Notes under the pieces: model-generated
Told to the model about the DNA's origin: nothing
The model's input: the letters and a program-made list of their open reading frames with translations, nothing else
Database searches by the model: none
DNA from: Escherichia coli
GTDB lineage: Bacteria; Pseudomonadota; Gammaproteobacteria; Enterobacterales; Enterobacteriaceae
NCBI RefSeq assembly: GCF_050320075.1
Contig: NZ_CP190018.1
Strand: one strand, 5' to 3'
DNA: 64,000 nucleotides
Translations under genes and position numbers: made by a program
In this document: piece by piece, positions 1-64,000 of the stretch
How the letters are laid out: each line of letters starts with the position of its first letter
Numbering within the stretch: the stretch's first letter is position 1

Positions 1-2280
1 ATGGCCGTTAAAGCCTCCGGGCGTTTTGTCCCTCCGTCAGCATTTGCCGCAGGCACCGGTAAGGCGTTTACCGGTGCTTATGCATGGAACGCGCCACGCG
101 AGGCTGTCGGGCGCGAAAGACCCCTTACACGTGACGAGATGCGTCAGGTGCAAGGTGTTTTATCCACGATTAACCGCCTGCCTTACTTTTTGCGCTCGCT
201 GTTTACTTCACGCTATGACTACATCCGGCGCAATAAAAGCCCGGTGCACGGGTTTTATTTCCTCACATCCACTTTTCAGCGTCGTTTATGGCCGCGCATT
301 GAGCGCGTGAATCAGCGCCATGAAATGAACACCGACGCGTCGTTGCTGTTTCTGGCAGAGCGTGACCATTATGCGCGTCTGCCGGGGATGAATGACAAGG
401 AACTGAAAAAGTTTGCCGCCCGTATCTCATCGCAGCTTTTCATGATGTATGAGGAACTCTGCGATGCATGGGTTGATGCACATGGCGAGAAAGAATCGCT
501 GTTTACGGATGAGGCTCAGGCGCATCTGTATGGTCATGTTGCTGGCGCTGCACGAGCTTTCAATATTTCCCCTCTCTACTGGAAAAAATACCGTAAAGGA
601 CAGATGACCACGAGGCAGGCATATTCTGCCATTGCCCGTCTGTTTAACGATGAGTGGTGGACTCATCAGCTTAAAGGTCAGCGTATGCGCTGGCATGAGG
701 CGTTACTGATTGCTGTCGGGGAGGTGAATAAAGACCGTTCTCCTTATGCCAGTAAACATGCCATTCGTGATGTGCGTGCGCGCCGCCAGGCAAATCTGGA
801 ATTTCTTAAATCGTGTGACCTTGAAAACAGGGAAACCGGCGAGCGCATCGACCTTATCAGTAAGGTGATGGGAAGTATTTCTAATCCTGAAATTCGCCGG
901 ATGGAGCTGATGAACACCATTGCCGGTATTGAGCGTTACGCCGCCGCAGAGGGTGATGTGGGGATGTTTATCACGCTGACCGCGCCGTCAAAGTATCACC
1001 CGACACGTCAGGTCGGAAAAGGCGAAAGTAAAACCGTCCAGCTAAATCACGGCTGGAACGATGAGGCATTTAATCCAAAGGATGCGCAGCGTTATCTCTG
1101 CCGCATCTGGAGCCTGATGCGCACGGCATTCAAGGATAATGATTTACAGGTCTACGGTTTGCGTGTCGTCGAGCCACACCACGACGGAACGCCGCACTGG
1201 CATATGATGCTTTTTTGTAATCCACGTCAGCGTAACCAGATTATCGAAACCATGCGTCGCTACGCGCTCAAAGAGGATGGCGACGAAAGAGGAGCCGAGC
1301 GAAACCGTTTTCAGGCGAAACACCTTAACCGGGGCGGTGCTGCGGGGTATATCGCGAAATACATTTCAAAAAATATCGACGGCTATGCACTGGATGGTCA
1401 GCTCGATAACGATACCGGCAGACCTCTGAAAGATACTGCCGCGGCTGTTACTGCATGGGCGTCAACGTGGCGCATCCCGCAATTTAAAACGGTTGGTCTG
1501 CCGACAATGGGGGCTTACCGTGAACTACGCAAATTGCCTCGCGGCGTCAGCATTGCTGATGAGTTTGACGAACGCGTCGAGGCTGCACGCGCTGCCGCAG
1601 ACAGTGGCGATTTTGCGTTGTATATCAGTGCGCAGGGTGGGGCAAATGTTCCGCGCGATTGCCAGACTGTCAGAGTCGCCCGTAGCCCGTCGGATGAAGT
1701 TAACGAGTACGAGGAAGAAGTCGAGAGAGTGGTCGGCATTTACGCGCCGCATCTCGGCGCGCGTCATATTCATATCACCAGAACGACAGACTGGCGCATT
1801 GTTCCGAAAGTTCCGGTCGTGGAGCCTTTAACTTTAAAAAGCGGCATCGCCGCGCCTCGGAGTCCTGTCAATAACTGTGGAAAGCTCACCGGTGGTGATA
1901 CTTCGTTACCGGCTCCCACACCTTCTGAGCACGCCGCAGCAGTGCTTAATCTGGTTGATGACGGTGTTATTGAATGGAATGACCAGGAGGTCGTGAGGGC
2001 GCTCAGGGGCGCATTAAAACGAGGTCTGAGAAGACCAAACCGTCAGCAAAGAAACGGAAGCCCGTTAAAACAGCATGAAATGGCACCATCGGCCAGACTG
2101 ACCCGGTCAGAACGAATGCAAATTACCCGTATCCGCGTTGACCTTGCTCAGAACGGTATCAGGCCGCAGCGATGGGAGCTTGAGGCGCTGGCGCGTGGAG
2201 CAATTGTAAATTACGACGGGAAAAAATTCACGTATCCAGTCGCTGATGAGTGGCGGGGATTCTCAGCAGTAATGGAGTGA
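1..2280 (+). CDS. A: Phage replication initiation protein (P2 gpA-like, rolling-circle nickase)
   Basis: 759-aa ORF at the position and size of P2 A (761 aa), immediately before the cargo island and cos; starts at window edge so the N-terminus could extend upstream. Confidence 0.8.
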   Translation: MAVKASGRFVPPSAFAAGTGKAFTGAYAWNAPREAVGRERPLTRDEMRQVQGVLSTINRLPYFLRSLFTSRYDYIRRNKSPVHGFYFLTSTFQRRLWPRIERVNQRHEMNTDASLLFLAERDHYARLPGMNDKELKKFAARISSQLFMMYEELCDAWVDAHGEKESLFTDEAQAHLYGHVAGAARAFNISPLYWKKYRKGQMTTRQAYSAIARLFNDEWWTHQLKGQRMRWHEALLIAVGEVNKDRSPYASKHAIRDVRARRQANLEFLKSCDLENRETGERIDLISKVMGSISNPEIRRMELMNTIAGIERYAAAEGDVGMFITLTAPSKYHPTRQVGKGESKTVQLNHGWNDEAFNPKDAQRYLCRIWSLMRTAFKDNDLQVYGLRVVEPHHDGTPHWHMMLFCNPRQRNQIIETMRRYALKEDGDERGAERNRFQAKHLNRGGAAGYIAKYISKNIDGYALDGQLDNDTGRPLKDTAAAVTAWASTWRIPQFKTVGLPTMGAYRELRKLPRGVSIADEFDERVEAARAAADSGDFALYISAQGGANVPRDCQTVRVARSPSDEVNEYEEEVERVVGIYAPHLGARHIHITRTTDWRIVPKVPVVEPLTLKSGIAAPRSPVNNCGKLTGGDTSLPAPTPSEHAAAVLNLVDDGVIEWNDQEVVRALRGALKRGLRRPNRQQRNGSPLKQHEMAPSARLTRSERMQITRIRVDLAQNGIRPQRWELEALARGAIVNYDGKKFTYPVADEWRGFSAVME

Positions 2281-2545
2281 ACGTCGCCAGTTGCGAAAAT
2301 TATTTACAGGGGGCAGCGTTAAGCATCTAAAGATCTTGTTCTATGATTAGAATGTTTCCTCGTTGCACTCTCGTATAGTTATTTAATGGGAAGATGTACT
2401 CTATATGTTGTGTTTTGGTGATAAATGAAGCCAAAGGAAGGAGATTTTGCTTGATTGATGGGCGCTCTTTGCTATACACCTTGTATTGAGAAGGAGAAGT
2501 AATCAAGGATTAAGCTGGCTTTTGTCAAAAATCTGAAAAGCTTTT

Positions 2546-2575
2546 TTGACTGAATACGATAGCGAGTTGTACTAT
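2546..2575 (+). promoter_or_regulatory. Putative sigma70 promoter (TTGACT-N18-TACTAT) for the first cargo operon, overlapped by an inverted repeat GTCAAAAA...TTTTTGAC
   Basis: -35 TTGACT at 2546-2551 and -10 TACTAT at 2570-2575 read directly; inverted repeat arms at 2524-2531 and 2543-2550. Confidence 0.3.
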
Positions 2576-2609
2576 TTGCGCCCTCAAAAGTAACCGGCGG
2601 CTGGGTAAA

Positions 2610-2984
2610 ATGGGGAAGCAAGGCAAAGGCAAAGGCAACAAAAATCAGGTTAAGGTTACGTGGGCTCAGGCGTGGCGGGATGTAATGATAAGAGCCATGT
2701 CTAATGGTCAGTTGATACCTATTACCATCAGTATTATTTTAATGATTGCTGCATGGAGGTTACCAAAAACAGACTTGTCCAATTTAGCCTTCTCTATTGT
2801 TGATGGCTTTAAGGAGCATTCCTTGGTTGGTTGGGCTATCTCGGTAATAGTGGGTTTGGCTTGGTCTGCACATGCGCGAATCATGAGGCGCTGTTTTAGT
2901 TCCGAGGCACAGAGAATCGGTAACGAGAAAACAAAGTATCAACAAAGACAGACCACTCAAGCCTTGGGTACAAGTGATAAATAG
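2610..2984 (+). CDS. Small membrane protein, 124 aa, two predicted TM helices, basic Lys/Gly-rich N-terminus (cargo)
   Basis: ORF track; hydrophobic stretches LIPITISIILMIAAW and LVGWAISVIVGLAWSA; AT-rich relative to phage backbone; start codon choice uncertain. Confidence 0.55.
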   Translation: MGKQGKGKGNKNQVKVTWAQAWRDVMIRAMSNGQLIPITISIILMIAAWRLPKTDLSNLAFSIVDGFKEHSLVGWAISVIVGLAWSAHARIMRRCFSSEAQRIGNEKTKYQQRQTTQALGTSDK

Positions 2985-3004
2985 TTGTTTATTTAGGAGT
3001 TATT

Positions 3005-3562
3005 ATGCTGACAGTGCTGTTTTATGTGCTGTTGGGTTTAGGCGCAGCACACTTCATTTACGAGCGAATCATTTTGCCGTCCATCCGACTTCATTATAGA
3101 AACCAATTGTTTGCGCTTCGTGATGTCGCTAGGAGGAAAATCATTGATGGAGGTTCCGATACTTCCATGCAAGCGGCAACACTTGTGCATGACTCATTGA
3201 ATAACGCTATCAATAGATTGCATTTACTCACGTTGCCAAACAAATTTCGTGCTCAAAAGCGTATGGCAGAAAACCATGCAATAAGGCAGAAAATTCGGCG
3301 TGAGATAGATGTTTTCAAACGCTGTGATGATAGAGAAGTTGTTGATGTACTGTTTAAATCCGGTCGGATACTTGAAAATGTACTGTTATTCAATAGCTTA
3401 ATGTTATTGCTTTACATGTTTCCATTTGTCCTTGCTGTATGGTTCTGTGTTAGGGTCATAAAGACAGCAAGTAGTTTAGTACAGTGGGTCAAAGGAAGAG
3501 ATTTAGAGGAAGCTATAATGCTGCTTCCTGATACTCAGGTTGAAAAGGTTGTATACGCATAA
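3005..3562 (+). CDS. Membrane protein, 185 aa, hydrophobic N-terminal and C-terminal segments (cargo)
   Basis: ORF track; AGGAG-like RBS 7 nt upstream of ATG; 20 bp after the preceding ORF, so co-operonic; hydrophobic segments MLTVLFYVLLGLGAAHFIY and LMLLLYMFPFVLAVWFCV. Confidence 0.65.
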   Translation: MLTVLFYVLLGLGAAHFIYERIILPSIRLHYRNQLFALRDVARRKIIDGGSDTSMQAATLVHDSLNNAINRLHLLTLPNKFRAQKRMAENHAIRQKIRREIDVFKRCDDREVVDVLFKSGRILENVLLFNSLMLLLYMFPFVLAVWFCVRVIKTASSLVQWVKGRDLEEAIMLLPDTQVEKVVYA

Positions 3563-3590
3563 AAATCACCCCTTAGGGGGTGATTTTTTT
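3563..3590 (+). terminator. Rho-independent terminator after the two-gene membrane operon
   Basis: aatcacccc-TTAG-ggggtgatt stem-loop followed by T7 run immediately after the stop codon. Confidence 0.6.
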
Positions 3591-3801
3591 ACATGACTTT
3601 TGATTAGCTGACATTGTAAATCCGCATGTATCAGATGCATTGTTTTGCATGTGGAAATGGGTGTTTTCACTGCCAGCTATCGCTACATGTAGCAAAAACA
3701 CGGGCTTAATAAGAAATCATTCTGCCATAAGGCATAACTTCCCCGCGTGCTCAGGTATTGACGTCATAGATATGGATCTTTTTTAATCAAGGTATGGTAT
3801 T

Positions 3802-4749
3802 ATGAAGATATTTATTAGTTGGTCAGGTCAGGACAGCCTGGAGATAGCAAAAGTATTACGGGATTGGATACCGAATGTTATTCAAGTAGCTGAGCCGTAC
3901 GTATCAGCGGAAGATATTGATAAAGGCACTCGCTGGGCGACTGATATATCAAAGGAACTTGATGACTCTTCTTATGGGATTATTTGCCTTACAAAAAATA
4001 ATATTAATGCACCGTGGATAAATTTTGAGGCGGGTGCTTTAGGTAAAAAGGTTGATAAGAGCCGGGTTAGTCCTTTCTTGTTTAAAATTAAACCATCTGA
4101 GATAACAGGCCCAATATTACAATTCCAGTATACTCGTTCGGATGATAAGAACGATATTTTGAAGTTGATGTTGTCAATAAATAATCAAGCAGGATTTTTG
4201 ACTGAAGAACGCTTAACTAAAGCTTTCGAGCAATGGTGGCCAAGTTTAGAGCGTGAGTTAGATAACATTCAAGATATTAACCCTGTAGATAAAGATTCCA
4301 CTAAAAAAACAAAAGGTGATTCGACTTCTGAGATACAAAATCTTTCCAAAATTGTTGAAAGTTTGCTGGATATTAGCCGAACAAATCACCAATTATTGCG
4401 TGATCCAGCATCATTATTGCCAGAAGAATATGTTAGCAAAATAATAAACAGGGAAGGGCGTAAAGAAACTGTTTTAAAAATTGTAGCTTCTGATTTATTA
4501 TCCATGCATCATTCACTAATTCGTGTAAAAAGAAGATTTATTCGCCGTGGTATTGATGAAACATCTAGGAGCGAGTTAATTGAATCATTAAATAAAATGA
4601 TAATGGATTGTTCTAGAGTAATCGCTCACTTAGATAATTATTGTGGGGCTTCATCAAACAATATGTTCAATAGTGCGCTTAGATTGCGGACCAGAAATTT
4701 AATTGACATGATGGATGAGGAGGATGCAGAACGGGATGAAATGGAATAA
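3802..4749 (+). CDS. TIR-like domain protein, 315 aa: N-terminal TIR-like fold (~130 aa) plus helical C-terminal domain of unknown function (cargo, candidate defence protein)
   Basis: N-terminus MKIFISWSGQDS...GIICLT...APWINFEAGAL matches the bacterial TIR/TIR-like signature (FISYS-type strand 1, conserved W..E.G motif) by eye; no HMM search run. Confidence 0.65.
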   Translation: MKIFISWSGQDSLEIAKVLRDWIPNVIQVAEPYVSAEDIDKGTRWATDISKELDDSSYGIICLTKNNINAPWINFEAGALGKKVDKSRVSPFLFKIKPSEITGPILQFQYTRSDDKNDILKLMLSINNQAGFLTEERLTKAFEQWWPSLERELDNIQDINPVDKDSTKKTKGDSTSEIQNLSKIVESLLDISRTNHQLLRDPASLLPEEYVSKIINREGRKETVLKIVASDLLSMHHSLIRVKRRFIRRGIDETSRSELIESLNKMIMDCSRVIAHLDNYCGASSNNMFNSALRLRTRNLIDMMDEEDAERDEME

Positions 4750-4797
4750 TCAATTTTGACTAATCATAAATAATTTTGCATATATAAACTTATAATG

Positions 4798-4830
4798 CCG
4801 CAGCCGCTATTTTTCAGCGGCTGTATATCG
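4798..4830 (+). terminator. Putative terminator downstream of the TIR-like gene
   Basis: cagccgct-atttttc-agcggctg stem-loop followed by a short T-containing tract; weaker than the other terminators. Confidence 0.35.
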
Positions 4831-5293
4831 CTTATAATGGGTATGTTATTTTTATTTTGATAAAATCATTAAAATTGTCGATGTTATATGAATGCACATG
4901 TATTATTAATGTTAGAAGATTATGCCTGCTTACGGCTATTGTGCTGAATTCAACTATGAACGCATCAGTATTAAAATCGTTCCATGAAATGTTCTTCGTC
5001 TACAGCAGATGATGGGCAACGAAAAAATGACGCTGAGTGAGTTGGTCGGGGAGAATTGTTAGAGGTATTTATGGAGTGGTTTAATAATATCGGTCAATCC
5101 TGAGTTGCAGCATCACATAGACGATAGGGAATCTCTCCAGTCGTTCTGGAATGGCAGCGTTGAACAACAAGCACAGCGAGGCGTTAGATGCCCATCAGAT
5201 TGACACAGAGGGTTTATGAATCGCTGGGATTTACTTAGTTTGAAAAATAATATATTTATATGTTTTTGTATTGTGTTTGTTAAGGAGTTTGGA

Positions 5294-5500
5294 TTGAAAA
5301 GAAAACTGATTTGTGTTATGGCTTTTTGGGGGGCGTTGCTGGCTGGTTGTAATGAGAGTAATAAAAAAGAAGTTGAGGGTTGTATTGAAAGAGGTGTCCA
5401 ATATTTTATAGAGATTGGTTCTTACCCTAAATTAAGTGATGGGCGTGATGCTGTGAAAGTTGCTACTGAACGTTGTAATAGAACAATAACGGCTTTCTGA
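5294..5500 (+). CDS. Small putative lipoprotein (about 68 aa precursor), signal peptide with lipobox LAGC (cargo)
   Basis: In-frame TTG at 5294 with TAAGGAG RBS 7 nt upstream gives MKRKLICVMAFWGALLAGC; the track starts at 5216 and an ATG lies at 5318; stop overlaps next start (TGATAATG). Confidence 0.45.
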   Translation: MKRKLICVMAFWGALLAGCNESNKKEVEGCIERGVQYFIEIGSYPKLSDGRDAVKVATERCNRTITAF

Positions 5501-5502
5501 TA

Positions 5503-6420
5503 ATGGATTATACGAGCTATATAATAGGACAGCTTCAGGTTGAGGATATTATTGATGCAATTAAAGGCGTTAATAATACTAATGTCATAAAAGATTATGT
5601 GCTGCCTGTAGTATTACCAATTATATCTTCTGTGCTGAGTTACTTTATTGCAACTAGGTTGTTTTATCGGCAGGAGTACCTTAAAGCACAAAGAAGAAAG
5701 GTAAGCGTTGTAAATAAATGTATTTATGACTACTTTTCTGCAATGACAACGTTGTTGCAAATTAAAGGGAATTATTATGGTGGGGTAAGTATAAGTGAAA
5801 ATCCTATCGAGAGGGCTTTAGCTTTTCCTGTTGTGGTTTTTTCTGGTGCTCCTCTATCATCAGATTTAAGTGAGTTGGCCTGTATATTGAGTCAAAAGGG
5901 AGTAGGGAATAATAGAGAGCCAGCAAAGACTACTAACTGGGGGGATGCTTTTGCTGTTAGTGATATAGCAAGAAGGTTTAACAGCCTATTGGCTGCATTA
6001 AATGTTAGGAATGATTTTGATGACACCTATAGAGGAATGATTATTGAATCAACAGGTTCACCTTTGCCTACGATGCGTTTTAAAAATGATGATATTGTTA
6101 ATGCTATAGGTAGTAATAAGGCAGCTTATTACATTGATATTACTGAGCAAATAATGATTATGATAGATGTTTTGTTGCTTGATATTAATCTGTTGCTCAA
6201 AGAGTTGCCATTGTATGCTGAATCGCTGTTTGACAAAAGAGTAATGCAAGAAGATTCAGGGATTCTTAAATTCAATGATTTGCACGAACGTTTTCCTCTA
6301 CTTATGAAACCTGTAACGCCACCTTCGATTAAACTCATGTCTGATTATTTGGGGTACAGTGAAGATGAGATCTTACGACGCTATCCATACCCGTTCTTTA
6401 ATATGCATGATTGTGAATGA
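5503..6420 (+). CDS. Hypothetical protein, 305 aa, single N-proximal TM helix, no domain recognised (cargo)
   Basis: ORF track; translationally coupled to the upstream lipoprotein ORF; hydrophobic segment VLPVVLPIISSVLSYFIATRLFY; strongly AT-rich. Confidence 0.65.
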   Translation: MDYTSYIIGQLQVEDIIDAIKGVNNTNVIKDYVLPVVLPIISSVLSYFIATRLFYRQEYLKAQRRKVSVVNKCIYDYFSAMTTLLQIKGNYYGGVSISENPIERALAFPVVVFSGAPLSSDLSELACILSQKGVGNNREPAKTTNWGDAFAVSDIARRFNSLLAALNVRNDFDDTYRGMIIESTGSPLPTMRFKNDDIVNAIGSNKAAYYIDITEQIMIMIDVLLLDINLLLKELPLYAESLFDKRVMQEDSGILKFNDLHERFPLLMKPVTPPSIKLMSDYLGYSEDEILRRYPYPFFNMHDCE

Positions 6421-6524
6421 ATGTGCATATGTCAGAAGCCGTTTTTATTGTCAGTTATCGTCAGTGCTGGCGCGCTCTTGGAGTGTTCATGCAACTGCAT
6501 TAAAACCGCCCCACGAAGCGGGCG

Positions 6525-6543
6525 GGCGAGGCGGGGAAAGCAC
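6525..6543. other. cos: Phage cos site (19-nt P2-type cohesive end GGCGAGGCGGGGAAAGCAC)
   Basis: Exact 19-mer read in sequence, preceded by a GC hairpin, located between the cargo island and portal gene as in P2. Confidence 0.7.
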
Positions 6544-6713
6544 TGCGCGCTGGCGGTGGTGATGATTTTATTTTTTCAGCGTCTGAGCGCGTCGTGATGG
6601 CGTTTAGATTGTGCGCCGGGGCGTTGGTGTGTCTGCGGGGTGTTTTGTACAGTGGCGAGCGTGTGAGGGCGTGATGACGGGGGTGTAAAAAAGCCGCCCG
6701 CAGGCGGCGATGT

Positions 6714-7748
6714 TCAGCCGTTGTCAGTGTCCAGTGAGTAGTTTTTAAAGCGGATGACCTCCTGACCGAGCCAGCCGTTTATTTCCCGAATCCTGTCCTG
6801 TAACGGGATAAGCTCATTGCGGACAAAGACCTTTGCCACTTTCTCAATATCGCCCAGTGACCCGACGTTCTCCGGCTTGCCGCCCATCAACTGAAAGGGG
6901 ATGCGGTGCGCGTCCAGCAGGTCAGCGGCGCTGGCTTTTTTGATATTAAAAAAATCGTCCTTCGTTGCCACTTCACTGAGCGGGATAATTTTAATGCCGT
7001 CGGCTTTCCCCTGTGGGGCATAGAGAAACAGATTTTTAAAGTTATTGCGGCCTTTCGACTTCACCATGTTTTCGCGAAGCATTTCGATATCGTTGCGATC
7101 CTGCACGGCATCGGTGACGTACATGATGTATCCGGCATGCGCGCCGTTTTCGTAATACTTGCGGCGGAACAGCGTGGCCGACTCATTCAGCCAGGCAGAG
7201 TTAAGGGCGCTGAGATATTCCGGCAGGCCGTACAGCTCCTGATTAATATCCGGCTCCAGCAGGTGAAACACGGAGCCGGGCGCGAAAGGTGTCGGCTCGT
7301 TGAAGGACGGCACCCACCAGTAAACATCCTCCTCAACACCACGGCGGGTATATTTTGCCGGTGAGGTTTCCAGTCTGATGACCTTACCGGTGGTGCTGTA
7401 GCGCTTTTCCAGAAACGCATTACCGAACACCAGAAAATCCAGCACAAAGCGGCTGAAATCCTGCTGGGAAAGCCACGGGTGCGGAATAAACGTTGAAGCC
7501 AGAATATTACGTTTGACGTAAATCGGTGAGCTGTGATGTACGGCAGCACGCAGGCTTTTTGCCAGACCGGTAAAGCTGACCGGTGGCTCATACCATCTGC
7601 CGTTACTGATGCACTCGACGTAATCCAGAATGTCACGGCGGTCGAGTACCGGCACCGGCTCACCAAAGGTGAATGCCTCCATTTTCGGGGCGCTGGCGGT
7701 CATTGTTTTTGCCGCAGGTTGCGGTGTTTTCCCTTTTTTCTTGCTCAT
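6714..7748 (-). CDS. Q: Portal protein (P2 gpQ-like)
   Basis: 344 aa, same length and position as P2 Q; start overlaps stop of terminase gene by 1 nt. Confidence 0.9.
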   Translation of the reverse strand: MSKKKGKTPQPAAKTMTASAPKMEAFTFGEPVPVLDRRDILDYVECISNGRWYEPPVSFTGLAKSLRAAVHHSSPIYVKRNILASTFIPHPWLSQQDFSRFVLDFLVFGNAFLEKRYSTTGKVIRLETSPAKYTRRGVEEDVYWWVPSFNEPTPFAPGSVFHLLEPDINQELYGLPEYLSALNSAWLNESATLFRRKYYENGAHAGYIMYVTDAVQDRNDIEMLRENMVKSKGRNNFKNLFLYAPQGKADGIKIIPLSEVATKDDFFNIKKASAADLLDAHRIPFQLMGGKPENVGSLGDIEKVAKVFVRNELIPLQDRIREINGWLGQEVIRFKNYSLDTDNG

Positions 7749-9520
7749 CAGTAAAACTCCAGAATGGTGGATGTCAGCGGGGTGCTGATACCGGCGGTGA
7801 GTGGCTCATTTAACAGGGCGTGCATGGTTGCCCAGGCGAGGTCGGCGTGGCTGGCTTCCTCGCTGCGGCTGGCCTCATAGGTGGCGCTGCGTCCGCTGCT
7901 GGTTATGGTCTTGCGGATAGCCATAAACGAGCTGGTGATGTCGGTGGCGCTGACGTCATATTCCAGACAGCCACGGCGGATGACGTCTTTTGCCTTGAGC
8001 ACCATTGCGGTTTTCATTTCCGGCGTGTAGCGGATGTCGCGCGCGGCGGGATAGAACGAGCGCACGAGCTGGAACACGCCGACACCGAGGCCGGTGGCAT
8101 CAATACCGATGTATTCGACGTTGTATTTTTCGGTGAGTTTGCGGATGGATTCCGCCTGAGTGGCAAAGTCCATGCCTTTCCACTGGTGACGCTCAAGTAT
8201 TCTGAATTTGCCACCGGCCACCACCGGCGGTGCCAGTACCACGCATCCGGCGCTGTCGCCACGGTGTGACGGGTCGTAACCAATCCATACCGGACGTGAG
8301 CCGAACGGATTGGCGGCAAACGGCGCATAGTCTTCCCATTCTTCCAGCGTGTCGACCATGCAGCGTTGCAGCTCCTCAAACGGGAACACCGATGCCTTGT
8401 CGTCAACAAATTCACACATGAACAGGTTTTTAAAATCGTCGGCGCTGTTTTCGCGTTTGAGCTGCTCAATGTCGAACAATGTGCAGCCGCCTTTCAGGGC
8501 GTCCTCAATGGTGACAATCTGCCGCCACTGGCCGTCCGCACAGAGAAGACCACCGGCAAGGGCGTTATGACTGACGTCGATTTCCACACGTTCGGCGGCG
8601 CTGGCGCGTCCCCGGTTGAACAGTTCACCCGACCAGAACGGGTAGGCGTCGTGCGCCAGCGTGGACGGGGTGGAGAAATAGGTCGAGCGCAGGTGACTCT
8701 GTGAGGCCATACCTGATGCCACCTTACGCAGTACCTGAAAATTCGGGATCCAGAAAATCTCGTCGACGTACAGGTCGCCGTTATGGCTCTGTGCGGTGTT
8801 GGAGTTGGTGCCGAGAAAAATCAGTTTTGCGCCGTTATTGCCCAGGACAATCGGGTCACCGGTCAGGTCAACGTCAACCAGCCGGGCAAAGGCGATGATG
8901 TATTCGCGGAACACATACGCCTGCGTTTTACTGGCCGACAGAAAAATCTGGTTATGACCGGTTTTCAGGGCGCGCAGCAGCGCCTCGCGGGAAAAATAAA
9001 ACGTCGCGCCAATCTGGCGGGATTTCAGGATATCGCGGATGCGGTGCTCAAGCCCGGCGCGATACCAGTGCAACTGATAGTCGAAAGACTGCTCAAAGAA
9101 AATCTGCTCCAGCTTTTCGATGGCCTCGTCACTGAAAAAATTCTTTTTCGGTTTGCGACGCCCGCCTTTGTTGCGGTTAGCAACGTTCGGATTAAGGTCT
9201 GCCTCGTTGCCGGTCTGACTGTAGCGGTTGACCCGCGCCAGTCGTTCAATCTGGCGTCCGAGCAGGTCAATTTCCTTGAAGTCACCGCCGGTTTTCTGCG
9301 GTTTTATGATGAGCTGGGTCAGCCGCGCTTCCAGACTCATTTCGACACGGCTGATGGGGGCAACGCTGTCCCAGCCGTCGCGCTGTTTCCAGCTCTGCAC
9401 CGTCGGGCGTTTCATCTGCAACATGGCGGCAATCTGCGGCACGGAAAACCCCTGCCAGTACAGCTGCGCCGCCTGACGACGCGGGTCGTGTAAAAGAGTG
9501 GTGTCTGTGGTGATGGTCAT
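7748..9520 (-). CDS. P: Terminase large subunit (P2 gpP-like)
   Basis: 590 aa from ATG at 9520 with GAGGT RBS (track ORF starts 30 nt further upstream); divergent from the O-N-M operon as in P2. Confidence 0.9.
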   Translation of the reverse strand: MTITTDTTLLHDPRRQAAQLYWQGFSVPQIAAMLQMKRPTVQSWKQRDGWDSVAPISRVEMSLEARLTQLIIKPQKTGGDFKEIDLLGRQIERLARVNRYSQTGNEADLNPNVANRNKGGRRKPKKNFFSDEAIEKLEQIFFEQSFDYQLHWYRAGLEHRIRDILKSRQIGATFYFSREALLRALKTGHNQIFLSASKTQAYVFREYIIAFARLVDVDLTGDPIVLGNNGAKLIFLGTNSNTAQSHNGDLYVDEIFWIPNFQVLRKVASGMASQSHLRSTYFSTPSTLAHDAYPFWSGELFNRGRASAAERVEIDVSHNALAGGLLCADGQWRQIVTIEDALKGGCTLFDIEQLKRENSADDFKNLFMCEFVDDKASVFPFEELQRCMVDTLEEWEDYAPFAANPFGSRPVWIGYDPSHRGDSAGCVVLAPPVVAGGKFRILERHQWKGMDFATQAESIRKLTEKYNVEYIGIDATGLGVGVFQLVRSFYPAARDIRYTPEMKTAMVLKAKDVIRRGCLEYDVSATDITSSFMAIRKTITSSGRSATYEASRSEEASHADLAWATMHALLNEPLTAGISTPLTSTILEFY

Positions 9521-9693
9521 GAATACCTCGCCGTGATGAATACACGGCAAGGCTACTGAGTCGCGCCCCGCGATTCGCTAAGGTGCTGTTGTGTCAGTGA
9601 TAAGCCATCCGGGACTGATGGCGGAGGATGCGCATCGTCGGGAAACTGATGCCGACATGTGACTCCTCTAATCACTATTCAGGACTCCTGACA

Positions 9694-10548
9694 ATGGCAA
9701 AAAAAGTCTCAAAATTCTTTCGTATCGGCGTTGAGGGTGACACCTGTGACGGGCGTGTCATCAGTGCGCAGGATATTCAGGAAATGGCCGAAACCTTTGA
9801 CCCGCGTGTCTATGGTTGCCGCATTAACCTGGAACATCTGCGCGGCATCCTGCCTGACGGTATTTTTAAGCGTTATGGCGATGTGGCCGAACTGAAGGCC
9901 GAAAAGATTGACGATGATTCGGCGCTGAAAGGCAAATGGGCGCTGTTTGCGAAAATCACCCCGACCGATGACCTTATCGCGATGAACAAGGCCGCGCAGA
10001 AGGTCTATACCTCAATGGAAATTCAGCCGAACTTTGCCAATACAGGCAAATGTTATCTGGTGGGGCTGGCCGTCACCGATGACCCGGCAAGCCTCGGCAC
10101 GGAATACCTGGAATTCTGCCGCACGGCAAAACACAACCCCCTGAACCGCTTCAAATTAAGCCCTGAAAACCTGATTTCAGTGGCAACGCCTGTTGAGCTG
10201 GAATTTGAAGACCTGCCTGAAACCGTGTTCACCGCCCTGACCGAAAAGGTGAAATCCATTTTTGGCCGCAAACAGGCCAGCGATGACGCCCGTCTGAATG
10301 ACGTGCATGAAGCGGTGACCGCTGTTGCTGAACATGTGCAGGAAAAACTGAGCGCCACTGAGCAGCGCCTCGCTGAGATGGAAACCGCCTTTTCTGCACT
10401 TAAGCAGGAGGTGACTGACAGGGCGGATGAAACCAGCCAGGCATTCACCCGCCTGAAAAACAGTCTCGACCACACCGAAAGTCTGACCCAGCAGCGCCGC
10501 AGCAAGGCCACCGGCGGTGGCGGTGACGCACTGATGACGAACTGCTGA
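9694..10548 (+). CDS. O: Capsid scaffolding protein (P2 gpO-like)
   Basis: About 284 aa from internal ATG (MAKKVSKFFRIGVEG...); position between P and N. Confidence 0.85.
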   Translation: MAKKVSKFFRIGVEGDTCDGRVISAQDIQEMAETFDPRVYGCRINLEHLRGILPDGIFKRYGDVAELKAEKIDDDSALKGKWALFAKITPTDDLIAMNKAAQKVYTSMEIQPNFANTGKCYLVGLAVTDDPASLGTEYLEFCRTAKHNPLNRFKLSPENLISVATPVELEFEDLPETVFTALTEKVKSIFGRKQASDDARLNDVHEAVTAVAEHVQEKLSATEQRLAEMETAFSALKQEVTDRADETSQAFTRLKNSLDHTESLTQQRRSKATGGGGDALMTNC

Positions 10549-10609
10549 CCGGAGGCGTCAGTCAGTCCGGGAAAACCTTCACGATTAACTCTTTATTTCA
10601 GGAAAAACT

Positions 10610-11683
10610 ATGCGCCAGGAAACCCGCTTTAAATTTAATGCCTACCTGTCCCGTGTTGCCGAGCTGAACGGCATCGACGCCGGTGATGTGTCGAAAAAAT
10701 TCACCGTTGAACCGTCGGTCACCCAGACCCTGATGAACACCATGCAGGAGTCCTCTGACTTTCTGACCCGCATCAACATTGTGCCGGTCAGCGAAATGAA
10801 AGGGGAAAAAATTGGTATCGGTGTCACCGGCTCCATCGCCAGCACCACCGACACCGCCGGTGGCACCGAGCGTCAGCCGAAGGACTTCTCGAAGCTGGCG
10901 TCTAACAAGTACGAATGCGACCAGATTAACTTCGATTTTTATATCCGCTACAAAACGCTGGACCTGTGGGCGCGTTATCAGGATTTCCAGCTCCGTATCC
11001 GTAACGCCATTATCAAACGCCAGTCCCTTGATTTCATCATGGCCGGTTTTAACGGCGTGAAGCGTGCAGAAACCTCTGACCGCAACAGTAATCCGATGTT
11101 GCAGGATGTGGCGGTCGGCTGGCTGCAGAAATACCGCAATGAAGCCCCGGCGCGTGTGATGAGCAAGGTCACTGACGAGGAAGGTCACACGAACTCTGAG
11201 GTCATCCGCGTGGGTAAGGGCGGTGATTATGCCAGCCTTGATGCACTGGTGATGGATGCGACCAACAACCTGATTGAACCGTGGTATCAGGAAGACCCTG
11301 ACCTTGTGGTGATTGTGGGGCGTCAGCTACTGGCGGACAAGTATTTCCCCATCGTTAACAAGGAGCAGGACAACAGCGAAATGCTGGCCGCTGACGTCAT
11401 CATCAGCCAGAAACGCATCGGTAACCTGCCGGCGGTACGCGTCCCGTACTTCCCGGCGGATGCGATGCTCATCACGAAGCTGGAAAACCTGTCCATCTAC
11501 TACATGGATGACAGCCATCGCCGCGTGATTGTGGAAAACCCGAAACTCGACCGCGTGGAGAACTACGAGTCAATGAACATTGATTACGTGGTGGAAGACT
11601 ACGCCGCCGGTTGTCTGGTGGAAAAAATTAAGGTCGGTGATTTCTCCACACCGGCTAAGGCGACCGCAGAGCCGGGAGCGTAA
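10610..11683 (+). CDS. N: Major capsid protein (P2 gpN-like)
   Basis: 357 aa, P2 N size and position. Confidence 0.9.
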   Translation: MRQETRFKFNAYLSRVAELNGIDAGDVSKKFTVEPSVTQTLMNTMQESSDFLTRINIVPVSEMKGEKIGIGVTGSIASTTDTAGGTERQPKDFSKLASNKYECDQINFDFYIRYKTLDLWARYQDFQLRIRNAIIKRQSLDFIMAGFNGVKRAETSDRNSNPMLQDVAVGWLQKYRNEAPARVMSKVTDEEGHTNSEVIRVGKGGDYASLDALVMDATNNLIEPWYQEDPDLVVIVGRQLLADKYFPIVNKEQDNSEMLAADVIISQKRIGNLPAVRVPYFPADAMLITKLENLSIYYMDDSHRRVIVENPKLDRVENYESMNIDYVVEDYAAGCLVEKIKVGDFSTPAKATAEPGA

Positions 11684-11686
11684 CCG

Positions 11687-12430
11687 ATGACGAGTCCCGC
11701 ACAGCGCCACATGATGCGGGTCTCGGCAGCGATGACCGCGCAGCGGGAAGCCGCCCCGCTGCGACATGCAACTGTCTATGAGCAGATGCTGGTCAAGCTG
11801 GCCGCAGACCAGCGCACACTGAAAGCGATTTATTCAAAAGAGCTGAAGGCCGCGAAAAAGCGCGAACTGCTGCCGTTCTGGTTGCCGTGGGTGAACGGCG
11901 TGCTGGAGCAGGGCAAAGGCGCACAGGATGACATTCTGATGACGGTCATGCTGTGGCGTCTGGATACCGGCGATATTGCCGGTGCGCTGGAGATTGCCCG
12001 TTATGCCCTGAAATACGGTCTGACCATGCCGGGTAAACACCGCCGCACCCCGCCGTATATGTTCACCGAGGAGGTCGCGCTCGCGGCCATGCGCGCCCAC
12101 GCGGCCGGTGAGTCTGTGGATACCCGCCTGCTGACGGAGACCCTTGAACTGACTGCCGCTGCTGACATGCCTGATGAAGTGCGTGCAAAGCTGCACAAAA
12201 TCACCGGTCTGTTTCTGCGTGACGGTGGTGATGCCGCCGGTGCGCTGGCTCACCTGCAACGTGCGACACAGCTCGACTGTCAGGCAGGCGTCAAAAAAGA
12301 GATTGAGCGACTGGAGCGGGAGCTGAAACCTAAGCCGGAGCCGCAACCCAAAGCGGCCACCCGTGCCACGCGTAAGACCCGGAGCGTGACACCGGCAAAA
12401 CGTGGACGCCCGAAAAAGAAAGCCAGTTAA
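11687..12430 (+). CDS. M: Terminase small/endonuclease subunit (P2 gpM-like)
   Basis: 247 aa, P2 M size and position. Confidence 0.85.
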   Translation: MTSPAQRHMMRVSAAMTAQREAAPLRHATVYEQMLVKLAADQRTLKAIYSKELKAAKKRELLPFWLPWVNGVLEQGKGAQDDILMTVMLWRLDTGDIAGALEIARYALKYGLTMPGKHRRTPPYMFTEEVALAAMRAHAAGESVDTRLLTETLELTAAADMPDEVRAKLHKITGLFLRDGGDAAGALAHLQRATQLDCQAGVKKEIERLERELKPKPEPQPKAATRATRKTRSVTPAKRGRPKKKAS

Positions 12431-12529
12431 CAACCGAATGCGCCCCGCGCCAGGGCGGCACGCCGGTCAGTGAGGGTGAATCACCTGACACTGCACCGGC
12501 GTCCACCGCCCGACTTTTCAGAGGTAGTC

Positions 12530-13039
12530 ATGATGACGCTGATTATTCCGCGAAAGGAGGCTCCCGTGTCCGGTGAGGGTACGGTGGTCATCCCGCAACC
12601 GGCAGGCGACGAGCCGGTGATTAAAAACACGTTCTTTTTTCCCGATATCGACCCGAAGCGCGTCCGGGAACGTATGCGCCTTGAGCAGACCGTCGCCCCC
12701 GCCCGTCTGCGTGAGGCCATCAAGTCAGGCATGGCGGAGACGAATGCGGAGCTGTACGAGTACCGCGAACAGAAAATTGCCGCCGGTTTTACGCGTCTGG
12801 CGGACGTCCCGGCGGACGATATCGACGGTGAAAGCATCAGGGTTTTTTACTACGAGCGCGCCGTGTGTGCGATGGCGACCGCGTCGCTTTATGAGCGTTA
12901 CCGCGGCGTGGATGCCAGTGCGAAAGGCGACAAAAAGGCTGACAGCATTGACAGCACCATTGATGAATTGTGGCGGGATATGCGCTGGGCGGTGGCGCGT
13001 ATCCAGGACAAGCCGCGCTGCATCGTGAGTCAAATCTGA
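12530..13039 (+). CDS. L: Head completion/stabilisation protein (P2 gpL-like)
   Basis: 169 aa from ATG at 12530 with GAGGT RBS (track ORF uses upstream GTG). Confidence 0.85.
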   Translation: MMTLIIPRKEAPVSGEGTVVIPQPAGDEPVIKNTFFFPDIDPKRVRERMRLEQTVAPARLREAIKSGMAETNAELYEYREQKIAAGFTRLADVPADDIDGESIRVFYYERAVCAMATASLYERYRGVDASAKGDKKADSIDSTIDELWRDMRWAVARIQDKPRCIVSQI

Positions 13040-13242
13040 TGAAGACCTTTGCGCTACAGGGCGACACGCTCGACGCCATTTGTGTCCGGTATTACGGGCG
13101 CACTGAGGGCGTGGTTGAGACCGTGCTTGCCGCAAATCCGGGACTGGCTGAACTGGGTGCGGTGCTGCCGCACGGCACCGCCGTCGAACTGCCCGACGTT
13201 CAGGCCGCGCCCGTGGCTGAAACTGTCAATCTGTGGGAGTAA
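13039..13242 (+). CDS. X: Tail protein X (P2 gpX-like)
   Basis: 67 aa MKTFALQGDTLDAICVRYYG...; start overlaps L stop (TGATG). Confidence 0.8.
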   Translation: MKTFALQGDTLDAICVRYYGRTEGVVETVLAANPGLAELGAVLPHGTAVELPDVQAAPVAETVNLWE

Positions 13243-13245
13243 CGC

Positions 13246-13527
13246 ATGACAGCAGAAGAAAAAAGCGTCCTGTCGCTTTTCATGATTGGGGTGCTGATTG
13301 TTGTCGGCAAGGTGCTTGCCGGTGGTGAACCCATCACCCCGCGTCTGTTTATCGGGCGCATGTTGCTCGGTGGTTTTGTCTCGATGGTTGCCGGTGTTGT
13401 TCTGGTGCAGTTTCCTGACCTGTCACTGCCTGCGGTGTGCGGCATCGGCTCCATGCTGGGTATCGCCGGTTATCAGGTGATTGAGATTGCCATTCAGCGC
13501 CGCTTTAAGGGCAGGGGGAAACCGTAA
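13246..13527 (+). CDS. Y: Holin (P2 gpY-like)
   Basis: 93 aa, hydrophobic helices, first gene of lysis cassette. Confidence 0.8.
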   Translation: MTAEEKSVLSLFMIGVLIVVGKVLAGGEPITPRLFIGRMLLGGFVSMVAGVVLVQFPDLSLPAVCGIGSMLGIAGYQVIEIAIQRRFKGRGKP

Positions 13528-14024
13528 TGCCGGTAATTAACACGCATCAGAATATCGCCGCCTTTCTCGACATGCTGGCCGTGTCCGAAGGGACGGCGAA
13601 TCACCCGCTGACGAAAAGCCGGGGTTATGACGTGATAGTCACCGGAGTGGACGGAAAGCCGGAAATTTTCACCGACTACAGTGACCACCCGTTCGCGCAT
13701 GGCCGACCGGCGAAGGTGTTTAACCGTCGCGGTGAAAAATCCACGGCCTCCGGTCGCTATCAGCAGCTTTACCTGTTCTGGCCGCACTACCGCAAACAGC
13801 TTGCCCTGCCGGATTTCAGTCCGTTGTCACAGGACAGACTCGCCATTCAGTTGATCCGCGAACGCGGTGCGCTGGATGACATCCGGGCGGGACGCATTGA
13901 GCGCGCCATTTCACGCTGTCGCAATATCTGGGCGTCCCTGCCGGGTGCCGGTTACGGTCAGCGTGAGCATTCACTGGAAAAACTGGTCACCGTCTGGCGT
14001 ACCGCTGGCGGCGTACCGGCTTAA
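13527..14024 (+). CDS. K: Endolysin / lysozyme (P2 gpK-like)
   Basis: 165 aa, P2 K size and position. Confidence 0.85.
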   Translation: MPVINTHQNIAAFLDMLAVSEGTANHPLTKSRGYDVIVTGVDGKPEIFTDYSDHPFAHGRPAKVFNRRGEKSTASGRYQQLYLFWPHYRKQLALPDFSPLSQDRLAIQLIRERGALDDIRAGRIERAISRCRNIWASLPGAGYGQREHSLEKLVTVWRTAGGVPA

Positions 14025-14038
14025 ACGGAGTAAACACC

Positions 14039-14464
14039 ATGAAGAAATTATCCCTTTCACTGATGCTGAACGTGTTGCTGGCGCTGATGCTGGCACTGTC
14101 CCTGATTTACCCGCAGAGCGTGGCCGTCAGTTTTGTCGCTGCCTGGGCGATTCTGGCGACGGTTATCTGTGTGGTTGCCGGTGGTGTCGGCGTGTATGCC
14201 ACTGAGTATGTACTTGAACGCTACGGGCGGGAGCTGCCGCCGGAATCGCTGGCCGTGAAGATTGTCACGGCGCTGTTTTTGCAGCCGGTGCCGTGGCGCA
14301 GGCGGGCGGCGGCTCTGGTGGTGATGGTGGCGACGTTTATCTCGCTGGTCGCTGCCGGGTGGATTTTTACCGCGCTGATTTATCTCGTGGCGTCGCTGTT
14401 TTTCCGGCTGATACGTAAAGCCTGTCGTCAGCGTTTTGAGGGGCGGGAACCATGTCAAAGCTGA
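14039..14464 (+). CDS. lysA: Lysis-timing membrane protein (P2 LysA-like)
   Basis: 141 aa, multiple TM segments, position after K. Confidence 0.75.
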   Translation: MKKLSLSLMLNVLLALMLALSLIYPQSVAVSFVAAWAILATVICVVAGGVGVYATEYVLERYGRELPPESLAVKIVTALFLQPVPWRRRAAALVVMVATFISLVAAGWIFTALIYLVASLFFRLIRKACRQRFEGREPCQS

Positions 14465-14877
14465 TGACTGTGCTGGTTGTGTTGTTATCACTGGCGGTGG
14501 CCGGTCTGTTTCTGGTGAAACATAAAAATGCCACCCTGCGCACCTCACTGGACAGGGCGAACAACGTCGCCAGTGAACAGCAGACGACCATCACCATGCT
14601 GAAAAATCAGCTTCATGTTGCGCTCACCAGGGCAGACAAAAACGAGCTGGCGCAGGTGACTCTGCGTCAGGAACTGGAAAACGCCGCGAAGCGTGAAGCA
14701 CAGCGCGAGAAAACCATCACGAGATTACTCAATGAAAACGAAGATTTTCGCCGCTGGTACGGTGCTGACCTGCCTGATGCTGTGCGCCGGTTGCACCAGC
14801 GCCCCGCCTGCACTGACGCCAGTGATTGTCCACAACGCCTGCCCGAAAGTGAGCCTTTGCCCGATGCCGGGCAGTGA
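14452..14877 (+). CDS. lysB: i-spanin (P2 LysB-like)
   Basis: 141 aa with N-terminal TM and coiled-coil, position. Confidence 0.75.
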   Translation: MSKLMTVLVVLLSLAVAGLFLVKHKNATLRTSLDRANNVASEQQTTITMLKNQLHVALTRADKNELAQVTLRQELENAAKREAQREKTITRLLNENEDFRRWYGADLPDAVRRLHQRPACTDASDCPQRLPESEPLPDAGQ

Positions 14878-15022
14878 CCCGCAGACGAACGGCGATTTAA
14901 GTGCTGATATCCGGCAGCTTGAGAACGCGCTGGCACGCTGTGCCAGCCAGGTAAAAATGATTAAACACTGTCAGGACGAAAACGATGCTCAAACCCGACA
15001 GCCTGCGCAGGGCGCTGACTGA
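14732..15022 (+). CDS. lysC: o-spanin lipoprotein (P2 LysC-like), starts in +1 frame inside lysB
   Basis: MKTKIFAAGTVLTCLMLCAGC lipobox signal; overlapping-gene arrangement typical of spanin pairs. Confidence 0.65.
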   Translation: MKTKIFAAGTVLTCLMLCAGCTSAPPALTPVIVHNACPKVSLCPMPGSDPQTNGDLSADIRQLENALARCASQVKMIKHCQDENDAQTRQPAQGAD

Positions 15023-15452
15023 TGCCGTCACGGTGCTGAAAACCAGTCCCGATATGCTGCGGATATTCGTGGATAACGGGAGTATTGCCTCCACGCTGGC
15101 GGCGTCGTTGTCATTCGAAAAGCGTTACACGCTCAATGTGATTGTGACCGACTTTACCGGTGATTTTGACCTGCTCATCGTGCCGGTGCTGGCGTGGCTG
15201 CGGGAAAATCAGCCCGACATCATGACCACCGACGCAGGCCAGAAAAAGGGCTTCACGTTTTATGCAGACATCAACAATGACAGCAGCTTTGATATCAGCA
15301 TCAGCCTGATGCTGACCGAGCGCACGCTGGTCAGTGAGGTTGACGGCGCACTGCATGTGAAGAATATCCCGGAACCCCCGCCGCCGGAGCCGGTCAACCG
15401 CCCGATGGAGCTTTATATCAATGGCGAACTGGTGAGCAAGTGGGATGAATGA
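14985..15452 (+). CDS. R: Tail completion protein (P2 gpR-like)
   Basis: 155 aa, size and position. Confidence 0.85.
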   Translation: MLKPDSLRRALTDAVTVLKTSPDMLRIFVDNGSIASTLAASLSFEKRYTLNVIVTDFTGDFDLLIVPVLAWLRENQPDIMTTDAGQKKGFTFYADINNDSSFDISISLMLTERTLVSEVDGALHVKNIPEPPPPEPVNRPMELYINGELVSKWDE

Positions 15453-15897
15453 GTTTAAGCGTTTTGAAGACCGGCTGACCGGACTGATTGAGTCGCTGTC
15501 ACCGTCAGGGCGTCGGCGACTGAGTGCCGAACTGGCGAAGCGCCTGCGGCAGAGTCAGCAGCGTCGGGTGATGGCACAGAAAGCCCCGGACGGCACACCC
15601 TACGCGCCACGCCAGCAGCAGAGCGCCAGAAAAAAGACTGGTCGTGTTAAGCGAAAAATGTTTGCGAAACTTATCACCAGTCGTTTTTTGCATATCCGCG
15701 CCAGCCCGGAGCAGGCATCAATGGAATTTTACGGCGGAAAGTCGCCGAAAATCGCCAGTGTGCATCAGTTTGGTCTGTCGGAAGAAAACCGGAAAGACGG
15801 TAAGAAAATTGATTATCCGGCGCGTCCTCTGCTCGGCTTTACCGGTGAGGATGTGCAGATGATTGAAGAGATTATCCTGGCTCACCTTGAGCGTTAG
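15445..15897 (+). CDS. S: Tail completion protein (P2 gpS-like)
   Basis: 150 aa, size and position. Confidence 0.85.
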   Translation: MNEFKRFEDRLTGLIESLSPSGRRRLSAELAKRLRQSQQRRVMAQKAPDGTPYAPRQQQSARKKTGRVKRKMFAKLITSRFLHIRASPEQASMEFYGGKSPKIASVHQFGLSEENRKDGKKIDYPARPLLGFTGEDVQMIEEIILAHLER

Positions 15898-15930
15898 TTT
15901 TATCCAGGCAGAGGCTGATGCGCAATTAAG

Positions 15931-15962
15931 CATTGAGCGGCCGTGCTGGTCGCTCAATATTT
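15931..15962. terminator. Bidirectional stem-loop between convergent S and the reverse-oriented cargo gene
   Basis: Perfect 8-bp inverted repeat attgagcg...cgctcaat with 10-nt loop. Confidence 0.45.
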
Positions 15963-15968
15963 AGAGGT

Positions 15969-16754
15969 TTATGAGTGGTTTTTATTTGATGCTTTGTATT
16001 CTAAAACCTTCTTATTGGCGTAAAGGAATTTTGTATATGACAGGAATATAAGCAGACCTGAAATGAAATAGGTTAGGGATATTATTAATAATGTTTTTTT
16101 GTAGCTGTTATTATCTTTAATCTCCTGACTTAACCATTCGGAGTCCTCCTTGTTTAGCTGTAAGAGCTTATTGCAGGCGATCTCGGGAAGTGTGTCTTTT
16201 ATAAATACGTTTTGCAGACTCTTGCAATCGGCAAGGCTATAAGTTTTATTAAATTCAACCGTTTTATTTTTGAAGGATAAAAGAACTTTGTCACTATAAA
16301 CATAGTACATCATATTTTTATATGGTATACCTATGGCATCCCTTACTATAGCGGATTGTTCATTGTGTATATAACATGCGAAGAGAATATAAATAATACT
16401 GGCCAGAATTACAATTGTTGTTTTAATTATGTGTGGTGGTTTTGTTATGTCACCCCAGAAGCGAGTAAGGAAAAAATACGATGTTTTTAGTTTTCCATCA
16501 ATCAGCCCCTGCTGTATCATTCTCACATCTTCGATGCCTGATACATTGATTCCGTTAATTATTTTAAATAGTTGAATGTCGCGCCATTTTTTGTCGAGCA
16601 TTTTTAACTTTCTGTCTGAATACTCAAGATTGAAATGATGTGCAATAAACCTCATAAGATTACTTTTACCAAAGGTAACAAATGTTAATGCTATTAATAA
16701 AAATAGATACAAAGAGATAAACCACCACGCATTAGTCACATTATCACTGAACAT
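15969..16754 (-). CDS. Integral membrane protein, 261 aa, three predicted TM helices, reverse-oriented moron between S and V (cargo)
   Basis: ORF track; GAGGAG RBS 6 nt upstream of ATG; very AT-rich; opposite strand to the flanking late operon. Confidence 0.7.
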   Translation of the reverse strand: MFSDNVTNAWWFISLYLFLLIALTFVTFGKSNLMRFIAHHFNLEYSDRKLKMLDKKWRDIQLFKIINGINVSGIEDVRMIQQGLIDGKLKTSYFFLTRFWGDITKPPHIIKTTIVILASIIYILFACYIHNEQSAIVRDAIGIPYKNMMYYVYSDKVLLSFKNKTVEFNKTYSLADCKSLQNVFIKDTLPEIACNKLLQLNKEDSEWLSQEIKDNNSYKKTLLIISLTYFISGLLIFLSYTKFLYANKKVLEYKASNKNHS

Positions 16755-16837
16755 TACGCTCTCCTCGAATGTTGTATGGTCGTTCTACAAATGAATCCAG
16801 ATAGCATAACTTTTATATATTGTGCAATCTCACACGC

Positions 16838-17473
16838 ATGAACACTCTCGCAAATATTCAGGAACTCGCGCGCGCACTGCGCAACATGATCCGCACCGGC
16901 ATTATCGTCGAAACCGACCTTAATGCCGGTCGCTGCCGTGTGCAGACCGGCGGCATGTGCACCGACTGGCTTCAGTGGCTGACCCATCGCGCCGGGCGTT
17001 CGCGCACATGGTGGGCACCTTCCGTGGGGGAACAGGTGCTGATTCTGGCCGTGGGTGGTGAACTCGACACGGCGTTCGTTCTGCCGGGGATTTATTCCGG
17101 CGATAACCCCGCGCCGTCTGCGTCGGCGGATGCCCTGCATATCCGTTTCCCTGACGGGGCGGTGATTGAGTATGAACCTGAAACCAGCGCGCTCACGGTA
17201 AGCGGAGTTAAAACGGCCAGCGTGACGGCTTCTGATTCTGTTACTGCCACGGTGCCGGTGGTCATGGTGAAAGCATCAACCCGCATCACCCTGGACACAC
17301 CGGAGGTGGTCTGCACCAACAGGCTGATTACCGGCACGCTGGAAGTGCAGAAGGGCGGGACGATGCGCGGCAACATTGAACACACCGGCGGTGAGCTCTC
17401 ATCAAACGGTAAGGTACTGCATACCCATAAACACCCCGGCGACAGCGGCGGCACAACCGGGGGACCTCTATGA
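16838..17473 (+). CDS. V: Baseplate spike protein (P2 gpV-like)
   Basis: 211 aa from ATG at 16838 (MNTLANIQELARAL...); track ORF begins at an upstream TTG. Confidence 0.85.
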   Translation: MNTLANIQELARALRNMIRTGIIVETDLNAGRCRVQTGGMCTDWLQWLTHRAGRSRTWWAPSVGEQVLILAVGGELDTAFVLPGIYSGDNPAPSASADALHIRFPDGAVIEYEPETSALTVSGVKTASVTASDSVTATVPVVMVKASTRITLDTPEVVCTNRLITGTLEVQKGGTMRGNIEHTGGELSSNGKVLHTHKHPGDSGGTTGGPL

Positions 17474-17817
17474 CTGCGCGTTATCTCGGAATGAATCGCA
17501 GTGATGGCCTGACTGTCACTGACCTTGAGCATATCAGCCAGAGTATCGGCGATATCCTGCGTACCCCCGTCGGCTCACGGGTGATGCGTCGTGATTACGG
17601 CTCGTTGCTGGCGTCAATGATTGACCAGCCGCAGACCCCGGCGCTTGAGTTGCAGATTAAGGTCGCCTGTTACATGGCAGTGCTGAAATGGGAACCCCGC
17701 GTCACCCTGTCATCCGTCACCACGGCGCGCAGTTTTGACGGGCGAATGACGGTCACGTTAACCGGTCAGCACAACGACACCGGCCAGCCACTTTCGTTAA
17801 CCATCCCTGTGAGTTGA
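17470..17817 (+). CDS. W: Baseplate protein (P2 gpW-like)
   Basis: 115 aa, size and position. Confidence 0.85.
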   Translation: MTARYLGMNRSDGLTVTDLEHISQSIGDILRTPVGSRVMRRDYGSLLASMIDQPQTPALELQIKVACYMAVLKWEPRVTLSSVTTARSFDGRMTVTLTGQHNDTGQPLSLTIPVS

Positions 17818-17821
17818 AACC

Positions 17822-18730
17822 ATGCCGATTATCGACCTGAACCAGCTACCCGCACCGGATGTGGTCGAGGAGCTGGACTTTGAAACCATTCTTGCCGAAC
17901 GCAAGGCGACACTGATTTCCCTTTACCCGGAAGACCAGCAGGAGGCGGTCGCCCGTACCCTGACGCTGGAATCCGAACCTCTCGTCAAACTGCTGGAGGA
18001 AAATGCTTATCGTGAGCTTATCTGGCGTCAGCGTGTGAATGAGGCCGCACGGGCGGTGATGCTGGCCTGTGCAGCCGGTAATGACCTTGATGTGATTGGT
18101 GCCAATTACAACACCACACGCCTGATTATCACCCCGGCAGATGATTCGACCATCCCGCCGACACCGGCAGTGATGGAATCTGACACCGATTATCGTCTGC
18201 GTATTCAGCAGGCGTTTGAAGGTTTAAGCGTTGCCGGGTCGGTGGGAGCCTATCAGTATCATGGTCGCAGTGCCGACGGGCGTGTCGCGGATATCTCTGT
18301 CACCAGTCCGTCTCCGGCCTGTGTCACTATCTCCGTGCTGTCCCGCGAAAATAACGGTGTCGCATCCGAAGACCTGCTGGCTGTGGTGCGTAACGCTCTT
18401 AATGGCGAGGACGTCAGGCCGGTGGCTGACCGCGTGACCGTGCAGTCTGCCGCCATTGTTGAATATCAGATAAACGCCACGCTTTACCTTTACCCTGGTC
18501 CCGAAAGCGAACCCATCCGCGCTGCTGCCGTGAAAAAACTGGAAGCGTATATCACGGCACAGCACCGGCTGGGGCGCGACATCCGTCTGTCTGCCATTTA
18601 TGCCGCTTTGCATGTGGAGGGCGTGCAGCGTGTCGAGCTGGCCGCACCGCTGGCCGATATCGTGCTTAACAGCACGCAGGCGTCTTTCTGTACCGAATAC
18701 CGCGTCGTGACCGGAGGCCCGGATGAGTGA
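17822..18730 (+). CDS. J: Baseplate protein (P2 gpJ-like)
   Basis: 302 aa, size and position. Confidence 0.85.
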   Translation: MPIIDLNQLPAPDVVEELDFETILAERKATLISLYPEDQQEAVARTLTLESEPLVKLLEENAYRELIWRQRVNEAARAVMLACAAGNDLDVIGANYNTTRLIITPADDSTIPPTPAVMESDTDYRLRIQQAFEGLSVAGSVGAYQYHGRSADGRVADISVTSPSPACVTISVLSRENNGVASEDLLAVVRNALNGEDVRPVADRVTVQSAAIVEYQINATLYLYPGPESEPIRAAAVKKLEAYITAQHRLGRDIRLSAIYAALHVEGVQRVELAAPLADIVLNSTQASFCTEYRVVTGGPDE

Positions 18731-19253
18731 TTCGCGCCTGCTGCCGACCGGCTCATCACCGCTTGAAGTTGCCGCCGCAAAAGCCTGTGCGGAAATTGAA
18801 AAAACGCCGGTCAGTATTCGTGAGCTGTGGAACCCGGATACCTGTCCGGCAAATCTGCTGCCGTGGCTGGCGTGGGCGTTTTCGGTCGACAGGTGGGATG
18901 AAAAGTGGCCGGAAGCAACAAAACGCGCTGTTATCCGCGATGCGTATTTCATTCACTGCCATAAGGGCACTATAGGCGCAATCCGGCGTGTGGTGGAGCC
19001 GCTCGGCTATCTCATCAACGTGACGGAGTGGTGGGAAAACAGTGACCCGCCCGGCACCTTCCGGCTTGATATTGGTGTACTGGAAAGTGGCATCACAGAG
19101 GCAATGTATCAGGAAATGGAACGGCTTATTGCTGATGCCAAACCTGCAAGCCGTCACCTTATTGGTCTGAACATTACCCGGGACATTCCCGGCTACCTGT
19201 TCGCCGGTGGTGTGGCTTATGACGGCGATGTAATTACGGTTTACCCCGGATAA
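18723..19253 (+). CDS. I: Baseplate protein (P2 gpI-like)
   Basis: 176 aa, size and position. Confidence 0.85.
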   Translation: MSDSRLLPTGSSPLEVAAAKACAEIEKTPVSIRELWNPDTCPANLLPWLAWAFSVDRWDEKWPEATKRAVIRDAYFIHCHKGTIGAIRRVVEPLGYLINVTEWWENSDPPGTFRLDIGVLESGITEAMYQEMERLIADAKPASRHLIGLNITRDIPGYLFAGGVAYDGDVITVYPG

Positions 19254-19263
19254 GTGAGGAATA

Positions 19264-21417
19264 ATGAGCACAAAATTCAAAACCGTTATCACCACTGCCG
19301 GTGCAGCAAAGCTGGCAGCGGCAACCGCACCGGGAGGGCGGAAGGTCAATATTACCACGATGGCCGTCGGGGATGGCGGTGGTAAATTGCCTGTCCCGGA
19401 TGCCGGACAGACCGGGCTTATCCACGAAGTCTGGCGACATGCGCTGAACAAAATCAGCCAGGACAAACGAAACAGTAATTATATTATCGCAGAGCTGGTT
19501 ATTCCGCCGGAGGTGGGCGGCTTCTGGATGCGTGAGCTTGGCCTGTACGATGATGCGGGAACGTTAATTGCCGTGGCGAACATGGCCGAAAGTTATAAAC
19601 CTGCCCTTGCCGAAGGCTCAGGGCGTTCGCAGACCTGCCGCATGGTCATCATCGTCAGCAGTGTGGCCTCAGTGGAGCTGACCATTGACACCACAACGGT
19701 GATGGCGACGCAGGATTACGTTGATGACAAAATTGCAGAGCATGAACAGTCACGACGTCACCCGGACGCCTCGCTGACCGCAAAAGGTTTTACTCAGTTA
19801 AGCAATGCGACCAACAGCACGTCTGAAACACTGGCCGCAACGCCGAAAGCGGTTAAGGCCGCATATGACCTTGCTAACGGGAAATATACCGCACAGGACG
19901 CTACCACAGCGCGAAAAGGTCTTGTCCAGCTAAGTAGTGCGACCAACAGCATGTCTGAAACGCTCGCCGCAACACCAAAAGCCGTTAAGACGGTAATGGA
20001 TGAAACGAACAAGAAAGCGCCATTAAACAGCCCTGCACTGACCGGAACGCCAACGACGCCAACTGCGCGACAGGGAACGAATAATACTCAGATCGCAAAC
20101 ACGGCTTTCGTTATGGCCGCGATTGCCGCCCTTGTAGACTCGTCGCCTGACGCACTGAATACGCTGAACGAGCTGGCGGCGGCGCTGGGCAATGACCCGA
20201 ATTTTGCTACCACCATGACTAATGCGCTTGCGGGTAAGCAACCGAAAGATGCCACTTTGACGGCGCTGGCGGGGCTTGCTACTGCGGCAGACAGGTTTCC
20301 GTATTTTACGGGGAATGATGTTGCCAGCCTGGCGACCCTGACAAAAGTCGGGCGGGATATTCTGGCTAAATCGACCGTTGCCGCCGTTATCGAATATCTC
20401 GGTTTACAGGAAACGGTAAACCGAGCCGGGAACGCCGTGCAAAAAAATGGCGATACCTTGTCCGGTGGACTTACTTTTGAAAACGACTCAATCCTTGCCT
20501 GGATTCGAAATACTGACTGGGCGAAGATTGGATTTAAAAATGATGCCGATGGTGACACTGATTCATACATGTGGTTTGAAACAGGCGACAACGGCAATGA
20601 ATATTTCAAATGGAGAAGCAAACAAGGCACCACAACAAAAGACCTGATGAATCTTAAATGGGATGCTTTGTATGTTCTTGTCAATGCCATTGTAAATGGC
20701 GAAGTCATATCAAAATCAGCAAACGGCCTACGTATTGCTTATGGTAATTACGGATTCTTTATTCGTAATGATGGTTCAAATACATACTTCATGTTGACAA
20801 ACTCCGGTGACAACATGGGGACTTATAACGGATTAAGGCCATTATGGATTAATAACGCTACTGGCGCTGTTTCGATGGGGCGTGGCCTTAATGTTTCAGG
20901 AGAAACACTTTCAGACCGTTTTGCTATTAACAGCGGTAATGGTATGTGGATTCAGATGCGCGATAACAACGCTATCTTTGGGAAAAATATAGTTAACACT
21001 GATAGCGCCCAGGCCTTGCTCCGTCAGGACCATGCCGACCGCAAATTTATGATTGGCGGTCTGGGAAATAAGCAATTTGGCATCTACATGATTAATAACT
21101 CAAGGACAGCCAATGGCACCGATGGTCAGGCGTACATGGACAATAACGGTAACTGGCTTTGTGGTTCGCAAGTTATTCCCGGCAACTATGGCAATTTTGA
21201 TTCCAGATATGTGAAAGATGTTCGACTTGGTTCACAGCAATATTATGGAGTGAACAACTGGCAAACATGGAATTTCCAGTGCCCGTCAGGTCATGTATTG
21301 TCTGGTATTAATGTTCAGGATACAGGGTCCAACTCTGCCGATAATATAGCGGGCGTTTATTACAGACCCGTTCAAAAGTATATAAATGGCACCTGGTATA
21401 ATGTAGCGAGCGTTTAA
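19264..21417 (+). CDS. H: Tail fibre protein (P2 gpH-like), 717 aa with AT-rich C-terminal receptor-binding region
   Basis: Position after I; N-terminus conserved phage-fibre type; composition shifts in the distal half. Confidence 0.85.
19786..20001 (+). repeat. Two imperfect ~84-bp direct repeats inside gene H, encoding a duplicated G(F/L)(T/V)[19 protein letters not shown] motif
   Basis: Repeat copies at about 19786-19869 and 19918-20001 read directly in DNA and protein. Confidence 0.6.
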
Positions 21418-21418
21418 T

Positions 21419-21946
21419 ATGATGCACTTAAAGAACATAAAAGCGGGTAACGCTAAAACACTGGAACAGTATGAGTTAACAAAGAAACACGGAGTTATCT
21501 GGCTTTACTCTGAGGACGGAAAAAACTGGTATGAGGAAGTGAAGAACTTTCAGCCAGACACAATAAAGATTGTTTACGATGAAAATAATATTATTGTCGC
21601 TATCACCAGAGATGCTTCAACGCTTAATCCTGAAGGTTTTAGCGTTGTTGAGGTTCCTGATATTACCTCCAACCGACGTGCTGACGACTCAGGTAAATGG
21701 ATGTTTAAGGATGGTGCTGTGATTAAACGAATTTATACGGCAGAGGAATTGCAGCAGCAGGCAGAAAATCGGAAAGGCAGACTTCTTGCAGATGCTGAAT
21801 CCGTGATTTTGCCGCTGGAGCGCGCTGTCAGGCTGAATATGGCAACAGATGAGGAACGCAGCCGACTGGAAGCATGGGAACGCTACAACGTTCTGGTCAG
21901 TCGTGTGGATACTGCAAATCCTGAATGGCCAGAAATGCCGCAATAA
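21419..21946 (+). CDS. G: Tail fibre assembly protein (P2 gpG-like)
   Basis: 175 aa, immediately downstream of H. Confidence 0.8.
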
Positions 21947-22240
21947 GTTGTATGAGTTCTGGTGGGAGTTTACATATCTATGGCACAGAGTAAAGCCTAA
22001 TCTGACAGTCCGCTCTGTGCCAGGAGCGGACATCCCACACTTCTGCTTCTGTGGCCAAAATCCGTATGCCACTACACTGCTGGCTTTTTAAGCGGCATTA
22101 ATCATATGGCTTCCTGTGAAAACGAAGGGTAAAATGGATAGGTATACGCTATAGAATTATGTATATGCTACATATACTAACAACGAAAGCAGGTTGCAAA
22201 GCAGCCTGTATAATCATCACTTAAGTTCATGGAATAAAAT

Positions 22241-22891
22241 ATGCATACTGGCTTTAAGGGAACTTATGACGCACTTTTGAGGCTTGAGAAGGCTATAGAA
22301 GGTCTGACCATCCAAGATGGGTTGATGACGAATACTCTTGGAGTTGGTGTTCCGGCAATAACATCAGATGACCTAATTGACCAAATAATTTGCATTATTA
22401 ACAAGCTGAAAGCATATGGTGATATTGAACTAACTGAAAAAGAAATTGCCGCTTATTCATCTCTCCCTGAAAAAATTGACACACTCATTAGAGTTCACGT
22501 CCCAGAGTTCTCAGGCGTTAACTCCGCACGAGCTATATCTTCATATATGCTAACACTGGCATATGTTGACCATTTCTTGGATGAATCGTTTACATGGAAG
22601 CGGTTGGATAATGCTAATTTACTTCCTAGAAATTTAAGCAGAAAAATTAAAAGCATGGAGGCGAGAATTAACAAGATTGATCCTGAGATGGATGCTCTTG
22701 AGAGTAAAGTTAAAACGATTAATGATGCTCATGTAGCTGCAGAAAATATACCTATAGACTTAAATGAATTAAAGGAATACAACAAAGAAGCATCTGATTT
22801 AAAGGAGAAGATATCTAAAACTCATTTCAGTTTAGAGTCCCAAGAAGAAGCCGCAAAAAAAATTATTGATGAGTTGCAAGAAAAAATATAG
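22241..22891 (+). CDS. Cargo protein at the Z/fun position, N-terminal part: 216 aa, soluble, coiled-coil-rich C-terminal half; probably the 5' portion of a longer frameshifted gene
   Basis: ORF track; TATAAT-like -10 element about 27 nt upstream; ends in TAG at 22889-22891 directly after an A6 tract. Confidence 0.6.
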   Translation: MHTGFKGTYDALLRLEKAIEGLTIQDGLMTNTLGVGVPAITSDDLIDQIICIINKLKAYGDIELTEKEIAAYSSLPEKIDTLIRVHVPEFSGVNSARAISSYMLTLAYVDHFLDESFTWKRLDNANLLPRNLSRKIKSMEARINKIDPEMDALESKVKTINDAHVAAENIPIDLNELKEYNKEASDLKEKISKTHFSLESQEEAAKKIIDELQEKI

Positions 22892-23016
22892 AGGCTGCCC
22901 GGTATCTGGCTCTTTGCGAAGAGGCTATTAGGGCTTCAACATCGAAAGGCTTAGCAGGAGCATTTGAAATAAAAGCAGATAAGCTTAACCGAAGTATCCA
23001 ACTATGGGTTGCCGGT

Positions 23017-23541
23017 TTGGCAGTTGCTTTGGGGCTTGGTGGTTTAGTCGGATATGAAAGATTGAAAGTTCTTTCTGGGGTTTTGAATAACCCAAATCCC
23101 AGTGCGGTAGTAATACTCACTCAATTACTATTATCTGTTTTTAGCATAGGCGCCCCTCTTTGGTTTGCTTGGATGTCTACAAAACAAATTAATCAACGTT
23201 TCAAACTCGCAGAGGATTATGCTTATAAAGCTTCTGTGGCTAAAGCGTATGAGGGATACAAAAATGAGGCATGCAAGGTATCAGATGGAGAGTTCGAAAA
23301 ACGCTTATTTGATTCTGCGCTAAGTCGACTTGAAGAGGCTCCATTGCGTTTTGTGAAAGATGAAGATCATACTACTCCTTGGACAGAAATGCTTAATTCT
23401 AAGTCGTTTCAAAAATTCTTAGATGCCTCCATTGATAATGTAAATTATGTTAAAGGGATTATAAGTAAGAAAGGCCAATCAGCAGCTAAAGCAAGCAATG
23501 ATGAGGTTAATCACATTGAAAAACTAAAGAATGAAGCTTGA
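23017..23541 (+). CDS. Cargo protein, C-terminal part: two TM helices plus about 130-aa C-terminal domain; reading frame is open back to 22873 with no in-frame ATG or RBS, consistent with fusion to the upstream ORF through a -1 shift
   Basis: Track start is a TTG; hand translation of 22873-23016 is stop-free and continues the coiled-coil (EAARYLALCEEAIRASTSKG...). Confidence 0.5.
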   Translation: MAVALGLGGLVGYERLKVLSGVLNNPNPSAVVILTQLLLSVFSIGAPLWFAWMSTKQINQRFKLAEDYAYKASVAKAYEGYKNEACKVSDGEFEKRLFDSALSRLEEAPLRFVKDEDHTTPWTEMLNSKSFQKFLDASIDNVNYVKGIISKKGQSAAKASNDEVNHIEKLKNEA

Positions 23542-23553
23542 ATTATAATACTG

Positions 23554-23576
23554 CCTCCGCAAGTGCGAGGCTTTTA
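23554..23576 (+). terminator. Rho-independent terminator after the Z/fun-position cargo gene
   Basis: gcctc-cgcaagtgc-gaggc stem-loop followed by TTTT. Confidence 0.6.
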
Positions 23577-23582
23577 CATTAA

Positions 23583-23611
23583 CTGCCCTGCAGTAAATCT
23601 AGGGCAGTTTT
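23583..23611 (+). terminator. Second tandem terminator
   Basis: ctgccct-...-agggcag stem-loop followed by TTTT. Confidence 0.55.
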
Positions 23612-23910
23612 ACGTGCTAGGGGCTGAGTTGGCTAACCGGCTCTTTCAGCAGTCGGTCTGCCGCTATTGAGCTGGGGCTCAACGTGTGTGAGAACGTCAG
23701 ATTCAATACGTAGGTATGGCCTCACTCCTTATTTGAGCACTCGCAATACAGAGCGTTAAAGTGATCGCCTTTCGGTACTGATCTGCGAATGACTTTGGGG
23801 GATTTGCACTCAGGGGAGAGTAACTTCGTGACAACTTCCGCTCTTAGCTAAAAGCAGACTGTCATATTTGATAGCGTTTCGGCTATGTAAATAGTCAGTC
23901 GGAAAATGAG

Positions 23911-23928
23911 TGTGTACAAATCAGGACA
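23911..23928 (+). promoter_or_regulatory. P2 late-promoter activator site (TGT-N12-ACA dyad) upstream of FI
   Basis: tgt-gtacaaatcagg-aca read in sequence about 120 nt upstream of the FI start; P2/P4 late promoters bound by Ogr/Delta carry this dyad. Confidence 0.45.
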
Positions 23929-24051
23929 GGCGGGCTGATTTCCCGCCTTTTCTTTATCTGTTGTTTCATCCCCTGACCAGCCAGGTCAAATAGCGTCTCA
24001 TGTACTACCCAACGGAAAATAGTTGCACCCATTAACCACGGAGTTAAACGG

Positions 24052-25242
24052 ATGAGTGACTATCATCACGGCGTGCAGGTGCTGGAGATTAACGACGGCA
24101 CCCGCGTCATTTCCACCGTATCCACGGCCATTGTCGGCATGGTCTGCACGGCCAGCGATGCGGATGCGGAAACCTTCCCCCTCAATAAACCGGTGCTGAT
24201 TACCAATGTGCAGAGCGCAATTGCAAAGGCCGGTAAAAAAGGCACGCTGGCGGCATCGTTGCAGGCCATCGCCGACCAGTCAAAACCGGTCACCGTTGTC
24301 GTGCGCGTGGAAGACGGCACCGGTGATGACGAGGAAACGAAACTCGCGCAGACCGTTTCCAATATCATCGGCACCACCGACGAAAACGGTCAGTATACCG
24401 GACTAAAAGCCCTGCTGGCGGCGGAGTCGGTAACCGGTGTTAAACCGCGTATTCTCGGTGTGCCGGGGCTGGACACCAAAGAGGTGGCTGTTGCACTGGC
24501 ATCCGTCTGTCAGAAGCTGCGCGCTTTCGGATATATCAGCGCATGGGGCTGTAAGACCATTTCCGAGGTGAAAGCCTACCGCCAGAATTTCAGCCAGCGT
24601 GAGCTGATGGTCATCTGGCCGGATTTCCTCGCATGGGATACGGTCGCCAGTACCACCGCCACCGCGTATGCCACCGCCCGTGCGCTGGGCCTGCGCGCTA
24701 AAATCGACCAGGAGCAGGGCTGGCATAAAACGCTGTCCAACGTCGGGGTAAACGGTGTTACCGGCATCAGTGCCTCTGTATTCTGGGATTTGCAGGAGTC
24801 CGGCACCGATGCTGACCTGTTGAACGAGTCAGGTGTCACAACGCTGATTCGCCGTGACGGTTTCCGATTCTGGGGTAACCGTACCTGCTCTGATGACCCG
24901 CTGTTCCTCTTTGAAAACTACACCCGCACCGCGCAGGTGCTGGCCGACACGATGGCTGAGGCGCACATGTGGGCGGTGGACAAGCCCATCACCGCAACGC
25001 TGATTCGCGACATCGTTGACGGCATCAATGCCAAATTCCGTGAGCTGAAAACAAACGGCTATATCGTGGATGCGACCTGCTGGTTCAGCGAAGAATCCAA
25101 CGATGCGGAAACCCTCAAGGCCGGAAAACTGTATATCGACTACGACTATACACCGGTGCCTCCTCTTGAAAACCTGACCCTGCGCCAGCGTATTACCGAT
25201 AAATACCTGGCAAATCTGGTCACCTCGGTTAACAGCAATTAA
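24052..25242 (+). CDS. FI: Tail sheath protein (P2 gpFI-like)
   Basis: 396 aa, size and position. Confidence 0.9.
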   Translation: MSDYHHGVQVLEINDGTRVISTVSTAIVGMVCTASDADAETFPLNKPVLITNVQSAIAKAGKKGTLAASLQAIADQSKPVTVVVRVEDGTGDDEETKLAQTVSNIIGTTDENGQYTGLKALLAAESVTGVKPRILGVPGLDTKEVAVALASVCQKLRAFGYISAWGCKTISEVKAYRQNFSQRELMVIWPDFLAWDTVASTTATAYATARALGLRAKIDQEQGWHKTLSNVGVNGVTGISASVFWDLQESGTDADLLNESGVTTLIRRDGFRFWGNRTCSDDPLFLFENYTRTAQVLADTMAEAHMWAVDKPITATLIRDIVDGINAKFRELKTNGYIVDATCWFSEESNDAETLKAGKLYIDYDYTPVPPLENLTLRQRITDKYLANLVTSVNSN

Positions 25243-25254
25243 GGAGCCTGACCG

Positions 25255-25773
25255 ATGGCAATGCCGCGCAAACTCAAGTTAATGAACGTCTTTCTGAACG
25301 GCTACAGCTATCAGGGCGTTGCAAAGTCCGTCACGCTGCCAAAACTGACCCGTAAGCTCGAAAACTATCGCGGTGCGGGGATGAACGGCAGCGCACCGGT
25401 AGACCTCGGCCTTGATGACGATGCGCTGTCAATGGAGTGGTCGCTCGGGGGCTTCCCGGATTCGGTTATCTGGGAGCTTTACGCCGCAACCGGTGTGGAT
25501 GCTGTGCCGATTCGTTTTGCAGGCTCTTACCAGCGTGACGATACCGGCGAAACGGTGGCCGTCGAAGTGGTCATGCGTGGCCGTCAGAAAGAAATCGACA
25601 CCGGCGAGGGTAAACAGGGAGAAGACACTGAGTCGAAAATCTCCGTGGTCTGCACCTATTTCCGGCTGACGATGGACGGTAAGGAGCTGGTCGAAATCGA
25701 CACCATCAACATGATTGAGAAGGTGAACGGCGTCGACCGGCTGGAGCAACACCGCCGCAATATCGGCCTGTGA
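25255..25773 (+). CDS. FII: Tail tube protein (P2 gpFII-like)
   Basis: 172 aa, size and position. Confidence 0.9.
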   Translation: MAMPRKLKLMNVFLNGYSYQGVAKSVTLPKLTRKLENYRGAGMNGSAPVDLGLDDDALSMEWSLGGFPDSVIWELYAATGVDAVPIRFAGSYQRDDTGETVAVEVVMRGRQKEIDTGEGKQGEDTESKISVVCTYFRLTMDGKELVEIDTINMIEKVNGVDRLEQHRRNIGL

Positions 25774-25829
25774 TTTTCATCCGGTCAGCCAGGCTGACCG
25801 GTTAACCCTGATTCAGAAGTGAGAAAACC

Positions 25830-26105
25830 ATGAACAAAGAAAATGTGATTACCCTGGACAATCCGGTCAAGCGTGGTGAGCAGGTTATCGAACAGGTCAC
25901 GCTGATGAAACCCAATGCCGGGACGCTGCGCGGTGTCAGTCTGGCTGCGGTCGCAAACTCCGAAGTCGATGCACTGATTAAAGTGCTGCCGCGCATGACG
26001 GCACCGATGCTGACTGAGCAGGAGGTCGCCGCGCTGGAGCTGCCTGACCTTGTGGCGCTGGCCGGTAAGGTGGTCGGTTTTTTGTCGCCGAACTCGGTGC
26101 AGTGA
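25830..26105 (+). CDS. E: Tail assembly chaperone (P2 gpE-like)
   Basis: 91 aa; contains slippery T TTT TTG near its 3' end. Confidence 0.8.
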   Translation: MNKENVITLDNPVKRGEQVIEQVTLMKPNAGTLRGVSLAAVANSEVDALIKVLPRMTAPMLTEQEVAALELPDLVALAGKVVGFLSPNSVQ

Positions 26106-26257
26106 CGTTTCCGAAAAATCTCTCGGTCGATGACCTGATGGCGGATGTGGCAGTGATATTTCACTGGCCGCCATCAGAACTGTATCCCATGAGCCTGACC
26201 GAACTCATCACATGGCGCGAAAAGGCGCTCCGGCGAAGCGGAAACACGAATGAGTAA
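25830..26257 (+). CDS. E+E': Tail assembly chaperone frameshift product (P2 gpE+E'-like), -1 programmed frameshift at T6G (26078-26084)
   Basis: Slippery heptamer TTTTTTG in zero-frame phase T TTT TTG; -1 frame stays open to TAA at 26255-26257, overlapping the T start; same arrangement as P2 E/E'. Confidence 0.65.
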
Positions 26258-28697
26258 CAATGTAAAATTACAGGTATTGCTCAGGGCTGTTGACCAGGCA
26301 TCCCGCCCGTTTAAATCCATCCGCACAGCGAGCAAGTCGCTGTCGGGGGATATCCGGGAAACACAAAAATCACTGCGCGAGCTGAACGGTCAGGCATCCC
26401 GTATTGAGGGATTCCGCAAGACCAGTGCACAGCTCGCCGTGACTGGTCATGCACTTGAAAAGGCTCGGCAGGAAGCAGAAGCCCTTGCCACACAGTTTAA
26501 AAACACCGAACGTCCGACCCGTGCTCAGGCGAAAGTGCTGGAATCCGCAAAGCGTGCGGCGGAGGACTTACAGGCGAAATATAACCGCCTGACGGATTCC
26601 GTTAAACGCCAGCAGCGGGAACTGGCCGCTGTGGGAATTAATACCCGCAATCTTGCACATGATGAGCAGGGACTGAAAAACCGTATCAGTGAAACCACCG
26701 CACAGCTTAACCGTCAGCGCGACGCGCTGGCGCGTGTCAGTGCGCAACAGGCAAAACTTAACGCAGTCAAACAGCGTTATCAGGCCGGAAAGGAGCTGGC
26801 CGGAAATATGGCCTCGGTGGGCGCTGCCGGTGTGGGGATTGCGGCGGCGGGAACGATGGCCGGAGTTAAGTTGCTGATGCCCGGTTATGAGTTTGCGCAG
26901 AAAAACTCAGAATTGCAGGCCGTGCTCGGAGTGGCAAAAGACTCCGCCGAAATGACCGCACTACGCAAACAGGCGCGCCAGCTCGGCGACAATACCGCCG
27001 CTTCGGCGGATGATGCGGCCGGTGCACAGATAATCATCGCGAAAGCGGGTGGGGATGTTGATGCCATTCAGGCGGCAACGCCGGTCACGCTGAATATGGC
27101 GCTGGCGAACCGCCGCACGATGGAAGAAAACGCCGCCCTGCTGATGGGGATGAAATCCGCCTTTCAGCTTTCAAACGATAAGGTCGCTCATATCGGGGAT
27201 GTTCTCTCCATGACGATGAACAAAACCGCCGCCGATTTTGACGGCATGAGCGATGCGCTGACCTATGCCGCACCTGTGGCAAAAAATGCCGGTGTCAGCA
27301 TTGAAGAAACCGCCGCAATGGTCGGGGCGCTGCATGATGCAAAAATCACAGGCTCAATGGCGGGGACGGGAAGCCGTGCCGTGTTAAGCCGCCTGCAGGC
27401 ACCGACGGGAAAAGCATGGGATGCACTCAAAGAGCTTGGAGTGAAAACCTCAGACAGCAAGGGAAACACCCGGCCAATATTTACCATTCTGAAAGAAATG
27501 CAGGCCAGTTTTGAGAAAAACCGGCTCGGTACTGCCCAGCAGGCTGAATACATGAAAACTATTTTCGGGGAGGAGGCCAGCTCAGCCGCCGCCGTGCTGA
27601 TGACTGCCGCCTCAACCGGAAAGCTGGACAAACTGACCGCTGCGTTTAAAGCCTCAGACGGGAAGACCGCCGAGCTGGTAAATATCATGCAGGACAACCT
27701 CGGCGGTGACTTTAAAGAGTTTCAGTCCGCTTATGAGGCGGTGGGGACAGACCTGTTTGACCAGCAGGAAGGCGCACTGCGTAAGCTCACACAGACGGCC
27801 ACAAAGTATGTGTTAAAACTCGACGGCTGGATCCAGAAAAACAAATCACTGGCGTCAACCATTGGCATCATTGCCGGTGGCGCGCTGGCGCTTATTGGCA
27901 TCATCGGTGCAATTGGTCTTGTAGCCTGGCCGGTTATCACCGGCATCAATGCCATCATCGCGGCAGCAGGCGCAATGGGTGCAATCTTCACGACGGTTGG
28001 CAGTGCCGTTATGACTGCTATCGGGGTGATTAGCTGGCCGGTTGTGGCCGTGGTGGCTGCCATTGTCGCCGGGGCGTTGCTTATCCGTAAATACTGGGAG
28101 CCTGTCAGCGCATTCTTTGGCGGTGTGGTTGAAGGGCTGAAAGTGGCATTTGCGCCAGTGGGGGAACTGTTCACGCCACTTAAGCCGGTGTTTGACTGGC
28201 TGGGCGAAAAGTTACAGGCCGCGTGGCAGTGGTTTAAAAACCTGATTGCCCCGGTCAAAGCCACCCAGGACACCCTGAACCGTTGCCGTGATACGGGCGT
28301 CATGTTCGGGCAGGCACTGGCTGACGCGCTGATGCTGCCGCTTAATGCGTTCAACAAACTGCGCAGCGGTATTGACTGGGTACTGGAAAAACTCGGTGTT
28401 ATCAACAAAGAGTCAGACACACTTGACCAGACCGCCGCCAGAACTCAAGCCGCCACGTATGGCAGCGGTGGTTATATTCCGGCGACCAGCTCTTATGCAG
28501 GCTATCAGGCTTATCAGCCGGTCACGGCACCGGCTGGCCGCTCTTATGTGGACCAGAGTAAAAACGAATATCACATCAGCCTGACGGGTGGTACTGCACC
28601 GGGGACACAGCTTGACCGCCAGTTACAGGATGCGCTCGAAAAATACGAGCGGGATAAACGTGCGCGTGCCCGTGCCAGCATGATGCATGACGGTTAA
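26250..28697 (+). CDS. T: Tail tape measure protein (P2 gpT-like)
   Basis: 815 aa, Ala/Gly-rich helical and TM segments, position after E/E'. Confidence 0.9.
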   Translation: MSNNVKLQVLLRAVDQASRPFKSIRTASKSLSGDIRETQKSLRELNGQASRIEGFRKTSAQLAVTGHALEKARQEAEALATQFKNTERPTRAQAKVLESAKRAAEDLQAKYNRLTDSVKRQQRELAAVGINTRNLAHDEQGLKNRISETTAQLNRQRDALARVSAQQAKLNAVKQRYQAGKELAGNMASVGAAGVGIAAAGTMAGVKLLMPGYEFAQKNSELQAVLGVAKDSAEMTALRKQARQLGDNTAASADDAAGAQIIIAKAGGDVDAIQAATPVTLNMALANRRTMEENAALLMGMKSAFQLSNDKVAHIGDVLSMTMNKTAADFDGMSDALTYAAPVAKNAGVSIEETAAMVGALHDAKITGSMAGTGSRAVLSRLQAPTGKAWDALKELGVKTSDSKGNTRPIFTILKEMQASFEKNRLGTAQQAEYMKTIFGEEASSAAAVLMTAASTGKLDKLTAAFKASDGKTAELVNIMQDNLGGDFKEFQSAYEAVGTDLFDQQEGALRKLTQTATKYVLKLDGWIQKNKSLASTIGIIAGGALALIGIIGAIGLVAWPVITGINAIIAAAGAMGAIFTTVGSAVMTAIGVISWPVVAVVAAIVAGALLIRKYWEPVSAFFGGVVEGLKVAFAPVGELFTPLKPVFDWLGEKLQAAWQWFKNLIAPVKATQDTLNRCRDTGVMFGQALADALMLPLNAFNKLRSGIDWVLEKLGVINKESDTLDQTAARTQAATYGSGGYIPATSSYAGYQAYQPVTAPAGRSYVDQSKNEYHISLTGGTAPGTQLDRQLQDALEKYERDKRARARASMMHDG

Positions 28698-28711
28698 GGA
28701 GGTGACGAAAA

Positions 28712-29191
28712 ATGATGCTCGCGTTAGGTATGTTTGTTTTTATGCGCCAGACGCTGCCACACCAGATCATGCAGCGTGAATCAGATTATCGCTGGCCGTC
28801 AAATTCCCGTATCGGTAAACGGGATGCCTACCAGTTTCTCGGCGTTGGCGAGGAAAACATGACGCTGGCCGGTGTGCTTTATCCCGAACTGACCGGCGGC
28901 AAGCTGACGATGACCACGCTCAGGCTGATGGCAGATGAAGGCCGGGCGTGGCCGTTGCTGGATGGCACCGGCATGATTTACGGCATGTATGTCATCAGCA
29001 AGGTGAGTGAAACAGGGAGTATTTTCTTTGCAGACGGCACACCACGGAAAATTGATTTTACGCTGTCGCTCACCCGCGTTGATGAGTCACTGGCCGCGCT
29101 TTATGGCGATATCGGTAAACAGGCGGAATCGCTCATCGGTAAGGCTGGCAGTATGGCGACTAAATTCACGGGTATGACGGGGGCGGGATAA
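28712..29191 (+). CDS. U: Tail protein (P2 gpU-like)
   Basis: 159 aa, size and position. Confidence 0.85.
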   Translation: MMLALGMFVFMRQTLPHQIMQRESDYRWPSNSRIGKRDAYQFLGVGEENMTLAGVLYPELTGGKLTMTTLRLMADEGRAWPLLDGTGMIYGMYVISKVSETGSIFFADGTPRKIDFTLSLTRVDESLAALYGDIGKQAESLIGKAGSMATKFTGMTGAG

Positions 29192-30354
29192 TGCTGGATG
29201 CGCTGACATTTGATGCAGGCAGTACGCTGACGCCGGATTACATGCTGATGCTCGACAGCAGGGATATTACCGGCAATATCAGCGACCGTCTGATGAGCAT
29301 GACCCTGACGGATAACCGGGGCTTTGAGGCTGACCAGCTTGATATTGAACTGAACGATGCCGACGGGCAGGTCGAGCTACCGATTCGTGGCGCTGTCCTG
29401 ACGGTGTATATCGGCTGGAAAGGTTTTGCCCTGGTATGCAAAGGGAAATTTACCGTTGATGAGGTTGAACACCGGGGCGCGCCGGATGTGGTTACCATCC
29501 GCGCCCGGAGTGCAGATTTTCGCGGGACGCTCAATTCCCGCCGTGAAGGCTCCTGGCATGACACCACGCTCGGTGCGATTGTTGAGGCGATAGCCTCCCG
29601 TAACAAGCTGGAAGCCAGTATCGCTCCGTCACTGGCCGGAATTAAAATCCCGCACATCGACCAGTCGCAGGAGTCCGATGCGAAATTCCTGACCCGTCTT
29701 GCAGAACGCAACGGCGGTGAGGTGTCGGTAAAAATGGGAAAACTGCTGTTTCTCAAAGCGGGGCAGGGGGTGACGGCCAGCGGTAAAAAAATCCCGCAGA
29801 TTACCATCACCCGCAGCGATGGCGACCGTCACCATTTTGCGATTGCTGACCGTGGAGCCTACACCGGTGTAACGGCAAAGTGGTTACACACCAAAGACCC
29901 GAAGCCTCAAAAGCAGAAGGTAAAACTGAAACGCAAAAAGAAAGAAAAACACCTGCGCGCACTGGAGCACCCGAAAGCGAAACCGGTCACGCAGAAGAAA
30001 GCGCCAAAAGTACCGGAAGCGCGCGAAGGTGAATACATGGCCGGTGAAGCTGACAACGTTTTTGCCCTGACTACGGTATATGCCACAAAAGCGCAGGCCA
30101 TGCGCGCCGCTCAGGCAAAGTGGGACAAACTGCAACGGGGCGTCGCGGAGTTCTCCATCAGCCTGGCTACCGGTCGGGCAGATATTTACACGGAAACACC
30201 GGTTAAAGTGTCAGGCTTTAAGCGCGTCATAGACGAGCAGGACTGGACAATCACTAAGGTGACACATTTTCTGAATAATAGCGGCTTCACGACGTCCTTA
30301 GAGCTTGAGGTCAGGCTTTCTGATGTGGAGTACGAAACAGAAGATGATGAGTGA
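29191..30354 (+). CDS. D: Tail protein (P2 gpD-like)
   Basis: 387 aa, size and position. Confidence 0.85.
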   Translation: MLDALTFDAGSTLTPDYMLMLDSRDITGNISDRLMSMTLTDNRGFEADQLDIELNDADGQVELPIRGAVLTVYIGWKGFALVCKGKFTVDEVEHRGAPDVVTIRARSADFRGTLNSRREGSWHDTTLGAIVEAIASRNKLEASIAPSLAGIKIPHIDQSQESDAKFLTRLAERNGGEVSVKMGKLLFLKAGQGVTASGKKIPQITITRSDGDRHHFAIADRGAYTGVTAKWLHTKDPKPQKQKVKLKRKKKEKHLRALEHPKAKPVTQKKAPKVPEAREGEYMAGEADNVFALTTVYATKAQAMRAAQAKWDKLQRGVAEFSISLATGRADIYTETPVKVSGFKRVIDEQDWTITKVTHFLNNSGFTTSLELEVRLSDVEYETEDDE

Positions 30355-30435
30355 TGTTTATTATTTATCTGTTTGTTTTATAAGGATAAATTAACTAAAA
30401 TGGCACCATCAACAAAACCGGAAGAGGTGCTCGCG

Positions 30436-30654
30436 ATGTTTCATTGTCCTTTATGCCAGCATGCCGCACATGCGCGTACAAGTCGCTATATCACTGACAC
30501 GACAAAAGAGCGTTATCACCAGTGCCAGAACGTGAATTGCAGCGCCACGTTCATCACTTATGAGTCGGTACAGCGATACATCGTTAAGCCGGGAGAAGTC
30601 CACGCCGTAAGGCCGCACCCGTTGCCGTCAGGGCAGCAAATTATGTGGATGTAA
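30436..30654 (+). CDS. ogr: Late gene transcriptional activator Ogr (zinc-finger, Cys4)
   Basis: 72 aa MFHCPLCQHAAHARTSRYITDTTKERYHQCQNVNCSATF... with C-x2-C...C-x4-C motif; GAGG RBS; track ORF extended upstream. Confidence 0.85.
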   Translation: MFHCPLCQHAAHARTSRYITDTTKERYHQCQNVNCSATFITYESVQRYIVKPGEVHAVRPHPLPSGQQIMWM

Positions 30655-30664
30655 TTACAAACAG

Positions 30665-30691
30665 AAAGCCCCTCAGTCGAGGGGCTTTTTT
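30665..30691 (+). terminator. Rho-independent terminator after ogr
   Basis: aaagcccctc-agtc-gaggggcttt followed by TTTT. Confidence 0.7.
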
Positions 30692-30754
30692 GTCGATGTG
30701 GTCAATGTGTGGACGTGACCAGAAATAAATCCTTTTATTTCATCGTATTACGCG

Positions 30755-30842
30755 TAAAAAATAAGCCCGTGTAAGGGAGATTACACAGGCTAAGGAGGTG
30801 GTTCCTGGTACAGCTAGCATTTTATGGGTTATGTTTTTCAGC
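30755..30842 (-). ncRNA. cyaR: CyaR (RyeE) Hfq-dependent sRNA
   Basis: Reverse complement reads GCTGAAAAACATAACCCATAAAATGCTAGCTGTACCAGGAACCACCTCCTTAGCCTGTGTAATCTCCCTTACACGGGCTTATTTTTT, which matches my memory of E. coli CyaR; sits between yegQ and the ogr-type gene as in K-12. Confidence 0.7.
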
Positions 30843-30926
30843 GAAACGGATGATAACCTTAATAAATGCAGCTGTATGTGATCGGTTTCTAAGAATTTTC
30901 CATCCGGGAAAAATAATCGAAATTAA

Positions 30927-32288
30927 TCACTTACCGTGTGGGTTACGCGTGGTTTCCCCGGAGAAATTACGCATCAGCAGAGCGTAATTGAGCTCAAGAT
31001 CCTGCGGGACCGGGAGCCACACAGTATAACCATCGCCTGGTGCGACCGGCATCGCTTCACCTATGGCGTTTTCCATGTGCTCAAGGGTAAAGTTAATGTT
31101 GCCTTGCGGCGTCATCAGCTCAAGGCTGTCGCCAACGGAGAATTTATTTTTCACCGCTACCGCCGCGAGGTCCCCCTTGCGCTCACCGGTAAACTCACCA
31201 ACAAACTGCTGGCGGTCAGAAACTGAATAACCGTATTCGTAGTTCTGATAATCGTCGTGAGTATGACGACGCAGGAAACCTTCGGTATAGCCACGATGCG
31301 CCAGACCTTCCAGAGTTTCCAGCAGGCTGGTATCGAACGGTTTGCCCGCAGCGGCGTCATCGATAGCTTTACGGTAAACCTGTGCGGTGCGTGCGCAATA
31401 GTAGAAAGATTTAGTACGGCCTTCGATTTTCAGCGAATGCACGCCCATTTTGGTCAGGCGTTCTACATGGGCGATGGCGCGCAGATCTTTCGAGTTCATG
31501 ATGTAAGTGCCGTGCTCATCTTCAAACGCGGTCATATACTCGCCCGGACGCTGGGCTTCTTCGATCATAAACACTTTGTCGGTTGGCGCGCCGATACCCA
31601 GCGTCGGCTCAACATTTTGCACCGGAATCGGCTCGTACTTGTGTACGATGTTGCCAACGTCATCTTCTTTCCCTTCCTGGACGTTGTACTCCCAGCGGCA
31701 GGCGTTGGTGCAGGTACCCTGGTTCGGATCGCGCTTGTTGATATAGCCAGAGAGCAGGCAGCGACCGGAGTAGGCCATGCACAGTGCGCCGTGAACGAAG
31801 ATCTCGATCTCCATATCCGGCACCTGATTGCGGATCTCTTCAATCTCTTCCAGCGACAGCTCGCGAGAGAGGATCACGCGGGTCAGGCCCATTTGCTGCC
31901 AGAATTTCACCGTCGCCCAGTTTACGGCGTTAGCCTGCACCGAGAGGTGGATCGGCATTTCAGGGAAGTGCTCACGCACCAGCATAATCAGCCCTGGATC
32001 GGACATAATCAGCGCATCCGGCCCCATTTCCACCACCGGTTTCAGGTCACGGATAAAGGTTTTCAGCTTGGCGTTGTGCGGTGCAATGTTGACCACGACA
32101 TAAAACTTTTTCCCCAGCGCGTGGGCTTCATTGATGCCGAGCTGAAGATTTTCGTGGTTGAATTCGTTGTTGCGCACACGCAGGGAGTAACGCGGCTGGC
32201 CCGCATAAACAGCATCTGCGCCATAAGCGAAAGCGTAACGCATATTTTTCAGCGTTCCCGCCGGGGAAAGGAGTTCCGGTTTAAACAT
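30927..32288 (-). CDS. yegQ: Peptidase U32-family protein YegQ
   Basis: 453 aa, K-12 synteny downstream of baeR-yegP. Confidence 0.9.
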   Translation of the reverse strand: MFKPELLSPAGTLKNMRYAFAYGADAVYAGQPRYSLRVRNNEFNHENLQLGINEAHALGKKFYVVVNIAPHNAKLKTFIRDLKPVVEMGPDALIMSDPGLIMLVREHFPEMPIHLSVQANAVNWATVKFWQQMGLTRVILSRELSLEEIEEIRNQVPDMEIEIFVHGALCMAYSGRCLLSGYINKRDPNQGTCTNACRWEYNVQEGKEDDVGNIVHKYEPIPVQNVEPTLGIGAPTDKVFMIEEAQRPGEYMTAFEDEHGTYIMNSKDLRAIAHVERLTKMGVHSLKIEGRTKSFYYCARTAQVYRKAIDDAAAGKPFDTSLLETLEGLAHRGYTEGFLRRHTHDDYQNYEYGYSVSDRQQFVGEFTGERKGDLAAVAVKNKFSVGDSLELMTPQGNINFTLEHMENAIGEAMPVAPGDGYTVWLPVPQDLELNYALLMRNFSGETTRNPHGK

Positions 32289-32434
32289 AATTCTCTCGTT
32301 CTGATGACAGGTCAGATCCGCTTCACCTGATGAAGCGGTTAGGGGAGTGCCCCCACTTTAAGGGCGGGCATTGTAGCGCTGTGGGGGGATCTGGTAAAGC
32401 GCCGGACGCCAACAACCCACGCCCGGCATCGTAA

Positions 32435-32767
32435 TTACGTATTGTCTTTCACCGTCTGGCTTGTGCCATTGGCTTTAACGGAGGCAATTCCGGTTTCACG
32501 AGATTGCGCGGTGGCGTACATCTGGCTGGAGCCGATAATTTGATGATTAGCGGCTTTCAGATTGAAATAGAATTTGCCGTTACTTGCCGTTTTTTTCTCA
32601 TAGCGTTCTTCTTGCGGGCTGTTGCTACGCACCGACGCGATGCCCTTTTCCGCAGAGGCTTTTGAGGTATAAAGCTCGCTGGTGAGGATAGTCTCACCAT
32701 TGCCCGCTTTTAGCACAAACCGGAACTGATTATCACTGCTCTTACTGAGTTCAAACCAACCAGCCAT
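32435..32767 (-). CDS. yegP: DUF1508/UPF0339 family protein YegP
   Basis: 110 aa from MAGWFELSK...; internal duplicated motif; synteny. Confidence 0.85.
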   Translation of the reverse strand: MAGWFELSKSSDNQFRFVLKAGNGETILTSELYTSKASAEKGIASVRSNSPQEERYEKKTASNGKFYFNLKAANHQIIGSSQMYATAQSRETGIASVKANGTSQTVKDNT

Positions 32768-32912
32768 AATGACTCCTTGATTGAAATTGTGTATCGAAAA
32801 CAGCATCTAAAGGTGCTGTTTACCGATTAAAGTATGAGCGATTTTCTGATGCCTGCCAGGGCGGAGAGATAATGTCAGTTTGCTGACCATGCGTGGGATA
32901 ATGTTGCTAAAA

Positions 32913-33635
32913 CTAAACGATGCGGCAGGCGTCGGCTTCCCAGCGGTAACCGACGCCATAAACGGCGCGGATAAATGACTGTTCGGCGTCGAGAGATTCC
33001 AGCTTGCGGCGCAGGTTTTTAATGTGGCTGTCGATGGTGCGGTCGGTTACTACGCGGTAGTCGTCATAAAGATGATTGAGCAATTGCTCGCGGGAGAACA
33101 CTTTTCCTGGTTCGTGAGAGAGCGTTTTCAGCAGACGAAATTCCGCAGGCGTCAGGTCAAGCATTTTACCGCGCCATGAAGCCTGAAAACGACCTTCGTC
33201 GATAATCAACGGGCTTTCAGCATCCTGTTGCTGCAACTCGCGCTGCGGTTTGCAACGGCGCAAAATGGTTTTGACGCGCGCTACCACTTCCCGTGGGCTG
33301 TACGGCTTACAGATATAATCATCTGCGCCAATCTCCAGCCCCAGCAGGCGATCGATCTCTTCGATTTTTGCCGTCACCATCACGATCGGAATGTCAGAAA
33401 AACGACGAATTTCCCGGCACAGCGTCAGGCCATCGGTGCCAGGGAGCATCAGATCTAACAGGATCAGATCCGGTGGTGTCTGGCGCACATACGGCAGTAC
33501 CTGATCGCCGTGGCTGATAAGCGTCGGCGCATAGCTCGCAGCACGCAGATAATCAATGAGCAACTGCCCCAGCTTCGGTTCATCTTCCACGATCAAAATA
33601 CGCGGTGTGTTTTCGTCGATTGGTAACTCGGTCAT
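32913..33635 (-). CDS. baeR: Response regulator BaeR (OmpR family)
   Basis: 240 aa, receiver plus winged-helix domains; downstream of baeS. Confidence 0.9.
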
Positions 33636-35035
33636 ACTTCTCTCTGTAAATCCCGTTCCAGCGGTAACTCTACTGTAATGCTTACCCCGCCAAAAGGCGA
33701 ATGGGCAGCAATAATGCGACCATTATGTGCTTCAACAATGTTCAGGCAAATCGCCAGCCCCAGCCCGGAACCGCCGCTGGCACGGTTGCGGGAACCTTCG
33801 GTGCGATAAAAACGTTCAAACAATTTTTGTAGCTGATCGTCACTGACACCTGGCGCACTGTCGGCAAAGGTCAGGCGCACCGTTTTGTCGCGCTGCCCGG
33901 CAGAGATTTGCAGGCTGCCGCCGCTGTCAGTGTAGCGCAGGCTGTTTTCCAGTAAGTTATTGAATAACTGCATTAAACGGTCGCGATCGCCAAATACGGT
34001 AATACTGTCTGGCAGGGAAAATTGCAGTTTCAGGCCACGACTGGCGAATCGTTCGCGAAATGCGCCGCCCGCCACTTCCAGCAGTGGGATCAAATCTACC
34101 GGTGCTTTTTGATAGGCGAGAGCGCCTTCATCAGACATCGACAACTGATGGAGATCGTCAACCAGTTTGGTCAGTGTACCGACCTCCGCCTGTAAAGACG
34201 CCACCGTCTCCGGCGTGAATTTACGCACGCCATCCTGAATGGCTTCCAGTTCACCGCGCAGCACCGCTAATGGCGTACGCAGTTCGTGAGAAATATCGGC
34301 CATAAAATCGCGCCGCATTTGCTGGTTTTTCTCCAGTGTGCTGGCAAGCTGGTTGAAGTCTTGCGCCAGTTTGCCCAGTTCATCTTCACTGGTGGGCGTT
34401 ACGCGGGTAGTGAAATCGCCCGCCGCCAGTTTGTGCGTGCCATCGACAAGTCGTTTTACCGGTGCCAGTAAACCGCGCGCCAGCAGAAAAGTGGCAAGTG
34501 CCGCGAGTAACGTTGCCAGGGCGACAATCAACCAGCTGGTTTGCCGCTGTTGTTTATCGAAATTGATATCAGTATTGCGCGTTAACCGCTCAACGGGGGA
34601 GGCGATCACCGCGCCAACTTCCGCACCGTTGACCAGAATGGGTCGCCGTGTACCGTCAGGTGGAATCGGCGCTCGCGGACCAACCAGCACTTTGTTGTTT
34701 TGATCAACCACCCAGAACTGGGTACGCCAGCCGTGCGGTGGCATACCCGGGCCGGGTTTATCTTCCGAATTATCGTGTTCAAATGAACGCAGGATCTGAA
34801 AGACAAAGCGATCATTGTTGCGCAGGAAGCGCCAGTTGCCATGCTGCGCATACTGCTCGCCAAGCGCATCACTTAACAGTTGTAATCGCTGTTCATTACC
34901 ATGCTTGATGTAATCAATAAAGCCACGCTCAAAACTGATACGCACCGCCCAGTGCATACTGATCAGCAAGACAATGCAGGTGGCGAAAATCGCCAGAAAC
35001 AGTTTGCCGGTAATACCGGGTCGCCAGAACTTCAT
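33632..35035 (-). CDS. baeS: Sensor histidine kinase BaeS
   Basis: 467 aa, HAMP/HisKA/HATPase motifs, synteny. Confidence 0.9.
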
Positions 35036-36447
35036 TGCGCGCTCCTTTTTCGCCGCGAAATAGCTACATTTTGATGCGTATCGTTCGGCACTCTGGCAAA
35101 GATGAACGCCGGAAGGGCGATGATCAACGCCATGCTAAGCCAGGTGTACATAAAGACGGTTTGTGTGGTGCCGCTGTCGACGCTGACATGCTGTGAACCA
35201 AAAAGTCCCAGCAACAGCCCGGCGATAGTGACGCCGATACTCATCGACAATTGCATAATCATCGACAGCAGGCTGTTGCCGCTGCTCGCCAGATTGTCCG
35301 GGAGATCTTTCAGCGTCAGGGTGTTCATGGAGGAGAAACGCGTCGAGTTGACCATCCCTTGTAAAAACAGGACGAACGGCAAAACGTAGTACCAGCCCAG
35401 CAGGGCGGTAGTCATAAACAACAGGGTGACCAGCGACAGACCCAGCGTGGTCGCTACCAGTACCCGACGATAACCAAAGCGATTCACCACCTGTACCACA
35501 ATTCGCTTCATTCCCATGCTGCCAAGCACCATCGGGATCATCATCAGTCCGGCATGAAACGGCGAGAAACCGAGGCCAATTTGCAGGAAAACCGGTGTCA
35601 TAAAGGGCAACATGCCACTGCCAATACGTCCGGCAAAGCTCCCCGCCAGGCCCAGCGAAAAGGTACGAGTACGGAACAGTTTCAGACTGAACAGGGCACG
35701 GTTGTTATTTCTGGCGTGCAGCAGATAAAGCACCAGTGCCACCACGCCAACTGCGACCAGGCCTGCAATCGTCAGCGGCGATAAACCTGTACCTTTACTG
35801 CCGTCCAGCGCCAGGGTTAATACCGCCATGCCAACCGCCAGCAATAAAAATCCGGAGAGATCAAAGCGCCGCGTCTGCATGGTGTAGTTTGGCATTAACA
35901 GCAATGTGGCGATCGCACCGATAATCCCCACCGGAATGTTGATCAAAAAGATCCAGTGCCACGATGCGTACTCCACCAGCAGACCGCCGAGCGCCGGACC
36001 GAGCAGCGGACCGACCTGACCGGGTAACGTGACAAAGGTCATCGCCGCCATATATTGCTCGCGCGGTACGATTTTCATCACCGTCAATCTGCCGACCGGC
36101 ACCATCATCGCGCCGCCAACGCCCTGTAACGCGCGTGCCAGCAACAGTTCGTTCAGCGTGCCGGAAAGCGCGCAAAACAGTGAACCGAGAGTAAACAGCA
36201 CGATGGCGGTAAAGAAAATATTGCGCACGCCGACTTTGTCCGCCAGCCAGCCGCTGGCGGGCAGCATCACCGCCACGGTCAGCACATAAGAGACAATGAC
36301 CATGTGCATATGCAACGGACTTTCCCCGAGGCTTTGCGCCATTGAGGGAAGGGCGGTGTTTACGATGGTGGTGTCCAGCGACTGCATAAAGAAGCCGAAA
36401 GCCACAATCCACAATTGCCAACGGGTGCTGTCGGGAAGATCTGTCAT
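35032..36447 (-). CDS. mdtD: MFS transporter MdtD
   Basis: 471 aa polytopic membrane protein, synteny. Confidence 0.9.
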
Positions 36448-39400
36448 TTACTCGGTTACCGTTTGTTTAGGTTTACGCGAAAAACGCAGCCGCAGACGGT
36501 CGAAAAAGAGATACACCACCGGCGTGGTATACAGCGTAAGGAGCTGGCTCATTACCAGTCCGCCGACAATGGTGATCCCCAGGGGTTGCCGCAGCTCCGA
36601 GCCGTCGCCGCCCGACAACACCAGCGGCAGCGCGCCAAACAGCGCCGCCAGGGTAGTCATCATAATCGGGCGAAAACGCAGCAGACAGGCCTGGAAAATA
36701 GCTTCCTGCGGCGTCAGGTTACCGTGCCGTTGGGCTTCAAGCGCAAAATCGACCATCATAATGGCGTTTTTCTTCACGATGCCGATTAATAGCATGATCC
36801 CTATCAGGGCGATTAGGCTGAACGGGGCATTGAACAGCTCCAGCGCCAGCAGCGCTCCAACACCCGCCGAGGGCAGGGTGGAGAGAATCGTCAGCGGGTG
36901 CACATAACTCTCGTAAAGGATACCCAGCACGATATACACCGTGGCGATGGCGGCGATAATCAGGATCACCTGTGAGTTCATCGTCTCCTGGAACACCTGC
37001 GCTGTTCCGGCAAAACTGCCGCGCACCGTCGAAGGCACACCAAGCTGGGTCATTGCGCGATCGATCGCCGCACTGGCGTCCGAGAGCGATTTTCCGGTCG
37101 GCAGGTTGAACGAAATGGTCGAGGCCGCCGATAATCCCTGATGATTCACCGATAGTGGGGCATTCGCCGGTTGCCATTTAGCGAAATACGACAGCGGGAT
37201 CGCTTTGCCTTCGTTATTGATAACGAACATTTTTTCCAGCGCACTGATGTCCTGGGTATAGCGCGGATCCACTTCCATCACCACTTTATACTGGTTCATC
37301 GGCTGGTAAATGGTCGAGATTTGCCGCTGACCGAAGGCGTTATTTAACAGACTGTTGGCGGCTTGTACGTCGATTCCCAGCCGTGCCATGGTGTCGCGAT
37401 CGTAAACCAGATTCATCTCCGCGCCGTTATCCTGCTGATCGGAGTTCACGTCCGCCAGTTCCGGCAATGTCGCCAGTTTTTTGCGGATTTTCGGCTCCCA
37501 TTCGCGCAGTGCCGCCAGGTCGTCGGATAACAACGTGTACTGATAACTGGCGTTAGACTGACGTCCGCCAACGCGAATATCCTGTACCGCCATCAGGAAC
37601 AGATTCGCCCCCGGTTCTTTCGCCAGCTTCACCCGCAGACGGTCGATAATTTGCTGCGCCGTTTCGCTGCGTTCGTCGCGTGGCTTGAGGGTGATAAACA
37701 TCATCCCGCTGTTCACTCGCGAACCGCCTGTAAAGCCGGTGACATTATCCACTGCCGGATCGTCACGGATAATTTTCATGAAATCCTGCAACTTACCGCG
37801 CATCGCCTGAAACGAAATACTCTGATCCGCCTGAATCCCGCCCATCAACACGCCAGTGTCCTGCTCCGGGAAGAAGGTTTTCGGGATCGAGATATACAGC
37901 CAGATATTCAGCGCAATGGTGCCAAGCAGCACCACGCCCACCAGACGGGTATGATTGAGCACCCATTTCAGTGACTTGCCGTAGCCTTGTTGCAGGGCTA
38001 CCAACATGCGACCAAAACCACGTAGTCGCTTTTGCTCGCGCGGCTTGCTGGCTTTCAGCATCCAGCCACACATCATTGGCGTTAATGTCAGAGAAACCAG
38101 TAACGAAATACCAATGGCGACAGAAAGCGTCACGGCAAACTCGCGTAACAGTCGGCCCGGCAATCCGCCCATCAACAGCAGCGGCAGGAACACCGCCACC
38201 AGTGACAGACTCATCGACAGCACCGTAAAGCCGACTTCGCGAGTACCTTGTAGCGCGGCCTGTAGTGGTTTCATCCCCGCTTCCAGATGACGGGCAATGT
38301 TTTCCAGCACCACGATGGCGTCATCCACCACGAAACCAGTAGCGATGGTGAGCGCCATTAACGACAGGTTATTGAGACTGAATCCGCACAGGTACATCGC
38401 CGCAAACGTACCAATCAGCGAAACCGGCACCACAACGGCGGGAATAATAGTGGCGCGACCCGAGCGCAGGAATAAAAACACCACCAGAATCACCAGCGCC
38501 ACCGAGATAATCAGCGTTTGCTCGACTTCTTCCAGCGAGGCGCGAATGGTGGGGGAGCGATCCTGGGCAATTTGCAGATCAATCGCCGCCGGAATGGTCT
38601 CCTGCAACTCCGGTAATTTTGCCCGGATGCTGTCAACCGTCTGGATAATATTGGCTTCCGGCAGCTTGCGGATCATCAGCAAAATAGCTGGTTTGGCGTT
38701 GGTCATCCCGGCGTTGCGCACATCCTGCACCGAGTCAGTCACCGTCGCCACATCACCCAGACGAACCGCGCCGCCGTTGTTGTAATGAATAATCAACGGC
38801 TGATATTCAGCGGCGGTTTTTAGCTCATCATTGGTCTGGATCTGCCAGCGGTGAGTGCCATCTTCCAGTGCCCCCTGTGGTTTACGCACGTTGGCATTGC
38901 TGATGGCGGTGCGTACGTCGTCCAGCGAGACGCCCTGATTAAACAGCGCCTGCGGATTCAGCCCGACGCGTACGGCGGGCAGTGAGCTGCCGCCGACATC
39001 GACATCACCAACACCGTCGATTTGCGAAATCGTCGGAGCCAGCTGCGTCGAGGCGAAATCGTACAGTTCACCCTGAGAATAAGTATCGGATGTCAGCGTG
39101 AGGATCATAATTGGCGCATCCGACGGGTTCGCTTTGCGATAGGTCGGACGGCTGGGCATCCCACTGGGCAGCAAACTTTGTGCAGCGTTGATCGCCGCCT
39201 GCACATCACGCGCTGCGCCGTTGATATCCCGGTCAAAATCAAACTGCAAAATAATCCGCGTGCTGCCGAGCGAACTACTGGAGGTCATTTCACTAACCCC
39301 GGCAATGCGCCCAAGTGAGCGCTCCAGCGGCGTGGCAACGGAAGACGCCATTGTCTCCGGCGACGCACCGGGCAGCGAGGCGCTGACCATAATCACCGGA

Positions 39401-39525
39401 AAATCGACCTGCGGCAGCGGGGCGACCGGCAGCATACGGAAGCCCAGTATGCCGCAGAGGGTAATGGCGACCGACAGTAAAATCGTCGCCACCGGGCGGT
39501 AAATGAAGAGGGCAAAAAACTTCAC
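36448..39525 (-). CDS. mdtC: RND multidrug efflux permease MdtC
   Basis: 1025 aa RND transporter, synteny. Confidence 0.9.
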
Positions 39526-42500
39526 TTACGCCTCCTCTTCATGGCGAGCAAAGCGACTTTTGGTCCACAATGCCAGGCGGTCGAACAGCAGATAAATCAC
39601 CGGCGTGGTGAACAGCGTCAGCACCTGGCTGACAATCAGACCGCCGACCATGCCGATACCTAACGGACGACGCAGTTCCGCGCCGACCCCGGTACTCAAC
39701 ATCAGCGGCAGCGCGCCAAGCAGAGCCGCCAGGGTGGTCATCAGGATCGGACGAAAACGCAACAGACAAGCCTGGTAGATGGCATCGCGCGGCGACATGC
39801 CTTGCTCGCGCTCAGCAGCCAGCGCGAAGTCGATCATCATGATGGCGTTCTTCTTCACGATACCGATCAGCAAAATAATGCCGATAATCGCAATCACATC
39901 CAGCTCACTTCCGGCAATCATTAATGCCAGCAGTGCGCCGACCCCTGCGGTGGGTAGCGTCGAGAGAATGGTGATCGGGTGAATAAAGCTCTCGTACAGA
40001 ATGCCGAGCACGATATACATCGCCACCACCGCCGCGACAATCAGCCAGACAGTGCTGCCCAGCGCCGACTGGAAGGCGAGGGTGCTGCCCTGGAATTGCG
40101 TGGTGATATCCACCGGCAGATTCAGCGTCTTCTCGGTGTCCATAATCGCCTGCACCGCATCACCCAGCGAATAGTTATCCGGCACGTTAAAGGAGATGGT
40201 CGTTACCGGGAACTGATCCAGATGGTTGATGGAGAGCGGCGCAAAACGCTGCTCAATTTTGGCAATTGAGCTTAGCGGCACCACGCCACCGTCGCTGCTG
40301 GTCAGGCGAATGGTATCCAGCGCCGCGAGGCCTGGGGTATTTTCGGTGTTGTGTTCCAGCACCACGCGATACTGGTTAGCCTGAGTATAAATAGTGGAAA
40401 TCAGCCGCTGACCAAACGCGTTGTACAGGGCGTTATCGACATCCGCCATGCTGATCCCCAGACGGCTGGCGCTGTCGCGATCAACATTGACATACGCCAC
40501 CAGCCCTTTGTCCTGCCAGTCGCTGGAGACATCAGAAAGCTGTGGCAGTTGCTGGAGTTTTTCCATCAACTCTGGCACCCAGGTACTGAGCGCATCCAGT
40601 GAGGTGGCCTGCAAGGTAAACTGGTACTGGGTGCGGCTGACCTGAGTATCGATGGTCAGGTCCTGCGTTGGTTGCAGGAAGAGATCGACGCCCGGCACTT
40701 TATCCACCGCCGTTTGCAGACGGGCGATGACTTTTTGCACCCGATCATCACGTTCATCCAGCGGTTTGAGGTTGATCTGCAAACGCGCACTGTTCAGCGA
40801 CGGGTTAGTGCCATCAACGCCAACAAATGAGGTCAGACTTTGCACTGCCGGATCCTGCAAAATCACGTCCGCGACCTGGCGTTGCCGCTGGGCCATATTG
40901 GCAAAGGAGCTGGATTGCGGTGCCTGCAAAGTGCCCTGAATAATGCCGTTGTCCTGTACCGGGAAGAAACCTTTCGGAATGAACACCCACAGCAGCACGC
41001 TAAGCAGCAGCGTGCTGAGTGCCACGCTTAAGGTCAGCCACGGATGATTCAGCACTTTCGCCAGTCCACGACCATAGGCGGCGATTATCCTGTCGAACAT
41101 TTTTTCCGAGGCACGGGAGAAGCGGTTCTGTTTACGCAACGACTCCTGGCTGAGCATCCGCGCGCACATCATCGGTGTCAGGGTCAGCGACACCACCGCT
41201 GAGATCAAAATCGCTACCGCCAGGGTAATAGCAAATTCGCGGAACAGTCGCCCGACGATATCGCCCATAAACAGCAGTGGGATCAACACCGCAATCAGCG
41301 AGAAGGTCAGCGAGATAATGGTAAAGCCGATTTCACCTGCGCCCTTGAGCGCCGCCGCCAACGGTTTTTCGCCTTTTTCGATATAGCGGGAAATATTTTC
41401 GATCACCACGATGGCGTCATCGACCACGAACCCGGTGGCGATAGTTAACGCCATCAGCGTCAGGTTATTGATTGAAAAATCGAGAAACACCATGACCGCG
41501 AAGGTGCCGATTAACGACAGCGGCACTGCGAAGCCGGGAATGATGGTCGCCGGAATATTGCGCAAAAACAGGTAGATAATCATGACTACCAGCGCGATAG
41601 CCATCATCAATTCAAACTGGGTATCGTTGACCGATGCGCGGATATTGGTGGTGCGATCGGAAAGCACTGTTACCTTCACCGATTTCGGCAGACTCTCGGT
41701 GAGCTGTGGCAGCATCTGCCGGATGCTGTCGGCGATGGAGATAATGTTAGCACCGGGCTGGCGCTGAACATTCATCACAATGGCCTGTTCTTTGTTCGCC
41801 CATGCGCCAAGCCAGCTGTTTTCTGCACCTTGCTCTACGGTTGCGACATCGCCAAGACGAATCGGCGCGCCGTTCTGGTAGGCGATGATTAGCTGGCGAT
41901 ACTCTTCGGCGGATTGCATCTGGTCGTTCGCGGAAAGCGTGACCGCACGGGAAGGGCCGTCGAGGCTACCTTTTGCCGAGTTAACGTTAGCGCCGGTAAT
42001 GGCGGTGCGCACGGTTTCGCTGGTCAGGCCGAGGGCGGCAATCGCCTGAGCGTTAAGTTTGACGCGAACAGCCGGACGCTGACCGCCGGAAAGCGTCACC
42101 AGGCCGACGCCGGAAATCTGCGAGATTTTCTGCGCGACGCGGGTTTCCACCATATCTTCCACTTGCGTCATCGGCATGGCGGTTGAGGTGACGGCGAGCG
42201 TCATGATCGGCGGATCTGCCGGGTTCACTTTGCTGTAAACCGGCGGGTTAGGCAGATCGCTCGGTAGCAGGTTAGTGGCGGCGTTAATCGCGGCCTGCAC
42301 TTCCTGCTCGGCGACATCGAGCGGTAATGTTAGCTGGAACTGTAAGGTGATAACTGACGCACCGCCGGAACTTTGCGACGACATCTGTTTCAGGCCAGAC
42401 ATCTGCCCGAACTGGCGCTCGAGCGGCGCGGTAACGGCAGAGGTCATGACATCCGGGCTTGCACCTGGGTAAAGCGTGACTACCTGAATGGTCGGATAGT

Positions 42501-42648
42501 CCACTTCCGGCAGCGCCGAAACGGGCAGGGCGCGATAACCGATAATCCCGGCGAGTAAGATCGCCACCATCAGCAGCGTGGTGGCGACAGGACGCATAAT
42601 AAACAGGCGAGACGGGCCGCCTGTGCTGCTCGGGGGTAACACCTGCAT
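39526..42648 (-). CDS. mdtB: RND multidrug efflux permease MdtB
   Basis: 1040 aa RND transporter, paralogous to the downstream mdtC. Confidence 0.9.
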
Positions 42649-43895
42649 CAGGAGCGTGCTCCTTTTTTCGCGTATTCGCGGCTGGTGGCTTTCTCTTCTG
42701 GAGTGGTGGCGCTCTGGGCTTCCACCACTTCCACTTTCGCCCCTTCGGTCAGGCGATCAATGCCGTCTGTCACCACGCGATCGCCCGCAGAAATACCTGC
42801 ACGGATCACCACTTTCTGACTGTCCTGAATGCCCGGCGTCACCAGATGTTTGCTGACCTTGTTTTCACTATTCAGCACCCAGACAAAATGGCCTTCATTG
42901 CCCATTTGCAGGGCGGCTGATGGGATCACTACGGCGTTTTGTTCGGTGTCGACTAACATGCGCGCGTTAACAAACTGATTGGGAAACAGCGCATCATCCT
43001 GATTATTAAAGCGTGCTTTCACTTTAATCGTACCGGTTGTGGCATCGATTTGGTTATCGAGGCTTAACAGCGTGCCTTCACTTAATTTCTTCGAGTTGGT
43101 GCGATCCCAGGCTTCTACCACCAGCGGTTTTCCGGCTTTCTGCGCCTGCACGACGGTAGCGATATCGCTTTCCGGCAGGGTAAAGAGCAAATCGATAGGA
43201 TGCGTCTGGGTGATCACCACGATCCCGGTGGTATCACCACTGGAGATTTGGTTACCAACATCAACCTGCTTGAGACCAACGCGACCATCGACTGGTGCGG
43301 TGATGCGGCTCCAGTCGAGTTGCAGCTGCGCGCTGGCGACGCTTGCTTCATCAGCCTTAATGGTGCCTTCGGTTTCACTGACCAGCGCCTGTTGGGCATC
43401 CAGCTCCTGACGGGATACGAGATTGGTTTTTGCCAGTTGCTGATAACGCGCCAGGTCACGGCGGGCGTTAGCAAGCGTGGCTTTATCTTTTGCCAGTTGG
43501 CCCTGGGCTTGTGCTAATGCAACTTTGAACTGGCTGGGGTCAATTTCTGCCAGTAAATCGCCTGCTTTGACCTGCTGGCCTTCCTGGAAATGTAACGCCA
43601 TCAGTTGACCGTCCACGCGGCTGCGCACCGTAACAGTATTAGCGGCGGTAATGGTGCCAAGCCCGGTGAGGTAACGCGGAACTGCCTGTTCTACGGCGGT
43701 CGCCGCCTGAACCGGGGCTAATGGGCCGGAACGCATACCACGGCGACCACTCGCTGGCGATTGCTGCGCTTGTTTCGTCGCCCCTGGGGCTGCACTCCGG
43801 GAGTCATTGCGGCCTTGCCAGAACCAGAATGCGGCGATGGCGGCGATAACCACCACGATTACGATTACCCAACGGGATTTATAACTGCCTTTCAT
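42648..43895 (-). CDS. mdtA: RND efflux membrane-fusion (periplasmic adaptor) protein MdtA
   Basis: 415 aa from MKGSYKSRW...; track ORF over-extended upstream to 44042. Confidence 0.9.
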
Positions 43896-44109
43896 CGTTA
43901 AGAGTTTCTCTTCCTGAAACGTTTCGCGGAATGATACTAGTGTAGCCAGCCAATAAGGGAGAAAAATGGAGGAATTATGAAACACTGTCTGGAATCGTCT
44001 GAATGACGGGCACATTTGCGAGCACGCATCCAGTAATAACACAGGAAACTATTTTATCTACGCGTTAGCGATAGACTGCTTGCATGGCGAAAGGAGGTAA
44101 GCCGAAGAT

Positions 44110-44260
44110 TTCAGCGGGACGCTGAAACGGGAAAGCCCCTCCCGAGGAAGGGGCCTTAAATAAGGAAAGGGTCATGATGAAGCTACTCATCATCGTGGTG
44201 CTCTTAGTCATAAGCTTCCCCGCTTACTAAGACTACCAGGGCGGGGGAAACCCCGCTCTA
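44110..44260 (-). ncRNA. sibB: Sib antisense sRNA antitoxin overlapping ibsB (approximate ends)
   Basis: Known Ibs/Sib type I toxin-antitoxin arrangement; hairpin plus U-tract on minus strand upstream of the ibs start; ends not determined. Confidence 0.45.
44174..44230 (+). CDS. ibsB: Type I toxin Ibs (18 aa hydrophobic peptide MMKLLIIVVLLVISFPAY)
   Basis: Peptide read directly; one of two tandem homologous ~240-bp units between mdtA and yegL. Confidence 0.75.
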   Translation: MMKLLIIVVLLVISFPAY

Positions 44261-44439
44261 CCCTCACTCCTGAAAGTATGCCTTCACGATAAGATTGTCA
44301 ATCTGCAGGCTTTGCAGTCTGCGATCCTGCCAGCAAATATTCTTTGCGAGTCGTTACGCAATAATCACACTTGAAACTATTTTATCCGCAAGTCAGCGAT
44401 AGACTGCATTCAGGGCGAAAGGAGGTAAGCCGACGATTT

Positions 44440-44595
44440 CAGCGGGACGCTAAAACGGGGAACCCTCTCCCGGAGAAGAGGGCTTTTAAATAAGGAAAGG
44501 GTTATGATGAAGCACGTCATCATACTGGTGATACTCTTAGTGATTAGCTTCCAGGCTTACTAAGAACACCAGGGGGAGGGGGAAACCTCTCCCTA
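44440..44595 (-). ncRNA. sibA: Sib antisense sRNA antitoxin overlapping ibsA (approximate ends)
   Basis: As for sibB. Confidence 0.45.
44504..44563 (+). CDS. ibsA: Type I toxin Ibs (19 aa MMKHVIILVILLVISFQAY)
   Basis: Peptide read directly; second tandem unit. Confidence 0.75.
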   Translation: MMKHVIILVILLVISFQAY

Positions 44596-44783
44596 ACCCT
44601 CACTCCTGAAATTATGTCACTCCGCCCTTAGTGTCAATCGACGGCTCTCCGTTCTTGCGAGGCGAATAGCAAAATTTTCTGCGCCGCCGGGCCTAATTCT
44701 GAAAGTTTCTTCGTTTGCTCTTATTTCATTATTGCAATCGGTATGATACCGGACCTCAATAATTCTCTAAGAAAGGATTTCTT

Positions 44784-45443
44784 ATGAGCGAACAAATCAC
44801 GTTTGCCACCAGCGATTTTGCCAGTAACCCGGAACCACGTTGCCCCTGCATTTTGCTGCTGGATGTTTCTGGTTCGATGAACGGTAGACCCATTAATGAA
44901 CTTAACGCCGGATTGATTACCTTTCGCGATGAGCTGCTTGCCGACCCGCTGGCCTTAAAAAGAGTGGAACTTGGTATTGTGACGTTCGGCCCGGTGCATG
45001 TGGAACAACCCTTTACCAGCGCCGCTAATTTTTTCCCGCCCATCCTGTTTGCCCAGGGCGATACACCAATGGGTGCCGCCATTACCAAAGCCCTGGATAT
45101 GGTAGAGGAGCGGAAACGTGAGTATCGTGCAAATGGTATTTCGTATTATCGCCCGTGGATTTTCCTGATCACCGATGGCGCTCCAACCGATGAGTGGCAG
45201 GCTGCCGCCAACAAAGTGTTTCAGGGGGAAGAAGATAAGAAGTTTGCCTTCTTTTCCATCGGTGTTCAGGGGGCGGATATGAAGACGCTGGCCCAAATCA
45301 GCGTCCGTCAGCCTTTGTCTCTGCAGGGATTACAATTCCGCGAACTGTTTAGCTGGTTATCCAGTTCACTGCGTTCGGTTTCCCGCTCCACGCCGGGAAC
45401 GGAAGTTGTGCTGGAAGCGCCAAAAGGCTGGACGTCAGTGTGA
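44784..45443 (+). CDS. yegL: von Willebrand factor A domain protein YegL
   Basis: 219 aa with MIDAS-type motif LLLDVSGSM; synteny. Confidence 0.85.
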
Positions 45444-46201
45444 GCTGGCGTCTGGTTTATGCATCCGCTGTTGGAACGTCGCACATTAGCGCTGATTTAC
45501 CTTGTCAGGATGCCTGCCAGATGCAGGTTGCCTGGCTAAATGACCAGCAGCCATTACTGGTGATGTTCCTTGCTGATGGCGCAGGTAGCGTTTCGCAGGG
45601 AGGAGAAGGCGCGAAGCTCGCCGTCAATGAAGCGATGGCGTTTATGGTGCAAAAAGTACAGGACGGTGAATTGGGGCTTAATGATGTCCTCGCCACAAAT
45701 ATGGTACTGACCATTCGTCAACGACTTTTTGCCGAGGCAGAAGCCAAAGCATTAGCAGTTCGCGATTTTGCCTGCACGTTTCTGGGATTGATTTCATCGG
45801 CTAACGGCACATTGATTATGCAAATTGGCGACGGCGGTGTAGTGGTGGATTTTGGTCGTGGTCTGGAACTGCCGCTCACGCCGATGGTGGGTGAATATGC
45901 CAATATGACGCATTTCATTAGCGATGAAGATGCTGTTTCCAGACTGGAAACTTTCACCAGCACTGAGCGTGCGCATAAAGTTGCAGCATTTACGGATGGT
46001 ATTCAGCGACTGGCGTTAAATATGCTGGATAATTCTCCGCATGTGCCTTTCTTTACCCCGTTTTTCAATGGACTGGCGGCAGCAACGCAGGAACAACTCG
46101 ATTTATTACCTGAATTGTTAAAGCAGTTTTTGTCGAGCCCGGCGGTAAACGAGCGTACCGATGATGATAAAACGTTGGCACTGGCGCTGTGGTTACCATG
46201 A
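45440..46201 (+). CDS. pphC: PP2C-type protein phosphatase YegK (PphC)
   Basis: 253 aa, synteny; start overlaps yegL stop. Confidence 0.8.
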
Positions 46202-48138
46202 AACCCACTTTATATACTGCTACTGGTGAGTGCGTTACGCCAGGCCGTGAACTGGGCAAAGGTGGTGAAGGCGCGGTTTATGATATCGAGGAGTTTGTCG
46301 ATAGCGTCGCCAAGATTTATCACACGCCGCCACCCGCCTTAAAACAGGACAAACTTGCCTTTATGGCTGCGACAGCTGACGCGCAGTTGTTGAATTATGT
46401 CGCCTGGCCGCAGGCAACGCTTCACGGTGGACGAGGCGGAAAAGTTATCGGTTTTATGATGCCAAAAGTTTCTGGTAAAGAACCGATTCATATGATCTAT
46501 AGCCCGGCACATCGTCGCCAGAGTTACCCTCATTGTGCGTGGGATTTTCTACTCTATGTTGCGCGCAATATTGCTTCATCTTTTGCTACGGTTCACGAGC
46601 ACGGGCACGTCGTGGGTGACGTAAACCAGAACAGTTTTATGGTAGGTCGCGACAGCAAAGTGGTACTGATTGATAGCGACTCCTTTCAGATTAACGCCAA
46701 TGGCACACTGCATTTATGCGAAGTCGGCGTGTCGCATTTTACGCCGCCAGAGCTACAAACCTTGTCGTCATTTGTCGGCTTTGAACGCACAGAAAATCAC
46801 GATAATTTTGGCCTTGCGTTGCTGATTTTTCACGTCTTGTTTGGTGGCCGGCATCCTTATTCTGGTGTGCCGCTTATCTCTGATGCGGGTAATGCGCTGG
46901 AGACGGATATTACCCATTTCCGTTATGCCTACGCGTCAGATAATCAGCGACGTGGTTTAAAACCGCCGCCACGATCGATTCCGCTATCGATGTTACCGAG
47001 TGATGTTGAAGCCATGTTTCAGCAGGCATTCACGGAAAGTGGCGTGGCAACCGGGCGTCCGACGGCTAAAGCGTGGGTAGCGGCACTTGATTCTCTGCGC
47101 CAACAGTTAAAGAAATGTCCCGTTTCGGCAATGCATGTTTATCCCGCTCATTTGACCGACTGCCCGTGGTGTGCGCTGGATAATCAAGGCGTTATCTATT
47201 TTATTGATCTCGGCGAAGAGGTCATTACCACCAGCGGTGATTTTGTGCTGGCGAAAGTCTGGGCGATGGTGATGGCGTCAGTAGCACCGCCAGCATTGCA
47301 ATTGCCATTACCCGATCATTTCCAACCGACTGGCAGGCCGCTTCCTTTAGGCCTGTTACGGCGCGAATACATCATTCTGATTGAGATCGCACTGTCAGCG
47401 TTATCGCTGTTGCTTTGCGGCCTTCAGGCAGAACCGCGTTATATTATTTTGGTTCCTGTGCTGTCGGCTATCTGGATTATTGGCAGTCTGACAAGCAAAG
47501 CGTACAAAGCAGAAGTTCAGCAACGCCGTGAGGCATTTAATCGCGCGAAAATGGACTATGACCATTTATTCAGCCAGATCCAACAGTTGGGCGGGCTGGA
47601 AGGTTTTATCGCCAAACGGACGATGCTCGAAAAAATGAAGGACGAAATGCTCGGGTTACCGGAAGAAGAAAAACGTGCTCTGGCAGCACTTCACGACACC
47701 GCAAGGGAACGGCAGAAGCAGAAGTTTCTGGAGGGATTTTTTATTGATGTTGCCTCTATTCCCGGCGTTGGCCCTGCGCGTAAAGCGGCGTTACGGTCCT
47801 TTGGTATTGAAACAGCAGCGGATGTTACCCGTCGTGGGGTTAAGCAAGTGAAAGGGTTTGGTGATCATCTGACCCAGGCAGTTATCGACTGGAAAGCAAG
47901 TTGCGAACGCCGTTTTGTGTTCAGGCCGAATGAAGCGGTAACGCCAGCAGACAGACAAGCGGTAATGGCGAAAATGACCGCCAAACGACATCGGCTGGAA
48001 TCGACGTTGACTGTCGGCGCGACAGAGTTGCAGCGATTCCGCCTTCATGCTCCAGCACGGACCATGCCGTTGATGGAACCGTTACGTCAGGCGGCAGAAA
48101 AACTGGCTCAGGCGCAGGCTGATTTAAGCCGCTGCTGA
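46189..48138 (+). CDS. yegI: Ser/Thr protein kinase-like protein YegI
   Basis: 649 aa, kinase-like N-terminal domain, C-terminal TM and helical region; overlaps yegK stop by 13 nt. Confidence 0.8.
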   Translation: MVTMKPTLYTATGECVTPGRELGKGGEGAVYDIEEFVDSVAKIYHTPPPALKQDKLAFMAATADAQLLNYVAWPQATLHGGRGGKVIGFMMPKVSGKEPIHMIYSPAHRRQSYPHCAWDFLLYVARNIASSFATVHEHGHVVGDVNQNSFMVGRDSKVVLIDSDSFQINANGTLHLCEVGVSHFTPPELQTLSSFVGFERTENHDNFGLALLIFHVLFGGRHPYSGVPLISDAGNALETDITHFRYAYASDNQRRGLKPPPRSIPLSMLPSDVEAMFQQAFTESGVATGRPTAKAWVAALDSLRQQLKKCPVSAMHVYPAHLTDCPWCALDNQGVIYFIDLGEEVITTSGDFVLAKVWAMVMASVAPPALQLPLPDHFQPTGRPLPLGLLRREYIILIEIALSALSLLLCGLQAEPRYIILVPVLSAIWIIGSLTSKAYKAEVQQRREAFNRAKMDYDHLFSQIQQLGGLEGFIAKRTMLEKMKDEMLGLPEEEKRALAALHDTARERQKQKFLEGFFIDVASIPGVGPARKAALRSFGIETAADVTRRGVKQVKGFGDHLTQAVIDWKASCERRFVFRPNEAVTPADRQAVMAKMTAKRHRLESTLTVGATELQRFRLHAPARTMPLMEPLRQAAEKLAQAQADLSRC

Positions 48139-48149
48139 GCCATTTTCTT

Positions 48150-49502
48150 TTAACGAAATACCACTTCTGCCCAGCGTGCCAGCCCGGCGGTGACGGAGCC
48201 AAAGTCATCGCCGCCTGCAATCGGAATGCCCGGCAACTGTTCTGCCAGCGCTTTTTTAATCAGCGGCGAACGGGCGCTACCGCCGGTCAGGTAGATAACG
48301 TCCGGTTTTTCCTGGGCGTTATCCAGCGCCAGTTGCACCTGTTCCAGAATCCGCGCCAGTGGCTGGCTGAGGGCGCTTTCCAGCCCTTGCTGGCTAATCA
48401 GCGTAGCCAGTTCATCGCTGATAAACGGCAGTGAGGCGCGGGTTTCCGCAGTGCTTGAAAGGGCGATTTTGCTCTCTTCTGCGCTACGCACCAGGCGATA
48501 GCTTAAACGCTGACGCCAGACTTTCTGTAACAGGGCCACTTTTTCCGGTTCGCGGGCATCGCGTACCAGATCGTTAAGCAGACGACCGTTGGCACTACTG
48601 TAGAAATCACTCTGTGCAGGAACGTCGTTGATGGCAACCGCATTCCACCACGGCAGAATCGGCAGGGCGATGCCTTTTTCGGTTTCGCCACCCATGCCCA
48701 GTAACGGCATCAGGTTTTTAAACGCCAGCGCGATATCCAGATCGTTACCGCCAATACGGCAACCACTGTGACCCAGCAGGCTGGCTTCACGATCGAGACG
48801 CGAACGCCACTGCGGCCCCATCAGCAGCAATGAACAGTCAGTCGTACCACCGCCGATATCCACCACCAGCACCCGTTTTTCTTCCTGCAAGGTGGCTTCG
48901 TAATCCAGCCCAGCCGCGACCGGCTCGTACTGGAATACCACGTCCCTGAATCCGGCACGCTTCGCCGCGCGTTCCAGAATCCCTTGCGCCTGGGTGTTTG
49001 CTTCATCACCGCCCAGCCCCTGGAAGTTGATCGGACGACCAATCACCGCCTGAGTAATCGCTTCTGGCAGTTGTGCCTGCGCCTGCTGGCGAATGTGCAA
49101 CATCATTGCGCAGACCAGATCCTCAAACAGCGCTACCTGCTGCGGTTTTAAGCCGCTGGCACCGAGGAACGATTTTGGTGATTTCACAAACCACACTTCT
49201 TCTGGATCATCAATGTACTGTGCCAGTGAGGAAAGACCGAACTGCACGCTTTTCGCCGTAACATCGATATCTTCTTCGCGGTTATAACGAATCGCCCGAC
49301 GTAACAGCGCCTGCGTTTCATCGTCGTCTGCCGGAACATCATGATGGCGGTACAGCCATTCGCTTACCGCTTCACGCGTTGGCGCGCAAAGCATTGAAGG
49401 CAGCAGCGTGCTGTCGTTTTCCATTTTTAGCAAATGCGGTTTACCGTCACGCATGACCGCCACTGAACAGTTTGCTGTACCGTAATCAAAACCAATAAAC
49501 AC
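48150..49502 (-). CDS. yegD: Hsp70-family ATPase-like protein YegD
   Basis: 450 aa from GTG (MFIGFDYGTANCSVAV...), actin-fold/Hsp70 motifs; track ORF over-extended. Confidence 0.8.
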   Translation of the reverse strand: MFIGFDYGTANCSVAVMRDGKPHLLKMENDSTLLPSMLCAPTREAVSEWLYRHHDVPADDDETQALLRRAIRYNREEDIDVTAKSVQFGLSSLAQYIDDPEEVWFVKSPKSFLGASGLKPQQVALFEDLVCAMMLHIRQQAQAQLPEAITQAVIGRPINFQGLGGDEANTQAQGILERAAKRAGFRDVVFQYEPVAAGLDYEATLQEEKRVLVVDIGGGTTDCSLLLMGPQWRSRLDREASLLGHSGCRIGGNDLDIALAFKNLMPLLGMGGETEKGIALPILPWWNAVAINDVPAQSDFYSSANGRLLNDLVRDAREPEKVALLQKVWRQRLSYRLVRSAEESKIALSSTAETRASLPFISDELATLISQQGLESALSQPLARILEQVQLALDNAQEKPDVIYLTGGSARSPLIKKALAEQLPGIPIAGGDDFGSVTAGLARWAEVVFR

Positions 49503-49635
49503 GAAATAATCCCCATGCCGGTGAAGAAGGGGCGTGACTTTAGCGAAATGTTGCCGTCGCGACAACCGGAATATGAAAGCAAAGCGCAGCGTCTGAATAA
49601 CGTTTATGCTGAAAGCGGATGAATAAGGAGATGCG

Positions 49636-50484
49636 ATGTATACCCTGAACTGGCAGCCGCCGTATGACTGGTCGTGGATGTTGGGATTTCTCGCCGCCCG
49701 TGCGGTGAGCAGTGTGGAAACGGTCGCGGACAGTTATTATGCCCGTAGTCTGGCGGTGGGCGAATATCGCGGCGTGGTGACTGCTATTCCGGATATAGCC
49801 CGCCATACTCTGCACATAAATTTAAGTGCAGGTTTAGAACCTGTTGCCGCAAAGTGTCTGGCGAAAATGAGCCGCCTGTTTGATCTGCAATGTAACCCAC
49901 AAATTGTTAACGGTGCGTTGGGCAGGTTAGGCGCGGCGCGGCCCGGATTGCGTTTACCCGGCTGTGTTGATGCTTTTGAGCAGGGCGTGCGGGCGATTTT
50001 AGGCCAACTGGTGAGCGTGGCGATGGCGGCAAAATTGACCGCCAGAGTGGCACAGCTTTATGGCGAACGGCTGGATGATTTTCCGGAGTATATCTGCTTC
50101 CCGACGCCTCAGCGGCTGGCAGCAGCAGACCCGCAGGCATTAAAAGCGTTAGGTATGCCGTTGAAACGGGCAGAGGCGCTGATTCATCTGGCAAATGCGG
50201 CGCTGGAGGGCACCTTACCAATGACAATACCGGGCGATGTGGAGCAGGCGATGAAAACGCTGCAAACTTTTCCGGGTATCGGGCGCTGGACGGCGAATTA
50301 TTTTGCTTTGCGTGGCTGGCAGGCGAAAGATGTTTTCCTGCCGGATGATTATCTGATTAAACAGCGATTTCCGGGAATGACACCGGCGCAAATCCGCCGT
50401 TATGCCGAGCGCTGGAAGCCCTGGCGTTCTTATGCGCTGTTGCATATCTGGTATACGGAAGGCTGGCAACCAGACGAAGCATGA
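49636..50484 (+). CDS. alkA: 3-methyladenine DNA glycosylase II AlkA
   Basis: 282 aa, synteny, HhH-GPD family features. Confidence 0.9.
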   Translation: MYTLNWQPPYDWSWMLGFLAARAVSSVETVADSYYARSLAVGEYRGVVTAIPDIARHTLHINLSAGLEPVAAKCLAKMSRLFDLQCNPQIVNGALGRLGAARPGLRLPGCVDAFEQGVRAILGQLVSVAMAAKLTARVAQLYGERLDDFPEYICFPTPQRLAAADPQALKALGMPLKRAEALIHLANAALEGTLPMTIPGDVEQAMKTLQTFPGIGRWTANYFALRGWQAKDVFLPDDYLIKQRFPGMTPAQIRRYAERWKPWRSYALLHIWYTEGWQPDEA

Positions 50485-50489
50485 CGTTG

Positions 50490-50580
50490 GTCGCCGGATG
50501 CGGTGCGAGCGCCTTATCCGGCCTGGGGAATGAGCGATTTGTAGGCATGATAAGACGCGTTAGCGTCGCATCAGGCGATG
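50490..50580. repeat. REP/BIME palindromic repeat cluster
   Basis: gccggatgcggtgcgagcgccttatccggcc and gtaggcatgataagacgcgttagcgtcgcatcaggcg read directly. Confidence 0.7.
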
Positions 50581-50592
50581 GGGAAGCACGCC

Positions 50593-53500
50593 TCAGTTAA
50601 TCGCGAAATAACTACTATTCACCAGCAAATCCAGCGGTTGGGCATCGGCAATCACCTCACCATAAATCAGATCGACGCCGATGCCAGAAAGCGTATCCAT
50701 CACTAAGGGTAAAACGACTGGCCCGGCGATGGTTTTCATCCCGAGTCGCTGAGCGTGCCCCTGAATAATCGTAATCAGCATCTCATCCATCAAATTACCC
50801 TGCACGTTGGCGCATAACTCACCATCAAGTAGCAGGTAATCTGCCATATTCGCTTTCAGCGAGTTGAAGATTTGCAGATCGCGGCCCACCTGGCTGAGCA
50901 CTATCCGACATCCCGCCAGCCGCAGTTTTTGCACGCTTTCTGCGTGATCTAAAATCGCTTCAGCCGGAATAATCAGATGTAATAACCGTGGTGGTAGAGG
51001 GCTATTTTCCAGCTGCTCAAGCAGATCATTCACCAGCGTGGCGCTACTCAAACCGGCAACGGAAAGGGGGAGGGAGATGCTTATGCCTTTACTGGCAACC
51101 GCTTTTGCGGCCTGCTGGAAAAATTCGTGGAATACCCGGCGGTCAAGAGCATGGCTAAGCGCCGGATCGCTGAAGCTACGACGAAATGTTTGTTCATCAA
51201 TAATCTCGCCTTCGCAACTCCAGAGCTTAAGTGAAATCAGCCACAAATTACGCGCTTCCGGGATCCGTGGCGAAGCGACACCGTGGGCGAGCATCATCAA
51301 CTGATTCTCTTTAATCATCCGCCACTGTTCATCAAGCGACATCGCCGCCCGTTCGCTATGTGCGGCAGCTTGCTGCGGTTCGTAAACCGTCACCCGGCCC
51401 CGGCCACCATTTTTGGAGGCATAACAGGCGATATCAGCCTGCGACATCACTTCTGCCGCCTGATGATTGTTGTCATCAATCAAGGTAATCCCGGCACTGG
51501 CACCTACCCGATGCACACGGCCTTCCCATATAAAGTGATAGTCATTCACAGCACTGATAATACGTGTAGCGATAAAACGAGCGCTTTCAACATTGCAGTC
51601 TGGCAGCAGCAGACCAAATTCATCCCCACCGAGTCGCGCCAGCACGTCGCTGGAACGCAGCATACTCAGCATTAACGACGCCAGTTCGCGCAGCAAAGCG
51701 TCACCCGCCGCATGCCCGGCGCTGTCATTCACCGCTTTAAAGCGATCAAGATCGATAAACACCAGGGCATGTCGCTGATGTGTACTGTTTACCGTTTGCA
51801 GCAGGATACGCAGTTGTTTCTCAAAACTGGCGCGGTTGGCGAGATGCGTCAGTGCATCATGGGAGGCGCTGTAGCTCAGCTGGCGCAGCATTTTGCGTGA
51901 TTCGGTAACGTCCTGAATCACCAGAACCGAACCAATATTGCTGCCGTCCAGAGTACTTAACGGCGTAATACTGTAATGCACGTCGTAACTGCCGCCGCTC
52001 CGACAGTGCAACACCACATCTTGCTCGATCGCGGAACGTGAGGTGTCGGCACTGTAAATGTTCTCCATTAATGGTCCGTTGTCGCCAAAAGTAATATGCA
52101 ACACCGTCAGGAGCGGAACACCTAACGCTTCTTCCTGCGTCCAGCCGCTCATCTTCTCCGCCACTGGATTCATAAAGGTAATTTTCATCGCCATATCAAT
52201 ACAGACCACGGCTTCACCGATGGAATCAAGCGTAATGTGCAGGCGCTCTTTTTCCTGAAACAATGCCTCGTTAAGCTGTTTCACTTCGGTCATATCCATA
52301 TTGATGCCGAGGAGACGTTCGACTTCGCCTTCTTTATTCAGTACCCGGTTGGCGAGGGCGCGGATATGGCGAATACCGTCTTTTACGGTAATGCGAAATT
52401 CCAGTTTAAAGGGCGAGCGTGATTGCAACGAATCACGAATCACTTTTTCGGCATGCTGGCGATCTTCCGGCAGCACGCACTCGTACCACACCTGCCAGTT
52501 CGGTTTGATATGTGGAGGAATTTCATACAGCTCGAACATCCGCTTATCCCAGCTAAAAATATTCGGCTTCAACTCCCACTCCCAGATGCCAATCCCGCCC
52601 GCTTCGTTAGCCAGAGTGATGCGCTCCATCAGTTGCTGATTGACCTGTTCGGTGCGTTTTAGCTCGTTAATGTCTTCAATCTGAGCGATAAAATAGAGCG
52701 GCGTGCCATCCGTGTGGCGCACCAGTGAGACGGCAAGCAACGCCCAGACAACATCGCCATTGCGGTTGTAGTAGCGTTTTTCCATTGAATAGGTGTTTAT
52801 TTCACCGCTTATCAGCTTTTCAACCTGTTGGAGATCTTTATTGAGATCCTCCGGCCAGGTCAGTTGCTGAAAGGTGAGTCCGCGCAGCTCTTCCTGACTG
52901 TACCCGAGAAACTGGCAGAGCGCTTTGTTGGTTTGCAGCCATTGTCCCTCGGTGCCCACTAACGCCATACCGATAGCGGAATATTCCATCGCGTTCCGAA
53001 AGTGGGTTTCGCTTTCGGAAATGTGTTTGCGTTCCGCACGAAAGGCATACATCACCATGGTCATGATGTTGGCGGGCAGCAGGATCAGCAAAAACGGTAG
53101 CCACGGCATATGGCTCATCAGGTACGTACGCGGCGTAGCAAGCAGGGAGGGATCCGCGGCCATCATCAGCGACACCATCATCACCGTGGTAAGGAAGATC
53201 AAAAAGGCTTCCATTCGTGGCAGACGCACGGCGCTCCACATCAACAGCACAATAATGAAAGTAAAAGGCCACGGCAGATACAGCATCGAAAGCCAGCTTA
53301 ACGTCAGTGTGATGGCTAACGTGAGCAGCGACTCAAAAAGCAACCGTGGGTTGCGATGGCGCAGCAGATAGTGTGGTTTAAATAACAATCCCAGCGGCAC
53401 CAGTGCCAGAGCGCCGATGGATTCTGACAGTACCCATATCAAAAATGCCCTGAGAGGATCGTCTCCGGGCGTCAGCAGGACAACCAGAACACCCCCCAAC

Positions 53501-53910
53501 AGAGGCGGAACAATGGCGCTGCCGAGTGCCAGACGCAGCCAGTCAGCCAGATTTTGCAAGGGGTTATACCACGGCAGCAATTTACGTAGCAGCACTGCCC
53601 CGACCACGGCTTCAACAATATTGATGGTCGTCCAGGTCATGTTCAGCGAGCTGGTGGAAAAAAGCAGGATGGATGCGGCGATATTTCCCAGCGAACAGCT
53701 CAGCGCAATTCCCGGCCACATGCGCCCGGCATGGCGATAAAACGCCACCATCATGATGGACGTCGGGAACCACAGTGGGGCGAGTTGGGTGCCAAACTGC
53801 GAAAGCTCAAGCGAGAAAAGGGTAAAGATAAACGAGACTAAACCTAAACTGACCAGGTGAAGCAGCGGGTGGGGCAGGGCAATTAATACATGCTGTGATT
53901 GTTTGCTCAT
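50593..53910 (-). CDS. dgcE: Diguanylate cyclase DgcE (YegE): MASE1 membrane domain, PAS repeats, GGDEF, degenerate EAL
   Basis: 1105 aa, synteny and recognisable GGDEF motif region. Confidence 0.9.
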   Translation of the reverse strand: MSKQSQHVLIALPHPLLHLVSLGLVSFIFTLFSLELSQFGTQLAPLWFPTSIMMVAFYRHAGRMWPGIALSCSLGNIAASILLFSTSSLNMTWTTINIVEAVVGAVLLRKLLPWYNPLQNLADWLRLALGSAIVPPLLGGVLVVLLTPGDDPLRAFLIWVLSESIGALALVPLGLLFKPHYLLRHRNPRLLFESLLTLAITLTLSWLSMLYLPWPFTFIIVLLMWSAVRLPRMEAFLIFLTTVMMVSLMMAADPSLLATPRTYLMSHMPWLPFLLILLPANIMTMVMYAFRAERKHISESETHFRNAMEYSAIGMALVGTEGQWLQTNKALCQFLGYSQEELRGLTFQQLTWPEDLNKDLQQVEKLISGEINTYSMEKRYYNRNGDVVWALLAVSLVRHTDGTPLYFIAQIEDINELKRTEQVNQQLMERITLANEAGGIGIWEWELKPNIFSWDKRMFELYEIPPHIKPNWQVWYECVLPEDRQHAEKVIRDSLQSRSPFKLEFRITVKDGIRHIRALANRVLNKEGEVERLLGINMDMTEVKQLNEALFQEKERLHITLDSIGEAVVCIDMAMKITFMNPVAEKMSGWTQEEALGVPLLTVLHITFGDNGPLMENIYSADTSRSAIEQDVVLHCRSGGSYDVHYSITPLSTLDGSNIGSVLVIQDVTESRKMLRQLSYSASHDALTHLANRASFEKQLRILLQTVNSTHQRHALVFIDLDRFKAVNDSAGHAAGDALLRELASLMLSMLRSSDVLARLGGDEFGLLLPDCNVESARFIATRIISAVNDYHFIWEGRVHRVGASAGITLIDDNNHQAAEVMSQADIACYASKNGGRGRVTVYEPQQAAAHSERAAMSLDEQWRMIKENQLMMLAHGVASPRIPEARNLWLISLKLWSCEGEIIDEQTFRRSFSDPALSHALDRRVFHEFFQQAAKAVASKGISISLPLSVAGLSSATLVNDLLEQLENSPLPPRLLHLIIPAEAILDHAESVQKLRLAGCRIVLSQVGRDLQIFNSLKANMADYLLLDGELCANVQGNLMDEMLITIIQGHAQRLGMKTIAGPVVLPLVMDTLSGIGVDLIYGEVIADAQPLDLLVNSSYFAIN

Positions 53911-54227
53911 TACCGCTTTATCCGCAAGACCTGGTCGCCAGTATTCGTTTCTGTGTTTATGCTAGTACAAAAGTTTTACATTTTATATGCGAATTGCTCA
54001 TAAAGTGACGTAAAGGCGGATAATTTGCGCAACTGCGTATAACATTTTTTACCTTACATAAAACTGATCAACGTAATTTGCCCCCGGGAATTCTTTGTCA
54101 ACAATTAACTCTGAGCGCGCGGCAACGCTATTCGACTGGTATCAGACGGATGAAATCCCTATAATTGCCGCGTTTGGCGCTTCGTCGCCCCCTTCCTAAC
54201 ATCCAGGTTAATCAGGTCGCTAAATAT

Positions 54228-54869
54228 ATGACTGATCAGTCTCATCAGTGCGTCATTATCGGTATCGCTGGCGCATCGGCTTCCGGCAAGAGTCTTATTG
54301 CCAGTACCCTTTATCGTGAATTGCGTGAGCAAGTCGGTGATGAACACATCGGCGTAATTCCCGAAGACTGCTATTACAAAGATCAAAGCCATCTGTCGAT
54401 GGAAGAACGCGTTAAGACCAACTACGACCATCCCAGCGCGATGGATCACAGTCTGCTGCTTGAGCATTTACAAGCGTTGAAACGCGGCTCGGCAATTGAC
54501 CTGCCGGTTTACAGCTATGTTGAACATACGCGTATGAAAGAAACGGTGACGGTTGAGCCGAAGAAGGTCATCATTCTCGAAGGCATTTTGTTGCTGACGG
54601 ATGCGCGTTTGCGTGACGAACTTAACTTCTCCATTTTCGTTGATACCCCGCTGGATATCTGCCTGATGCGCCGCATCAAGCGTGACGTTAACGAGCGTGG
54701 GCGTTCAATGGATTCAGTGATGGCGCAATATCAAAAAACCGTGCGCCCGATGTTCCTGCAATTCATTGAGCCTTCTAAACAATATGCGGACATTATCGTG
54801 CCGCGCGGCGGGAAAAACCGCATCGCGATCGATATATTGAAAGCGAAAATAAGTCAGTTCTTTGAATAA
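54228..54869 (+). CDS. udk: Uridine/cytidine kinase
   Basis: 213 aa from [22 protein letters not shown] (P-loop); track ORF over-extended. Confidence 0.9.
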
Positions 54870-54960
54870 GCTTGATAAATTGTGTACCGTTCAGTGATAA
54901 CCTGGTATGCCCTTGACGTAATTGGCGTTAAGGGAGTGATGCGCGAAAGGAGAAAATGCC

Positions 54961-55542
54961 ATGCGTCTGTGTGACCGAGATATTGAAGCCTGGCTTGATG
55001 AAGGCCGTTTGTCGATCAACCCACGTCCGCCAGTGGAGCGTATTAACGGCGCGACGGTGGATGTACGCCTGGGCAATAAATTTCGTACCTTCCGTGGTCA
55101 CACGGCAGCGTTTATCGATCTGAGCGGTCCCAAAGATGAAGTGAGCGCCGCGCTTGACCGCGTGATGAGCGATGAGATCGTTCTCGACGAGGGCGAGGCG
55201 TTCTATCTTCACCCAGGAGAGCTGGCGCTGGCGGTGACGCTGGAGTCGGTGACGCTGCCAGCCGATCTGGTGGGCTGGCTGGACGGGCGTTCCTCACTGG
55301 CGCGTCTGGGGCTGATGGTGCACGTCACCGCGCACCGCATCGATCCGGGCTGGTCTGGTTGCATTGTGCTGGAGTTCTACAACTCCGGTAAGCTGCCGCT
55401 GGCGCTGCGTCCGGGCATGTTAATTGGTGCGCTGAGCTTTGAGCCGCTTTCCGGCCCGGCGGCGCGACCTTACAACCGCCGTGAAGATGCGAAATATCGC
55501 AACCAGCAGGGCGCGGTAGCCAGCCGAATCGATAAAGACTAA
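54961..55542 (+). CDS. dcd: dCTP deaminase
   Basis: 193 aa, synteny. Confidence 0.9.
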
Positions 55543-55563
55543 TTCAGGCCCATTGAGGATACC

Positions 55564-57417
55564 ATGAGACGATTTCTGACGACGCTGATGATACTCCTGG
55601 TCGTGCTGGTGGCCGGGTTATCTGCGTTAGTGTTGCTGGTGAATCCGAATGATTTCCGCGACTATATGGTCAAGCAAGTTGCTGCACGTAGCGGTTATCA
55701 ATTGCAGCTCGACGGGCCACTGCGTTGGCACGTCTGGCCGCAACTTAGTATCCTCTCCGGGCGAATGTCTCTCACCGCCCAGGGCGCGAGCCAGCCACTG
55801 GTTCGCGCAGACAACATGCGTCTGGACGTGGCGCTTTTACCACTGCTGAGTCATCAACTGAGCGTTAAGCAGGTGATGCTAAAAGGGGCAGTGATCCAAC
55901 TGACGCCGCAGACGGAAGCGGTACGCAGTGAAGATGCCCCGGTTGCACCACGCGACAATACCTTGCCGGATCTGTCAGACGATCGCGGATGGTCGTTTGA
56001 TATATCCAGTCTTAAGGTGGCGGACAGCGTGCTGGTGTTCCAGCATGAAGATGACGAGCAGGTGACAATCCGCAATATCCGCCTGCAAATGGAACAAGAT
56101 CCCCAACATCGTGGCTCATTTGAGTTCTCCGGGCGGATTAATCGCGATCAGCGCGATCTCACGATATCCCTTAACGGTACGGTAGATGCTTCTGATTATC
56201 CGCATGATTTAACGGCGGCTATTGAACAAGTTAACTGGCAGTTGCAGGGTGCAGATTTACCAAAACAAGGTATTCAGGGGCAGGGGAGTTTCCAGGCCCA
56301 GTGGCAGGAGTCACATAAACGCCTTTCATTTAACCAAATTAGTTTGACCGCCAATGACAGTACGCTGAGCGGGCAAGCACAGGTCACGCTGACAGAGCAA
56401 CCGGAATGGCAGCTGAGACTGCAATTTCCGCAACTGAATCTTGACAACCTCATCCCGCTTAATGAAACAGCGAACGGTGAAAACGGTACCGCGCAGCAAG
56501 GGCAGAGCCAATCAACGTTGCCGCGCCCGGTCATTTCTTCGCGTATTGATGAACCGGCCTATCAGGGACTGCAAGGCTTTACGGCTGATATTTTGTTGCA
56601 GGCCAGTAACGTGCGCTGGCGCGGAATGAATTTTACAGATGTTGCCACGCAAATGACCAACAAGTCGGGTCTGCTGGAAATTACTCAACTGCAGGGCAAA
56701 CTTAACGGTGGACAGGTTTCACTGCCGGGCACGCTGGACGCGACATCAATAAATCCGCGGATAAACTTCCAGCCACGGCTGGAAAACGTTGAGATTGGTA
56801 CCATTCTGAAGGCGTTTAACTATCCGATTTCGTTGACCGGAAAAATGTCACTGGCTGGTGATTTCTCCGGTGCTGACATAGATGCCGACGCATTCCGCCA
56901 CAACTGGCAAGGACAGGCACATGTCGAAATGACCGACACGCGCATGGAAGGGATGAACTTCCAGCAGATGATTCAGCAAGCGGTAGAACGTAATGGTGGT
57001 GATGTGAAGGCCGCTGAAAACTTCGATAACGTAACGCGTCTTGACCGCTTTACCACCGATTTGACGTTGAAGGATGGCGTCGTGACGTTAAACGACATGC
57101 AAGGTCAATCGCCTGTGCTGGCGCTTACAGGGGAAGGTATGTTGAATCTGGCAGATCAAACCTGCGACACCCAGTTTGATATTCGGGTCGTGGGTGGCTG
57201 GAACGGGGAAAGCAAACTGATTGATTTCCTCAAAGAAACGCCAGTACCGCTGCGGGTTTATGGCAACTGGCAGCAACTCAATTACAGTCTGCAAGTGGAT
57301 CAGTTACTGCGCAAACATCTACAGGACGAAGCGAAACGTCGCCTGAATGACTGGGCCGAGCGGAATAAAGATTCCCGCAATGGCAAAGATGTGAAGAAGT
57401 TGCTGGAGAAGATGTAG
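55564..57417 (+). CDS. asmA: Outer-membrane assembly protein AsmA
   Basis: 617 aa, N-terminal TM anchor, synteny. Confidence 0.9.
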   Translation: MRRFLTTLMILLVVLVAGLSALVLLVNPNDFRDYMVKQVAARSGYQLQLDGPLRWHVWPQLSILSGRMSLTAQGASQPLVRADNMRLDVALLPLLSHQLSVKQVMLKGAVIQLTPQTEAVRSEDAPVAPRDNTLPDLSDDRGWSFDISSLKVADSVLVFQHEDDEQVTIRNIRLQMEQDPQHRGSFEFSGRINRDQRDLTISLNGTVDASDYPHDLTAAIEQVNWQLQGADLPKQGIQGQGSFQAQWQESHKRLSFNQISLTANDSTLSGQAQVTLTEQPEWQLRLQFPQLNLDNLIPLNETANGENGTAQQGQSQSTLPRPVISSRIDEPAYQGLQGFTADILLQASNVRWRGMNFTDVATQMTNKSGLLEITQLQGKLNGGQVSLPGTLDATSINPRINFQPRLENVEIGTILKAFNYPISLTGKMSLAGDFSGADIDADAFRHNWQGQAHVEMTDTRMEGMNFQQMIQQAVERNGGDVKAAENFDNVTRLDRFTTDLTLKDGVVTLNDMQGQSPVLALTGEGMLNLADQTCDTQFDIRVVGGWNGESKLIDFLKETPVPLRVYGNWQQLNYSLQVDQLLRKHLQDEAKRRLNDWAERNKDSRNGKDVKKLLEKM

Positions 57418-57431
57418 GTTACCAGGTGACC

Positions 57432-57478
57432 TGTCCTGTAGGCCTGATAAGACGCGTAAAGCGTCGCATCAGGCGTTC
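57432..57478. repeat. REP element
   Basis: gtaggcctgataagacgcgtaaagcgtcgcatcaggcg read directly. Confidence 0.7.
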
Positions 57479-57868
57479 GTGGCGGCACCATTATATTCTG
57501 AATATGTAAGATCGAAGGCTGTTCCGTTCACTTGATGTTCCTCGTTACTATGGAACGCTCAAGCCGGTGAACGTGCCAGGGTGGCTCAATCGCCACCACC
57601 CTGGCAACCCGGGCTCCCGGCGATAAATCGCCGCTGGCGCGGTTCCCTCATCTTATTCCTTTCGGCTATCGGGTACGGGCGCGAGGTAACATCCCTGTAA
57701 AACGCGCCCTCAGCCCACATCCATGTGGGCTGCCCCGGCCTACAGGAAACGATTCGGCGATTTACAGCCGGACCCACACCCCCGCTGTGATGTCCATGTA
57801 CCACAGACAACGCTTCATTGCTGAAGTTATAAGGCGTTACGCAGCATTGGGTAAAATGGCCGATACCA

Positions 57869-59452
57869 TCACACCTCGTATTCCATCTCGCCATCCTTAT
57901 GCAGCGGAATAATCTGCACCTTCTGCACGCGATGGCTTTCCACCTGCAACGTTTTAAGCAAATAATCCCCCACTTGAACTTCTTCGCCAGGTTTTGGAAT
58001 ACGCTGCAAATATTCCATCAATAGCCCGGCAATGGTGTGATATTCACGTTTTTCATCCAGCGGCAGCGGCACATATTGCACCAGATCCTCCAGCGGCATA
58101 TGACCATTCGCCGTCCAGGAACCGTCCGCATTTTTCTGAATATCATGGCGGGCGTCGATCTCTTCCACTTCGTTCGGTAAGTTACCGGCAATGGTTTCAG
58201 TGACGTCACTTAATGTCACAATCCCTTCCACCGAGCCAAACTCATCCACTACAAAAGCAAAGTGCGTGCGGGCATTACGGAACTGCTCCAGGGCAGGTAA
58301 CAACGGCAAGGTTTCCGGGAACACCAGCGGCTGGCGAATCAACACCCGCAGGTTGAGCGGTTCGCCGCGCAGAGACTGTTGTAGCAGGTCGATAACGTGA
58401 ACAACACCGAGCAAATCTTCTGCGTCATCACCGTCGGTAACCACCACCCGCGTATGCTGATTTCGCTCCAGCAACTGGCGGATTTCTTCTTCCGGCGCGT
58501 TGAGATCGATATGCTCAATATCGTGGCGCGACGTCATAATGCTGCTGACGGTACGCTGATTAAGATTAAGTACCCGCTCAATCATCCGCCGTTCCTGCGG
58601 ATTAAAGATCTGCTGGTTACCATGATCCACCAGCATGGACGCGGTTTCGGCGTCCAGTTCCGCATCTTCTTTTTGCCCGCTAAGCAGGCGCATTACCGCT
58701 TCGGTAGTCCGCTGGCGCAGTGTCTGGTTAGCGGAAAGAAAACGTCGACGGTTAAAGATAGCCAACTGATTGAGCGCCTCGATCATCACCGAGAAACCAA
58801 TGGCAGCGTACAGGTAGCCTTTCGGAATGACGAAGCCGAAACCTTCTGCCACCAGGCTAAAGCCAATCATCAACAGGAAGCTTAAGCAGAGAATAACGAT
58901 GGTCGGGTGACTGTTAACAAATTGCGTTAACGGCTTGCTGGCCATCAACATCAGGCTGATAGCGATAACCACGGCGGCCATCATGACCAGTAAATGGTCG
59001 ACCATCCCGACGGCGGTAATCACCGAGTCGAGTGAGAAGATGGCGTCCAGTACCACAATTTGTGTCACCACCCCCCAGAACTTCGCACCTTTGCGTTGCG
59101 TGGGGTTATTGCTGTCTTTCCCCTCCAGCCGTTCGTTCAGCTCCATCGTGGCTTTGAACAGCAGGAAGAAACCACCAAACAGCATGATTAAGTCGCGGGC
59201 GCTAAAGGTAAACGAGCGAAAGCTGAATAGCGGTTGTGTCAGGGTGACCAGCCAGGAGATTGACGCCAGCAGTAACAGGCGCATTAACATCGCCAGCAGC
59301 AGCCCGGTAACCCGTGCGCGGTCGCGCTGCTTCGGCGGTAGTTTTTCGGCGAGGATGGCAATAAAGACCAGGTTATCAATGCCGAGGACCAGTTCGATCA
59401 CAATCAGCGTGATTAACCCGGCCCAGATAGACGGATCGGCAATCCATTCCAT
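57869..59452 (-). CDS. yegH: Inner-membrane protein YegH (TerC-like membrane domain plus CBS/CorC domains)
   Basis: 527 aa from [13 protein letters not shown]...; synteny. Confidence 0.85.
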
Positions 59453-59920
59453 AGTAAGTACAAAACCTATTCGTTGTATGACAAATGTCACAATTCGATC
59501 ATGGATAAATCAGGGCAAAAATGCAATGTTGCGGCACTATTTATCTCACATTATTTGAGGTTTATAACCTCACATTATCCCTGAATTAAAAGTGGTAATA
59601 ATAAAACATTATTTAAGAAATATCACATGTGGAGACACTATATTAAATATTGTCAACCTAAAGAAACTCCTAAAAACCATATTGAATGACACTTAATATA
59701 ATTCTTAAAAATAGCCAATTACCGAATTGTTACCTTGCCTGCTATTCCGTTAGCTGTAACACTTCCTCCTGCATTATTGGAGAGCCAATATTCAATTACC
59801 ATAATGTCACCTTATATTCGGAAGTTAATTTCCGTAATAACCCTTTCTCATCAACGACTGCATGTTGAGAGGGTTTTAAAAATTAAACTAAATCAGTGTA
59901 TTGGTAGCTAAAAAGCCAGG

Positions 59921-59932
59921 GGCGGTAGCGTG
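59921..59932 (+). promoter_or_regulatory. ops element (GGCGGTAGCGTG) within the JUMPstart region upstream of wza, RfaH-dependent antitermination site
   Basis: Exact ops consensus read in sequence about 180 nt upstream of wza. Confidence 0.65.
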
Positions 59933-60110
59933 TCTGGATGCCTGAAAGACCAGTCTGAATTATTCTGTCAATAGCCTGCGGATGAAATCAATTTTTTTAG
60001 GACTGATGCCAGTTAAATTTTTATTCAATTAACTGCAAGGTAAATGTGCATGGCGACATTGCTATTAATAGTGCACAGGATAATTACTCTGCCAAAGTGA
60101 TAAATAAACA

Positions 60111-61250
60111 ATGATGAAATCCAAAATGAAATTGATGCCATTATTGGTGTCAGTAACCTTGATAAGCGGTTGCACAGTACTTCCGGGCAGCAATATGTCG
60201 ACGATGGGTAAAGACGTCATCAAACAGCAGGACGCTGATTTCGATCTCGACAAAATGGTGAATGTTTATCCGTTGACCCCGCGCCTGATTGATCAATTAC
60301 GCCCACGACCCAACGTAGCGCGCCCCAATATGACGCTGGAAAGTGAGATCGCGAATTACCAGTATCGCGTCGGGCCGGGGGACGTTCTTAATGTCACTGT
60401 CTGGGATCACCCGGAACTCACCACGCCAGCCGGTCAGTACCGCAGCTCCAGCGACACCGGCAACTGGGTACAGCCTGACGGCACTATGTTTTATCCGTAT
60501 ATCGGCAAAGTTCACGTGGTGGGGAAAACGCTCGCTGAAATCCGCAGTGATATTACCGGGCGCTTAGCGACGTACATCGCTGACCCGCAGGTGGACGTTA
60601 ATATCGCCGCCTTCCGCTCGCAAAAAGCCTATATCTCCGGCCAGGTGAATAAATCCGGCCAACAGGCGATCACCAACGTGCCACTGACCATTCTCGACGC
60701 CATCAACGCCGCAGGTGGCCTGACCGACACCGCTGACTGGCGCAACGTGGTGTTAACACACAATGGTCGTGAAGAACGCATTTCATTGCAGGCGCTGATG
60801 CAAAACGGCGACCTCAATCAGAATCGACTGCTTTATCCTGGCGATATTCTCTACGTGCCGCGTAATGATGATCTGAAAGTGTTTGTGATGGGTGAAGTGA
60901 AGAAACAGAGCACCCTGAAAATGGACTTTAGCGGCATGACCCTGACTGAAGCCCTTGGTAATGCTGAAGGCATCGACATGACCACCTCCAACGCCAGCGG
61001 CATCTTTGTCATTCGTCCGCTGAAAGGCGAGAGTGGGCGTAACGGCAAGATTGCCAATATCTACCAGCTGGATATGTCCGATGCCACGTCGCTGGTGATG
61101 GCGACAGAATTCCGCCTGCAACCTTATGACGTGGTGTATGTCACCACCGCACCGGTTTCCCGCTGGAACCGTCTGATCAATCAGTTGCTGCCAACTATTA
61201 GCGGTGTCCGTTACATGACGGATACAGCCAGCGACATTCATAACTGGTAA
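60111..61250 (+). CDS. wza: Outer-membrane polysaccharide export lipoprotein Wza
   Basis: 379 aa, lipobox LISGC, synteny. Confidence 0.9.
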
Positions 61251-61255
61251 TCGTC

Positions 61256-61699
61256 ATGTTTAACAACATTTTAGTTGTCTGTGTCGGCAATATTTGCCGT
61301 TCCCCGACGGCGGAACGCTTACTGCAACGTTATCACCCGGAGCTGAAAGTGGAGTCCGCTGGACTCGGCGCGCTGGTCGGTAAGGGCGCTGATCCTACCG
61401 CTATCAGCGTCGCCGCAGAACATCAACTGTCTCTGGAAGGTCACTGTGCACGGCAAATCAGCCGTCGCCTGTGTCGCAACTACGACCTGATTTTGACCAT
61501 GGAAAAGCGCCATATCGAACGCTTATGCGAGATGGCACCTGAGATGCGCGGCAAAGTGATGCTGTTTGGTCACTGGGATAACGAATGTGAAATCCCCGAT
61601 CCGTATCGCAAAAGCCGGGAAACGTTTGCAGCGGTGTACACATTACTTGAACGGTCTGCCCGCCAGTGGGCGCAGGCATTGAACGCAGAGCAGGTATAA
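61256..61699 (+). CDS. wzb: Low-molecular-weight protein-tyrosine phosphatase Wzb
   Basis: 147 aa, CX5R motif VCVGNICRS. Confidence 0.9.
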   Translation: MFNNILVVCVGNICRSPTAERLLQRYHPELKVESAGLGALVGKGADPTAISVAAEHQLSLEGHCARQISRRLCRNYDLILTMEKRHIERLCEMAPEMRGKVMLFGHWDNECEIPDPYRKSRETFAAVYTLLERSARQWAQALNAEQV

Positions 61700-61701
61700 G
61701 A

Positions 61702-63864
61702 ATGACAGAAAAAGTAAAACAACATGCCGCTCCGGTAACGGGCAGTGATGAAATCGATATTGGTCGCCTGGTTGGCACCGTCATTGAGGCGCGCTGGTGG
61801 GTAATTGGCATCACTGCCGTATTCGCCCTCTGTGCCGTGGTTTACACCTTCTTCGCTACGCCGATATACAGCGCCGACGCACTGGTACAAATCGAACAAA
61901 GCAGCGGCAATTCGTTAGTGCAGGATATCGGATCGGCATTAGCCAACAAACCGCCTGCATCGGACGCCGAGATCCAGTTGATTCGTTCGCGCCTGGTGCT
62001 TGGTAAAACGGTGGACGATCTCGACCTCGATATTGCGGTGAGCAAAAACACGTTCCCGATTTTCGGTGCGGGCTGGGATCGCCTGATGGGACGCCAGAAC
62101 GAGACGGTAAAAGTGACCACCTTTAACCGTCCTAAGGAGATGGCGGATCAGGTGTTTACGCTTAATGTGCTTGATGACAAAAACTACACTTTGAGCAGCG
62201 ATGGCGGCTTTAGCGCCCGTGGGCAAGCGGGCCAGATGCTGAAAAAAGAAGGCGTCACGCTGATGGTTGAAGCTATTCACGCCAGCCCGGGGAGTGAGTT
62301 TACCGTCACCAAATACTCCACGCTGGGGATGATCAACCAACTGCAAAACAGCCTGACGGTAACGGAGAACGGCAAAGACGCAGGCGTACTGAGCCTGACT
62401 TATACCGGTGAAGATCGTGAACAGATCCGCGACATTCTTAACAGCATCGCTCGTAACTATCAGGAACAAAATATTGAGCGCAAATCGGCGGAAGCGTCGA
62501 AAAGCCTCGCTTTCCTCGCGCAACAGTTACCGGAAGTACGTAGCCGCCTTGATGTTGCCGAAAACAAACTGAATGCCTTCCGTCAGGATAAAGATTCTGT
62601 TGATCTGCCGCTGGAAGCGAAAGCGGTGCTCGATTCGATGGTGAACATCGACGCGCAATTGAACGAACTGACCTTTAAAGAGGCGGAAATCTCCAAGCTG
62701 TACACCAAAGTTCACCCGGCGTATCGCACGCTGCTGGAGAAACGGCAGGCGCTGGAAGAAGAGAAAGCCAAACTTAACGGTCGCGTAACGGCGATGCCGA
62801 AAACCCAGCAGGAAATTGTCCGTCTGACCCGCGATGTCGAGTCTGGGCAGCAGGTCTATATGCAACTGCTGAATAAAGAACAGGAGCTGAAAATCACCGA
62901 AGCCAGCACCGTCGGCGATGTGCGCATTGTTGACCCGGCAATCACCCAGCCTGGTGTGCTGAAACCGAAGAAAGGGCTGATTATCCTCGGGGCGATTATC
63001 CTCGGCCTGATGCTCTCTATCGTGGGTGTGCTGCTGCGCTCGTTGTTTAATCGTGGCATTGAAAGCCCGCAGGTGCTGGAAGAACACGGCATTAGCGTCT
63101 ATGCCAGCATCCCGTTGTCGGAATGGCAGAAAGCGCGCGATAGCGTCAAAACCATCAAAGGGATTAAACGCTATAAACAGAGCCAGCTACTGGCGGTGGG
63201 GAATCCAACCGATCTGGCGATTGAAGCCATCCGCAGTCTGCGTACCAGTCTGCACTTCGCGATGATGCAGGCGCAGAACAATGTGTTGATGATGACCGGG
63301 GTTAGCCCGTCAATCGGTAAAACCTTTGTCTGCGCCAACCTGGCGGCGGTGATCAGTCAGACCAATAAACGGGTGTTGTTGATCGACTGCGATATGCGCA
63401 AAGGTTATACCCACGAGCTGTTGGGCACCAATAACGTTAATGGCCTGTCGGAAATTCTGATTGGTCAGGGCGATATTACTACCGCGGCTAAACCGACCTC
63501 TATTGCCAAATTTGACCTGATCCCGCGCGGTCAGGTACCGCCAAATCCTTCTGAACTGTTGATGAGCGAACGCTTTGCCGAACTGGTGAACTGGGCGAGT
63601 AAAAACTACGACCTGGTGTTGATTGATACGCCGCCGATTCTGGCAGTGACCGATGCCGCAATTGTTGGTCGTCATGTCGGAACCACGTTAATGGTGGCGC
63701 GTTATGCGGTCAACACATTGAAAGAAGTGGAAACCAGTCTGAGCCGCTTTGAGCAAAACGGTATTCCGGTGAAAGGGGTGATTCTGAACTCCATCTTCCG
63801 CCGCGCCAGCGCGTATCAGGATTATGGCTATTACGAATACGAATATAAGTCGGACGCGAAATAA
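61702..63864 (+). CDS. wzc: Tyrosine autokinase / polysaccharide co-polymerase Wzc
   Basis: 720 aa from MTEKVKQH...; Walker A and C-terminal Tyr-rich tail YQDYGYYEYEYKSD. Confidence 0.9.
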   Translation: MTEKVKQHAAPVTGSDEIDIGRLVGTVIEARWWVIGITAVFALCAVVYTFFATPIYSADALVQIEQSSGNSLVQDIGSALANKPPASDAEIQLIRSRLVLGKTVDDLDLDIAVSKNTFPIFGAGWDRLMGRQNETVKVTTFNRPKEMADQVFTLNVLDDKNYTLSSDGGFSARGQAGQMLKKEGVTLMVEAIHASPGSEFTVTKYSTLGMINQLQNSLTVTENGKDAGVLSLTYTGEDREQIRDILNSIARNYQEQNIERKSAEASKSLAFLAQQLPEVRSRLDVAENKLNAFRQDKDSVDLPLEAKAVLDSMVNIDAQLNELTFKEAEISKLYTKVHPAYRTLLEKRQALEEEKAKLNGRVTAMPKTQQEIVRLTRDVESGQQVYMQLLNKEQELKITEASTVGDVRIVDPAITQPGVLKPKKGLIILGAIILGLMLSIVGVLLRSLFNRGIESPQVLEEHGISVYASIPLSEWQKARDSVKTIKGIKRYKQSQLLAVGNPTDLAIEAIRSLRTSLHFAMMQAQNNVLMMTGVSPSIGKTFVCANLAAVISQTNKRVLLIDCDMRKGYTHELLGTNNVNGLSEILIGQGDITTAAKPTSIAKFDLIPRGQVPPNPSELLMSERFAELVNWASKNYDLVLIDTPPILAVTDAAIVGRHVGTTLMVARYAVNTLKEVETSLSRFEQNGIPVKGVILNSIFRRASAYQDYGYYEYEYKSDAK

Positions 63865-63869
63865 CGAGA

Positions 63870-63936
63870 TCCGCTGTCGGATGCGATGCTGACGCATCTT
63901 ATCCGACCTCCGTTCGCGCCGCATCCGGCAACAGAA
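63870..63936. repeat. REP element
   Basis: gtcggatgcgatgctgacgcatcttatccgac and gccgcatccggca read directly. Confidence 0.6.
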
Positions 63937-64000
63937 CCCGTAAACAAGCTTATAAACCGGCAGAACATCTCGACACTCCGGGAGAACAACCTATGAAAGA

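Follow-up and report, generated by a model that had tools for sequence, protein, structure and literature searches.

Two adjacent open reading frames (ORFs) in a P2-like prophage of Escherichia coli are the two parts of one cargo gene, in which deletion of a single A has probably caused a non-programmed frameshift and left what is presumed to be a loss-of-function pseudogene allele. All coordinates refer to the window, which is the whole 64,000-nucleotide stretch of E. coli DNA that was analysed. The two ORFs form one gene with a non-programmed break whether the missing base reflects a mutation or a miscall. An earlier note on this DNA had left several explanations side by side, and inactivation by a single-base deletion is the one that the evidence supports.

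Two Reading Frames Meet at an A-run

The upstream ORF (22241..22891, + strand) is the 5' fragment of the broken gene. Its product of 216 amino acids comprises native residues 1-215 and one aberrant Ile before a premature TAG at 22889..22891, and its 3' end reads ...TTG CAA GAA AAA ATA TAG. Codons 1-215 of the intact 433-aa coding sequence in the loci L001, L004 and L005 are identical to this fragment. The frame shifts at a run of six A residues (22881..22886, + strand), which the allele census described below identifies as the site of a one-base contraction, the run being A7 in intact alleles. The -1 frame has its last stop, TGA, at 22870..22872 and is open from there until the native stop TGA at 23539..23541; this continuation (22873..23541, + strand) is the 3' part of the gene and encodes native residues 216-433. 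Both frames are open together only over the 16 nt at 22873..22888, and the A-run lies inside that overlap. The end of the upstream ORF, the A-run and the extent of the -1 frame had all been located correctly in the earlier note, as re-reading of the sequence confirmed. That note had also predicted a seamless continuation on insertion of one A. Adding the base gives a 433-aa ORF reading ...ELQEKNIEAARYLALCEEAIR..., and natural A7 alleles have exactly that sequence.

RefSeq annotation of A6 genomes places a second gene of 174 aa at 23017..23541 (+ strand), starting at a TTG. This is the earliest ATG, GTG or TTG in the downstream frame, and none of the Shine-Dalgarno-like sequences GGAG, GAGG and AGGA occurs in the 25 nt upstream of it; inspection of start codons and of the Shine-Dalgarno region thus bears out the suggestion that the downstream ORF has neither an ATG nor a ribosome-binding site of its own. 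The "second gene" is an artefact of ORF calling, because its TTG encodes the invariant Leu260 inside transmembrane helix 1.

The gene has a second A-run, of eight residues (22855..22862, + strand), which precedes the A6 run by 19 nt and had not been mentioned in the earlier note. It is the longest homopolymer of the 64-kb window, which has 64 runs of at least 6, 10 of at least 7 and this single one of at least 8. In the ancestral gene the A8 and A7 runs are the two longest homopolymers of the region. The length of the A8 run is constant in 18 of 19 loci, namely those in which it was scorable. This invariance of a longer run nearby runs counter to a simple length-dependent mutability, and two events carry no statistical weight.

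A Mobile Gene in the Z Region of a P2-like Prophage

Within the P2-like prophage of the window, the broken gene lies between the homologues of P2 genes G and FI, that is, in the variable Z region. The left boundary is the tail-fibre assembly gene, the homologue of G (21419..21946, + strand), recognized by the RefSeq annotation of an identical gene and by a match of the neighbouring gene to Pfam Caudo_TAP. The right boundary is the tail sheath gene, the homologue of FI (24052..25242, + strand), identified from RefSeq annotation and the layout of the P2 reference. In P2-like phages the Z region is a variable slot for horizontally acquired, non-essential genes (PMC3091744). The placement of the two ORFs in a "Z/fun slot" stands by synteny with the flanking G and FI, but the protein has no relation to P2 Fun(Z): a tblastn search against 50,697 phage records, including P2 itself (AF063097), matched only a Providencia phage.

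The contexts of the homologues examined reveal a solitary and mobile gene. The Enterobacter and Kosakonia homologues occupy the second of the two P2 hotspots, which is flanked by the replication gene and ogr/portal; that of Stenotrophomonas lies within an integrase-bearing mobilisable element, that of Providencia among hypothetical genes of a temperate phage, and the gene for the E. coli homologue WP_023155917.1 in an integrase-bearing island adjoining yeeJ. A scan for promoters and terminators found no excess of sites over shuffled controls. The RefSeq accessions of the protein are mentioned neither in the supplementary tables of Rousset et al. 2022, who analysed the other P2 hotspot, nor in the literature covered by a full-text search.

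The Intact Protein and Its Family

Hydropathy peaks at residues 252-273 and 286-311 predict two transmembrane helices, encoded at approximately 22993..23058 and 23095..23172. In an AlphaFold model of the full-length protein (pLDDT 72.6), residues 1-125 form a helical bundle at the N-terminus; a single helix some 150 residues long then extends into the first membrane segment and is followed by a hairpin and another long helix. From its N-terminus, the intact 433-aa protein is predicted to have a bundle of four helices, a long coiled coil, a pair of transmembrane helices and a C-terminal helical region that is conserved. The product of the 5' fragment comprises the four-helix bundle and most of the coiled coil, without the membrane anchor.

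A profile search of 1.84 billion cluster representatives, clustered at 50% identity, recovered 545 clusters at E≤1e-30 and 1,132 at E≤1e-10. Among the best 150 of the 545 clusters, nearly all members are 405-475 aa long and match the profile from end to end in one stretch. The alignment with WP_023155917.1 (E. coli, 436 aa, 55% identical) crosses the junction uninterrupted. Judged from these alignments, the family is a single polypeptide. Its most conserved motif, CEEAIRASTSKGLAGAFE (CEEAxRxxTSKGLAGAFE), is encoded at 22915..22968, just 3' of the break, and a second conserved stretch, KQIxQRFKLAEDYAxKASVAKAYEGY, lies in the C-terminal part. Of 51 invariant columns, 49 lie beyond residue 129 and 43 beyond residue 226. 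Comparison with the Enterobacter homologue gave a dN of 0.135 with dS saturated; against the Kosakonia homologue, dN/dS was 0.16 overall and 0.10 in the C-terminal half. These values indicate purifying selection on the gene, strongest in the half lost to the frameshift. Because the invariant residues cluster after residue 226 and the C-terminal dN/dS is as low as 0.10, the frameshift removes the most constrained half of the protein.

Searches of Pfam, PADLOC, NCBIfam and PDB sequences with the restored protein returned coiled-coil noise only, and Foldseek with the full-length AlphaFold model gave no significant match. No curated defence model or known domain was thus matched in PADLOC, Pfam or NCBIfam, and neither the sequence nor the fold search of the PDB reached significance. 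The match in PHROGs was phrog_34659, a family of unknown function. The gene encodes an uncharacterised, mobile, membrane-anchored coiled-coil protein, which is possibly a defence protein; its role may be phage exclusion acting through the membrane.

Intact and Broken Alleles

The comparison of orthologous loci that had been proposed as a check was carried out with complete genomes and further loci, and it uncovered intact A7 alleles. The region 22100..23650 was compared by megablast with 5,426 complete E. coli genomes; all 18 genomes that matched, at identities of at least 99.4%, were retrieved and their tract length was scored. Eleven of the 18 have A7 and one annotated 433-aa coding sequence (e.g., WP_089585673.1 and WP_021548490.1). 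One further genome has A7 and an IS1 insertion, which corresponds in position to 22641..22649 and has duplicated 9 bp. The other six have A6 and are annotated in RefSeq with two "hypothetical proteins" of 216 and 174 aa, the same split as in the window. Exact-pattern scans of viral, metagenome and species-representative collections, which permitted A6 to A8, added four loci, three with A7 and one with A6. In total, A7 occurs in 15 loci, of which 14 have an uninterrupted 433-aa frame and one is broken by IS1, and A6 occurs in the window and 10 other loci, which have another haplotype wherever they were typed. No A8 allele of the tract was found among the loci of this census. The interpretation put forward in the earlier note, that of a single gene losing its frame at the A-run, is borne out by these 433-aa A7 alleles and by the single-ORF homologues that align across the junction. 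Orthologues organised as two separately initiated genes, which that note had named as the observation that would speak against its interpretation, were not encountered; the diverged homologues examined are single ORFs.

In an alignment of 7.2 kb over 19 near-identical loci there are 561 SNP columns and a single frameshifting indel, at the A6/A7 tract. The indel is not a chance pattern, because one A in the tract is the sole length difference within the gene in this 19-locus alignment.

In the gene and its intergenic flanks, the window is the same as the intact alleles L001, L003 and L005 at all variable columns save the tract. L004 differs by the tract and one SNP in the upstream intergenic flank, and L025 has zero mismatches to the window over 22100..23650. 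A7 is found on every haplotype and A6 on two tips only. A6 is the derived state, because A7 occurs on every haplotype and the haplotype of the window matches intact alleles except at the tract. Over 64,000 bases, the window and E. coli Ec-U3 (NZ_CM192149.1) differ at three places: two are SNPs, at 28767 and 33466, and the third is the indel in the A-tract. The A6 event of the window is recent, because the indel is accompanied by two SNPs only over this length. Strain 4114 had been considered as the twin of the window and was rejected, its identity outside the gene being 97-98.5%; Ec-U3 is the near-twin.

Six SNPs absent from the window are common to nine other A6 loci (group B), namely those of the six complete genomes and of three additional assemblies. 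The intact alleles L010, L012 and L013 have four of these SNPs as well; the remaining two, 22137A and 23982T, occur in the A6 group alone. For locus L023, an A6 sequence from the viral collection, a comparison with the window over a shorter stretch gave five mismatches. The contraction from A7 to A6 most likely happened twice independently, on different haplotypes, because the other A6 loci that were typed carry six SNPs that the window does not have, two of them private. The flanking markers behind this argument lie 534 nt upstream and 214 nt downstream. A single origin, with a short gene-conversion tract from a group-B prophage, bounded by these markers, bringing A6 to the haplotype of the window, would be less parsimonious. 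The truncated product of the second lineage was found on 333 contigs and is listed in 655 blocks of the assembly collection; roughly 700 public assemblies carry the gene. The A6 allele of that lineage is certainly real, because its truncated product sits on hundreds of contigs.

Alternative Explanations

There is a minor, though by no means negligible, chance that the homopolymer was under-called in the consensus of this assembly, the true sequence being A7 and the gene intact in this genome. One-base deletions in A/T runs are a typical error of long-read consensus sequences. The gene of the window is otherwise identical to A7 alleles, the indel is one of three differences from Ec-U3 in 64 kb, and the 216-aa product specific to the window is found on one contig in a collection of 15 billion proteins, with no record in the contig index. 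By a rough estimate from published E. coli mutation rates, a neutral indel at one A7 is also a priori rarer than the two SNPs. However, this assembly is not generally error-prone, because no other homopolymer differs from Ec-U3 over 64 kb, despite 64 runs of at least 6 and the A8 at a distance of just 19 nt; the same mutation can be shown to be real in a second lineage, and disruption of the same gene by IS1 elsewhere makes a real inactivation biologically plausible. Sequencing error as a general explanation of the allele, one of the alternatives in the earlier note, is ruled out by the presence of the same allele in hundreds of independent assemblies. It is improbable that the tract is a contingency switch, in which A7 (ON) and A6 (OFF) toggle at raised frequency with reversible silencing of a costly membrane protein in lysogens. 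Such a switch would fit the alteration of the same tract in length at least twice independently, the third inactivation by IS1, which agrees with a cost of expression, and the A8 at the homologous codons of the 55%-identical WP_023155917.1. Yet the observed change is in one direction, contraction to A6, and A8 was never seen; none of the nine SNP-typed group-B loci is A7, although an ancestral and a revertant A7 would look alike; and hundreds of contigs carry the OFF allele in the same form. In the Enterobacter homologue the tract is interrupted and in that of Kosakonia it is missing, so selection does not maintain it, and an A7 is short relative to known homopolymer switches. The A8-bearing homologue is annotated as intact in all 24 genomes that have it, and its gene is 33% A, with many Lys codons and eleven runs of at least 6, so A-runs are expected from composition alone. 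The suggestion of a phase switch thus finds no support, given a frameshift that is not conserved and a tract that only one of the three homologues examined has in unbroken form. That gene fission has produced two genuine, separately translated genes forming a two-component system is scarcely credible. RefSeq (PGAP) does annotate two hypothetical proteins in all six complete A6 genomes, and the split allele persists in a large lineage. However, the supposed start at TTG 23017 encodes the invariant Leu260, midway through transmembrane helix 1, and lacks a ribosome-binding site. Initiation there would also forfeit the 44 conserved residues encoded from the break to this TTG, the best-conserved motif among them, and the genomic context, inspected for five diverged homologue loci, showed a two-gene arrangement in none.

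Programmed recoding, by which A6 would be functional and a full-length protein would be made through -1 ribosomal frameshifting or RNA polymerase slippage, setting a ratio of short to long product, is very improbable. The tetramer A_AAA permits perfect -1 re-pairing of the shift-prone tRNA-Lys, and the next zero-frame codons are AUA and UAG. An A-run directly ahead of a stop is used in this way in Citrobacter rodentium tssM1, where A11 rescues an interrupted gene (PMC4256274), and A6 in another phase, C-AAA-AAA, is able to shift efficiently, at 25-60%, when over-expressed, tRNA-Lys(UUU) being shift-prone on A-runs (PMC1851650). Against this, in-frame A7 alleles are ancestral and common, and all diverged homologues examined have one ORF in a single frame, neither the two-frame architecture nor the shift site being conserved among them. 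The homologous codons are AAG AAA AAT in the 80%-identical Enterobacter gene, in which the tract is interrupted, and AAA GGG AAT in Kosakonia, in which it is absent; two of the three homologues examined thus have no intact tract. The idea that AUA acts as a "hungry" codon was rejected, since ATA occurs 12 times in the gene and the codon is not specially placed. No in-phase X_XXY_YYZ heptamer is present: the zero frame reads CAA GAA AAA ATA TAG, and A_AAA_ATA fails at the A site. A fold of the RNA from 22875..22975 gave no evidence of a downstream structure (z = +0.73, with 150 of 200 shuffled sequences folding as well), Rfam returned no family at the site other than one chance match (E 0.8), and no GGAG or AGGA that could act as a Shine-Dalgarno-like stimulator occurs within 20 nt 5' of the A-run. 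In E. coli, tetramers without a stimulator shift at about 0.15%, compared with a background of 0.11%, and A_AA.A is the weakest of six pseudoknot-responsive motifs (PMC4066793). The A6 tract is also shorter than the A/T runs of 8-11 nt known for productive RNA polymerase slippage, which number 8 in some IS elements and 11 in tssM1 (PMC1088944; PMC4256274); selection against slippage-prone runs becomes evident from about 9 A/T residues (PMC1088944). By contrast, the genuine heptamer T_TTT_TTG of the P2 E/E+E' frameshift is present in the correct phase at 26078..26084 of the same window. Programmed or transcriptional slippage, the remaining alternative of the earlier note, is therefore unsupported: the site is not conserved, has neither a heptamer nor a structure, and its tract is too short. 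Since tRNA-Lys is shift-prone, a small unprogrammed leak of full-length protein from A6 is possible.

Proposed Mechanism and Significance

The preferred reading, loss of one A from a single gene, suggests the following course of events. The ancestral gene contains GAA AAA AAT (Glu-Lys-Asn), which makes an A7 run in the coding sequence. One A would have been lost in the lineage of the window, with strand slippage in replication as the most probable cause, and translation would then read GAA AAA ATA TAG and stop after residue 216. The allele is taken to be a loss-of-function pseudogene because truncation would deprive its product of the conserved motif, the two membrane helices and the C-terminal region; some activity may remain in the 216-aa fragment. 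Full-length protein would arise only by background, unprogrammed slippage, at roughly 0.1-0.2% if the A_AAA tetramers that have been measured are a guide. The same contraction occurred, most likely independently, in a second lineage, where hundreds of sequenced isolates have inherited it, and in a third lineage the gene was inactivated by IS1. The gene has been lost repeatedly, because two contractions from A7 to A6 and one IS1 insertion are found. This recurrence may be due to a mutable A-rich sequence, to a gene that is dispensable or costly in some hosts, or to both.

As a frameshift the finding is ordinary. Its modest interest lies in the recurrent independent inactivation, the widespread dead allele and the large unstudied family. 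Recognisable pseudogenes of defence genes have been reported to be rare at such loci (bioRxiv 10.64898/2026.02.27.708500), and the at least three separate inactivations found here are a counter-example to that rarity at P2/P4 defence hotspots. The spread of the dead allele with a successful lineage, together with the repeated loss, hints at a gene that is costly or conditionally useless. For annotation, the halves recorded in RefSeq for the six A6 genomes, and the fragments on hundreds of contigs, should be one pseudogene. The family comprises more than 500 clusters of solitary proteins of about 430 aa that move among both P2 hotspots, other prophages and integrative elements, and it may reasonably be considered a candidate for a new single-gene system of phage exclusion. 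In tests of this function, the A6 allele would provide a natural null control.

Comparison with Known Systems

The Z region of P2-like phages, the variable slot flanked by G and FI, also accommodates fun(Z) of P2, a gene of lysogenic conversion and phage exclusion whose phenotype involves phage T5, but Fun(Z) is a protein of 528 aa encoded on the opposite strand and has no tblastn similarity to the protein described here. The E/E+E' system of P2 likewise involves a -1 change of frame on a homopolymeric run in a P2-like phage. It differs in having the canonical in-phase heptamer T_TTT_TTG and in making two needed products, and its frameshift is conserved in P2-like phages as far as those of Burkholderia (PMC3091744), whereas the A6 site lacks both a heptamer and conservation, and in-frame alleles of it exist. 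Genes rescued by transcriptional slippage (C. rodentium tssM1, the A9 tracts of IS elements and Thermus dnaX) resemble the present case in that an A-run stands just before a premature stop and the remainder of the gene lies in another frame. Those tracts, however, are conserved and consist of 9-11 A residues, or 8 in some IS elements (PMC4256274; PMC1088944), whereas here there are six, derived from an in-frame A7 and unconserved.

Contingency loci, such as surface genes of Neisseria, Haemophilus and Campylobacter, also pass between ON and OFF by a one-base change in a coding mononucleotide run, and their tracts, like this one, are hit recurrently. Longer tracts are usual in such loci, where they are selected and change in both directions within clones; here the change is from A7 to A6 only, no reversion was detected, and the tract is missing from several homologues. 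The closest likeness is to the frameshift pseudogenes, or "split genes", that arise from indels in homopolymers. As in these, an A-run has contracted by one base, a stop follows a few codons on, close relatives are intact and two adjacent ORFs are called. Nothing essential separates the present gene from that class; what it adds is that the same tract has been hit twice independently, that one dead allele is present in hundreds of isolates and that the gene lies in a hotspot of phage cargo.

Distribution of the 433-aa Gene Homologues

Homologues of the 433-aa gene are present at loci from Enterobacter (L026, 5001..6302), Kosakonia (L030, 6001..7299), Stenotrophomonas (L027, 6001..7296) and another E. 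coli (L019, 3311..4621), and in every case the gene is solitary. Their settings comprise the other P2 hotspot, from the primase/replication gene to ogr/portal, an island bearing an integrase and a relaxase, and a yeeJ-adjacent island whose integrases have decayed. This spread is what would be expected of mobile defence cargo.

Other Variable Regions of the Prophage

The other P2 hotspot in the window is bounded by the replication gene (1..2280) on the left and the portal gene (6714..7748) on the right. Two of its ORFs, at 3005..3562 and 3802..4749, match the PADLOC models 1TM-TIR (2.7e-75) and TIR-TM (2.3e-118), the latter with Pfam TIR_2, and are, from these sequence matches, a candidate TIR-based defence pair. 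A further ORF there (5503..6420, 305 aa) has no family match. The third variable region, the P2 orf30 slot between tail genes S and V, is occupied by a 261-aa ORF on the opposite (minus) strand (15969..16754). Neither Pfam nor PADLOC gives a match for this ORF, and its annotation in Ec-U3, a near-twin of the window, is hypothetical.

Related Prophage Copies

IS5, ISEc12 and IS1 insertions were found in related copies of the prophage (E. coli 4114, L021, 3699..4667 and 8235..10537; L003, 5566..6263), and they indicate that several of these copies are decaying. The window copy carries none of the three elements, and its long structural ORFs are all open. This E. coli P2-like prophage segment also turns up on a contig of 9.7 kb assigned to a Collinsella MAG (L025, JAIJJM010000051.1), where it has no mismatches to the window over 22100..23650, the sole difference being an extra A; the contig almost certainly comes from Escherichia and was mis-binned.

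The Tail Assembly Chaperone Frameshift

RefSeq annotation of E' varies by strain, with a "GpE family" CDS of either 156 or 120 nt. The E gene of the window lies at 25830..26105 and contains the heptamer T_TTT_TTG (26078..26084) in the correct phase for the E/E+E' tail assembly chaperone. Beyond the heptamer the -1 frame stays open, extending E' to a stop at 26257. The heptamer is a genuine P2-type programmed -1 frameshift site.

Follow-up and report, generated by a model that had tools for sequence, protein, structure and literature searches.

In phage P2, Ogr binds a partial dyad located about 55 nt upstream of late promoters that have no −35 element, and it activates RNA polymerase at these promoters after replication has begun. 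The variable Z/fun slot of P2-like coliphages, with its flanking inverted repeats, was reportedly described by Nilsson, Karlsson and Haggard-Ljungquist in 2004. The binding site recognized by Ogr and Delta at late promoters is given the consensus TGT-N12-ACA (PMC3931495). Additionally, a P2-like hot spot lies between gpA and gpQ, by the cos packaging site (Rousset et al. 2022, PMC9122126).

We analyzed a 64-kb stretch of Escherichia coli DNA (the window) that carries a P2-like prophage. The genes and repeats of the prophage needed for comparison with these systems are as follows.

6714-9550, minus strand: genes Q and P
From 9628: gene O onwards
From about 16820: gene V
19264-21417: gene H, the tail-fibre gene
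21419-21946: gene G, with its stop at 21946
21917-22031: left inverted repeat of the Z/fun slot, 109 of 115 positions identical to the 'left inverted repeat' of AJ512676
22241-23541, plus strand: cargo gene of the Z/fun slot, 433 aa when intact
23833-23925: right inverted repeat of the Z/fun slot, aligning to the 'right inverted repeat' of AJ512676, AJ512682 and AJ512683
24052-25242: gene FI, the tail-sheath gene, with its ATG at 24052
29191-30354: gene D
30436-30654, plus strand: ogr, an intact open reading frame of 72 aa (translation MFHCPLCQ…IMWM)

The variable Z/fun slot is situated between G and FI and here consists of one cargo gene followed by a 510-bp interval (23542-24051). As in the GenBank entries for this slot (AJ512676-AJ512683), both annotated repeats are present with foreign cargo between G and FI. 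The left repeat overlaps the last 30 nt of gene G, the right repeat stands upstream of the FI late promoter pF, and unrelated cargo lies between them. The inner end of the left repeat (21999-22030) is complementary to 23837-23868 at 24 of 32 positions. Homology to the P2 backbone restarts at the right repeat, with the matches of P2-like phages beginning at 23832-23844, and this repeat is missing from the empty-slot phages PSP3 and Yersinia P37. However, the AJ5126xx entries matched do not include the cargo seen here, which consists of a 433-aa gene and an ogr-like pseudogene, and Fun(Z) itself is absent from the slot. Eighteen complete E. coli genomes contain essentially identical DNA over 21900-24100. 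At its inner end, the left repeat also contains a perfect 8-bp hairpin at 22006-22029, GTCCGCTC-tgtgccag-GAGCGGAC, with no T-run after it, and its counterpart in the right repeat is decayed. Upstream of the slot, gene H carries two 76-nt direct repeats at 19782-19989, which are 83% identical and 132 nt apart.

The cargo gene of the window is split into frames of 216 and 174 aa by the loss of one A from an A7 run (22881-22886). The intact form is known from E. coli 4114, where the 433-aa coding sequence WP_089585673 is annotated, and the gene is likewise a single open reading frame in several further copies. The same split was seen in at least six RefSeq genomes; a genuine frameshift, phase variation and a sequencing error in the homopolymer are all possible explanations. 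Searches of the 433-aa protein identified no Pfam or PADLOC family and returned only sub-threshold coiled-coil or ATPase noise; the sole phage homologue found, at 35% identity, was from Providencia phage PSTCR8lys.

In order to assign the pF site and start in the window, we aligned it to the curated features of the P2 GenBank record (NC_001895), which lists an 'activator binding site; activation of pF promoter' at 17555-17583 and the start of the F operon at 17626-17628. The P2 activator site aligns to approximately 23957-23985 of the window and the P2 start to 24026-24028. A preliminary description of this DNA had proposed an Ogr-dependent late promoter in the interval before FI, and the alignment to P2 bears this out, with pF present about 50 bases downstream of the dyad that the description had singled out. 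The site itself was misplaced there, as it corresponds to 23959-23979 and not to 23911-23928. The features around this promoter and at the other late promoters of the prophage are listed below.

9587-9607: shared pP/pO activator site, TGTTGT-N12-CCA, assigned because 9517-9680 is 100% identical to P2 2990-3153
16770-16789, plus strand: pV activator site, TGTTGT-N11-ACA, aligning to P2 10239-10266
23911-23928: TGT-N12-ACA dyad of the preliminary description, at the outer end of the right inverted repeat
23928-23956, plus strand: intrinsic terminator from the terminator scan, a 7-bp G+C-rich stem (23928-23948) and then TTTTCTTT
23959-23979, plus strand: predicted pF activator (Ogr) site, TGTTGT-ttcatcccctga-CCA, from alignment to P2 17555-17583
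23987-24054, plus strand: pF core and leader, from the invariant columns of a nine-phage alignment, with the start taken from the P2 alignment

The predicted pF site lies 73 nt upstream of the ATG of FI, the first gene of the late operon, and the center of its TGT-N12-CCA dyad (23970.5) is about 55.5-57.5 nt upstream of the inferred start. The distance from site to start is 55.5 nt for both pO and pP. Downstream of the site are a CAAATAG box (23987-23993), a −10-like GAAAATA (24015-24021), the inferred start CAC (24026-24028), and the ribosome-binding GGAG (24040-24043), and the leader to FI is 25 nt long. The promoter has no −35 hexamer, and a sigma-70 scan detected no full promoter at pF. 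Compared with P2 pF, the promoter of the window has the same position directly upstream of FI, 92% identity over about 220 bp of alignable sequence, the GTTGT-N12-CCA core, and both the CAAATAG and the GAAAATA box; the leader and the ribosome-binding site are identical. The prophage also has an intact ogr of P2 type, and the product of this gene (30436-30654) is the activator expected at pF. The window differs from P2 in the 12-nt spacer of the site, in lacking 3 nt immediately upstream of the site and 1 nt immediately ahead of the start, and in the left half, which is TGTTGT as at pO/pP in place of the GGTTGT of P2 pF.

To compare this region more widely, nine P2-like sequences upstream of FI were aligned. 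Invariant in all nine were TTGT (23961-23964), CC (23981-23982), both boxes (CAAATAG and GAAAATA), and the leader including the ribosome-binding site. A total of 114 phage records matched 23833-24060, 61 of them with at least 80% coverage. For most of the more distant records the match starts only at about 23923-23928, and for pro483 only at 23961. The terminator hairpin is kept in eight of the nine phages and folds at -15.4 kcal/mol (z = -3.0), a stability reached by none of 200 shuffles. In PSP3 and Yersinia P37, whose slot is empty, the gap between G and FI is about 135 bp and comprises the hairpin and the pF promoter. Since the hairpin directly follows the G stop in these empty-slot phages, it most likely marks the end of the V operon and serves as an insulator before pF.

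The textbook motif performed poorly at all of these promoters. The predicted pF site matches TGT-N12-ACA at five of six positions, and the same five-of-six form, TGT-N12-CCA, is found at pF and pO/pP of P2. An exact TGT-N12-ACA is neither necessary nor enriched. The P2 segment 2990-3153 that is identical in the window includes the annotated pP/pO site (3057-3087). Using TGTTGT-N12-CCA, a pattern taken from this independent pO/pP site, only two matches were obtained in the 64 kb, namely pO/pP and pF. The preliminary description had reported that no equally clean dyad could be seen upstream of V or O/P, and the reason is that the real sites there, TGTTGT-N11-ACA (16770-16789) and TGTTGT-N12-CCA (9587-9607), deviate from the textbook motif. 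The P4 record contained no late-promoter features with which to enlarge the set of reference sites.

The remainder of the interval had been described as non-coding. No intact gene is present in it; the longest open reading frame between the cargo stop (23541) and the FI ATG (24052) is 45 aa, and RefSeq annotates nothing in the interval across 18 E. coli genomes with the same DNA. However, about half of it (23579-23832, minus strand) is a recognizable pseudogene. The description had further suggested a degraded remnant of the gene that originally occupied the Z/fun slot. A decayed gene is indeed there, but it belongs to the Ogr/Delta-like zinc-finger family rather than to Z/fun and is on the opposite strand. 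A tblastn search with the 528-aa P2 Fun(Z) against 21947-24051 identified nothing in the interval, the best hit (E = 3.4) being inside the cargo gene. The two features that follow the cargo gene are given below.

23542-23578: spacer of 37 nt between the convergent cargo gene and pseudogene, carrying the hairpin 23553-23571
23579-23832, minus strand: Ogr/Delta-like zinc-finger pseudogene, from blastn, tblastn and Pfam PF04606

Two hairpins were found by folding after the cargo stop (23553-23571 and 23583-23608), in agreement with the terminators previously proposed at this position. The hairpin at 23553-23571 (GCCTC…GAGGC and then TTTT) looks like a terminator, and the consensus terminator scan did not pick it up. 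A search of a plasmid collection gave no match to 23542-23835. The 45-aa ATG frame mentioned above (23895-24032, minus strand) extends over pF and was rejected as a gene; it is most likely an annotation artefact because the equivalent frames of P2 contain stop codons. Several phage records call a 'hypothetical protein' under 23895-24032.

The assignment of the pseudogene is based on several comparisons. Positions 23671-23748 match, on the minus strand, E. coli genes annotated as 'ogr/Delta-like zinc finger family protein' with 77-79% identity by blastn. The minus-strand translation, VTKLLSPECKSPKVIRRSVPKGDHFNALYCECSNKE*GHTYVLNLTFSHTLSPSSIAADRLLKEPVSQLSP*, is 48% identical over 71 aa to WP_012602735 by tblastn and, with the in-frame stop read as Cys, reaches 48.2 bits with Pfam PF04606 (E = 1e-12), above the cut-off of 26.3. 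The pseudogene is 68-77% identical to intact proteins of 106-107 aa (P0002-P0005), to which NCBI gives the same ogr/Delta-like name. Where it joins the right repeat, it has lost about 12 nt including the ATG. Of the zinc ligands, ligand 1 has changed from Cys to Ser (TCC, 23815-23817) and ligand 4 from Cys to TGA (23722-23724), giving S-P-E-C … C-S-N-K-E-stop at the place of the zinc motif CX2C-X22-CX4C, whereas P0002-P0005 keep all four cysteines. A frameshift precedes the last ~12 codons, as indicated by a second frame, …RKTALDLLQGS*, that matches the C-terminus of the relatives; the original stop is the TAA at 23579-23581. On the basis of the start, TGA and frameshift lesions, we classify this sequence as a pseudogene of the PF04606 family and not as a member protein.

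This family includes P2 Ogr, P4 Delta and a ~106-aa portal-adjacent form from ESSI-2-like and Klebsiella Peduoviridae, with which the pseudogene shares a profile match above the curated cut-off. It is only 28% identical to P2 Ogr and, across the zinc finger, to the product of the intact ogr of the prophage, and it sits in the Z/fun slot instead of after D, as in P2, or after the portal gene, as in the Klebsiella prophage L018 and in locus L006. Peduoviridae prophages of E. coli EcPF15 and Klebsiella (L006, 5899-6222; L018, 10001-10321) encode a ~106-aa Ogr/Delta-like activator. The activator gene overlaps the portal stop codon and therefore seems to close the terminase-portal late operon, a placement different from that in P2, where ogr follows D.

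The genomic neighborhood of the intact relatives points to the source of the cargo. In the Klebsiella P2/HP1-like prophage L018, the terminase and portal genes are followed in order by an ogr-like gene, a convergent 432-aa cargo homologue, a Toprim primase, cox and an integrase. The same convergent pair was found in Kluyvera (L019) and beside an integrase in locus L017, and the DNA of the window is about 69-70% similar to these donor-type loci through both genes. Since the intact relatives are convergent to cargo homologues and follow a portal gene, the pseudogene appears to have hitch-hiked with the cargo. In L018 the cargo homologue has the replication primase on one side and the ogr-like and portal genes on the other, which is exactly the position of the gpA-gpQ hot spot, whereas the cargo of the window occupies the other variable slot, between G and FI; the dead ogr-like gene would then be a flank of the donor locus that was carried along. 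As judged from sequence comparison, the cargo was most likely copied together with the adjacent late-activator gene from a portal-adjacent hot spot into the G-FI slot, a direction of transfer suggested by the truncated state of the pseudogene. The P2 inverted repeats were looked for around L017-L019 and L006, and none were found.

One further locus harbors the cassette outside a P2 context. A 2.5-kb ENA metagenome scaffold (L016, 1-2490) contains a cassette 97% identical to window 22012-23859, flanked not by G and FI but by an SRAP peptidase gene and a 3' fragment of a tRNA-Pro, with repeat stubs of only 16-27 nt. Searches for other contexts gave three loci in IMG/VR and three in a metagenome pattern scan, all in P2 context, so that only L016 differs. 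Its pseudogene shares the truncation and the Ser codon with the window but has TGC where the window has TGA, and an 88-aa open reading frame called there with the same truncation is 91% identical to the pseudogene. Divergence between the window and L016 is 4.3% in the pseudogene and 1.8% in the cargo coding sequence (p = 0.02), the faster change of the pseudogene being expected from relaxed constraint. A simple transfer into the P2 slot does not explain the L016 cassette. A broader scheme would treat the ~100-bp inverted repeats as the working ends of a cassette exchange by which defence-type cargo would pass from a hot spot in one mobile element to a hot spot in another, with the dead ogr-like gene as the scar of a transfer from a Klebsiella-type Peduoviridae portal-adjacent hot spot to the P2 G-FI slot and L016 as a second landing site; we regard this scheme as speculative and unlikely.

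Taken together, homology, conservation, geometry and the lesions of the pseudogene lead us to propose, with high confidence, that the interval before FI is a mosaic of five elements in which the real pF site is at 23959-23979, an Ogr-family gene has died, and the dyad at 23911-23928 has no role. The short spacer (23542-23578) would be a terminator region between the two convergent genes. It would be followed by the dead minus-strand Ogr/Delta-family gene (23579-23832), presumably passenger DNA that entered alongside the 433-aa cargo gene, was deprived of its start at the right-repeat junction and has decayed since. The third element would be the ~90-bp right inverted repeat (23833-23925), which by chance carries an exact TGT-N12-ACA. 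Next, the conserved terminator (23928-23956) would end transcription of the V operon or of the same-strand cargo and shield pF. The last element would be the late promoter pF itself, with the Ogr site at 23959-23979 and a start near 24027. According to the P2 literature and record, the Ogr of the prophage would bind this site after replication starts and recruit RNA polymerase, producing the FI-FII-E-T-U-D transcript.

The principal alternative concerns the dyad. TGT-gtacaaatcagg-ACA (TGTgtacaaatcaggACA) is present at 23911-23928 exactly as claimed, matches the quoted consensus at six of six positions, and is situated upstream of FI, where the backbone DNA of P2-type phages is conserved at 92-95%, all of which would suit the original proposal that it is the Ogr/Delta site of the FI late promoter. 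The annotated pF site of P2, however, aligns 51 bp further downstream, and the dyad aligns to P2 sequence outside that annotation. The center of the dyad is at about -107 from the start inferred from P2 and not at about -55; if transcription began 55 nt downstream of the dyad, the start would be at ~23975, within the activator site annotated in P2, and the corresponding −35 zone would be the stem of the terminator that separates the dyad from the promoter. P2, in which pF was defined, reads TGA…GCA at this position, and P2-EC30 and phage 899 read TGA…ACA. The region is missing altogether from five of the nine P2-like phages (PSP3, Yersinia P37, pro483, YpM_22 and P2-EC45), in each of which the downstream promoter is retained. 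Against an expectation of 13.66±4.06 from dinucleotide-preserving shuffles of the window (n=100), only eight exact TGT-N12-ACA were counted in the 64 kb, at least eight were present in 96 of the 100 shuffles, and one chance occurrence in a 510-bp interval is expected about 6-11% of the time. None of the eight falls at the pP/pO or pV promoters. We therefore consider it highly improbable that the dyad is the late-promoter site of FI. A slightly less remote, though still very doubtful, proposal is that it works as a second Ogr site, either as an auxiliary or sink for pF or as a leftward minus-strand late promoter into the Z/fun slot. The motif is its own reverse complement, a minus-strand TATCAA (23873-23868) would place a start ~7 nt further downstream at about 58 nt from the dyad center, and the dyad is exact in three of the six distinct backbones that have the repeat. 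Both half-sites nevertheless vary among close relatives including P2, counterparts of the CAAATAG and GAAAATA boxes are absent from the minus strand at the right spacing, and downstream on that strand is only a pseudogene without a start codon. The 92-95% conservation of the repeat is about what would be estimated for neighboring P2 backbone, and on this estimate no extra constraint need be invoked. Because the motif is not enriched, is polymorphic in both halves and stands upstream of a terminator, we consider that the dyad most likely arose by chance within the backbone DNA. Another exact TGT-N12-ACA (TGTAAGGGAGATTACACA) is present at 30770-30787, 116 nt after ogr, in what we take to be the core of the P2 attachment site; because it is beside a yegQ-like host gene (30927-32288, minus strand), it is probably a marker of the right prophage end and not a promoter.

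The other alternative concerns the Ogr-like frame, which might still be functional as a 43-aa peptide initiated at TTG 23834, through read-through of the TGA, or as a regulatory RNA. A 43-aa frame with a TTG start does exist (23703-23834), the nine copies compared from P2 contexts are 99.4-100% identical in this sequence, and the cargo-side part of the interval (23542-23835) is 99.7-100% identical in the 18 E. coli genomes. This near-identity can be attributed to recent common descent of the whole prophage segment, and the same lesions are present in all nine copies. The frame has lost its native start and two of its four zinc ligands, its C-terminal half cannot be reached and its 3' end is frameshifted; the divergence from L016 exceeds that of the adjacent coding sequence, and no RNA family was detected when 22500-24500 was searched against Rfam at E ≤ 1. 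Continued function of this frame is thus the least probable of all the readings weighed here, and the five-element mosaic with a dead activator gene is retained.

The pF promoter is already known P2 biology, and the understanding of Ogr-dependent transcription is unchanged by the present results. For the annotation of related prophages, the textbook TGT-N12-ACA is of little use for locating P2-type late promoters, as it misses all three real sites here and matches a bystander; homology to mapped P2 sites or the longer TGTTGT-N11/12-(C/A)CA are better locators. The ogr-like pseudogene, although a small evolutionary footnote, is a datable scar, which would indicate that cargo of the G-FI slot can come from the portal-adjacent hot spot of another Peduoviridae lineage, flank included, and in this way it makes a modest addition to what is known about exchange between hot spots.

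Follow-up and report, generated by a model that had tools for sequence, protein, structure and literature searches.

The closest described relative of the arrangement analyzed here is the E/E+E' pair of phage P2, whose frameshift site was reportedly characterized experimentally in 2002, with the conservation of the device being described in 2004. Christie et al. (2002) are said to have measured about 10% shifting by means of fusion polypeptides and to have established by complementation that E' is essential. A -1 shift at TTTTTTG in P2 leads to two products, the 91-aa E and the 142-aa E+E' (PMC3091744), and E' lacks a ribosome binding site (PMC3931495); both the experimental observation of the fusion and the essential character of E' are attributed to Christie et al. 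2002 as this work is cited in PMC3091744 and PMC3931495.

Two further systems are relevant for comparison. The E. coli dnaX gene (gamma/tau, heptamer A AAA AAG) shares with the P2-type site a tandem slippage on X XXY YYZ from which two products arise in a fixed proportion; shifting gives the shorter of the two in dnaX, but the longer in the P2 type. In dnaX the shift is stimulated by an SD sequence located about 10 nt upstream and by a stable hairpin. In phage lambda, the mechanism and the ratio of the G/GT pair have been reviewed, and the role presumed to be common to such pairs is to provide, in a fixed proportion, two chaperones, neither of which is part of the virion (PMC5009743).

We analyzed a stretch of 64 kb, hereafter the window, which contains a heptamer TTTTTTG that is almost certainly, judging from its sequence and that of its relatives, the programmed -1 frameshift site by which a P2-type (Peduovirus) prophage makes its E/E+E' chaperone pair. 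The genes around it follow the order FI, FII, E, E', T, U, D, and each of them displays the expected Pfam family. The features of the operon, all of them on the plus strand, are as follows.

24052..25242, + strand: FI, tail sheath, first gene of the F operon (Pfam Phage_sheath_1; 98.5% aa identity to P2 FI).
25255..25773, + strand: FII, tail tube, 172 aa, directly upstream of E (Pfam Phage_tube, 2e-60; 100% aa identity to P2 FII).
25830..26105, + strand: E, zero-frame tail assembly chaperone, 91 aa, ATG start, stop TGA (PF10109 Phage_TAC_7; 90/91 aa as in P2 gpE).
26066..26074, + strand: SD-like TAAGGTGGT, 3 nt upstream of the heptamer (8/9 consensus bases; it also encodes K-V-V).
26069..26105, + strand: double-open E/E' stretch, 37 nt, in agreement with the 37 nt given for P2 (PMC3931495).
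26078..26084, + strand: slippery heptamer T TTT TTG (E codons F84 and L85; same as the annotated P2 site; in phase in 11/16 diverse relatives, the 5 others carrying different canonical heptamers).
26084..26257, + strand: E', -1 extension, 57 codons plus TAA, only the C-terminal part of E+E' (142 aa) (PF06528 Phage_P2_GpE).
26250..28697, + strand: T, tape measure, 815 aa (PhageMin_Tail, 2e-45; 98.4% aa identity to P2 T); the stop of E' and the ATG of T overlap.
28712..30354, + strand: U and D, completing the FETUD operon (Pfam Phage_P2_GpU and Phage_GPD; full length compared with P2).

Comparison of E with PF10109 (Phage_TAC_7) gave an E value of 2.6e-12 (47 bits, cut-off 25), while the E+E' fusion matched PF06528 (Phage_P2_GpE) with 1.2e-21 (76 bits, cut-off 23) over fusion residues 104-139. 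Neither FI, FII, E, T, U, D and ogr nor any other P2 late gene in the window is truncated or interrupted by a stop, bearing out the earlier claim of an intact tail module. Since E/E' is placed between FII and T and the stop of E' lies over the start of T, the location of the pair is that of the P2 type.

The heptamer occupies positions 26078-26084 and is read in the phase T TTT TTG within E, in codons GG-T TTT TTG (G83 F84 L85), so that E codon 83 (GGT) has the first T of the heptamer as its third base; the E-frame sequence at the site is GCC GGT AAG GTG GTC GGT TTT TTG TCG CCG AAC TCG GTG CAG TGA, with the stop TGA (26103-26105) seven codons on. From G26084 the -1 frame translates to VAELGAVTFPKNLSVDDLMADVAVIFHWPPSELYPMSLTELITWREKALRRSGNTNE*, that is, 57 sense codons (26084-26254) followed by TAA at 26255-26257, and this stop overlaps the start of T (ATGAGTAA, with the ATG of T at 26250). 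Only over the 37 nt of 26069-26105 are the frames of E and of the -1 extension (E') open at the same time, thus a shift must be confined to this stretch, and the heptamer is the sole in-phase XXXYYYZ found within it.

These data agree with the original prediction, which had placed the heptamer in zero-frame phase near the end of E (ATG at 25830) and the stop of E' over the start of T. The -1 frame was also described as open for 58 codons: it is indeed open up to the stop, but the sense codons number 57, the figure of 58 counting the stop codon, as the second segment of the P2 E+E' join (58) likewise does. A stop codon in the -1 frame immediately after the heptamer had been named as the observation that would speak against the site; there is none, the frame being open to the TAA at 26255-26257. 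This absence is a necessary but weak test, because frame geometry alone is not unique.

Indeed, TTTTTTG is found 18 times in the window, while 17.7 +/- 4.4 occurrences are expected from dinucleotide shuffles; the motif is not enriched, and enrichment was discarded as uninformative evidence. A geometry filter was also applied, which demanded that the phase of the heptamer be open over 60 codons or more on its upstream side, that the zero frame stop no more than 15 codons further on and that the -1 frame stay open over 50 codons or more; 4 of the 456 XXXYYYZ heptamers present on both strands of the window passed it. Apart from the site itself, these were a heptamer at 60522, rejected as belonging to an off-frame ORF inside a 379-aa gene, another one at 51736, rejected as lying on the antisense strand of a 1105-aa gene, and a last one at 18804(-), opposite the P2 baseplate/tail-fibre genes. 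As the motif occurs at chance frequency and the geometry is not unique, the case for the site rests on homology and conservation.

Regarding homology, positions 25780-26300 are 98% identical to P2 (NC_001895), and the alignment with P2 E/E' that had been proposed as a check showed the heptamer, the whole of E' and the start of T to be identical. Of the 11 positions that differ in this alignment, 9 lie inside E and all come before column 261; 10 base substitutions were counted upstream of 26039, and E shows a single amino acid difference (N29 here, S29 in P2). Over 26039-26393, a 354-nt stretch, there is no nucleotide difference from P2. A special constraint on this stretch was considered and rejected, difference-free runs of 342 and 282 nt being present elsewhere in the same operon; as far as the alignment tells, the P2-identical stretch is a case of patchy mosaic divergence. 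By megablast we retrieved 74 Peduovirus records with 95-99% identity.

The P2 record annotates E (91 aa) together with a joined two-piece CDS for E+E', described as 'shares amino terminus with gpE; -1 frameshift; essential tail protein', and marks a 'site of -1 translational frameshift' at the base right after the heptamer. When the window is compared with P2 E/E+E' (FETUD operon; Christie et al. 2002), the heptamer, its phase, the 37-nt overlap and the 91-aa and 142-aa products all match; the stop of E' over the start of T and the placement between FII and T are also common to both. The site is therefore already known: every feature of the P2 device that can be assessed from sequence was found, and its nucleotides are identical to those of the type example. 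The proposal that this is the same device as P2 E/E' was thus upheld by the 98% nucleotide identity, the P2 annotation and the matches to Phage_TAC_7 and Phage_P2_GpE.

To evaluate conservation, the 142-aa fusion was used as query in a tblastn search, which returned 424 phage records, and in 401 of these the coverage of the fusion was 80% or more. Sixty tblastn rows were sampled, almost all of which consisted of two joined pieces. We picked 16 records down the tblastn ranking, from 77% to 38% identity, from phages of Klebsiella, Erwinia, Yersinia, Burkholderia, Ralstonia, Salmonella, Pseudomonas, Zymomonas, Vibrio, Mannheimia and E. coli. In 16/16 the E'-like frame is -1 with respect to E and an in-phase X XXY YYZ heptamer is present in the overlap at the homologous position, as anticipated when the site was first described as conserved. 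T TTT TTG was the heptamer in 11 of them, even in the GC-rich Burkholderia, Ralstonia and Pseudomonas phages, the others being T TTT TTT, T TTT TTC, A AAT TTT, G GGA AAG and C CCT TTC. The tandem-slip fusions of the relatives can be aligned end to end and share the E' motif DD-ADIA-IFHW-P-E...WRE-A-RSG, and a stop-start overlap of the ATGAGTAA/ATGAGTGA kind is kept in 6 of them.

The T run has been exchanged in distant members of the gpE family (Mannheimia phage 587AP1, L016 682-688; L015 652-658; L017 643-649), where the heptamers are G GGA AAG, which is that of lambda, A AAT TTT and C CCT TTC. As the -1 layout is kept with these other heptamers, it is the device that is conserved, the slippery sequence being replaceable.

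Codon usage provides a further line of evidence. TTG accounts for 9 of the 184 other Leu codons in the 12 T TTT TTG loci and for 0 of 18 in the window; moreover, the GC-rich Burkholderia, Ralstonia and Pseudomonas loci, having a GC3 of 77-84% and 6-10% of T-ending codons, retain all six T's. The heptamer is thus kept against codon usage, which points to selection on the nucleotides and not on the Gly-Phe-Leu peptide.

This observation bears on whether E' could be a separate 51-aa gene, initiated at the GTG at 26102 without any frameshift. Such a gene is how the region appears in some annotations: the ORF list contains a 51-aa ORF with a GTG start at 26102-26257, and RefSeq PGAP annotates E' separately in E. 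coli Ec-U3 (NZ_CM192149, where positions 2803-2958 of the retrieved segment L020 correspond to 26102-26257 of the window) as a 51-aa 'GpE family phage tail protein' with a GTG start, as several phage records likewise do. However, our anti-SD scan detected no SD-like sequence just before the GTG at 26102 (CGAACTCGGTGCA-GTG), in line with the P2 E', which lacks a ribosome binding site according to the literature (PMC3931495). Independent initiation would also leave unexplained both the -1 relation found in 16/16 relatives and the in-phase heptamer; the choice of T TTT TTG codons counter to codon usage disfavours it as well, and in P2 experiments the fusion itself was seen (Christie 2002, as cited in PMC3091744 and PMC3931495). 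Even with the ORF list and the annotations in its favour, a separate E' gene is highly improbable.

Tandem -1 tRNA slippage is instead the best-supported account, in which we infer the frequency of the slip and the tRNA or tRNAs that slip. According to it, most ribosomes translating E would read GGT TTT TTG TCG... up to the TGA at 26103, giving the 91-aa gpE, while a minority would shift back by one base at T TTT TTG. In the P site, tRNA-Phe would move from UUU at 26079-81 to UUU at 26078-80, and in the A site tRNA-Leu would re-pair from UUG to UUU; the slipped ribosomes would then go on from G26084 in the -1 frame to the TAA at 26255-57, producing the 142-aa E+E' with the junction peptide VVGFLVAELGAVTFPK. 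In this way gpE and gpE+E' would be made at a fixed ratio from one initiation site, the ratio being set by the slip frequency, and the stop of E' over the start of T would tie the translation of T to the same message. If lambda gpG/gpGT can serve as a guide, the N-terminal part common to both products may coat the tape measure T, and the rarer E' domain may recruit tail tube subunits.

The same frame change could in principle arise before translation, if RNA polymerase inserted an extra U while transcribing the T6 run and ribosomes then read the altered mRNA normally. Transcriptional slippage sites are A/T homopolymers, usually of at least 8-9 bases, that require no codon phase, and efficient slippage of a bacterial RNA polymerase usually takes roughly 8-9 bases or more. 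The run found here (26078-26083) is of six T's, and its codon phase is strictly kept in the 13 relatives with a T run, although transcriptional slippage needs no phase. One added U would indeed produce the same change of frame (...GFFVAEL), and slippage during transcription has been documented as another possibility at A/T runs (PMC5009743); nevertheless, the heptamers of three homologues (G GGA AAG, A AAT TTT and C CCT TTC) are not homopolymeric, and suit tandem re-pairing of tRNAs but not slippage of a polymerase. We therefore consider that a transcriptional origin of the fusion has very little chance of being correct.

A variant of the tandem slip, in which the P-site tRNA-Phe alone slips while the A site waits on UUG, would place Phe instead of Leu at residue 85, and is possible though unlikely. 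Either this P-site-only slip or a transcriptionally added U would give the junction peptide VVGFFVAELGAVTFPK, in contrast to the VVGFLVAELGAVTFPK of the tandem slip. The rarity of TTG among Leu codons (0/18 others in the window) fits a P-site-only slip, as does the presence of G at the Z position in 11/13 relatives with a T run. Moreover, U_UU.G is a poor tetramer for A-site re-pairing in E. coli, where the order is A_AA.G > U_UU.Y > C_CC.Y > A_AA.A (PMC4066793). On the other hand, conservation covers the full X XXY YYZ and extends beyond XXXY, which counts against a slip of the P-site tRNA alone, and the join given in the P2 record is that of tandem slippage, as deduced from its segment lengths of 85 + 57 codons.

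We also looked for elements that could stimulate the slippage of tRNAs. A 120-nt fold gave z = -2.4, but the 50 nt next to the heptamer were no more stable than shuffled sequences (z = -0.31); RNAalifold predicted no pairs and no consensus structure for 14 homologues. A CGCCG/CGGUG hairpin starting 2 nt after the heptamer was rejected, being too close and not conserved, and an Rfam scan of 25700-26400 yielded only a sub-threshold chance match (flpD, 18 bits vs a cut-off of 40). These results are consistent with P2, which has no downstream stimulatory structure (PMC3091744).

Upstream of the heptamer, the SD-like TAAGGTGGT forms an anti-SD duplex of -8.7 kcal/mol, which is within the top 1.2% of the 10-nt windows of the FI-D operon. 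An AGGTG-like motif precedes the heptamer in 8/12 T6G loci, a count confounded with the conserved K/E-V-V/I residues that the motif encodes. The SD spacing that stimulates -1 shifts is reportedly 10-14 nt (Larsen et al. 1994), unlike the 3 nt observed here. As for the heptamer, U_UU.U_UU.G is absent from the list of the most efficient ones in E. coli reporter assays, and genes with programmed -1 frameshifting need not use high-efficiency motifs (PMC4066793). Given that T TTT TTG does not rank with the top heptamers of those reporters and is not accompanied by a downstream structure, an undescribed helper of the P2-type shift is conceivable, such as the SD-like TAAGGTGGT or a P-site-only slip at a UUG pause (Phe85), a dependence that we nonetheless hold to be rather improbable.

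The locus had also been described as lambda G/GT-like, which holds for its layout and presumed role but not for its sequence. In both cases the genes for the tube and the tape measure enclose two overlapping ORFs, of which the second is in the -1 frame; a slippery heptamer lies a few codons before the first stop, and the second stop overlaps the start of the tape measure gene. However, BLASTP of P2-type E against lambda G produced no alignment at E <= 100, and the Pfam families are different, lambda G and T belonging to PF06894 and PF06223 (Phage_TAC_2, Phage_tail_T) and the proteins of the window to PF10109 and PF06528. The heptamer of lambda is G GGA AAG (1210-1216 of the retrieved lambda segment L019) instead of T TTT TTG, and its tail is non-contractile, whereas the P2-type tail is contractile. 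A search of PDB sequences with the E+E' fusion found no solved relative. Unlike dnaX, the site described here shows no conserved downstream structure, and its SD-like element is only 3 nt away.

The window contains the greater part of the P2-like prophage, namely gene A (1-2283), the segment from cos through H (6525-20700) and that from pF to the att core (23831-30782), the last one comprising the pF promoter, FETUD, ogr and the att core; the int/C/cox side lies beyond the window. Position 1 corresponds to the ATG of the homologue of P2 gene A, whose ORF is of 759 aa, compared with 761 in P2, and ends at the junction with non-P2 cargo. The right end of the prophage (ogr, att core) abuts trhP/yegQ from 30783, followed by yegP, baeR, baeS and mdtD/C, so that the window belongs to the E. 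coli chromosome. At least 80% of the junction segment (30300-32300) is carried by 1273 of 5426 complete E. coli genomes, indicating that P2-type DNA is common at trhP/yegQ; that of Ec-U3 is 100% identical to the window.

Thus, in contrast to P2, the element resides in the E. coli chromosome as a prophage beside trhP/yegQ, with other cargo at the tin/old and Z/fun positions. At the tin/old position (2610-4749, + strand) there are instead three ORFs of 124, 185 and 315 aa, for which PADLOC gave matches to 2TM-TIR (2e-58), 1TM-TIR (3e-75) and TIR-TM (2e-118; Pfam TIR_2). By these matches the three ORFs look like a complete 2TM-1TM-TIR anti-phage defence system, situated in a known P2 cargo hotspot. 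Between this system and cos, two more cargo ORFs of 94 aa (5216-5500) and 305 aa (5503-6420) are found on the + strand, 2 nt apart; neither had a match in Pfam or PADLOC, and together they may form a further defence or accessory pair.

At 22032-23830, unrelated DNA stands in place of the P2 Z/fun gene. This segment includes an ORF of 216 aa (22241-22891) displaying only weak LmuB/AAA-like matches, around 1e-3, and an ORF of 174 aa with a TTG start (23017-23541), for which no significant match was obtained.

The tail fibre gene H (19264-21417) encodes 717 aa, compared with 669 in P2, and its product is 73% identical to that of P2; G is 86% identical. Over 20700-21373, corresponding to the C-terminal receptor-binding part of H, no nucleotide homology to P2 remains. 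The divergence of H and G suggests a host range other than that of P2.

Being already known from P2, the site adds nothing new on frameshifting or on tail assembly. Its main value is that of a quality control, as the original prediction had proposed in regarding it as an internal control for the frame calls: those of FI, FII, E, T, U and D are right and the tail module is intact. The writing of E' as a free gene of 37-51 aa by PGAP and in many phage records is a systematic annotation gap, and E' belongs in the annotation as part of the 142-aa E+E' frameshift fusion.

Follow-up and report, generated by a model that had tools for sequence, protein, structure and literature searches.

The window, a 64,000-nucleotide stretch of Escherichia coli DNA, contains the junction between a P2-like prophage and the host chromosome (Table 1). 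Positions 30655-30926 are exactly the intergenic region between the open reading frames of ogr and yegQ. The translation of 30436-30651 is 100% identical in amino acid sequence to the Ogr protein of P2 (72 aa). Downstream of ogr, a Rho-independent terminator was located by placing the P2 terminator feature 24265-24288 on the window (offset 26899 relative to locus L005, which was checked). A consensus scan reported this hairpin only as a terminator-like site of the minus strand, running from 30688 to 30665. The terminator is followed by the small RNA gene cyaR. Rfam model RF00112 matches the minus strand at 30759-30844 over its full length (1-85) with 100.7 bits against a gathering score of 47 (E = 6e-19), and the cyaR gene annotated in K-12 (87 nt) maps to 30756-30842 of the same strand. 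The first-pass annotation had described ogr and its terminator, followed within about 65 bp by cyaR on the opposite strand and then by yegQ, as the right end of a P2-like prophage abutting cyaR. All these elements are present in the positions that it gave, the gap between the ogr terminator and the 3' end of cyaR measures 67 nt, and both the collinearity with P2 and the junction itself confirm the prophage end.

Table 1. Features of the P2-type prophage and the adjoining host DNA in the window.
Feature	Position	Strand	Basis
P2 gene A homologue (replication endonuclease), 759 aa	1..2280	+	gpA aligned over full length, 97.2% aa
Cargo in the P2 tin/old/orf91 hotspot	2610..6420	+	PADLOC, Pfam, PHROG
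2TM gene of the defence set	2610-2984	+	PADLOC 2TM-TIR, 2.2e-58
1TM gene of the defence set	3005-3562	+	PADLOC 1TM-TIR, 2.7e-75
TIR-TM gene of the defence set	3802-4749	+	PADLOC TIR-TM, 2.3e-118
Two cargo genes of the uncharacterised families phrog_32041 and phrog_21267	5216-5500, 5503-6420	+	
cos site, 19-nt cohesive end GGCGAGGCGGGGAAAGCAC	6525..6543	+	exact match to the ends of AF063097 (cosL/cosR)
P2 late region, all genes full length	6714..30354	Q and P -, rest +	
ogr, zinc-finger late-gene activator, 72 aa + stop	30436..30654	+	annotated as ogrK in Ec-U3 and K-12
Rho-independent terminator of ogr and the F operon, hairpin AAAGCCCCTCAGTCGAGGGGCTTT	30665..30688	+	P2 GenBank annotation transferred
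P-arm Int arm-type binding sites, repeats TGTGGTCA and TGTGGACG	30693..30720	+	identical to P2 'Int, P arm' 24293-24320; predicted from sequence
IHF binding region of the P arm	30724..30757	+	P2 feature 'IHF' 24324-24357 mapped; predicted from sequence
attR core AAAAAATAAGCCCGTGTAAGGGAGATT, 27 bp	30756..30782	+	direct repeat, P2 attP annotation, published core
cyaR (ryeE) sRNA gene, intact	30756..30842	-	Rfam, mapped K-12 annotation, fold, terminator scan
Host DNA (B' arm) between cyaR and the yegQ stop codon, presumed cyaR promoter region	30843..30926	-	comparison of right flanks
yegQ/trhP, first host gene to the right	30927..32288	-	ORF; annotation of Ec-U3 and K-12

The host DNA to the right of the attachment core is identical in the window, in K-12 and in two genomes with no prophage at the site (L003 and L004) over the 110 nt compared, that is, to about 30892. 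We take the stretch between cyaR and yegQ to be the promoter region of cyaR, and the assignment of the promoter and of CRP to it is our assumption. A scan of 30350-31000 with the sigma-70 consensus gave no promoter match. The promoters of ogr and cyaR are presumably activator-dependent or non-consensus, and the null result is therefore uninformative. One genome match (H30), which aligns only from yegQ onwards, was set aside as it contains an ISVsa5 insertion between cyaR and yegQ that is unrelated to the phage.

Judged by its gene content and order, the sequence from 1 to 30782 is most of a P2-type (Peduovirus) prophage, and position 1 of the window is the ATG of the gene A homologue. The blastn comparison with P2 (AF063097 / NC_001895) gives four collinear blocks with nucleotide identities of 86-97%, which cover gene A, the segment from cos to most of H, the G region, and the segment from FI to the core; identity in the late region is 96.5-96.8%. 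The late genes of the plus strand are O N M L X Y K lysA lysB lysC R S, V W J I H G, and FI FII E T U D, and cos is positioned between the early-region cargo and gene Q. Each of 29 P2 proteins searched with tblastn is represented at full length or to within one C-terminal residue (Q, Y). The late proteins align with those of P2 end to end at 95-100% amino acid identity, except for H (73%), G (86%) and the non-essential orf30 (84%). The prophage thus shares with P2 at locI the gene order, a backbone of 96-97% nucleotide identity, an identical cos site, core and Int arm-type sites, and Ogr.

The differences from P2 are concentrated in a few positions. The tin/old/orf91 hotspot contains a 2TM/1TM/TIR-TM set, within which Pfam TIR_2 is matched, and two genes of unknown function instead of the P2 genes; tblastn of the P2 proteins found no match for tin, old or orf91 in the window. 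A gene of family phrog_34659 occupies the slot of fun(Z). The C-terminus of H and the G protein have diverged from their P2 counterparts, and six bases differ in the IHF region next to the core. By this comparison, the P2 genes without a counterpart here (tin, old, orf91 and fun(Z)) are only non-essential lysogenic-conversion genes.

The left end of the prophage was studied in a proxy genome, Ec-U3; over 32.65 kb, its identity to the window is 99.994%, with one substitution and one 1-bp indel. At the left end of the Ec-U3 prophage, Int, C and Cox are 99.4%, 100% and 98.9% identical to their P2 counterparts, and its Ogr is 100% identical, which indicates the same immunity and integration specificity. 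The segment from orf83 through int and attL of the window prophage, read only in Ec-U3, would lie approximately 3.7 kb upstream of the window. On the evidence of these proteins and of the attachment site, the prophage is a P2 variant with P2 immunity and P2 integration specificity, located in the canonical P2 site. P2 is the prototype of non-inducible phages (PMC5322425). Because of this property, and because the C repressor of Ec-U3 is 100% identical to that of P2, induction with mitomycin, which had been proposed for an excision assay, is poorly suited to this prophage. Repressors of the P2 C type are insensitive to RecA.

The attachment core was delimited by comparing the junctions at the right end in the window, at both ends of the Ec-U3 prophage, in the prophage-free sites L003 and L004, and in K-12. 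The 27-bp sequence AAAAAATAAGCCCGTGTAAGGGAGATT is at once the core of P2 attP, the core of attB at locI, and the last 27 nt of cyaR. It is present in a single copy in the window, at 30756-30782. In Ec-U3 there are two copies, which form an exact direct repeat 34,434 bp apart flanking the prophage from int through ogr, and each of the two empty sites contains one copy with matching flanks. The direct repeat and the int gene at the left end, for which the first-pass annotation had suggested a search, were thus found in the proxy genome only. The arrangement is P-core-B' in the window, at the right end of Ec-U3 and in K-12; B-core-P' at the left end of Ec-U3; and B-core-B' in the empty sites. This set of junctions (B-O-P', P-O-B' and B-O-B') is exactly that predicted by the Campbell model. 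The sequence exactly common to attL, attR, attB and P2 attP is limited to 30756-30782, and the first base beyond it on either side already differs. The same sequence is given as the published core of locI, the preferred P2 site in E. coli C, in the passage of PMC3931495 that cites Barreiro & Haggard-Ljungquist 1992.

In the P2 GenBank record AF063097, ogr is followed by the terminator, the Int P-arm block, the IHF site and the attP core, and the window is collinear with this series at a constant offset. Six bases of the IHF region (30743-30745 and 30750-30752) differ from P2, and the K-12 remnant shares this variant except at 30744. The sequences beside the core are ...TCATCGTATTACGCGT in the window, ...TCATTGTATTACGCGT in K-12, and ...TCAATTTATTGTACGT in P2. 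Because a near-identical variant, one base off, is present in the K-12 remnant, the six-base variant is best read as a natural allele.

The terminator of cyaR consists of an 11-bp stem followed by UUAUUUUUU, and was recovered independently by folding and by a terminator scan. On the RNA strand, the attachment core accounts for the U-tract, the 3' side of the stem and the larger part of the terminator loop, and host DNA supplies the 5' side of the stem. The lysogen, K-12 and the empty sites all have the same cyaR sequence. Since the phage and host cores are identical, integration in the window leaves CyaR unchanged, and only the DNA beyond the U-tract differs. At attR, the RNA-strand context is ...GGGCUUAUUUUUU-ACGCGU (six U, then A). 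The attB allele of the window lineage, of the L004 type and seen at attL of Ec-U3, reads ...UUUUUUU-AUGCAU and has one U more (U7). The other common attB allele, of the L003 type, has six U, and the change in the U-tract is therefore within natural variation. The cyaR gene of K-12, the source of the characterised CyaR, carries the lysogen-type 3' context. In K-12, CyaR is expressed in a cAMP-CRP-dependent manner and binds Hfq, according to a passage of PMC3333887. The CyaR terminator is reportedly leaky: a plasmid assay with a Δhfq strain gave 41% read-through (PMC9765468). Read-through from cyaR in the lysogen would cross the P arm into the ogr terminator hairpin, which could serve as a back-stop.

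The interval 30655-30926 is, with high confidence, the attR junction of a P2-type prophage integrated by Int and IHF at locI, with the 3' end of cyaR as the core. In the proposed mechanism, Int/IHF-mediated site-specific recombination would take place between phage attP and chromosomal locI within their shared 27-bp core, which forms the 3'-terminal 27 nt of cyaR. Owing to the identity of the cores, recombination would rebuild an unchanged cyaR at attR and leave the second core copy at attL beside int, approximately 3.7 kb upstream of the window. The stretch of 64 bp taken earlier for the core belongs to the phage P arm, with two Int arm-type sites and one IHF site, preceded by the ogr terminator. 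We infer a viable prophage on which Int, IHF and Cox act as they do in P2 and, for the genome of the window, the attL of its near-identical relative. The integration resembles that of phages that use RNA genes, such as tRNA and tmRNA sites and sdsR/ryeB in Salmonella, in that the crossover is in the 3' portion of a gene with a hairpin and the phage copy restores the gene (PMC3603311; a passage of PMC3333887). In contrast to integrators of the tRNA and tmRNA type, the target is the terminator of an Hfq-dependent small RNA, and only 27 nt are duplicated.

The frequency of the junctions was determined among 5,426 complete E. coli genomes. The ogr-cyaR (attR) junction, counted at a query coverage of at least 80%, is present in 1,127 genomes; the yegR-core-int (attL) junction in 810; and the deletion junction of the K-12 type in 359. 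Most of the remaining genomes match only from the core rightwards, and their site is therefore empty or differently occupied. Roughly one in seven complete E. coli genomes has a P2-type prophage with its left end at the cyaR site. Chance is excluded as the origin of the junction in the window, because the flanking 30.7 kb are collinear with P2 and the same junction recurs in the genomes counted for attR.

The K-12 locus contains only ogrK and a 219-bp fragment of gpD (yegZ), annotated as 'cryptic prophage PR-X', in agreement with the first-pass annotation, according to which K-12 carries only an ogr-like gene and a gpD fragment here. The occupation of locI in K-12 by a P2 prophage remnant is also mentioned in PMC3931495, in the text that cites Barreiro & Haggard-Ljungquist 1992. 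The remnant corresponds to window 30145-30773 according to the K-12 annotation, and to the segment from 30142 up to the core according to the alignment. It shares with the window the attR junction with cyaR, the core, and the P arm with one mismatch. The difference is that the window contains a complete gene D (29191-30354) and everything up to gene A, and therein lacks the K-12-type deletion junction. In K-12, the deletion extends from position 16-18 of the attL core to approximately codon 315 of gene D, and its junction joins ...AAAAAATAAGCCCGT to GTAGCAGAG with the microhomology GT(A). The attL core is cut after 16-18 nt and runs straight into the 3' part of gene D, so the K-12 remnant derives by deletion from a prophage at this same site.

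Three alternatives to this reading of the junction and of the prophage have to be weighed. The first-pass annotation had expected the attachment core in 30692-30755, downstream of cyaR, and had asked whether integration alters the cyaR terminator. The stretch between the ogr terminator and cyaR is where a core would be looked for a priori, and a part of it (TCGATGTGGTCAATG...) recurs in the bacterial arm of the empty sites. However, the recurring sequence is a diverged relic with a 16-nt gap and not a crossover site, the exactly shared sequence is the core inside cyaR, and the P2 annotation assigns 30693-30757 to the Int arm-type and IHF sites. Given also that the cores are identical and that cyaR does not differ among the lysogen, K-12 and the empty sites, a core in this stretch with an altered terminator is extremely improbable. 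The same annotation had proposed that the strain retains the complete ancestral prophage that decayed in K-12, which would imply one integration and vertical inheritance. The insertion point is indeed the same as that of the K-12 ogrK/yegZ remnant, the attR junctions match except for one base in the 90 nt to the left of the core, and the two genomes share the variant of the IHF region that differs from P2. Over the 614 nt retained by K-12, however, the remnant is equidistant from the window prophage (96.7%, a divergence of 3.3%) and from P2 (96.6%), and the window is 97.2% identical to P2; the chromosomal flanks of the window and K-12 differ by only about 1.2%, calculated by us from the alignment. 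Moreover, the attL junction is present in 810 genomes and most others are empty, a distribution that is better explained by frequent gain and loss. Inheritance of a single ancestral prophage is accordingly quite improbable, and the comparison makes independent integrations of related phages more likely.

The third alternative concerns the state of the prophage, which could be complete in appearance but defective: a domesticated element, kept for its defence cargo, that neither excises nor forms virions. In its favour, a cargo gene is split at 22887 by the 1-bp deletion that distinguishes the window from Ec-U3, which points to some decay or to a sequencing error, and P2-type prophages are not SOS-inducible (PMC5322425), so that lytic competence may be only weakly selected. 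On the other hand, the split gene is in a non-essential hotspot. Protein A and the essential late proteins align with P2 end to end at the 95-100% given above, with H as the exception, and contain no internal stops; cos is intact, as are Int, C, Cox and both cores in Ec-U3. A cryptic prophage is therefore unlikely, though less so than either of the other two alternatives, and a viable P2-type prophage integrated at the 3' end of cyaR is the preferred reading.

A lysogen in which the two cores differ was found in another genome. E. coli UTAK-6 has a more divergent P2-like prophage in the cyaR site, with 86% identity to the window in the ogr-D region. Its attR core is AAAAAATAAGCCTGCGTAAGGGAGATT, and its attL is AAAAAATAAGCCCGTGTAAGGG, followed by unrelated CGTTTTT. 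These junctions indicate two mismatches between the core of the UTAK-6 phage and that of the host, and a phage core that ends earlier on the right. From the two recombinant junctions it follows that strand exchange took place inside GTAAGGG, corresponding to window 30771-30777, and by this mapping we infer that exchange at the window site occurs within the same bases. An overlap region of 7 bp is the size expected for a tyrosine recombinase. The cyaR gene of UTAK-6 has a hybrid terminator with two bases changed, in which the stem is kept by swapping the position of a G-U wobble (-15.5 versus -15.8 kcal/mol). The allele of the hybrid stem, CCTGCG, is the native cyaR allele in Citrobacter and several other genera.

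The surroundings of cyaR were also compared across species. P2-like P arms, complete or decayed, are present beside cyaR in Citrobacter youngae, C. amalonaticus, Kluyvera intermedia, an Enterobacter species, Huaxiibacter, Salmonella arizonae and E. albertii, and from these sequences the cyaR site appears to be an old, widely used hotspot. In empty E. coli sites, the sequence to the left of the core, TCGATGTGGTCAATG..GACGG.TACCAGAGATA, is homologous to the phage P arm; it contains one predicted Int arm-type site, and a gap of 16 nt falls within the IHF region. When one genome per species was scanned, 87 stretches with a match to the end of cyaR were obtained, of which 80 loci were analysed. In about half of these loci, from many genera, the start codon of yegS is about 80-125 nt from the 3' end of cyaR. 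The loci with this short arrangement, which is taken as ancestral, include the sister Escherichia lineages E. whittamii (L038) and a genome that bears the label 'E. coli E69' (L041), and they have a different B arm in common. The distance between yegS and cyaR in E. coli sensu stricto is about 890 nt, and the additional ~790 bp carry yegR. This island has a GC content of 39%, compared with 50-54% in its flanks, and is missing in the sister Escherichia clades and in most other genera.

The left edge of the yegR island, positioned exactly at the homology breakpoint, contains a degenerate core with 18/27 matching positions, or 40/58 if the beginning of the P' arm is counted as well. The position-specific identity of 40/58 has a binomial P of about 1e-9; free local alignment of P2 attP with the island edge gives a marginal score of 24, with a mean of 17.4 and a maximum of 25 for shuffled sequences. 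The edge is still interpreted as a relic attL for one reason alone: the match begins precisely where homology with the ancestral arrangement breaks off. A 'distant' blastn search of phages for an origin of the island returned only two records that contain host flank (vB_EcoM-720R8 and 'Phage TP'), and the PHROG match of YegR probably derives from host flanks in phage records. A Pfam search of the island found nothing, and a literature search found no paper on the origin of yegR. The 'empty' locI of E. coli is, on this comparison, a probable fossil P2-type attL/attR pair that encloses yegR. The broader proposal, that the 3' end of cyaR is a very old and repeatedly used landing pad of the P2 family, that phages may overwrite the terminator of the small RNA, and that the empty locI is a fossil, we consider to be evenly balanced between true and false.

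It is established that P2 integrates at locI, that the locI core is the end of cyaR/ryeE, and that K-12 contains a P2 remnant. Bobay et al. list ryeE, the older name of cyaR, as a small RNA gene with earlier-known phage targeting (PMC3603311), and a full-text literature search found no paper that states the overlap of cyaR and the P2 attachment site explicitly. Only the results on UTAK-6 and on the fossil site might be new, and these were obtained on other genomes or on DNA not included in the window.

For the annotation of this genome, the findings mean that the prophage boundary is to be placed at 30782, inside cyaR, instead of at the ogr terminator, and that cyaR is to be annotated as intact. 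In addition, all studies of CyaR in K-12 have dealt with a gene in the lysogen-type (attR) 3' context. The mismatched cores of UTAK-6 map the strand exchange to the 7-bp GTAAGGG, and this natural lysogen is an example of a P2-type phage rewriting two bases of the terminator of a small RNA. If the cyaR end is indeed an old landing pad of the P2 family, yegR would be a passenger left behind by a phage, phage-borne alleles would periodically replace the 3' half of the cyaR terminator, as in UTAK-6, and the relic arm site might contribute to the preference of P2 for locI.

The tail-fibre genes of the prophage differ from those of P2. Gene H is 73% identical to P2 H, and its nucleotide similarity disappears beyond approximately position 20700, while the tail-fibre assembly gene G is 86% identical to its P2 counterpart. 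The divergence of H and G is that of a host-range module swapped relative to P2.

The prophage carries cargo genes in two positions. In the tin/old/orf91 hotspot, where the GC content of the cargo falls to 36–42%, a set of three genes matches PADLOC models with E-values of 2e-58 to 2e-118. We take this set to be 2TM-1TM-TIR, an anti-phage system known from P2/P4 hotspots. The cargo gene that fills the fun(Z) slot forms one open reading frame of 433 residues in Ec-U3, the E. coli genome 99.994% identical to the window over 32.65 kb, but is split into frames of 216 and 174 residues in the window. The break is caused by a one-base-pair indel at position 22887, where the window has a run of six adenines and Ec-U3 has seven. 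Apart from one substitution, this sole gap is the only difference between the two sequences within the 32.65 kb. Possible explanations for the shorter run are decay into a pseudogene, slippage, and an error in sequencing the homopolymer.

Features of the prophage, its attachment site and the flanking host DNA (L numbers denote loci of compared genomes)
Feature	Location	Details
Three-gene defence set	window 2610-4749	P2 tin/old/orf91 hotspot; PADLOC models 2TM-TIR, 1TM-TIR, TIR-TM
Two further cargo genes	window 5216-6420	downstream of TIR set; phrog_32041, phrog_21267, families without functional label
Tail-fibre module (H, G)	window 19264-21946	
fun(Z)-slot cargo gene	window 22241-23541	phrog_34659, family without functional label
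SIB antitoxin RNAs (two)	window 44159-44301, 44489-44637	plus strand; Rfam RF00113
JUMPstart element	window 59894-59932	plus strand; RF01707
UTAK-6 att cores	L007 1955-1981; L096 5019-5045	E. coli UTAK-6, NZ_CP157151.1
ParDE toxin-antitoxin pair	L007 3592-4001; L008 6452-7046	UTAK-6; CDE2901; beside yegQ
ISVsa5 (IS4-family) insertion	L008 3780-4988	E. coli CDE2901-yvys; between cyaR promoter region and yegQ/trhP 3' end
yegR island	L004 3205-4000	between yegS and cyaR; counterpart is DNA upstream of the window, past attL
P2-like P arms at cyaR	L021, L026, L035, L082, L084, L086, L078, L010	Citrobacter, Kluyvera, Enterobacter, Huaxiibacter, Salmonella arizonae, E. albertii

The SIB RNAs, presumably sibA and sibB, and the JUMPstart element are common chromosomal features. 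These features and the gene order yegQ-yegP-baeR-baeS-mdtD show that the window runs opposite to the K-12 map. The ISVsa5 element of CDE2901-yvys lengthens the annotated trhP frame and has no connection to the prophage. The ParDE pair, which occupies the yegQ-yegP interval in CDE2901, is absent from the window (positions 32289-32434 were compared), from K-12, and from L003 and L004, two E. coli loci whose attachment site, locI, is empty.

In UTAK-6, the same site holds a divergent P2-like prophage with the core CCTGCG, not CCCGTG. Host bases are retained at its attL and phage bases at attR, which maps the crossover to GTAAGGG. Recombination with the mismatched core yielded a cyaR terminator of hybrid origin, which has two substituted bases and keeps its stem.

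A scan of genome contigs showed that P2-like P arms, the right-end phage att flanks, adjoin the cyaR 3' end in several enterobacterial genomes, either intact or decayed. In the same scan, yegS-cyaR inserts in other lineages ranged from approximately 0.5 to 4.3 kb, and two variable core positions go with the cyaR stem allele of the host. Contig JAIJJM010000051.1 ("MAG: Collinsella sp."; 9.7 kb), binned to an actinobacterium, matches the window exactly over 128 nucleotides around the core, and its T-U-D-ogr products are 97–100% identical to P2 proteins. This contig is, almost certainly, E. coli DNA placed in the wrong bin.

The yegR island, which carries that gene and measures approximately 790 bp with a low GC content of 39%, is found in the yegS-cyaR interval of E. 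coli sensu stricto only. One edge is formed by a degenerate attL, with 18 of 27 core positions and the beginning of the P' arm (the left-end flank). At the other edge, an intact core is adjoined by the relic of a P arm, in which one Int arm-type site remains. The island appears to be the fossilised remains of an earlier P2-type prophage.

Follow-up and report, generated by a model that had tools for sequence, protein, structure and literature searches.

Two homologous units between mdtA and yegL

In the 64,000-nucleotide stretch of E. coli DNA analysed here (the window), mdtA lies on the minus strand up to position 43895 and yegL starts on the plus strand at position 44784, both genes being annotated in a 100%-identical genome and in K-12 MG1655. 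The intergenic span between them is 888 bp long and contains two homologous units. The protein encoded by mdtA starts with MKGSYKSRW and corresponds to MdtA, of 415 aa. A longest-ORF call for this gene (42648-44042, minus strand, GTG at 44042) was dropped for the ATG at 43895, from which the 415-aa protein of K-12 is obtained; the GTG-initiated ORF would span the mdtA promoter region and reach into the first unit. Upstream of mdtA we also noticed TTTTTCTCCCTTATTGGC at 43949-43966 (minus strand), one mismatch away from TTTTTCTCCATDATTGGC, which we take to be the BaeR box consensus. The window has no other site of this kind, although at least one match occurred in 16 of 100 shuffles.

Unit 1 (44031-44303), which adjoins mdtA, is the ibsB/sibB module and unit 2 (44359-44639), which adjoins yegL, is the ibsA/sibA module, each having been delimited by homology to the other. 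The direct-repeat families show a start-to-start spacing of 328-336 bp, and the longest ungapped repeat copy is 143 nt with 80% identity. When compared with the opposite K-12 unit, the window units gave 83-86% identity over 258-259 columns (blastn E values of 1e-60 to 1e-71). The homology of the two units is far above chance. An earlier note on this DNA had described two homologous units of about 240 bp between mdtA and yegL. Their number, homology and place are borne out by the repeat alignment, the K-12 cross-matches and the annotation of the flanks, but the units are longer, at about 270 bp with the period given above. Likewise, the interval of 44050-44620 assigned to them is at the right place but clips about 19 bp of unit 1 as well as the sibA -35 box (44632-44637).

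Identity between units 1 and 2 amounts to 86% in the region upstream of the Sib 3' end, 68% in the hairpin, 93% in the Shine-Dalgarno region, 78% in the ORF, 66% in the region 3' of the ORF and 68% in the sib promoter, the upstream stretch being more alike between the units than the ORFs (86% vs 78%). The spacer that separates the units (44304-44358) is non-homologous between them, with 38% identity (segment 44304-44350), and contains TTTGCGAG at 44343-44350. This (T)TTGCGAG motif, also present at 44015-44022 and 44654-44661, flanks each unit and recurs after unit 2. The ibs ATG follows some 155-160 nt downstream of it. No consistent promoter spacing results, and a conserved form, TTTGCG(A/T)G, precedes each of the five K-12 ibs genes.

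Each unit encodes a short hydrophobic Ibs peptide

On the plus strand, unit 1 contains an ORF of 18 amino acids plus stop at 44174-44230 (ibsB, MMKLLIIVVLLVISFPAY) and unit 2 an ORF of 19 amino acids plus stop at 44504-44563 (ibsA, MMKHVIILVILLVISFQAY), which are identical to K-12 IbsB and IbsA, respectively. Both ORFs open with ATGATG. The peptides are hydrophobic, with GRAVY values of 2.34 for IbsB and 1.98 for IbsA, and both matched the Pfam family PF13956 (Ibs_toxin) over profile positions 1-19 of 19, with scores of 42.7 and 50.2 bits, respectively, against a cut-off of 27, the queries having been lengthened by 2-3 upstream codons to reach the 20-residue minimum. The K-12 identity, the Pfam matches and the GRAVY values thus confirm the hydrophobic Ibs peptide of 18-19 aa that the earlier note had attributed to each unit.

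The Shine-Dalgarno region AAGGAAAGGG is found on the plus strand at 44162-44171 for ibsB and at 44492-44501 for ibsA. It stops 2 nt before the ATG in ibs units, and a G+C-rich hairpin also precedes each ORF. The Shine-Dalgarno region of ibsB is complementary to the part of SibB equivalent to TRD2, a region defined for SibC (PMC2943612) and placed on ibsB by alignment.

The annotation of these ORFs differs with the source. In the 100%-identical genome, PGAP names one of them ibsA (toxin IbsA) and leaves the other as an unnamed Ibs family toxin, and the proteins WP_001386899.1 and WP_010723109.1 are the exact Ibs peptides. A search of the Ibs peptides against the NCBIfam HMMs returned no family at E<=1, and we assume that PGAP names these toxins through a rule other than an HMM; the missing NCBIfam match has no bearing on Pfam membership. 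The K-12 record describes IbsA as a 'toxic peptide' and IbsB as a 'putative toxic peptide'. Neither ORF is present in an ORF list built with a 20-aa threshold, because both are too short, and the view that an ORF-only annotation misses this locus holds for thresholds of that kind.

The opposite strand carries two Sib RNA genes

Projection of the K-12 ends by alignment places the sibB RNA (K-12 b4437) at 44130-44265 and the sibA RNA (K-12 b4436) at 44457-44601, both on the minus strand and of about 136 and 145 nt, respectively. The Rfam family RF00113 (SIB_RNA) was recovered at 44159-44301 (minus strand, 142 bits) and at 44489-44637 (minus strand, 149.5 bits), with model positions 1-147 covered in both cases and a gathering score of 56; the model begins at the sib -35 box TTGACA. 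No further Sib copies were found by the Rfam search of the 64-kb window. The same database places a CyaR/RyeE sRNA at 30759-30844 (minus strand, 100.7 bits) and a JUMPstart element at 59894-59932 (plus strand, 57.3 bits), and the 64-kb window contains no tRNA genes.

A custom sigma-70 scan predicted a promoter for each RNA on the minus strand. The sibB promoter (44273-44301) combines the -35 box TTGACA (44301-44296), a 17-nt spacer and the -10 box TACTTT (44278-44273), and the sibA promoter (44609-44637) combines TTGACA (44637-44632), a 17-nt spacer and TAATTT (44614-44609). The -35 box is perfect in both promoters. The predicted starts, 44266 and 44602, are at most 1 nt from the projected K-12 5' ends at 44265 and 44601. 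A stock promoter and terminator scan missed both sib promoters, TACTTT and TAATTT being excluded by its -10 criteria; both came from the relaxed custom scan, and the promoters and terminators proposed here are consensus-level predictions.

The predicted folds have energies of -62.5 kcal/mol for SibB (z -4.4) and -57.6 kcal/mol for SibA (z -4.6), and consist of a closing helix, three internal hairpins and a 3' G+C-rich terminator hairpin. An RNAalifold consensus of seven Sib sequences (the two window copies, K-12 SibC, SibD and SibE, and one from each of two other strains), which form a small and closely related sample, contains 38 pairs, and compensatory changes are seen at seven of these. On the ibs strand, several of its G-U pairs would read as C-A mismatches. 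The predicted sibB terminator hairpin lies at 44132-44157 (minus strand) and its helix is kept with compensatory changes in the seven Sib sequences; on the plus strand, it corresponds to the hairpin of the ibsB 5' UTR. The sibA terminator hairpin, also obtained by folding, lies at 44461-44484 (minus strand). A conserved hairpin upstream of the ORFs, reported previously, is therefore present, but it is the sib terminator of the other strand. Read on the plus strand at 44463-44491, the sibA hairpin followed by CTTTTAAATA scores as terminator-like, inside the ibsA 5' UTR and before the Shine-Dalgarno region, and could act bidirectionally to attenuate ibsA transcription; the T run of unit 1 is shorter.

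Each Sib RNA covers the toxin gene on the other strand. SibB covers the ibsB ORF (44174-44230) and its Shine-Dalgarno region, and SibA covers the ibsA ORF (44504-44563) and its Shine-Dalgarno region, start and stop codons being inside in both cases. By alignment, the equivalents of TRD1 and TRD2 fall at about 44202-44224 and 44158-44174 in SibB, and at about 44535-44557 and 44487-44503 in SibA, that is, in the more divergent segments of the repeats. The proposal that Sib RNA genes lie on the opposite strand is thus supported by Rfam, by the K-12 annotation and by the promoter and terminator predictions. No Sib RNA genes are listed at this locus in the RefSeq record of strain BHUCD01, which uses PGAP-style product names.

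These complete gene signals on both strands bear on whether the repeats are merely structural intergenic elements devoid of gene function, as could be imagined from their history: according to the citation of Rudd (1999) in PMC8309996, they were initially recognised as nothing more than repeated intergenic sequences, the 'QUAD' repeats. We give this reading next to no credence, as transcripts (PMC5389530) and dsRNA (PMC7373196) are documented in K-12 and the reading is refuted by what has been published on expression and toxicity in the family.

Putative ibs promoters and the conserved upstream DNA

Neither the stock nor the custom scan found a good sigma-70 promoter for ibs on the plus strand of either unit. 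[quoted passage not shown] (PMC2943612), and the ibsC mRNA is 159 nt long and projects 18 nt beyond the 3' end of SibC (PMC2943612). Applying this 18-nt overhang, the K-12 ibsC start lies 7 nt after TACGAT, with TTGTGT about 17 nt upstream of the hexamer, and the ibsD start is placed after AACAAT, with TTGCGT 17 nt upstream. The window units retain the sequence CAGC..GGGCTGAAACGGGAAAGCCCC that runs from +1 onward. By homology with ibsC and ibsD alone, a weak ibsB promoter may be placed at 44080-44112 (plus strand), with a -35 box TTGCAT at 44080-44085, a -10 box GAAGAT at 44104-44109 and a start near 44112, and the ibsA -10 box and start at 44431-44440 (plus strand), with GACGAT at 44431-44436 and a start near 44439-44440. 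The proposed ibs -35 boxes are poor and located within a variable stretch. In K-12 RNA-seq, SibA and SibB are abundant, while hardly any ibsA or ibsB transcript is detected (PMC5389530). The weak putative starts fit with these scarce transcripts and with the lack of a good sigma-70 promoter in the scans.

Given these starts, the ibs 5' UTR would be about 62 nt long, and most of the conserved 'leader' (44031-44111) is probably promoter or upstream DNA that is not transcribed. The conserved upstream leader of the earlier note is thus upheld as to its conservation (86%), but homology with the ibsC and ibsD starts speaks against a transcribed leader for most of its length.

Two blocks of this upstream DNA, AGCGATAGACT and CGAAAGGAGGTAAGCCGA, at 44067-44077 and 44088-44105, show no variation among the eight copies compared and are absent from ibsC, ibsD and ibsE; CGAAAGGAGGTAAGCCGA includes AAGGAGGT, a perfect Shine-Dalgarno-like sequence. 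About 22 nt (GGCGAAAGGAGGTAAGCCGA[A/C]GATT) at 44088-44109 and 44415-44436, which include AAGGAGGT and are likewise invariant in the eight copies, are specific to the A/B units and missing from K-12 ibsC, ibsD and ibsE. By homology, this segment would fall between the putative ibs -35 and -10 boxes. It is doubtful, though conceivable, that the upstream blocks are more than flanking DNA copied along with the units and belong to a longer ibsA/B primary transcript, as a translation-controlling leader comparable to those of zorO, tisB or hok, or form a regulator-binding site; in the latter case, they would give ibsA and ibsB an induction signal of their own. Sigma-54 (TTGCA at 44080-44084) and sigma-E readings, considered by eye, were rejected, since the partner elements do not occur and unit 2 has lost the motif. 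After AAGGAGGT, a small ORF was looked for and discarded, as no ATG, GTG or TTG is found at a usable distance, just an ATT and five codons.

Conservation in K-12 and variation among E. coli strains

The strain is not K-12, with 96.35% identity to MG1655 over 3.78 kb. The gene order mdtB-mdtA / ibsB / ibsA / yegL-pphC is shared with K-12, in which sibA/ibsA (b4436/b4667) and sibB/ibsB (b4437/b4668) have the same flanks, order, orientation, peptides and Sib promoters. Alignment with the K-12 sibA/sibB-ibsA/ibsB loci, suggested by the earlier note, hence confirmed the similarity, the identity of the peptides and the synteny. The intergenic region differs from that of K-12 at 19 positions (18 substitutions and one 1-nt indel), none of which falls in the ibs ORFs or sib promoters. 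SibB carries a single substitution (44156), and SibA two substitutions (44460 and 44463) and a 1-nt indel (44488). Eight of the 19 differences are found within 25 bp upstream of ibsA (44370-44394), and others cluster at 44434-44488, in the ibsA 5' region. Position 3 of both putative ibs -10 hexamers (44106 and 44434) differs from K-12.

Among 5426 complete E. coli genomes, a match was found in 5419, and at least 80% of the region was matched in 5254. Most matches show 90-99% identity and only 22-23 complete-genome records reach at least 99% identity to the intergenic allele, so that the exact allele of the window is uncommon. Strains L73, 2452, PF9285 and F11 are 100% identical over 891 bp (43900-44790). 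The median number of matching places per genome is three, in agreement with the three K-12 loci. Eight matching places in this survey are on plasmids.

Complete E. coli genomes carry between one and three units at the mdtA-yegL locus. The copy-number alleles compared were L005 (NZ_CP077540.1, 401-1338), L006 (NZ_CP148268.1, 701-974) and the window (44031-44639). In an O111:H8 strain, three units are present and the middle one combines a unit-2-type upstream region with an IbsB body; this extra copy encodes MMKWIIIVVLLVISFPAY. A canine isolate has a single unit, made of the unit-1 upstream region, an IbsB-like ORF and a unit-2-type sib promoter. Because of these hybrid units, the one- and three-copy alleles look like the reciprocal products of unequal crossing-over. 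The hybrids show how such arrays expand and contract, and agree with earlier statements that the repeat number is variable. In the upstream patch at 44370-44394, K-12 unit 2 resembles unit 1 (..ACGCGTTAGCG), whereas the window and the O111 strain share ..CGCAAGTCAGCG, a distribution which suggests patchy gene conversion between the tandem units.

Since some E. coli have a single unit here, one of the two units of the window, most plausibly ibsB/sibB, might be a decaying or silent duplicate whose RNA is perhaps made but whose peptide is no working toxin or is never expressed. The cautious label of IbsB in the K-12 record and the nearly undetectable transcripts would fit with such a duplicate, and loss of sibA is tolerated although ibsA is present (PMC2943612). 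However, the unit has an intact ORF, Shine-Dalgarno region, sib promoter and terminator, all counted as identical to K-12, the IbsB peptide is unchanged in the distant O111 strain, its Pfam score is well over the cut-off, and SibB is not only abundant (PMC5389530) but also binds ProQ in vivo (PMC7192607). We consider a silent duplicate unlikely.

Proposed function of the modules

Taken together, these results indicate, with a probability that we estimate at about 0.96, that the elements are the E. coli chromosomal type I toxin-antitoxin modules ibsB/sibB and ibsA/sibA at their usual place between mdtA and yegL. The characterisation of the QUAD/SIB repeats as Ibs/Sib type I toxin-antitoxin modules dates from 2008-2010. 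Our assignment is based on sequence anatomy, family membership, synteny and near-identity to K-12; expression, repression, toxicity and binding by RNase III and ProQ are taken from the K-12 and Salmonella literature. No sequence feature contradicting the Ibs/Sib reading was found in the window. As the earlier note had said, the locus is a known feature of E. coli. It is annotated in K-12, Rfam and Pfam.

In the proposed mechanism, each unit would produce, from the plus strand, a weakly transcribed ibs mRNA of about 155-165 nt encoding a hydrophobic inner-membrane peptide of 18-19 aa. On the opposite strand, a sigma-70 promoter that is strong and close to the consensus would yield a Sib RNA of about 136-145 nt, the full complement of the ibs Shine-Dalgarno region, of the whole ORF and of the 3' part of the mRNA; in this family, Sib spans the entire functional ibs mRNA. 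Sib would be abundant and the ibs mRNA scarce. The first contact between the two RNAs would take place through two variable regions, TRD1, which faces the ORF, and TRD2, which faces the translation initiation region, after which pairing would spread. As translation would then be blocked and the duplex exposed to RNase III, no toxin would be made. SibC was found to recognise ibsC through TRD1 and TRD2 before pairing spreads (PMC2943612), and ibsA/sibA dsRNA was recovered from E. coli by p19 capture of RNase III products (PMC7373196). Excess Ibs would depolarise the membrane, lower ATP and stop growth. Overproduced IbsC depolarises the membrane within minutes (PMC8309996), and the Salmonella Ibs peptide binds subunits a and b of the Fo part of ATP synthase, inhibits Fo and lowers ATP (bioRxiv 10.1101/2025.05.26.656083).

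The two units appear to have diverged most in their recognition regions, which would limit cross-talk between the paralogues. In K-12, repression is restricted to cognate pairs, with the exception of ibsA, which is apparently controlled by other Sib RNAs as well (PMC2943612). This last observation, and the fact that Sib RNAs are abundant ligands of ProQ (PMC7192607), a protein whose dependent sRNAs can work in trans, might be taken to mean that the main action of Sib RNAs is in trans, on unrelated mRNAs, and that the ibs ORFs are incidental. Such a role seems very improbable to us as the main one: the peptide sequences of the ORFs are conserved among paralogues and strains, whereas the nucleotides around them vary, and cognate repression of Ibs toxicity by Sib has been demonstrated experimentally for the family (PMC2943612, PMC8309996). 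In practical terms, the locus can serve as an annotation check, its toxin ORFs being under the usual ORF-length thresholds.

Comparison with known type I systems

Besides K-12 sibA/ibsA and sibB/ibsB, the closest known systems include the K-12 paralogues sibC/ibsC, sibD/ibsD and sibE/ibsE, located at fau-serA and yqiK-hldE, which share the 19-aa ORF, the Shine-Dalgarno region, the fully overlapping antisense RNA and the Sib consensus structure. They differ from the A/B units in the ORF and in the loop regions (TRD1/TRD2), which have diverged, and in having no insert of about 22 nt just upstream of the putative ibs start; farther upstream, the sequences are unrelated except for the TTTGCGAG motif. 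In Salmonella Typhimurium, ibsA/sibA likewise consists of a 19-aa Ibs peptide and an overlapping SibA RNA, and this ibsA is bacteriostatic and lowers ATP via the Fo subunits a and b, a target seen for the Salmonella peptide. The Salmonella module is however single-copy and lies at the yqiK-hldE locus, a position equivalent to that of E. coli ibsD/E, so that Salmonella ibsA is not the orthologue of E. coli ibsA despite its name. Among other E. coli type I toxin-antitoxin systems, ldr/rdl is likewise chromosomal and tandemly arranged in one intergenic region, with a small hydrophobic toxin and a cis-encoded antisense RNA, but its toxin belongs to an unrelated 35-aa family and Rdl overlaps the 5' UTR and not the entire mRNA.
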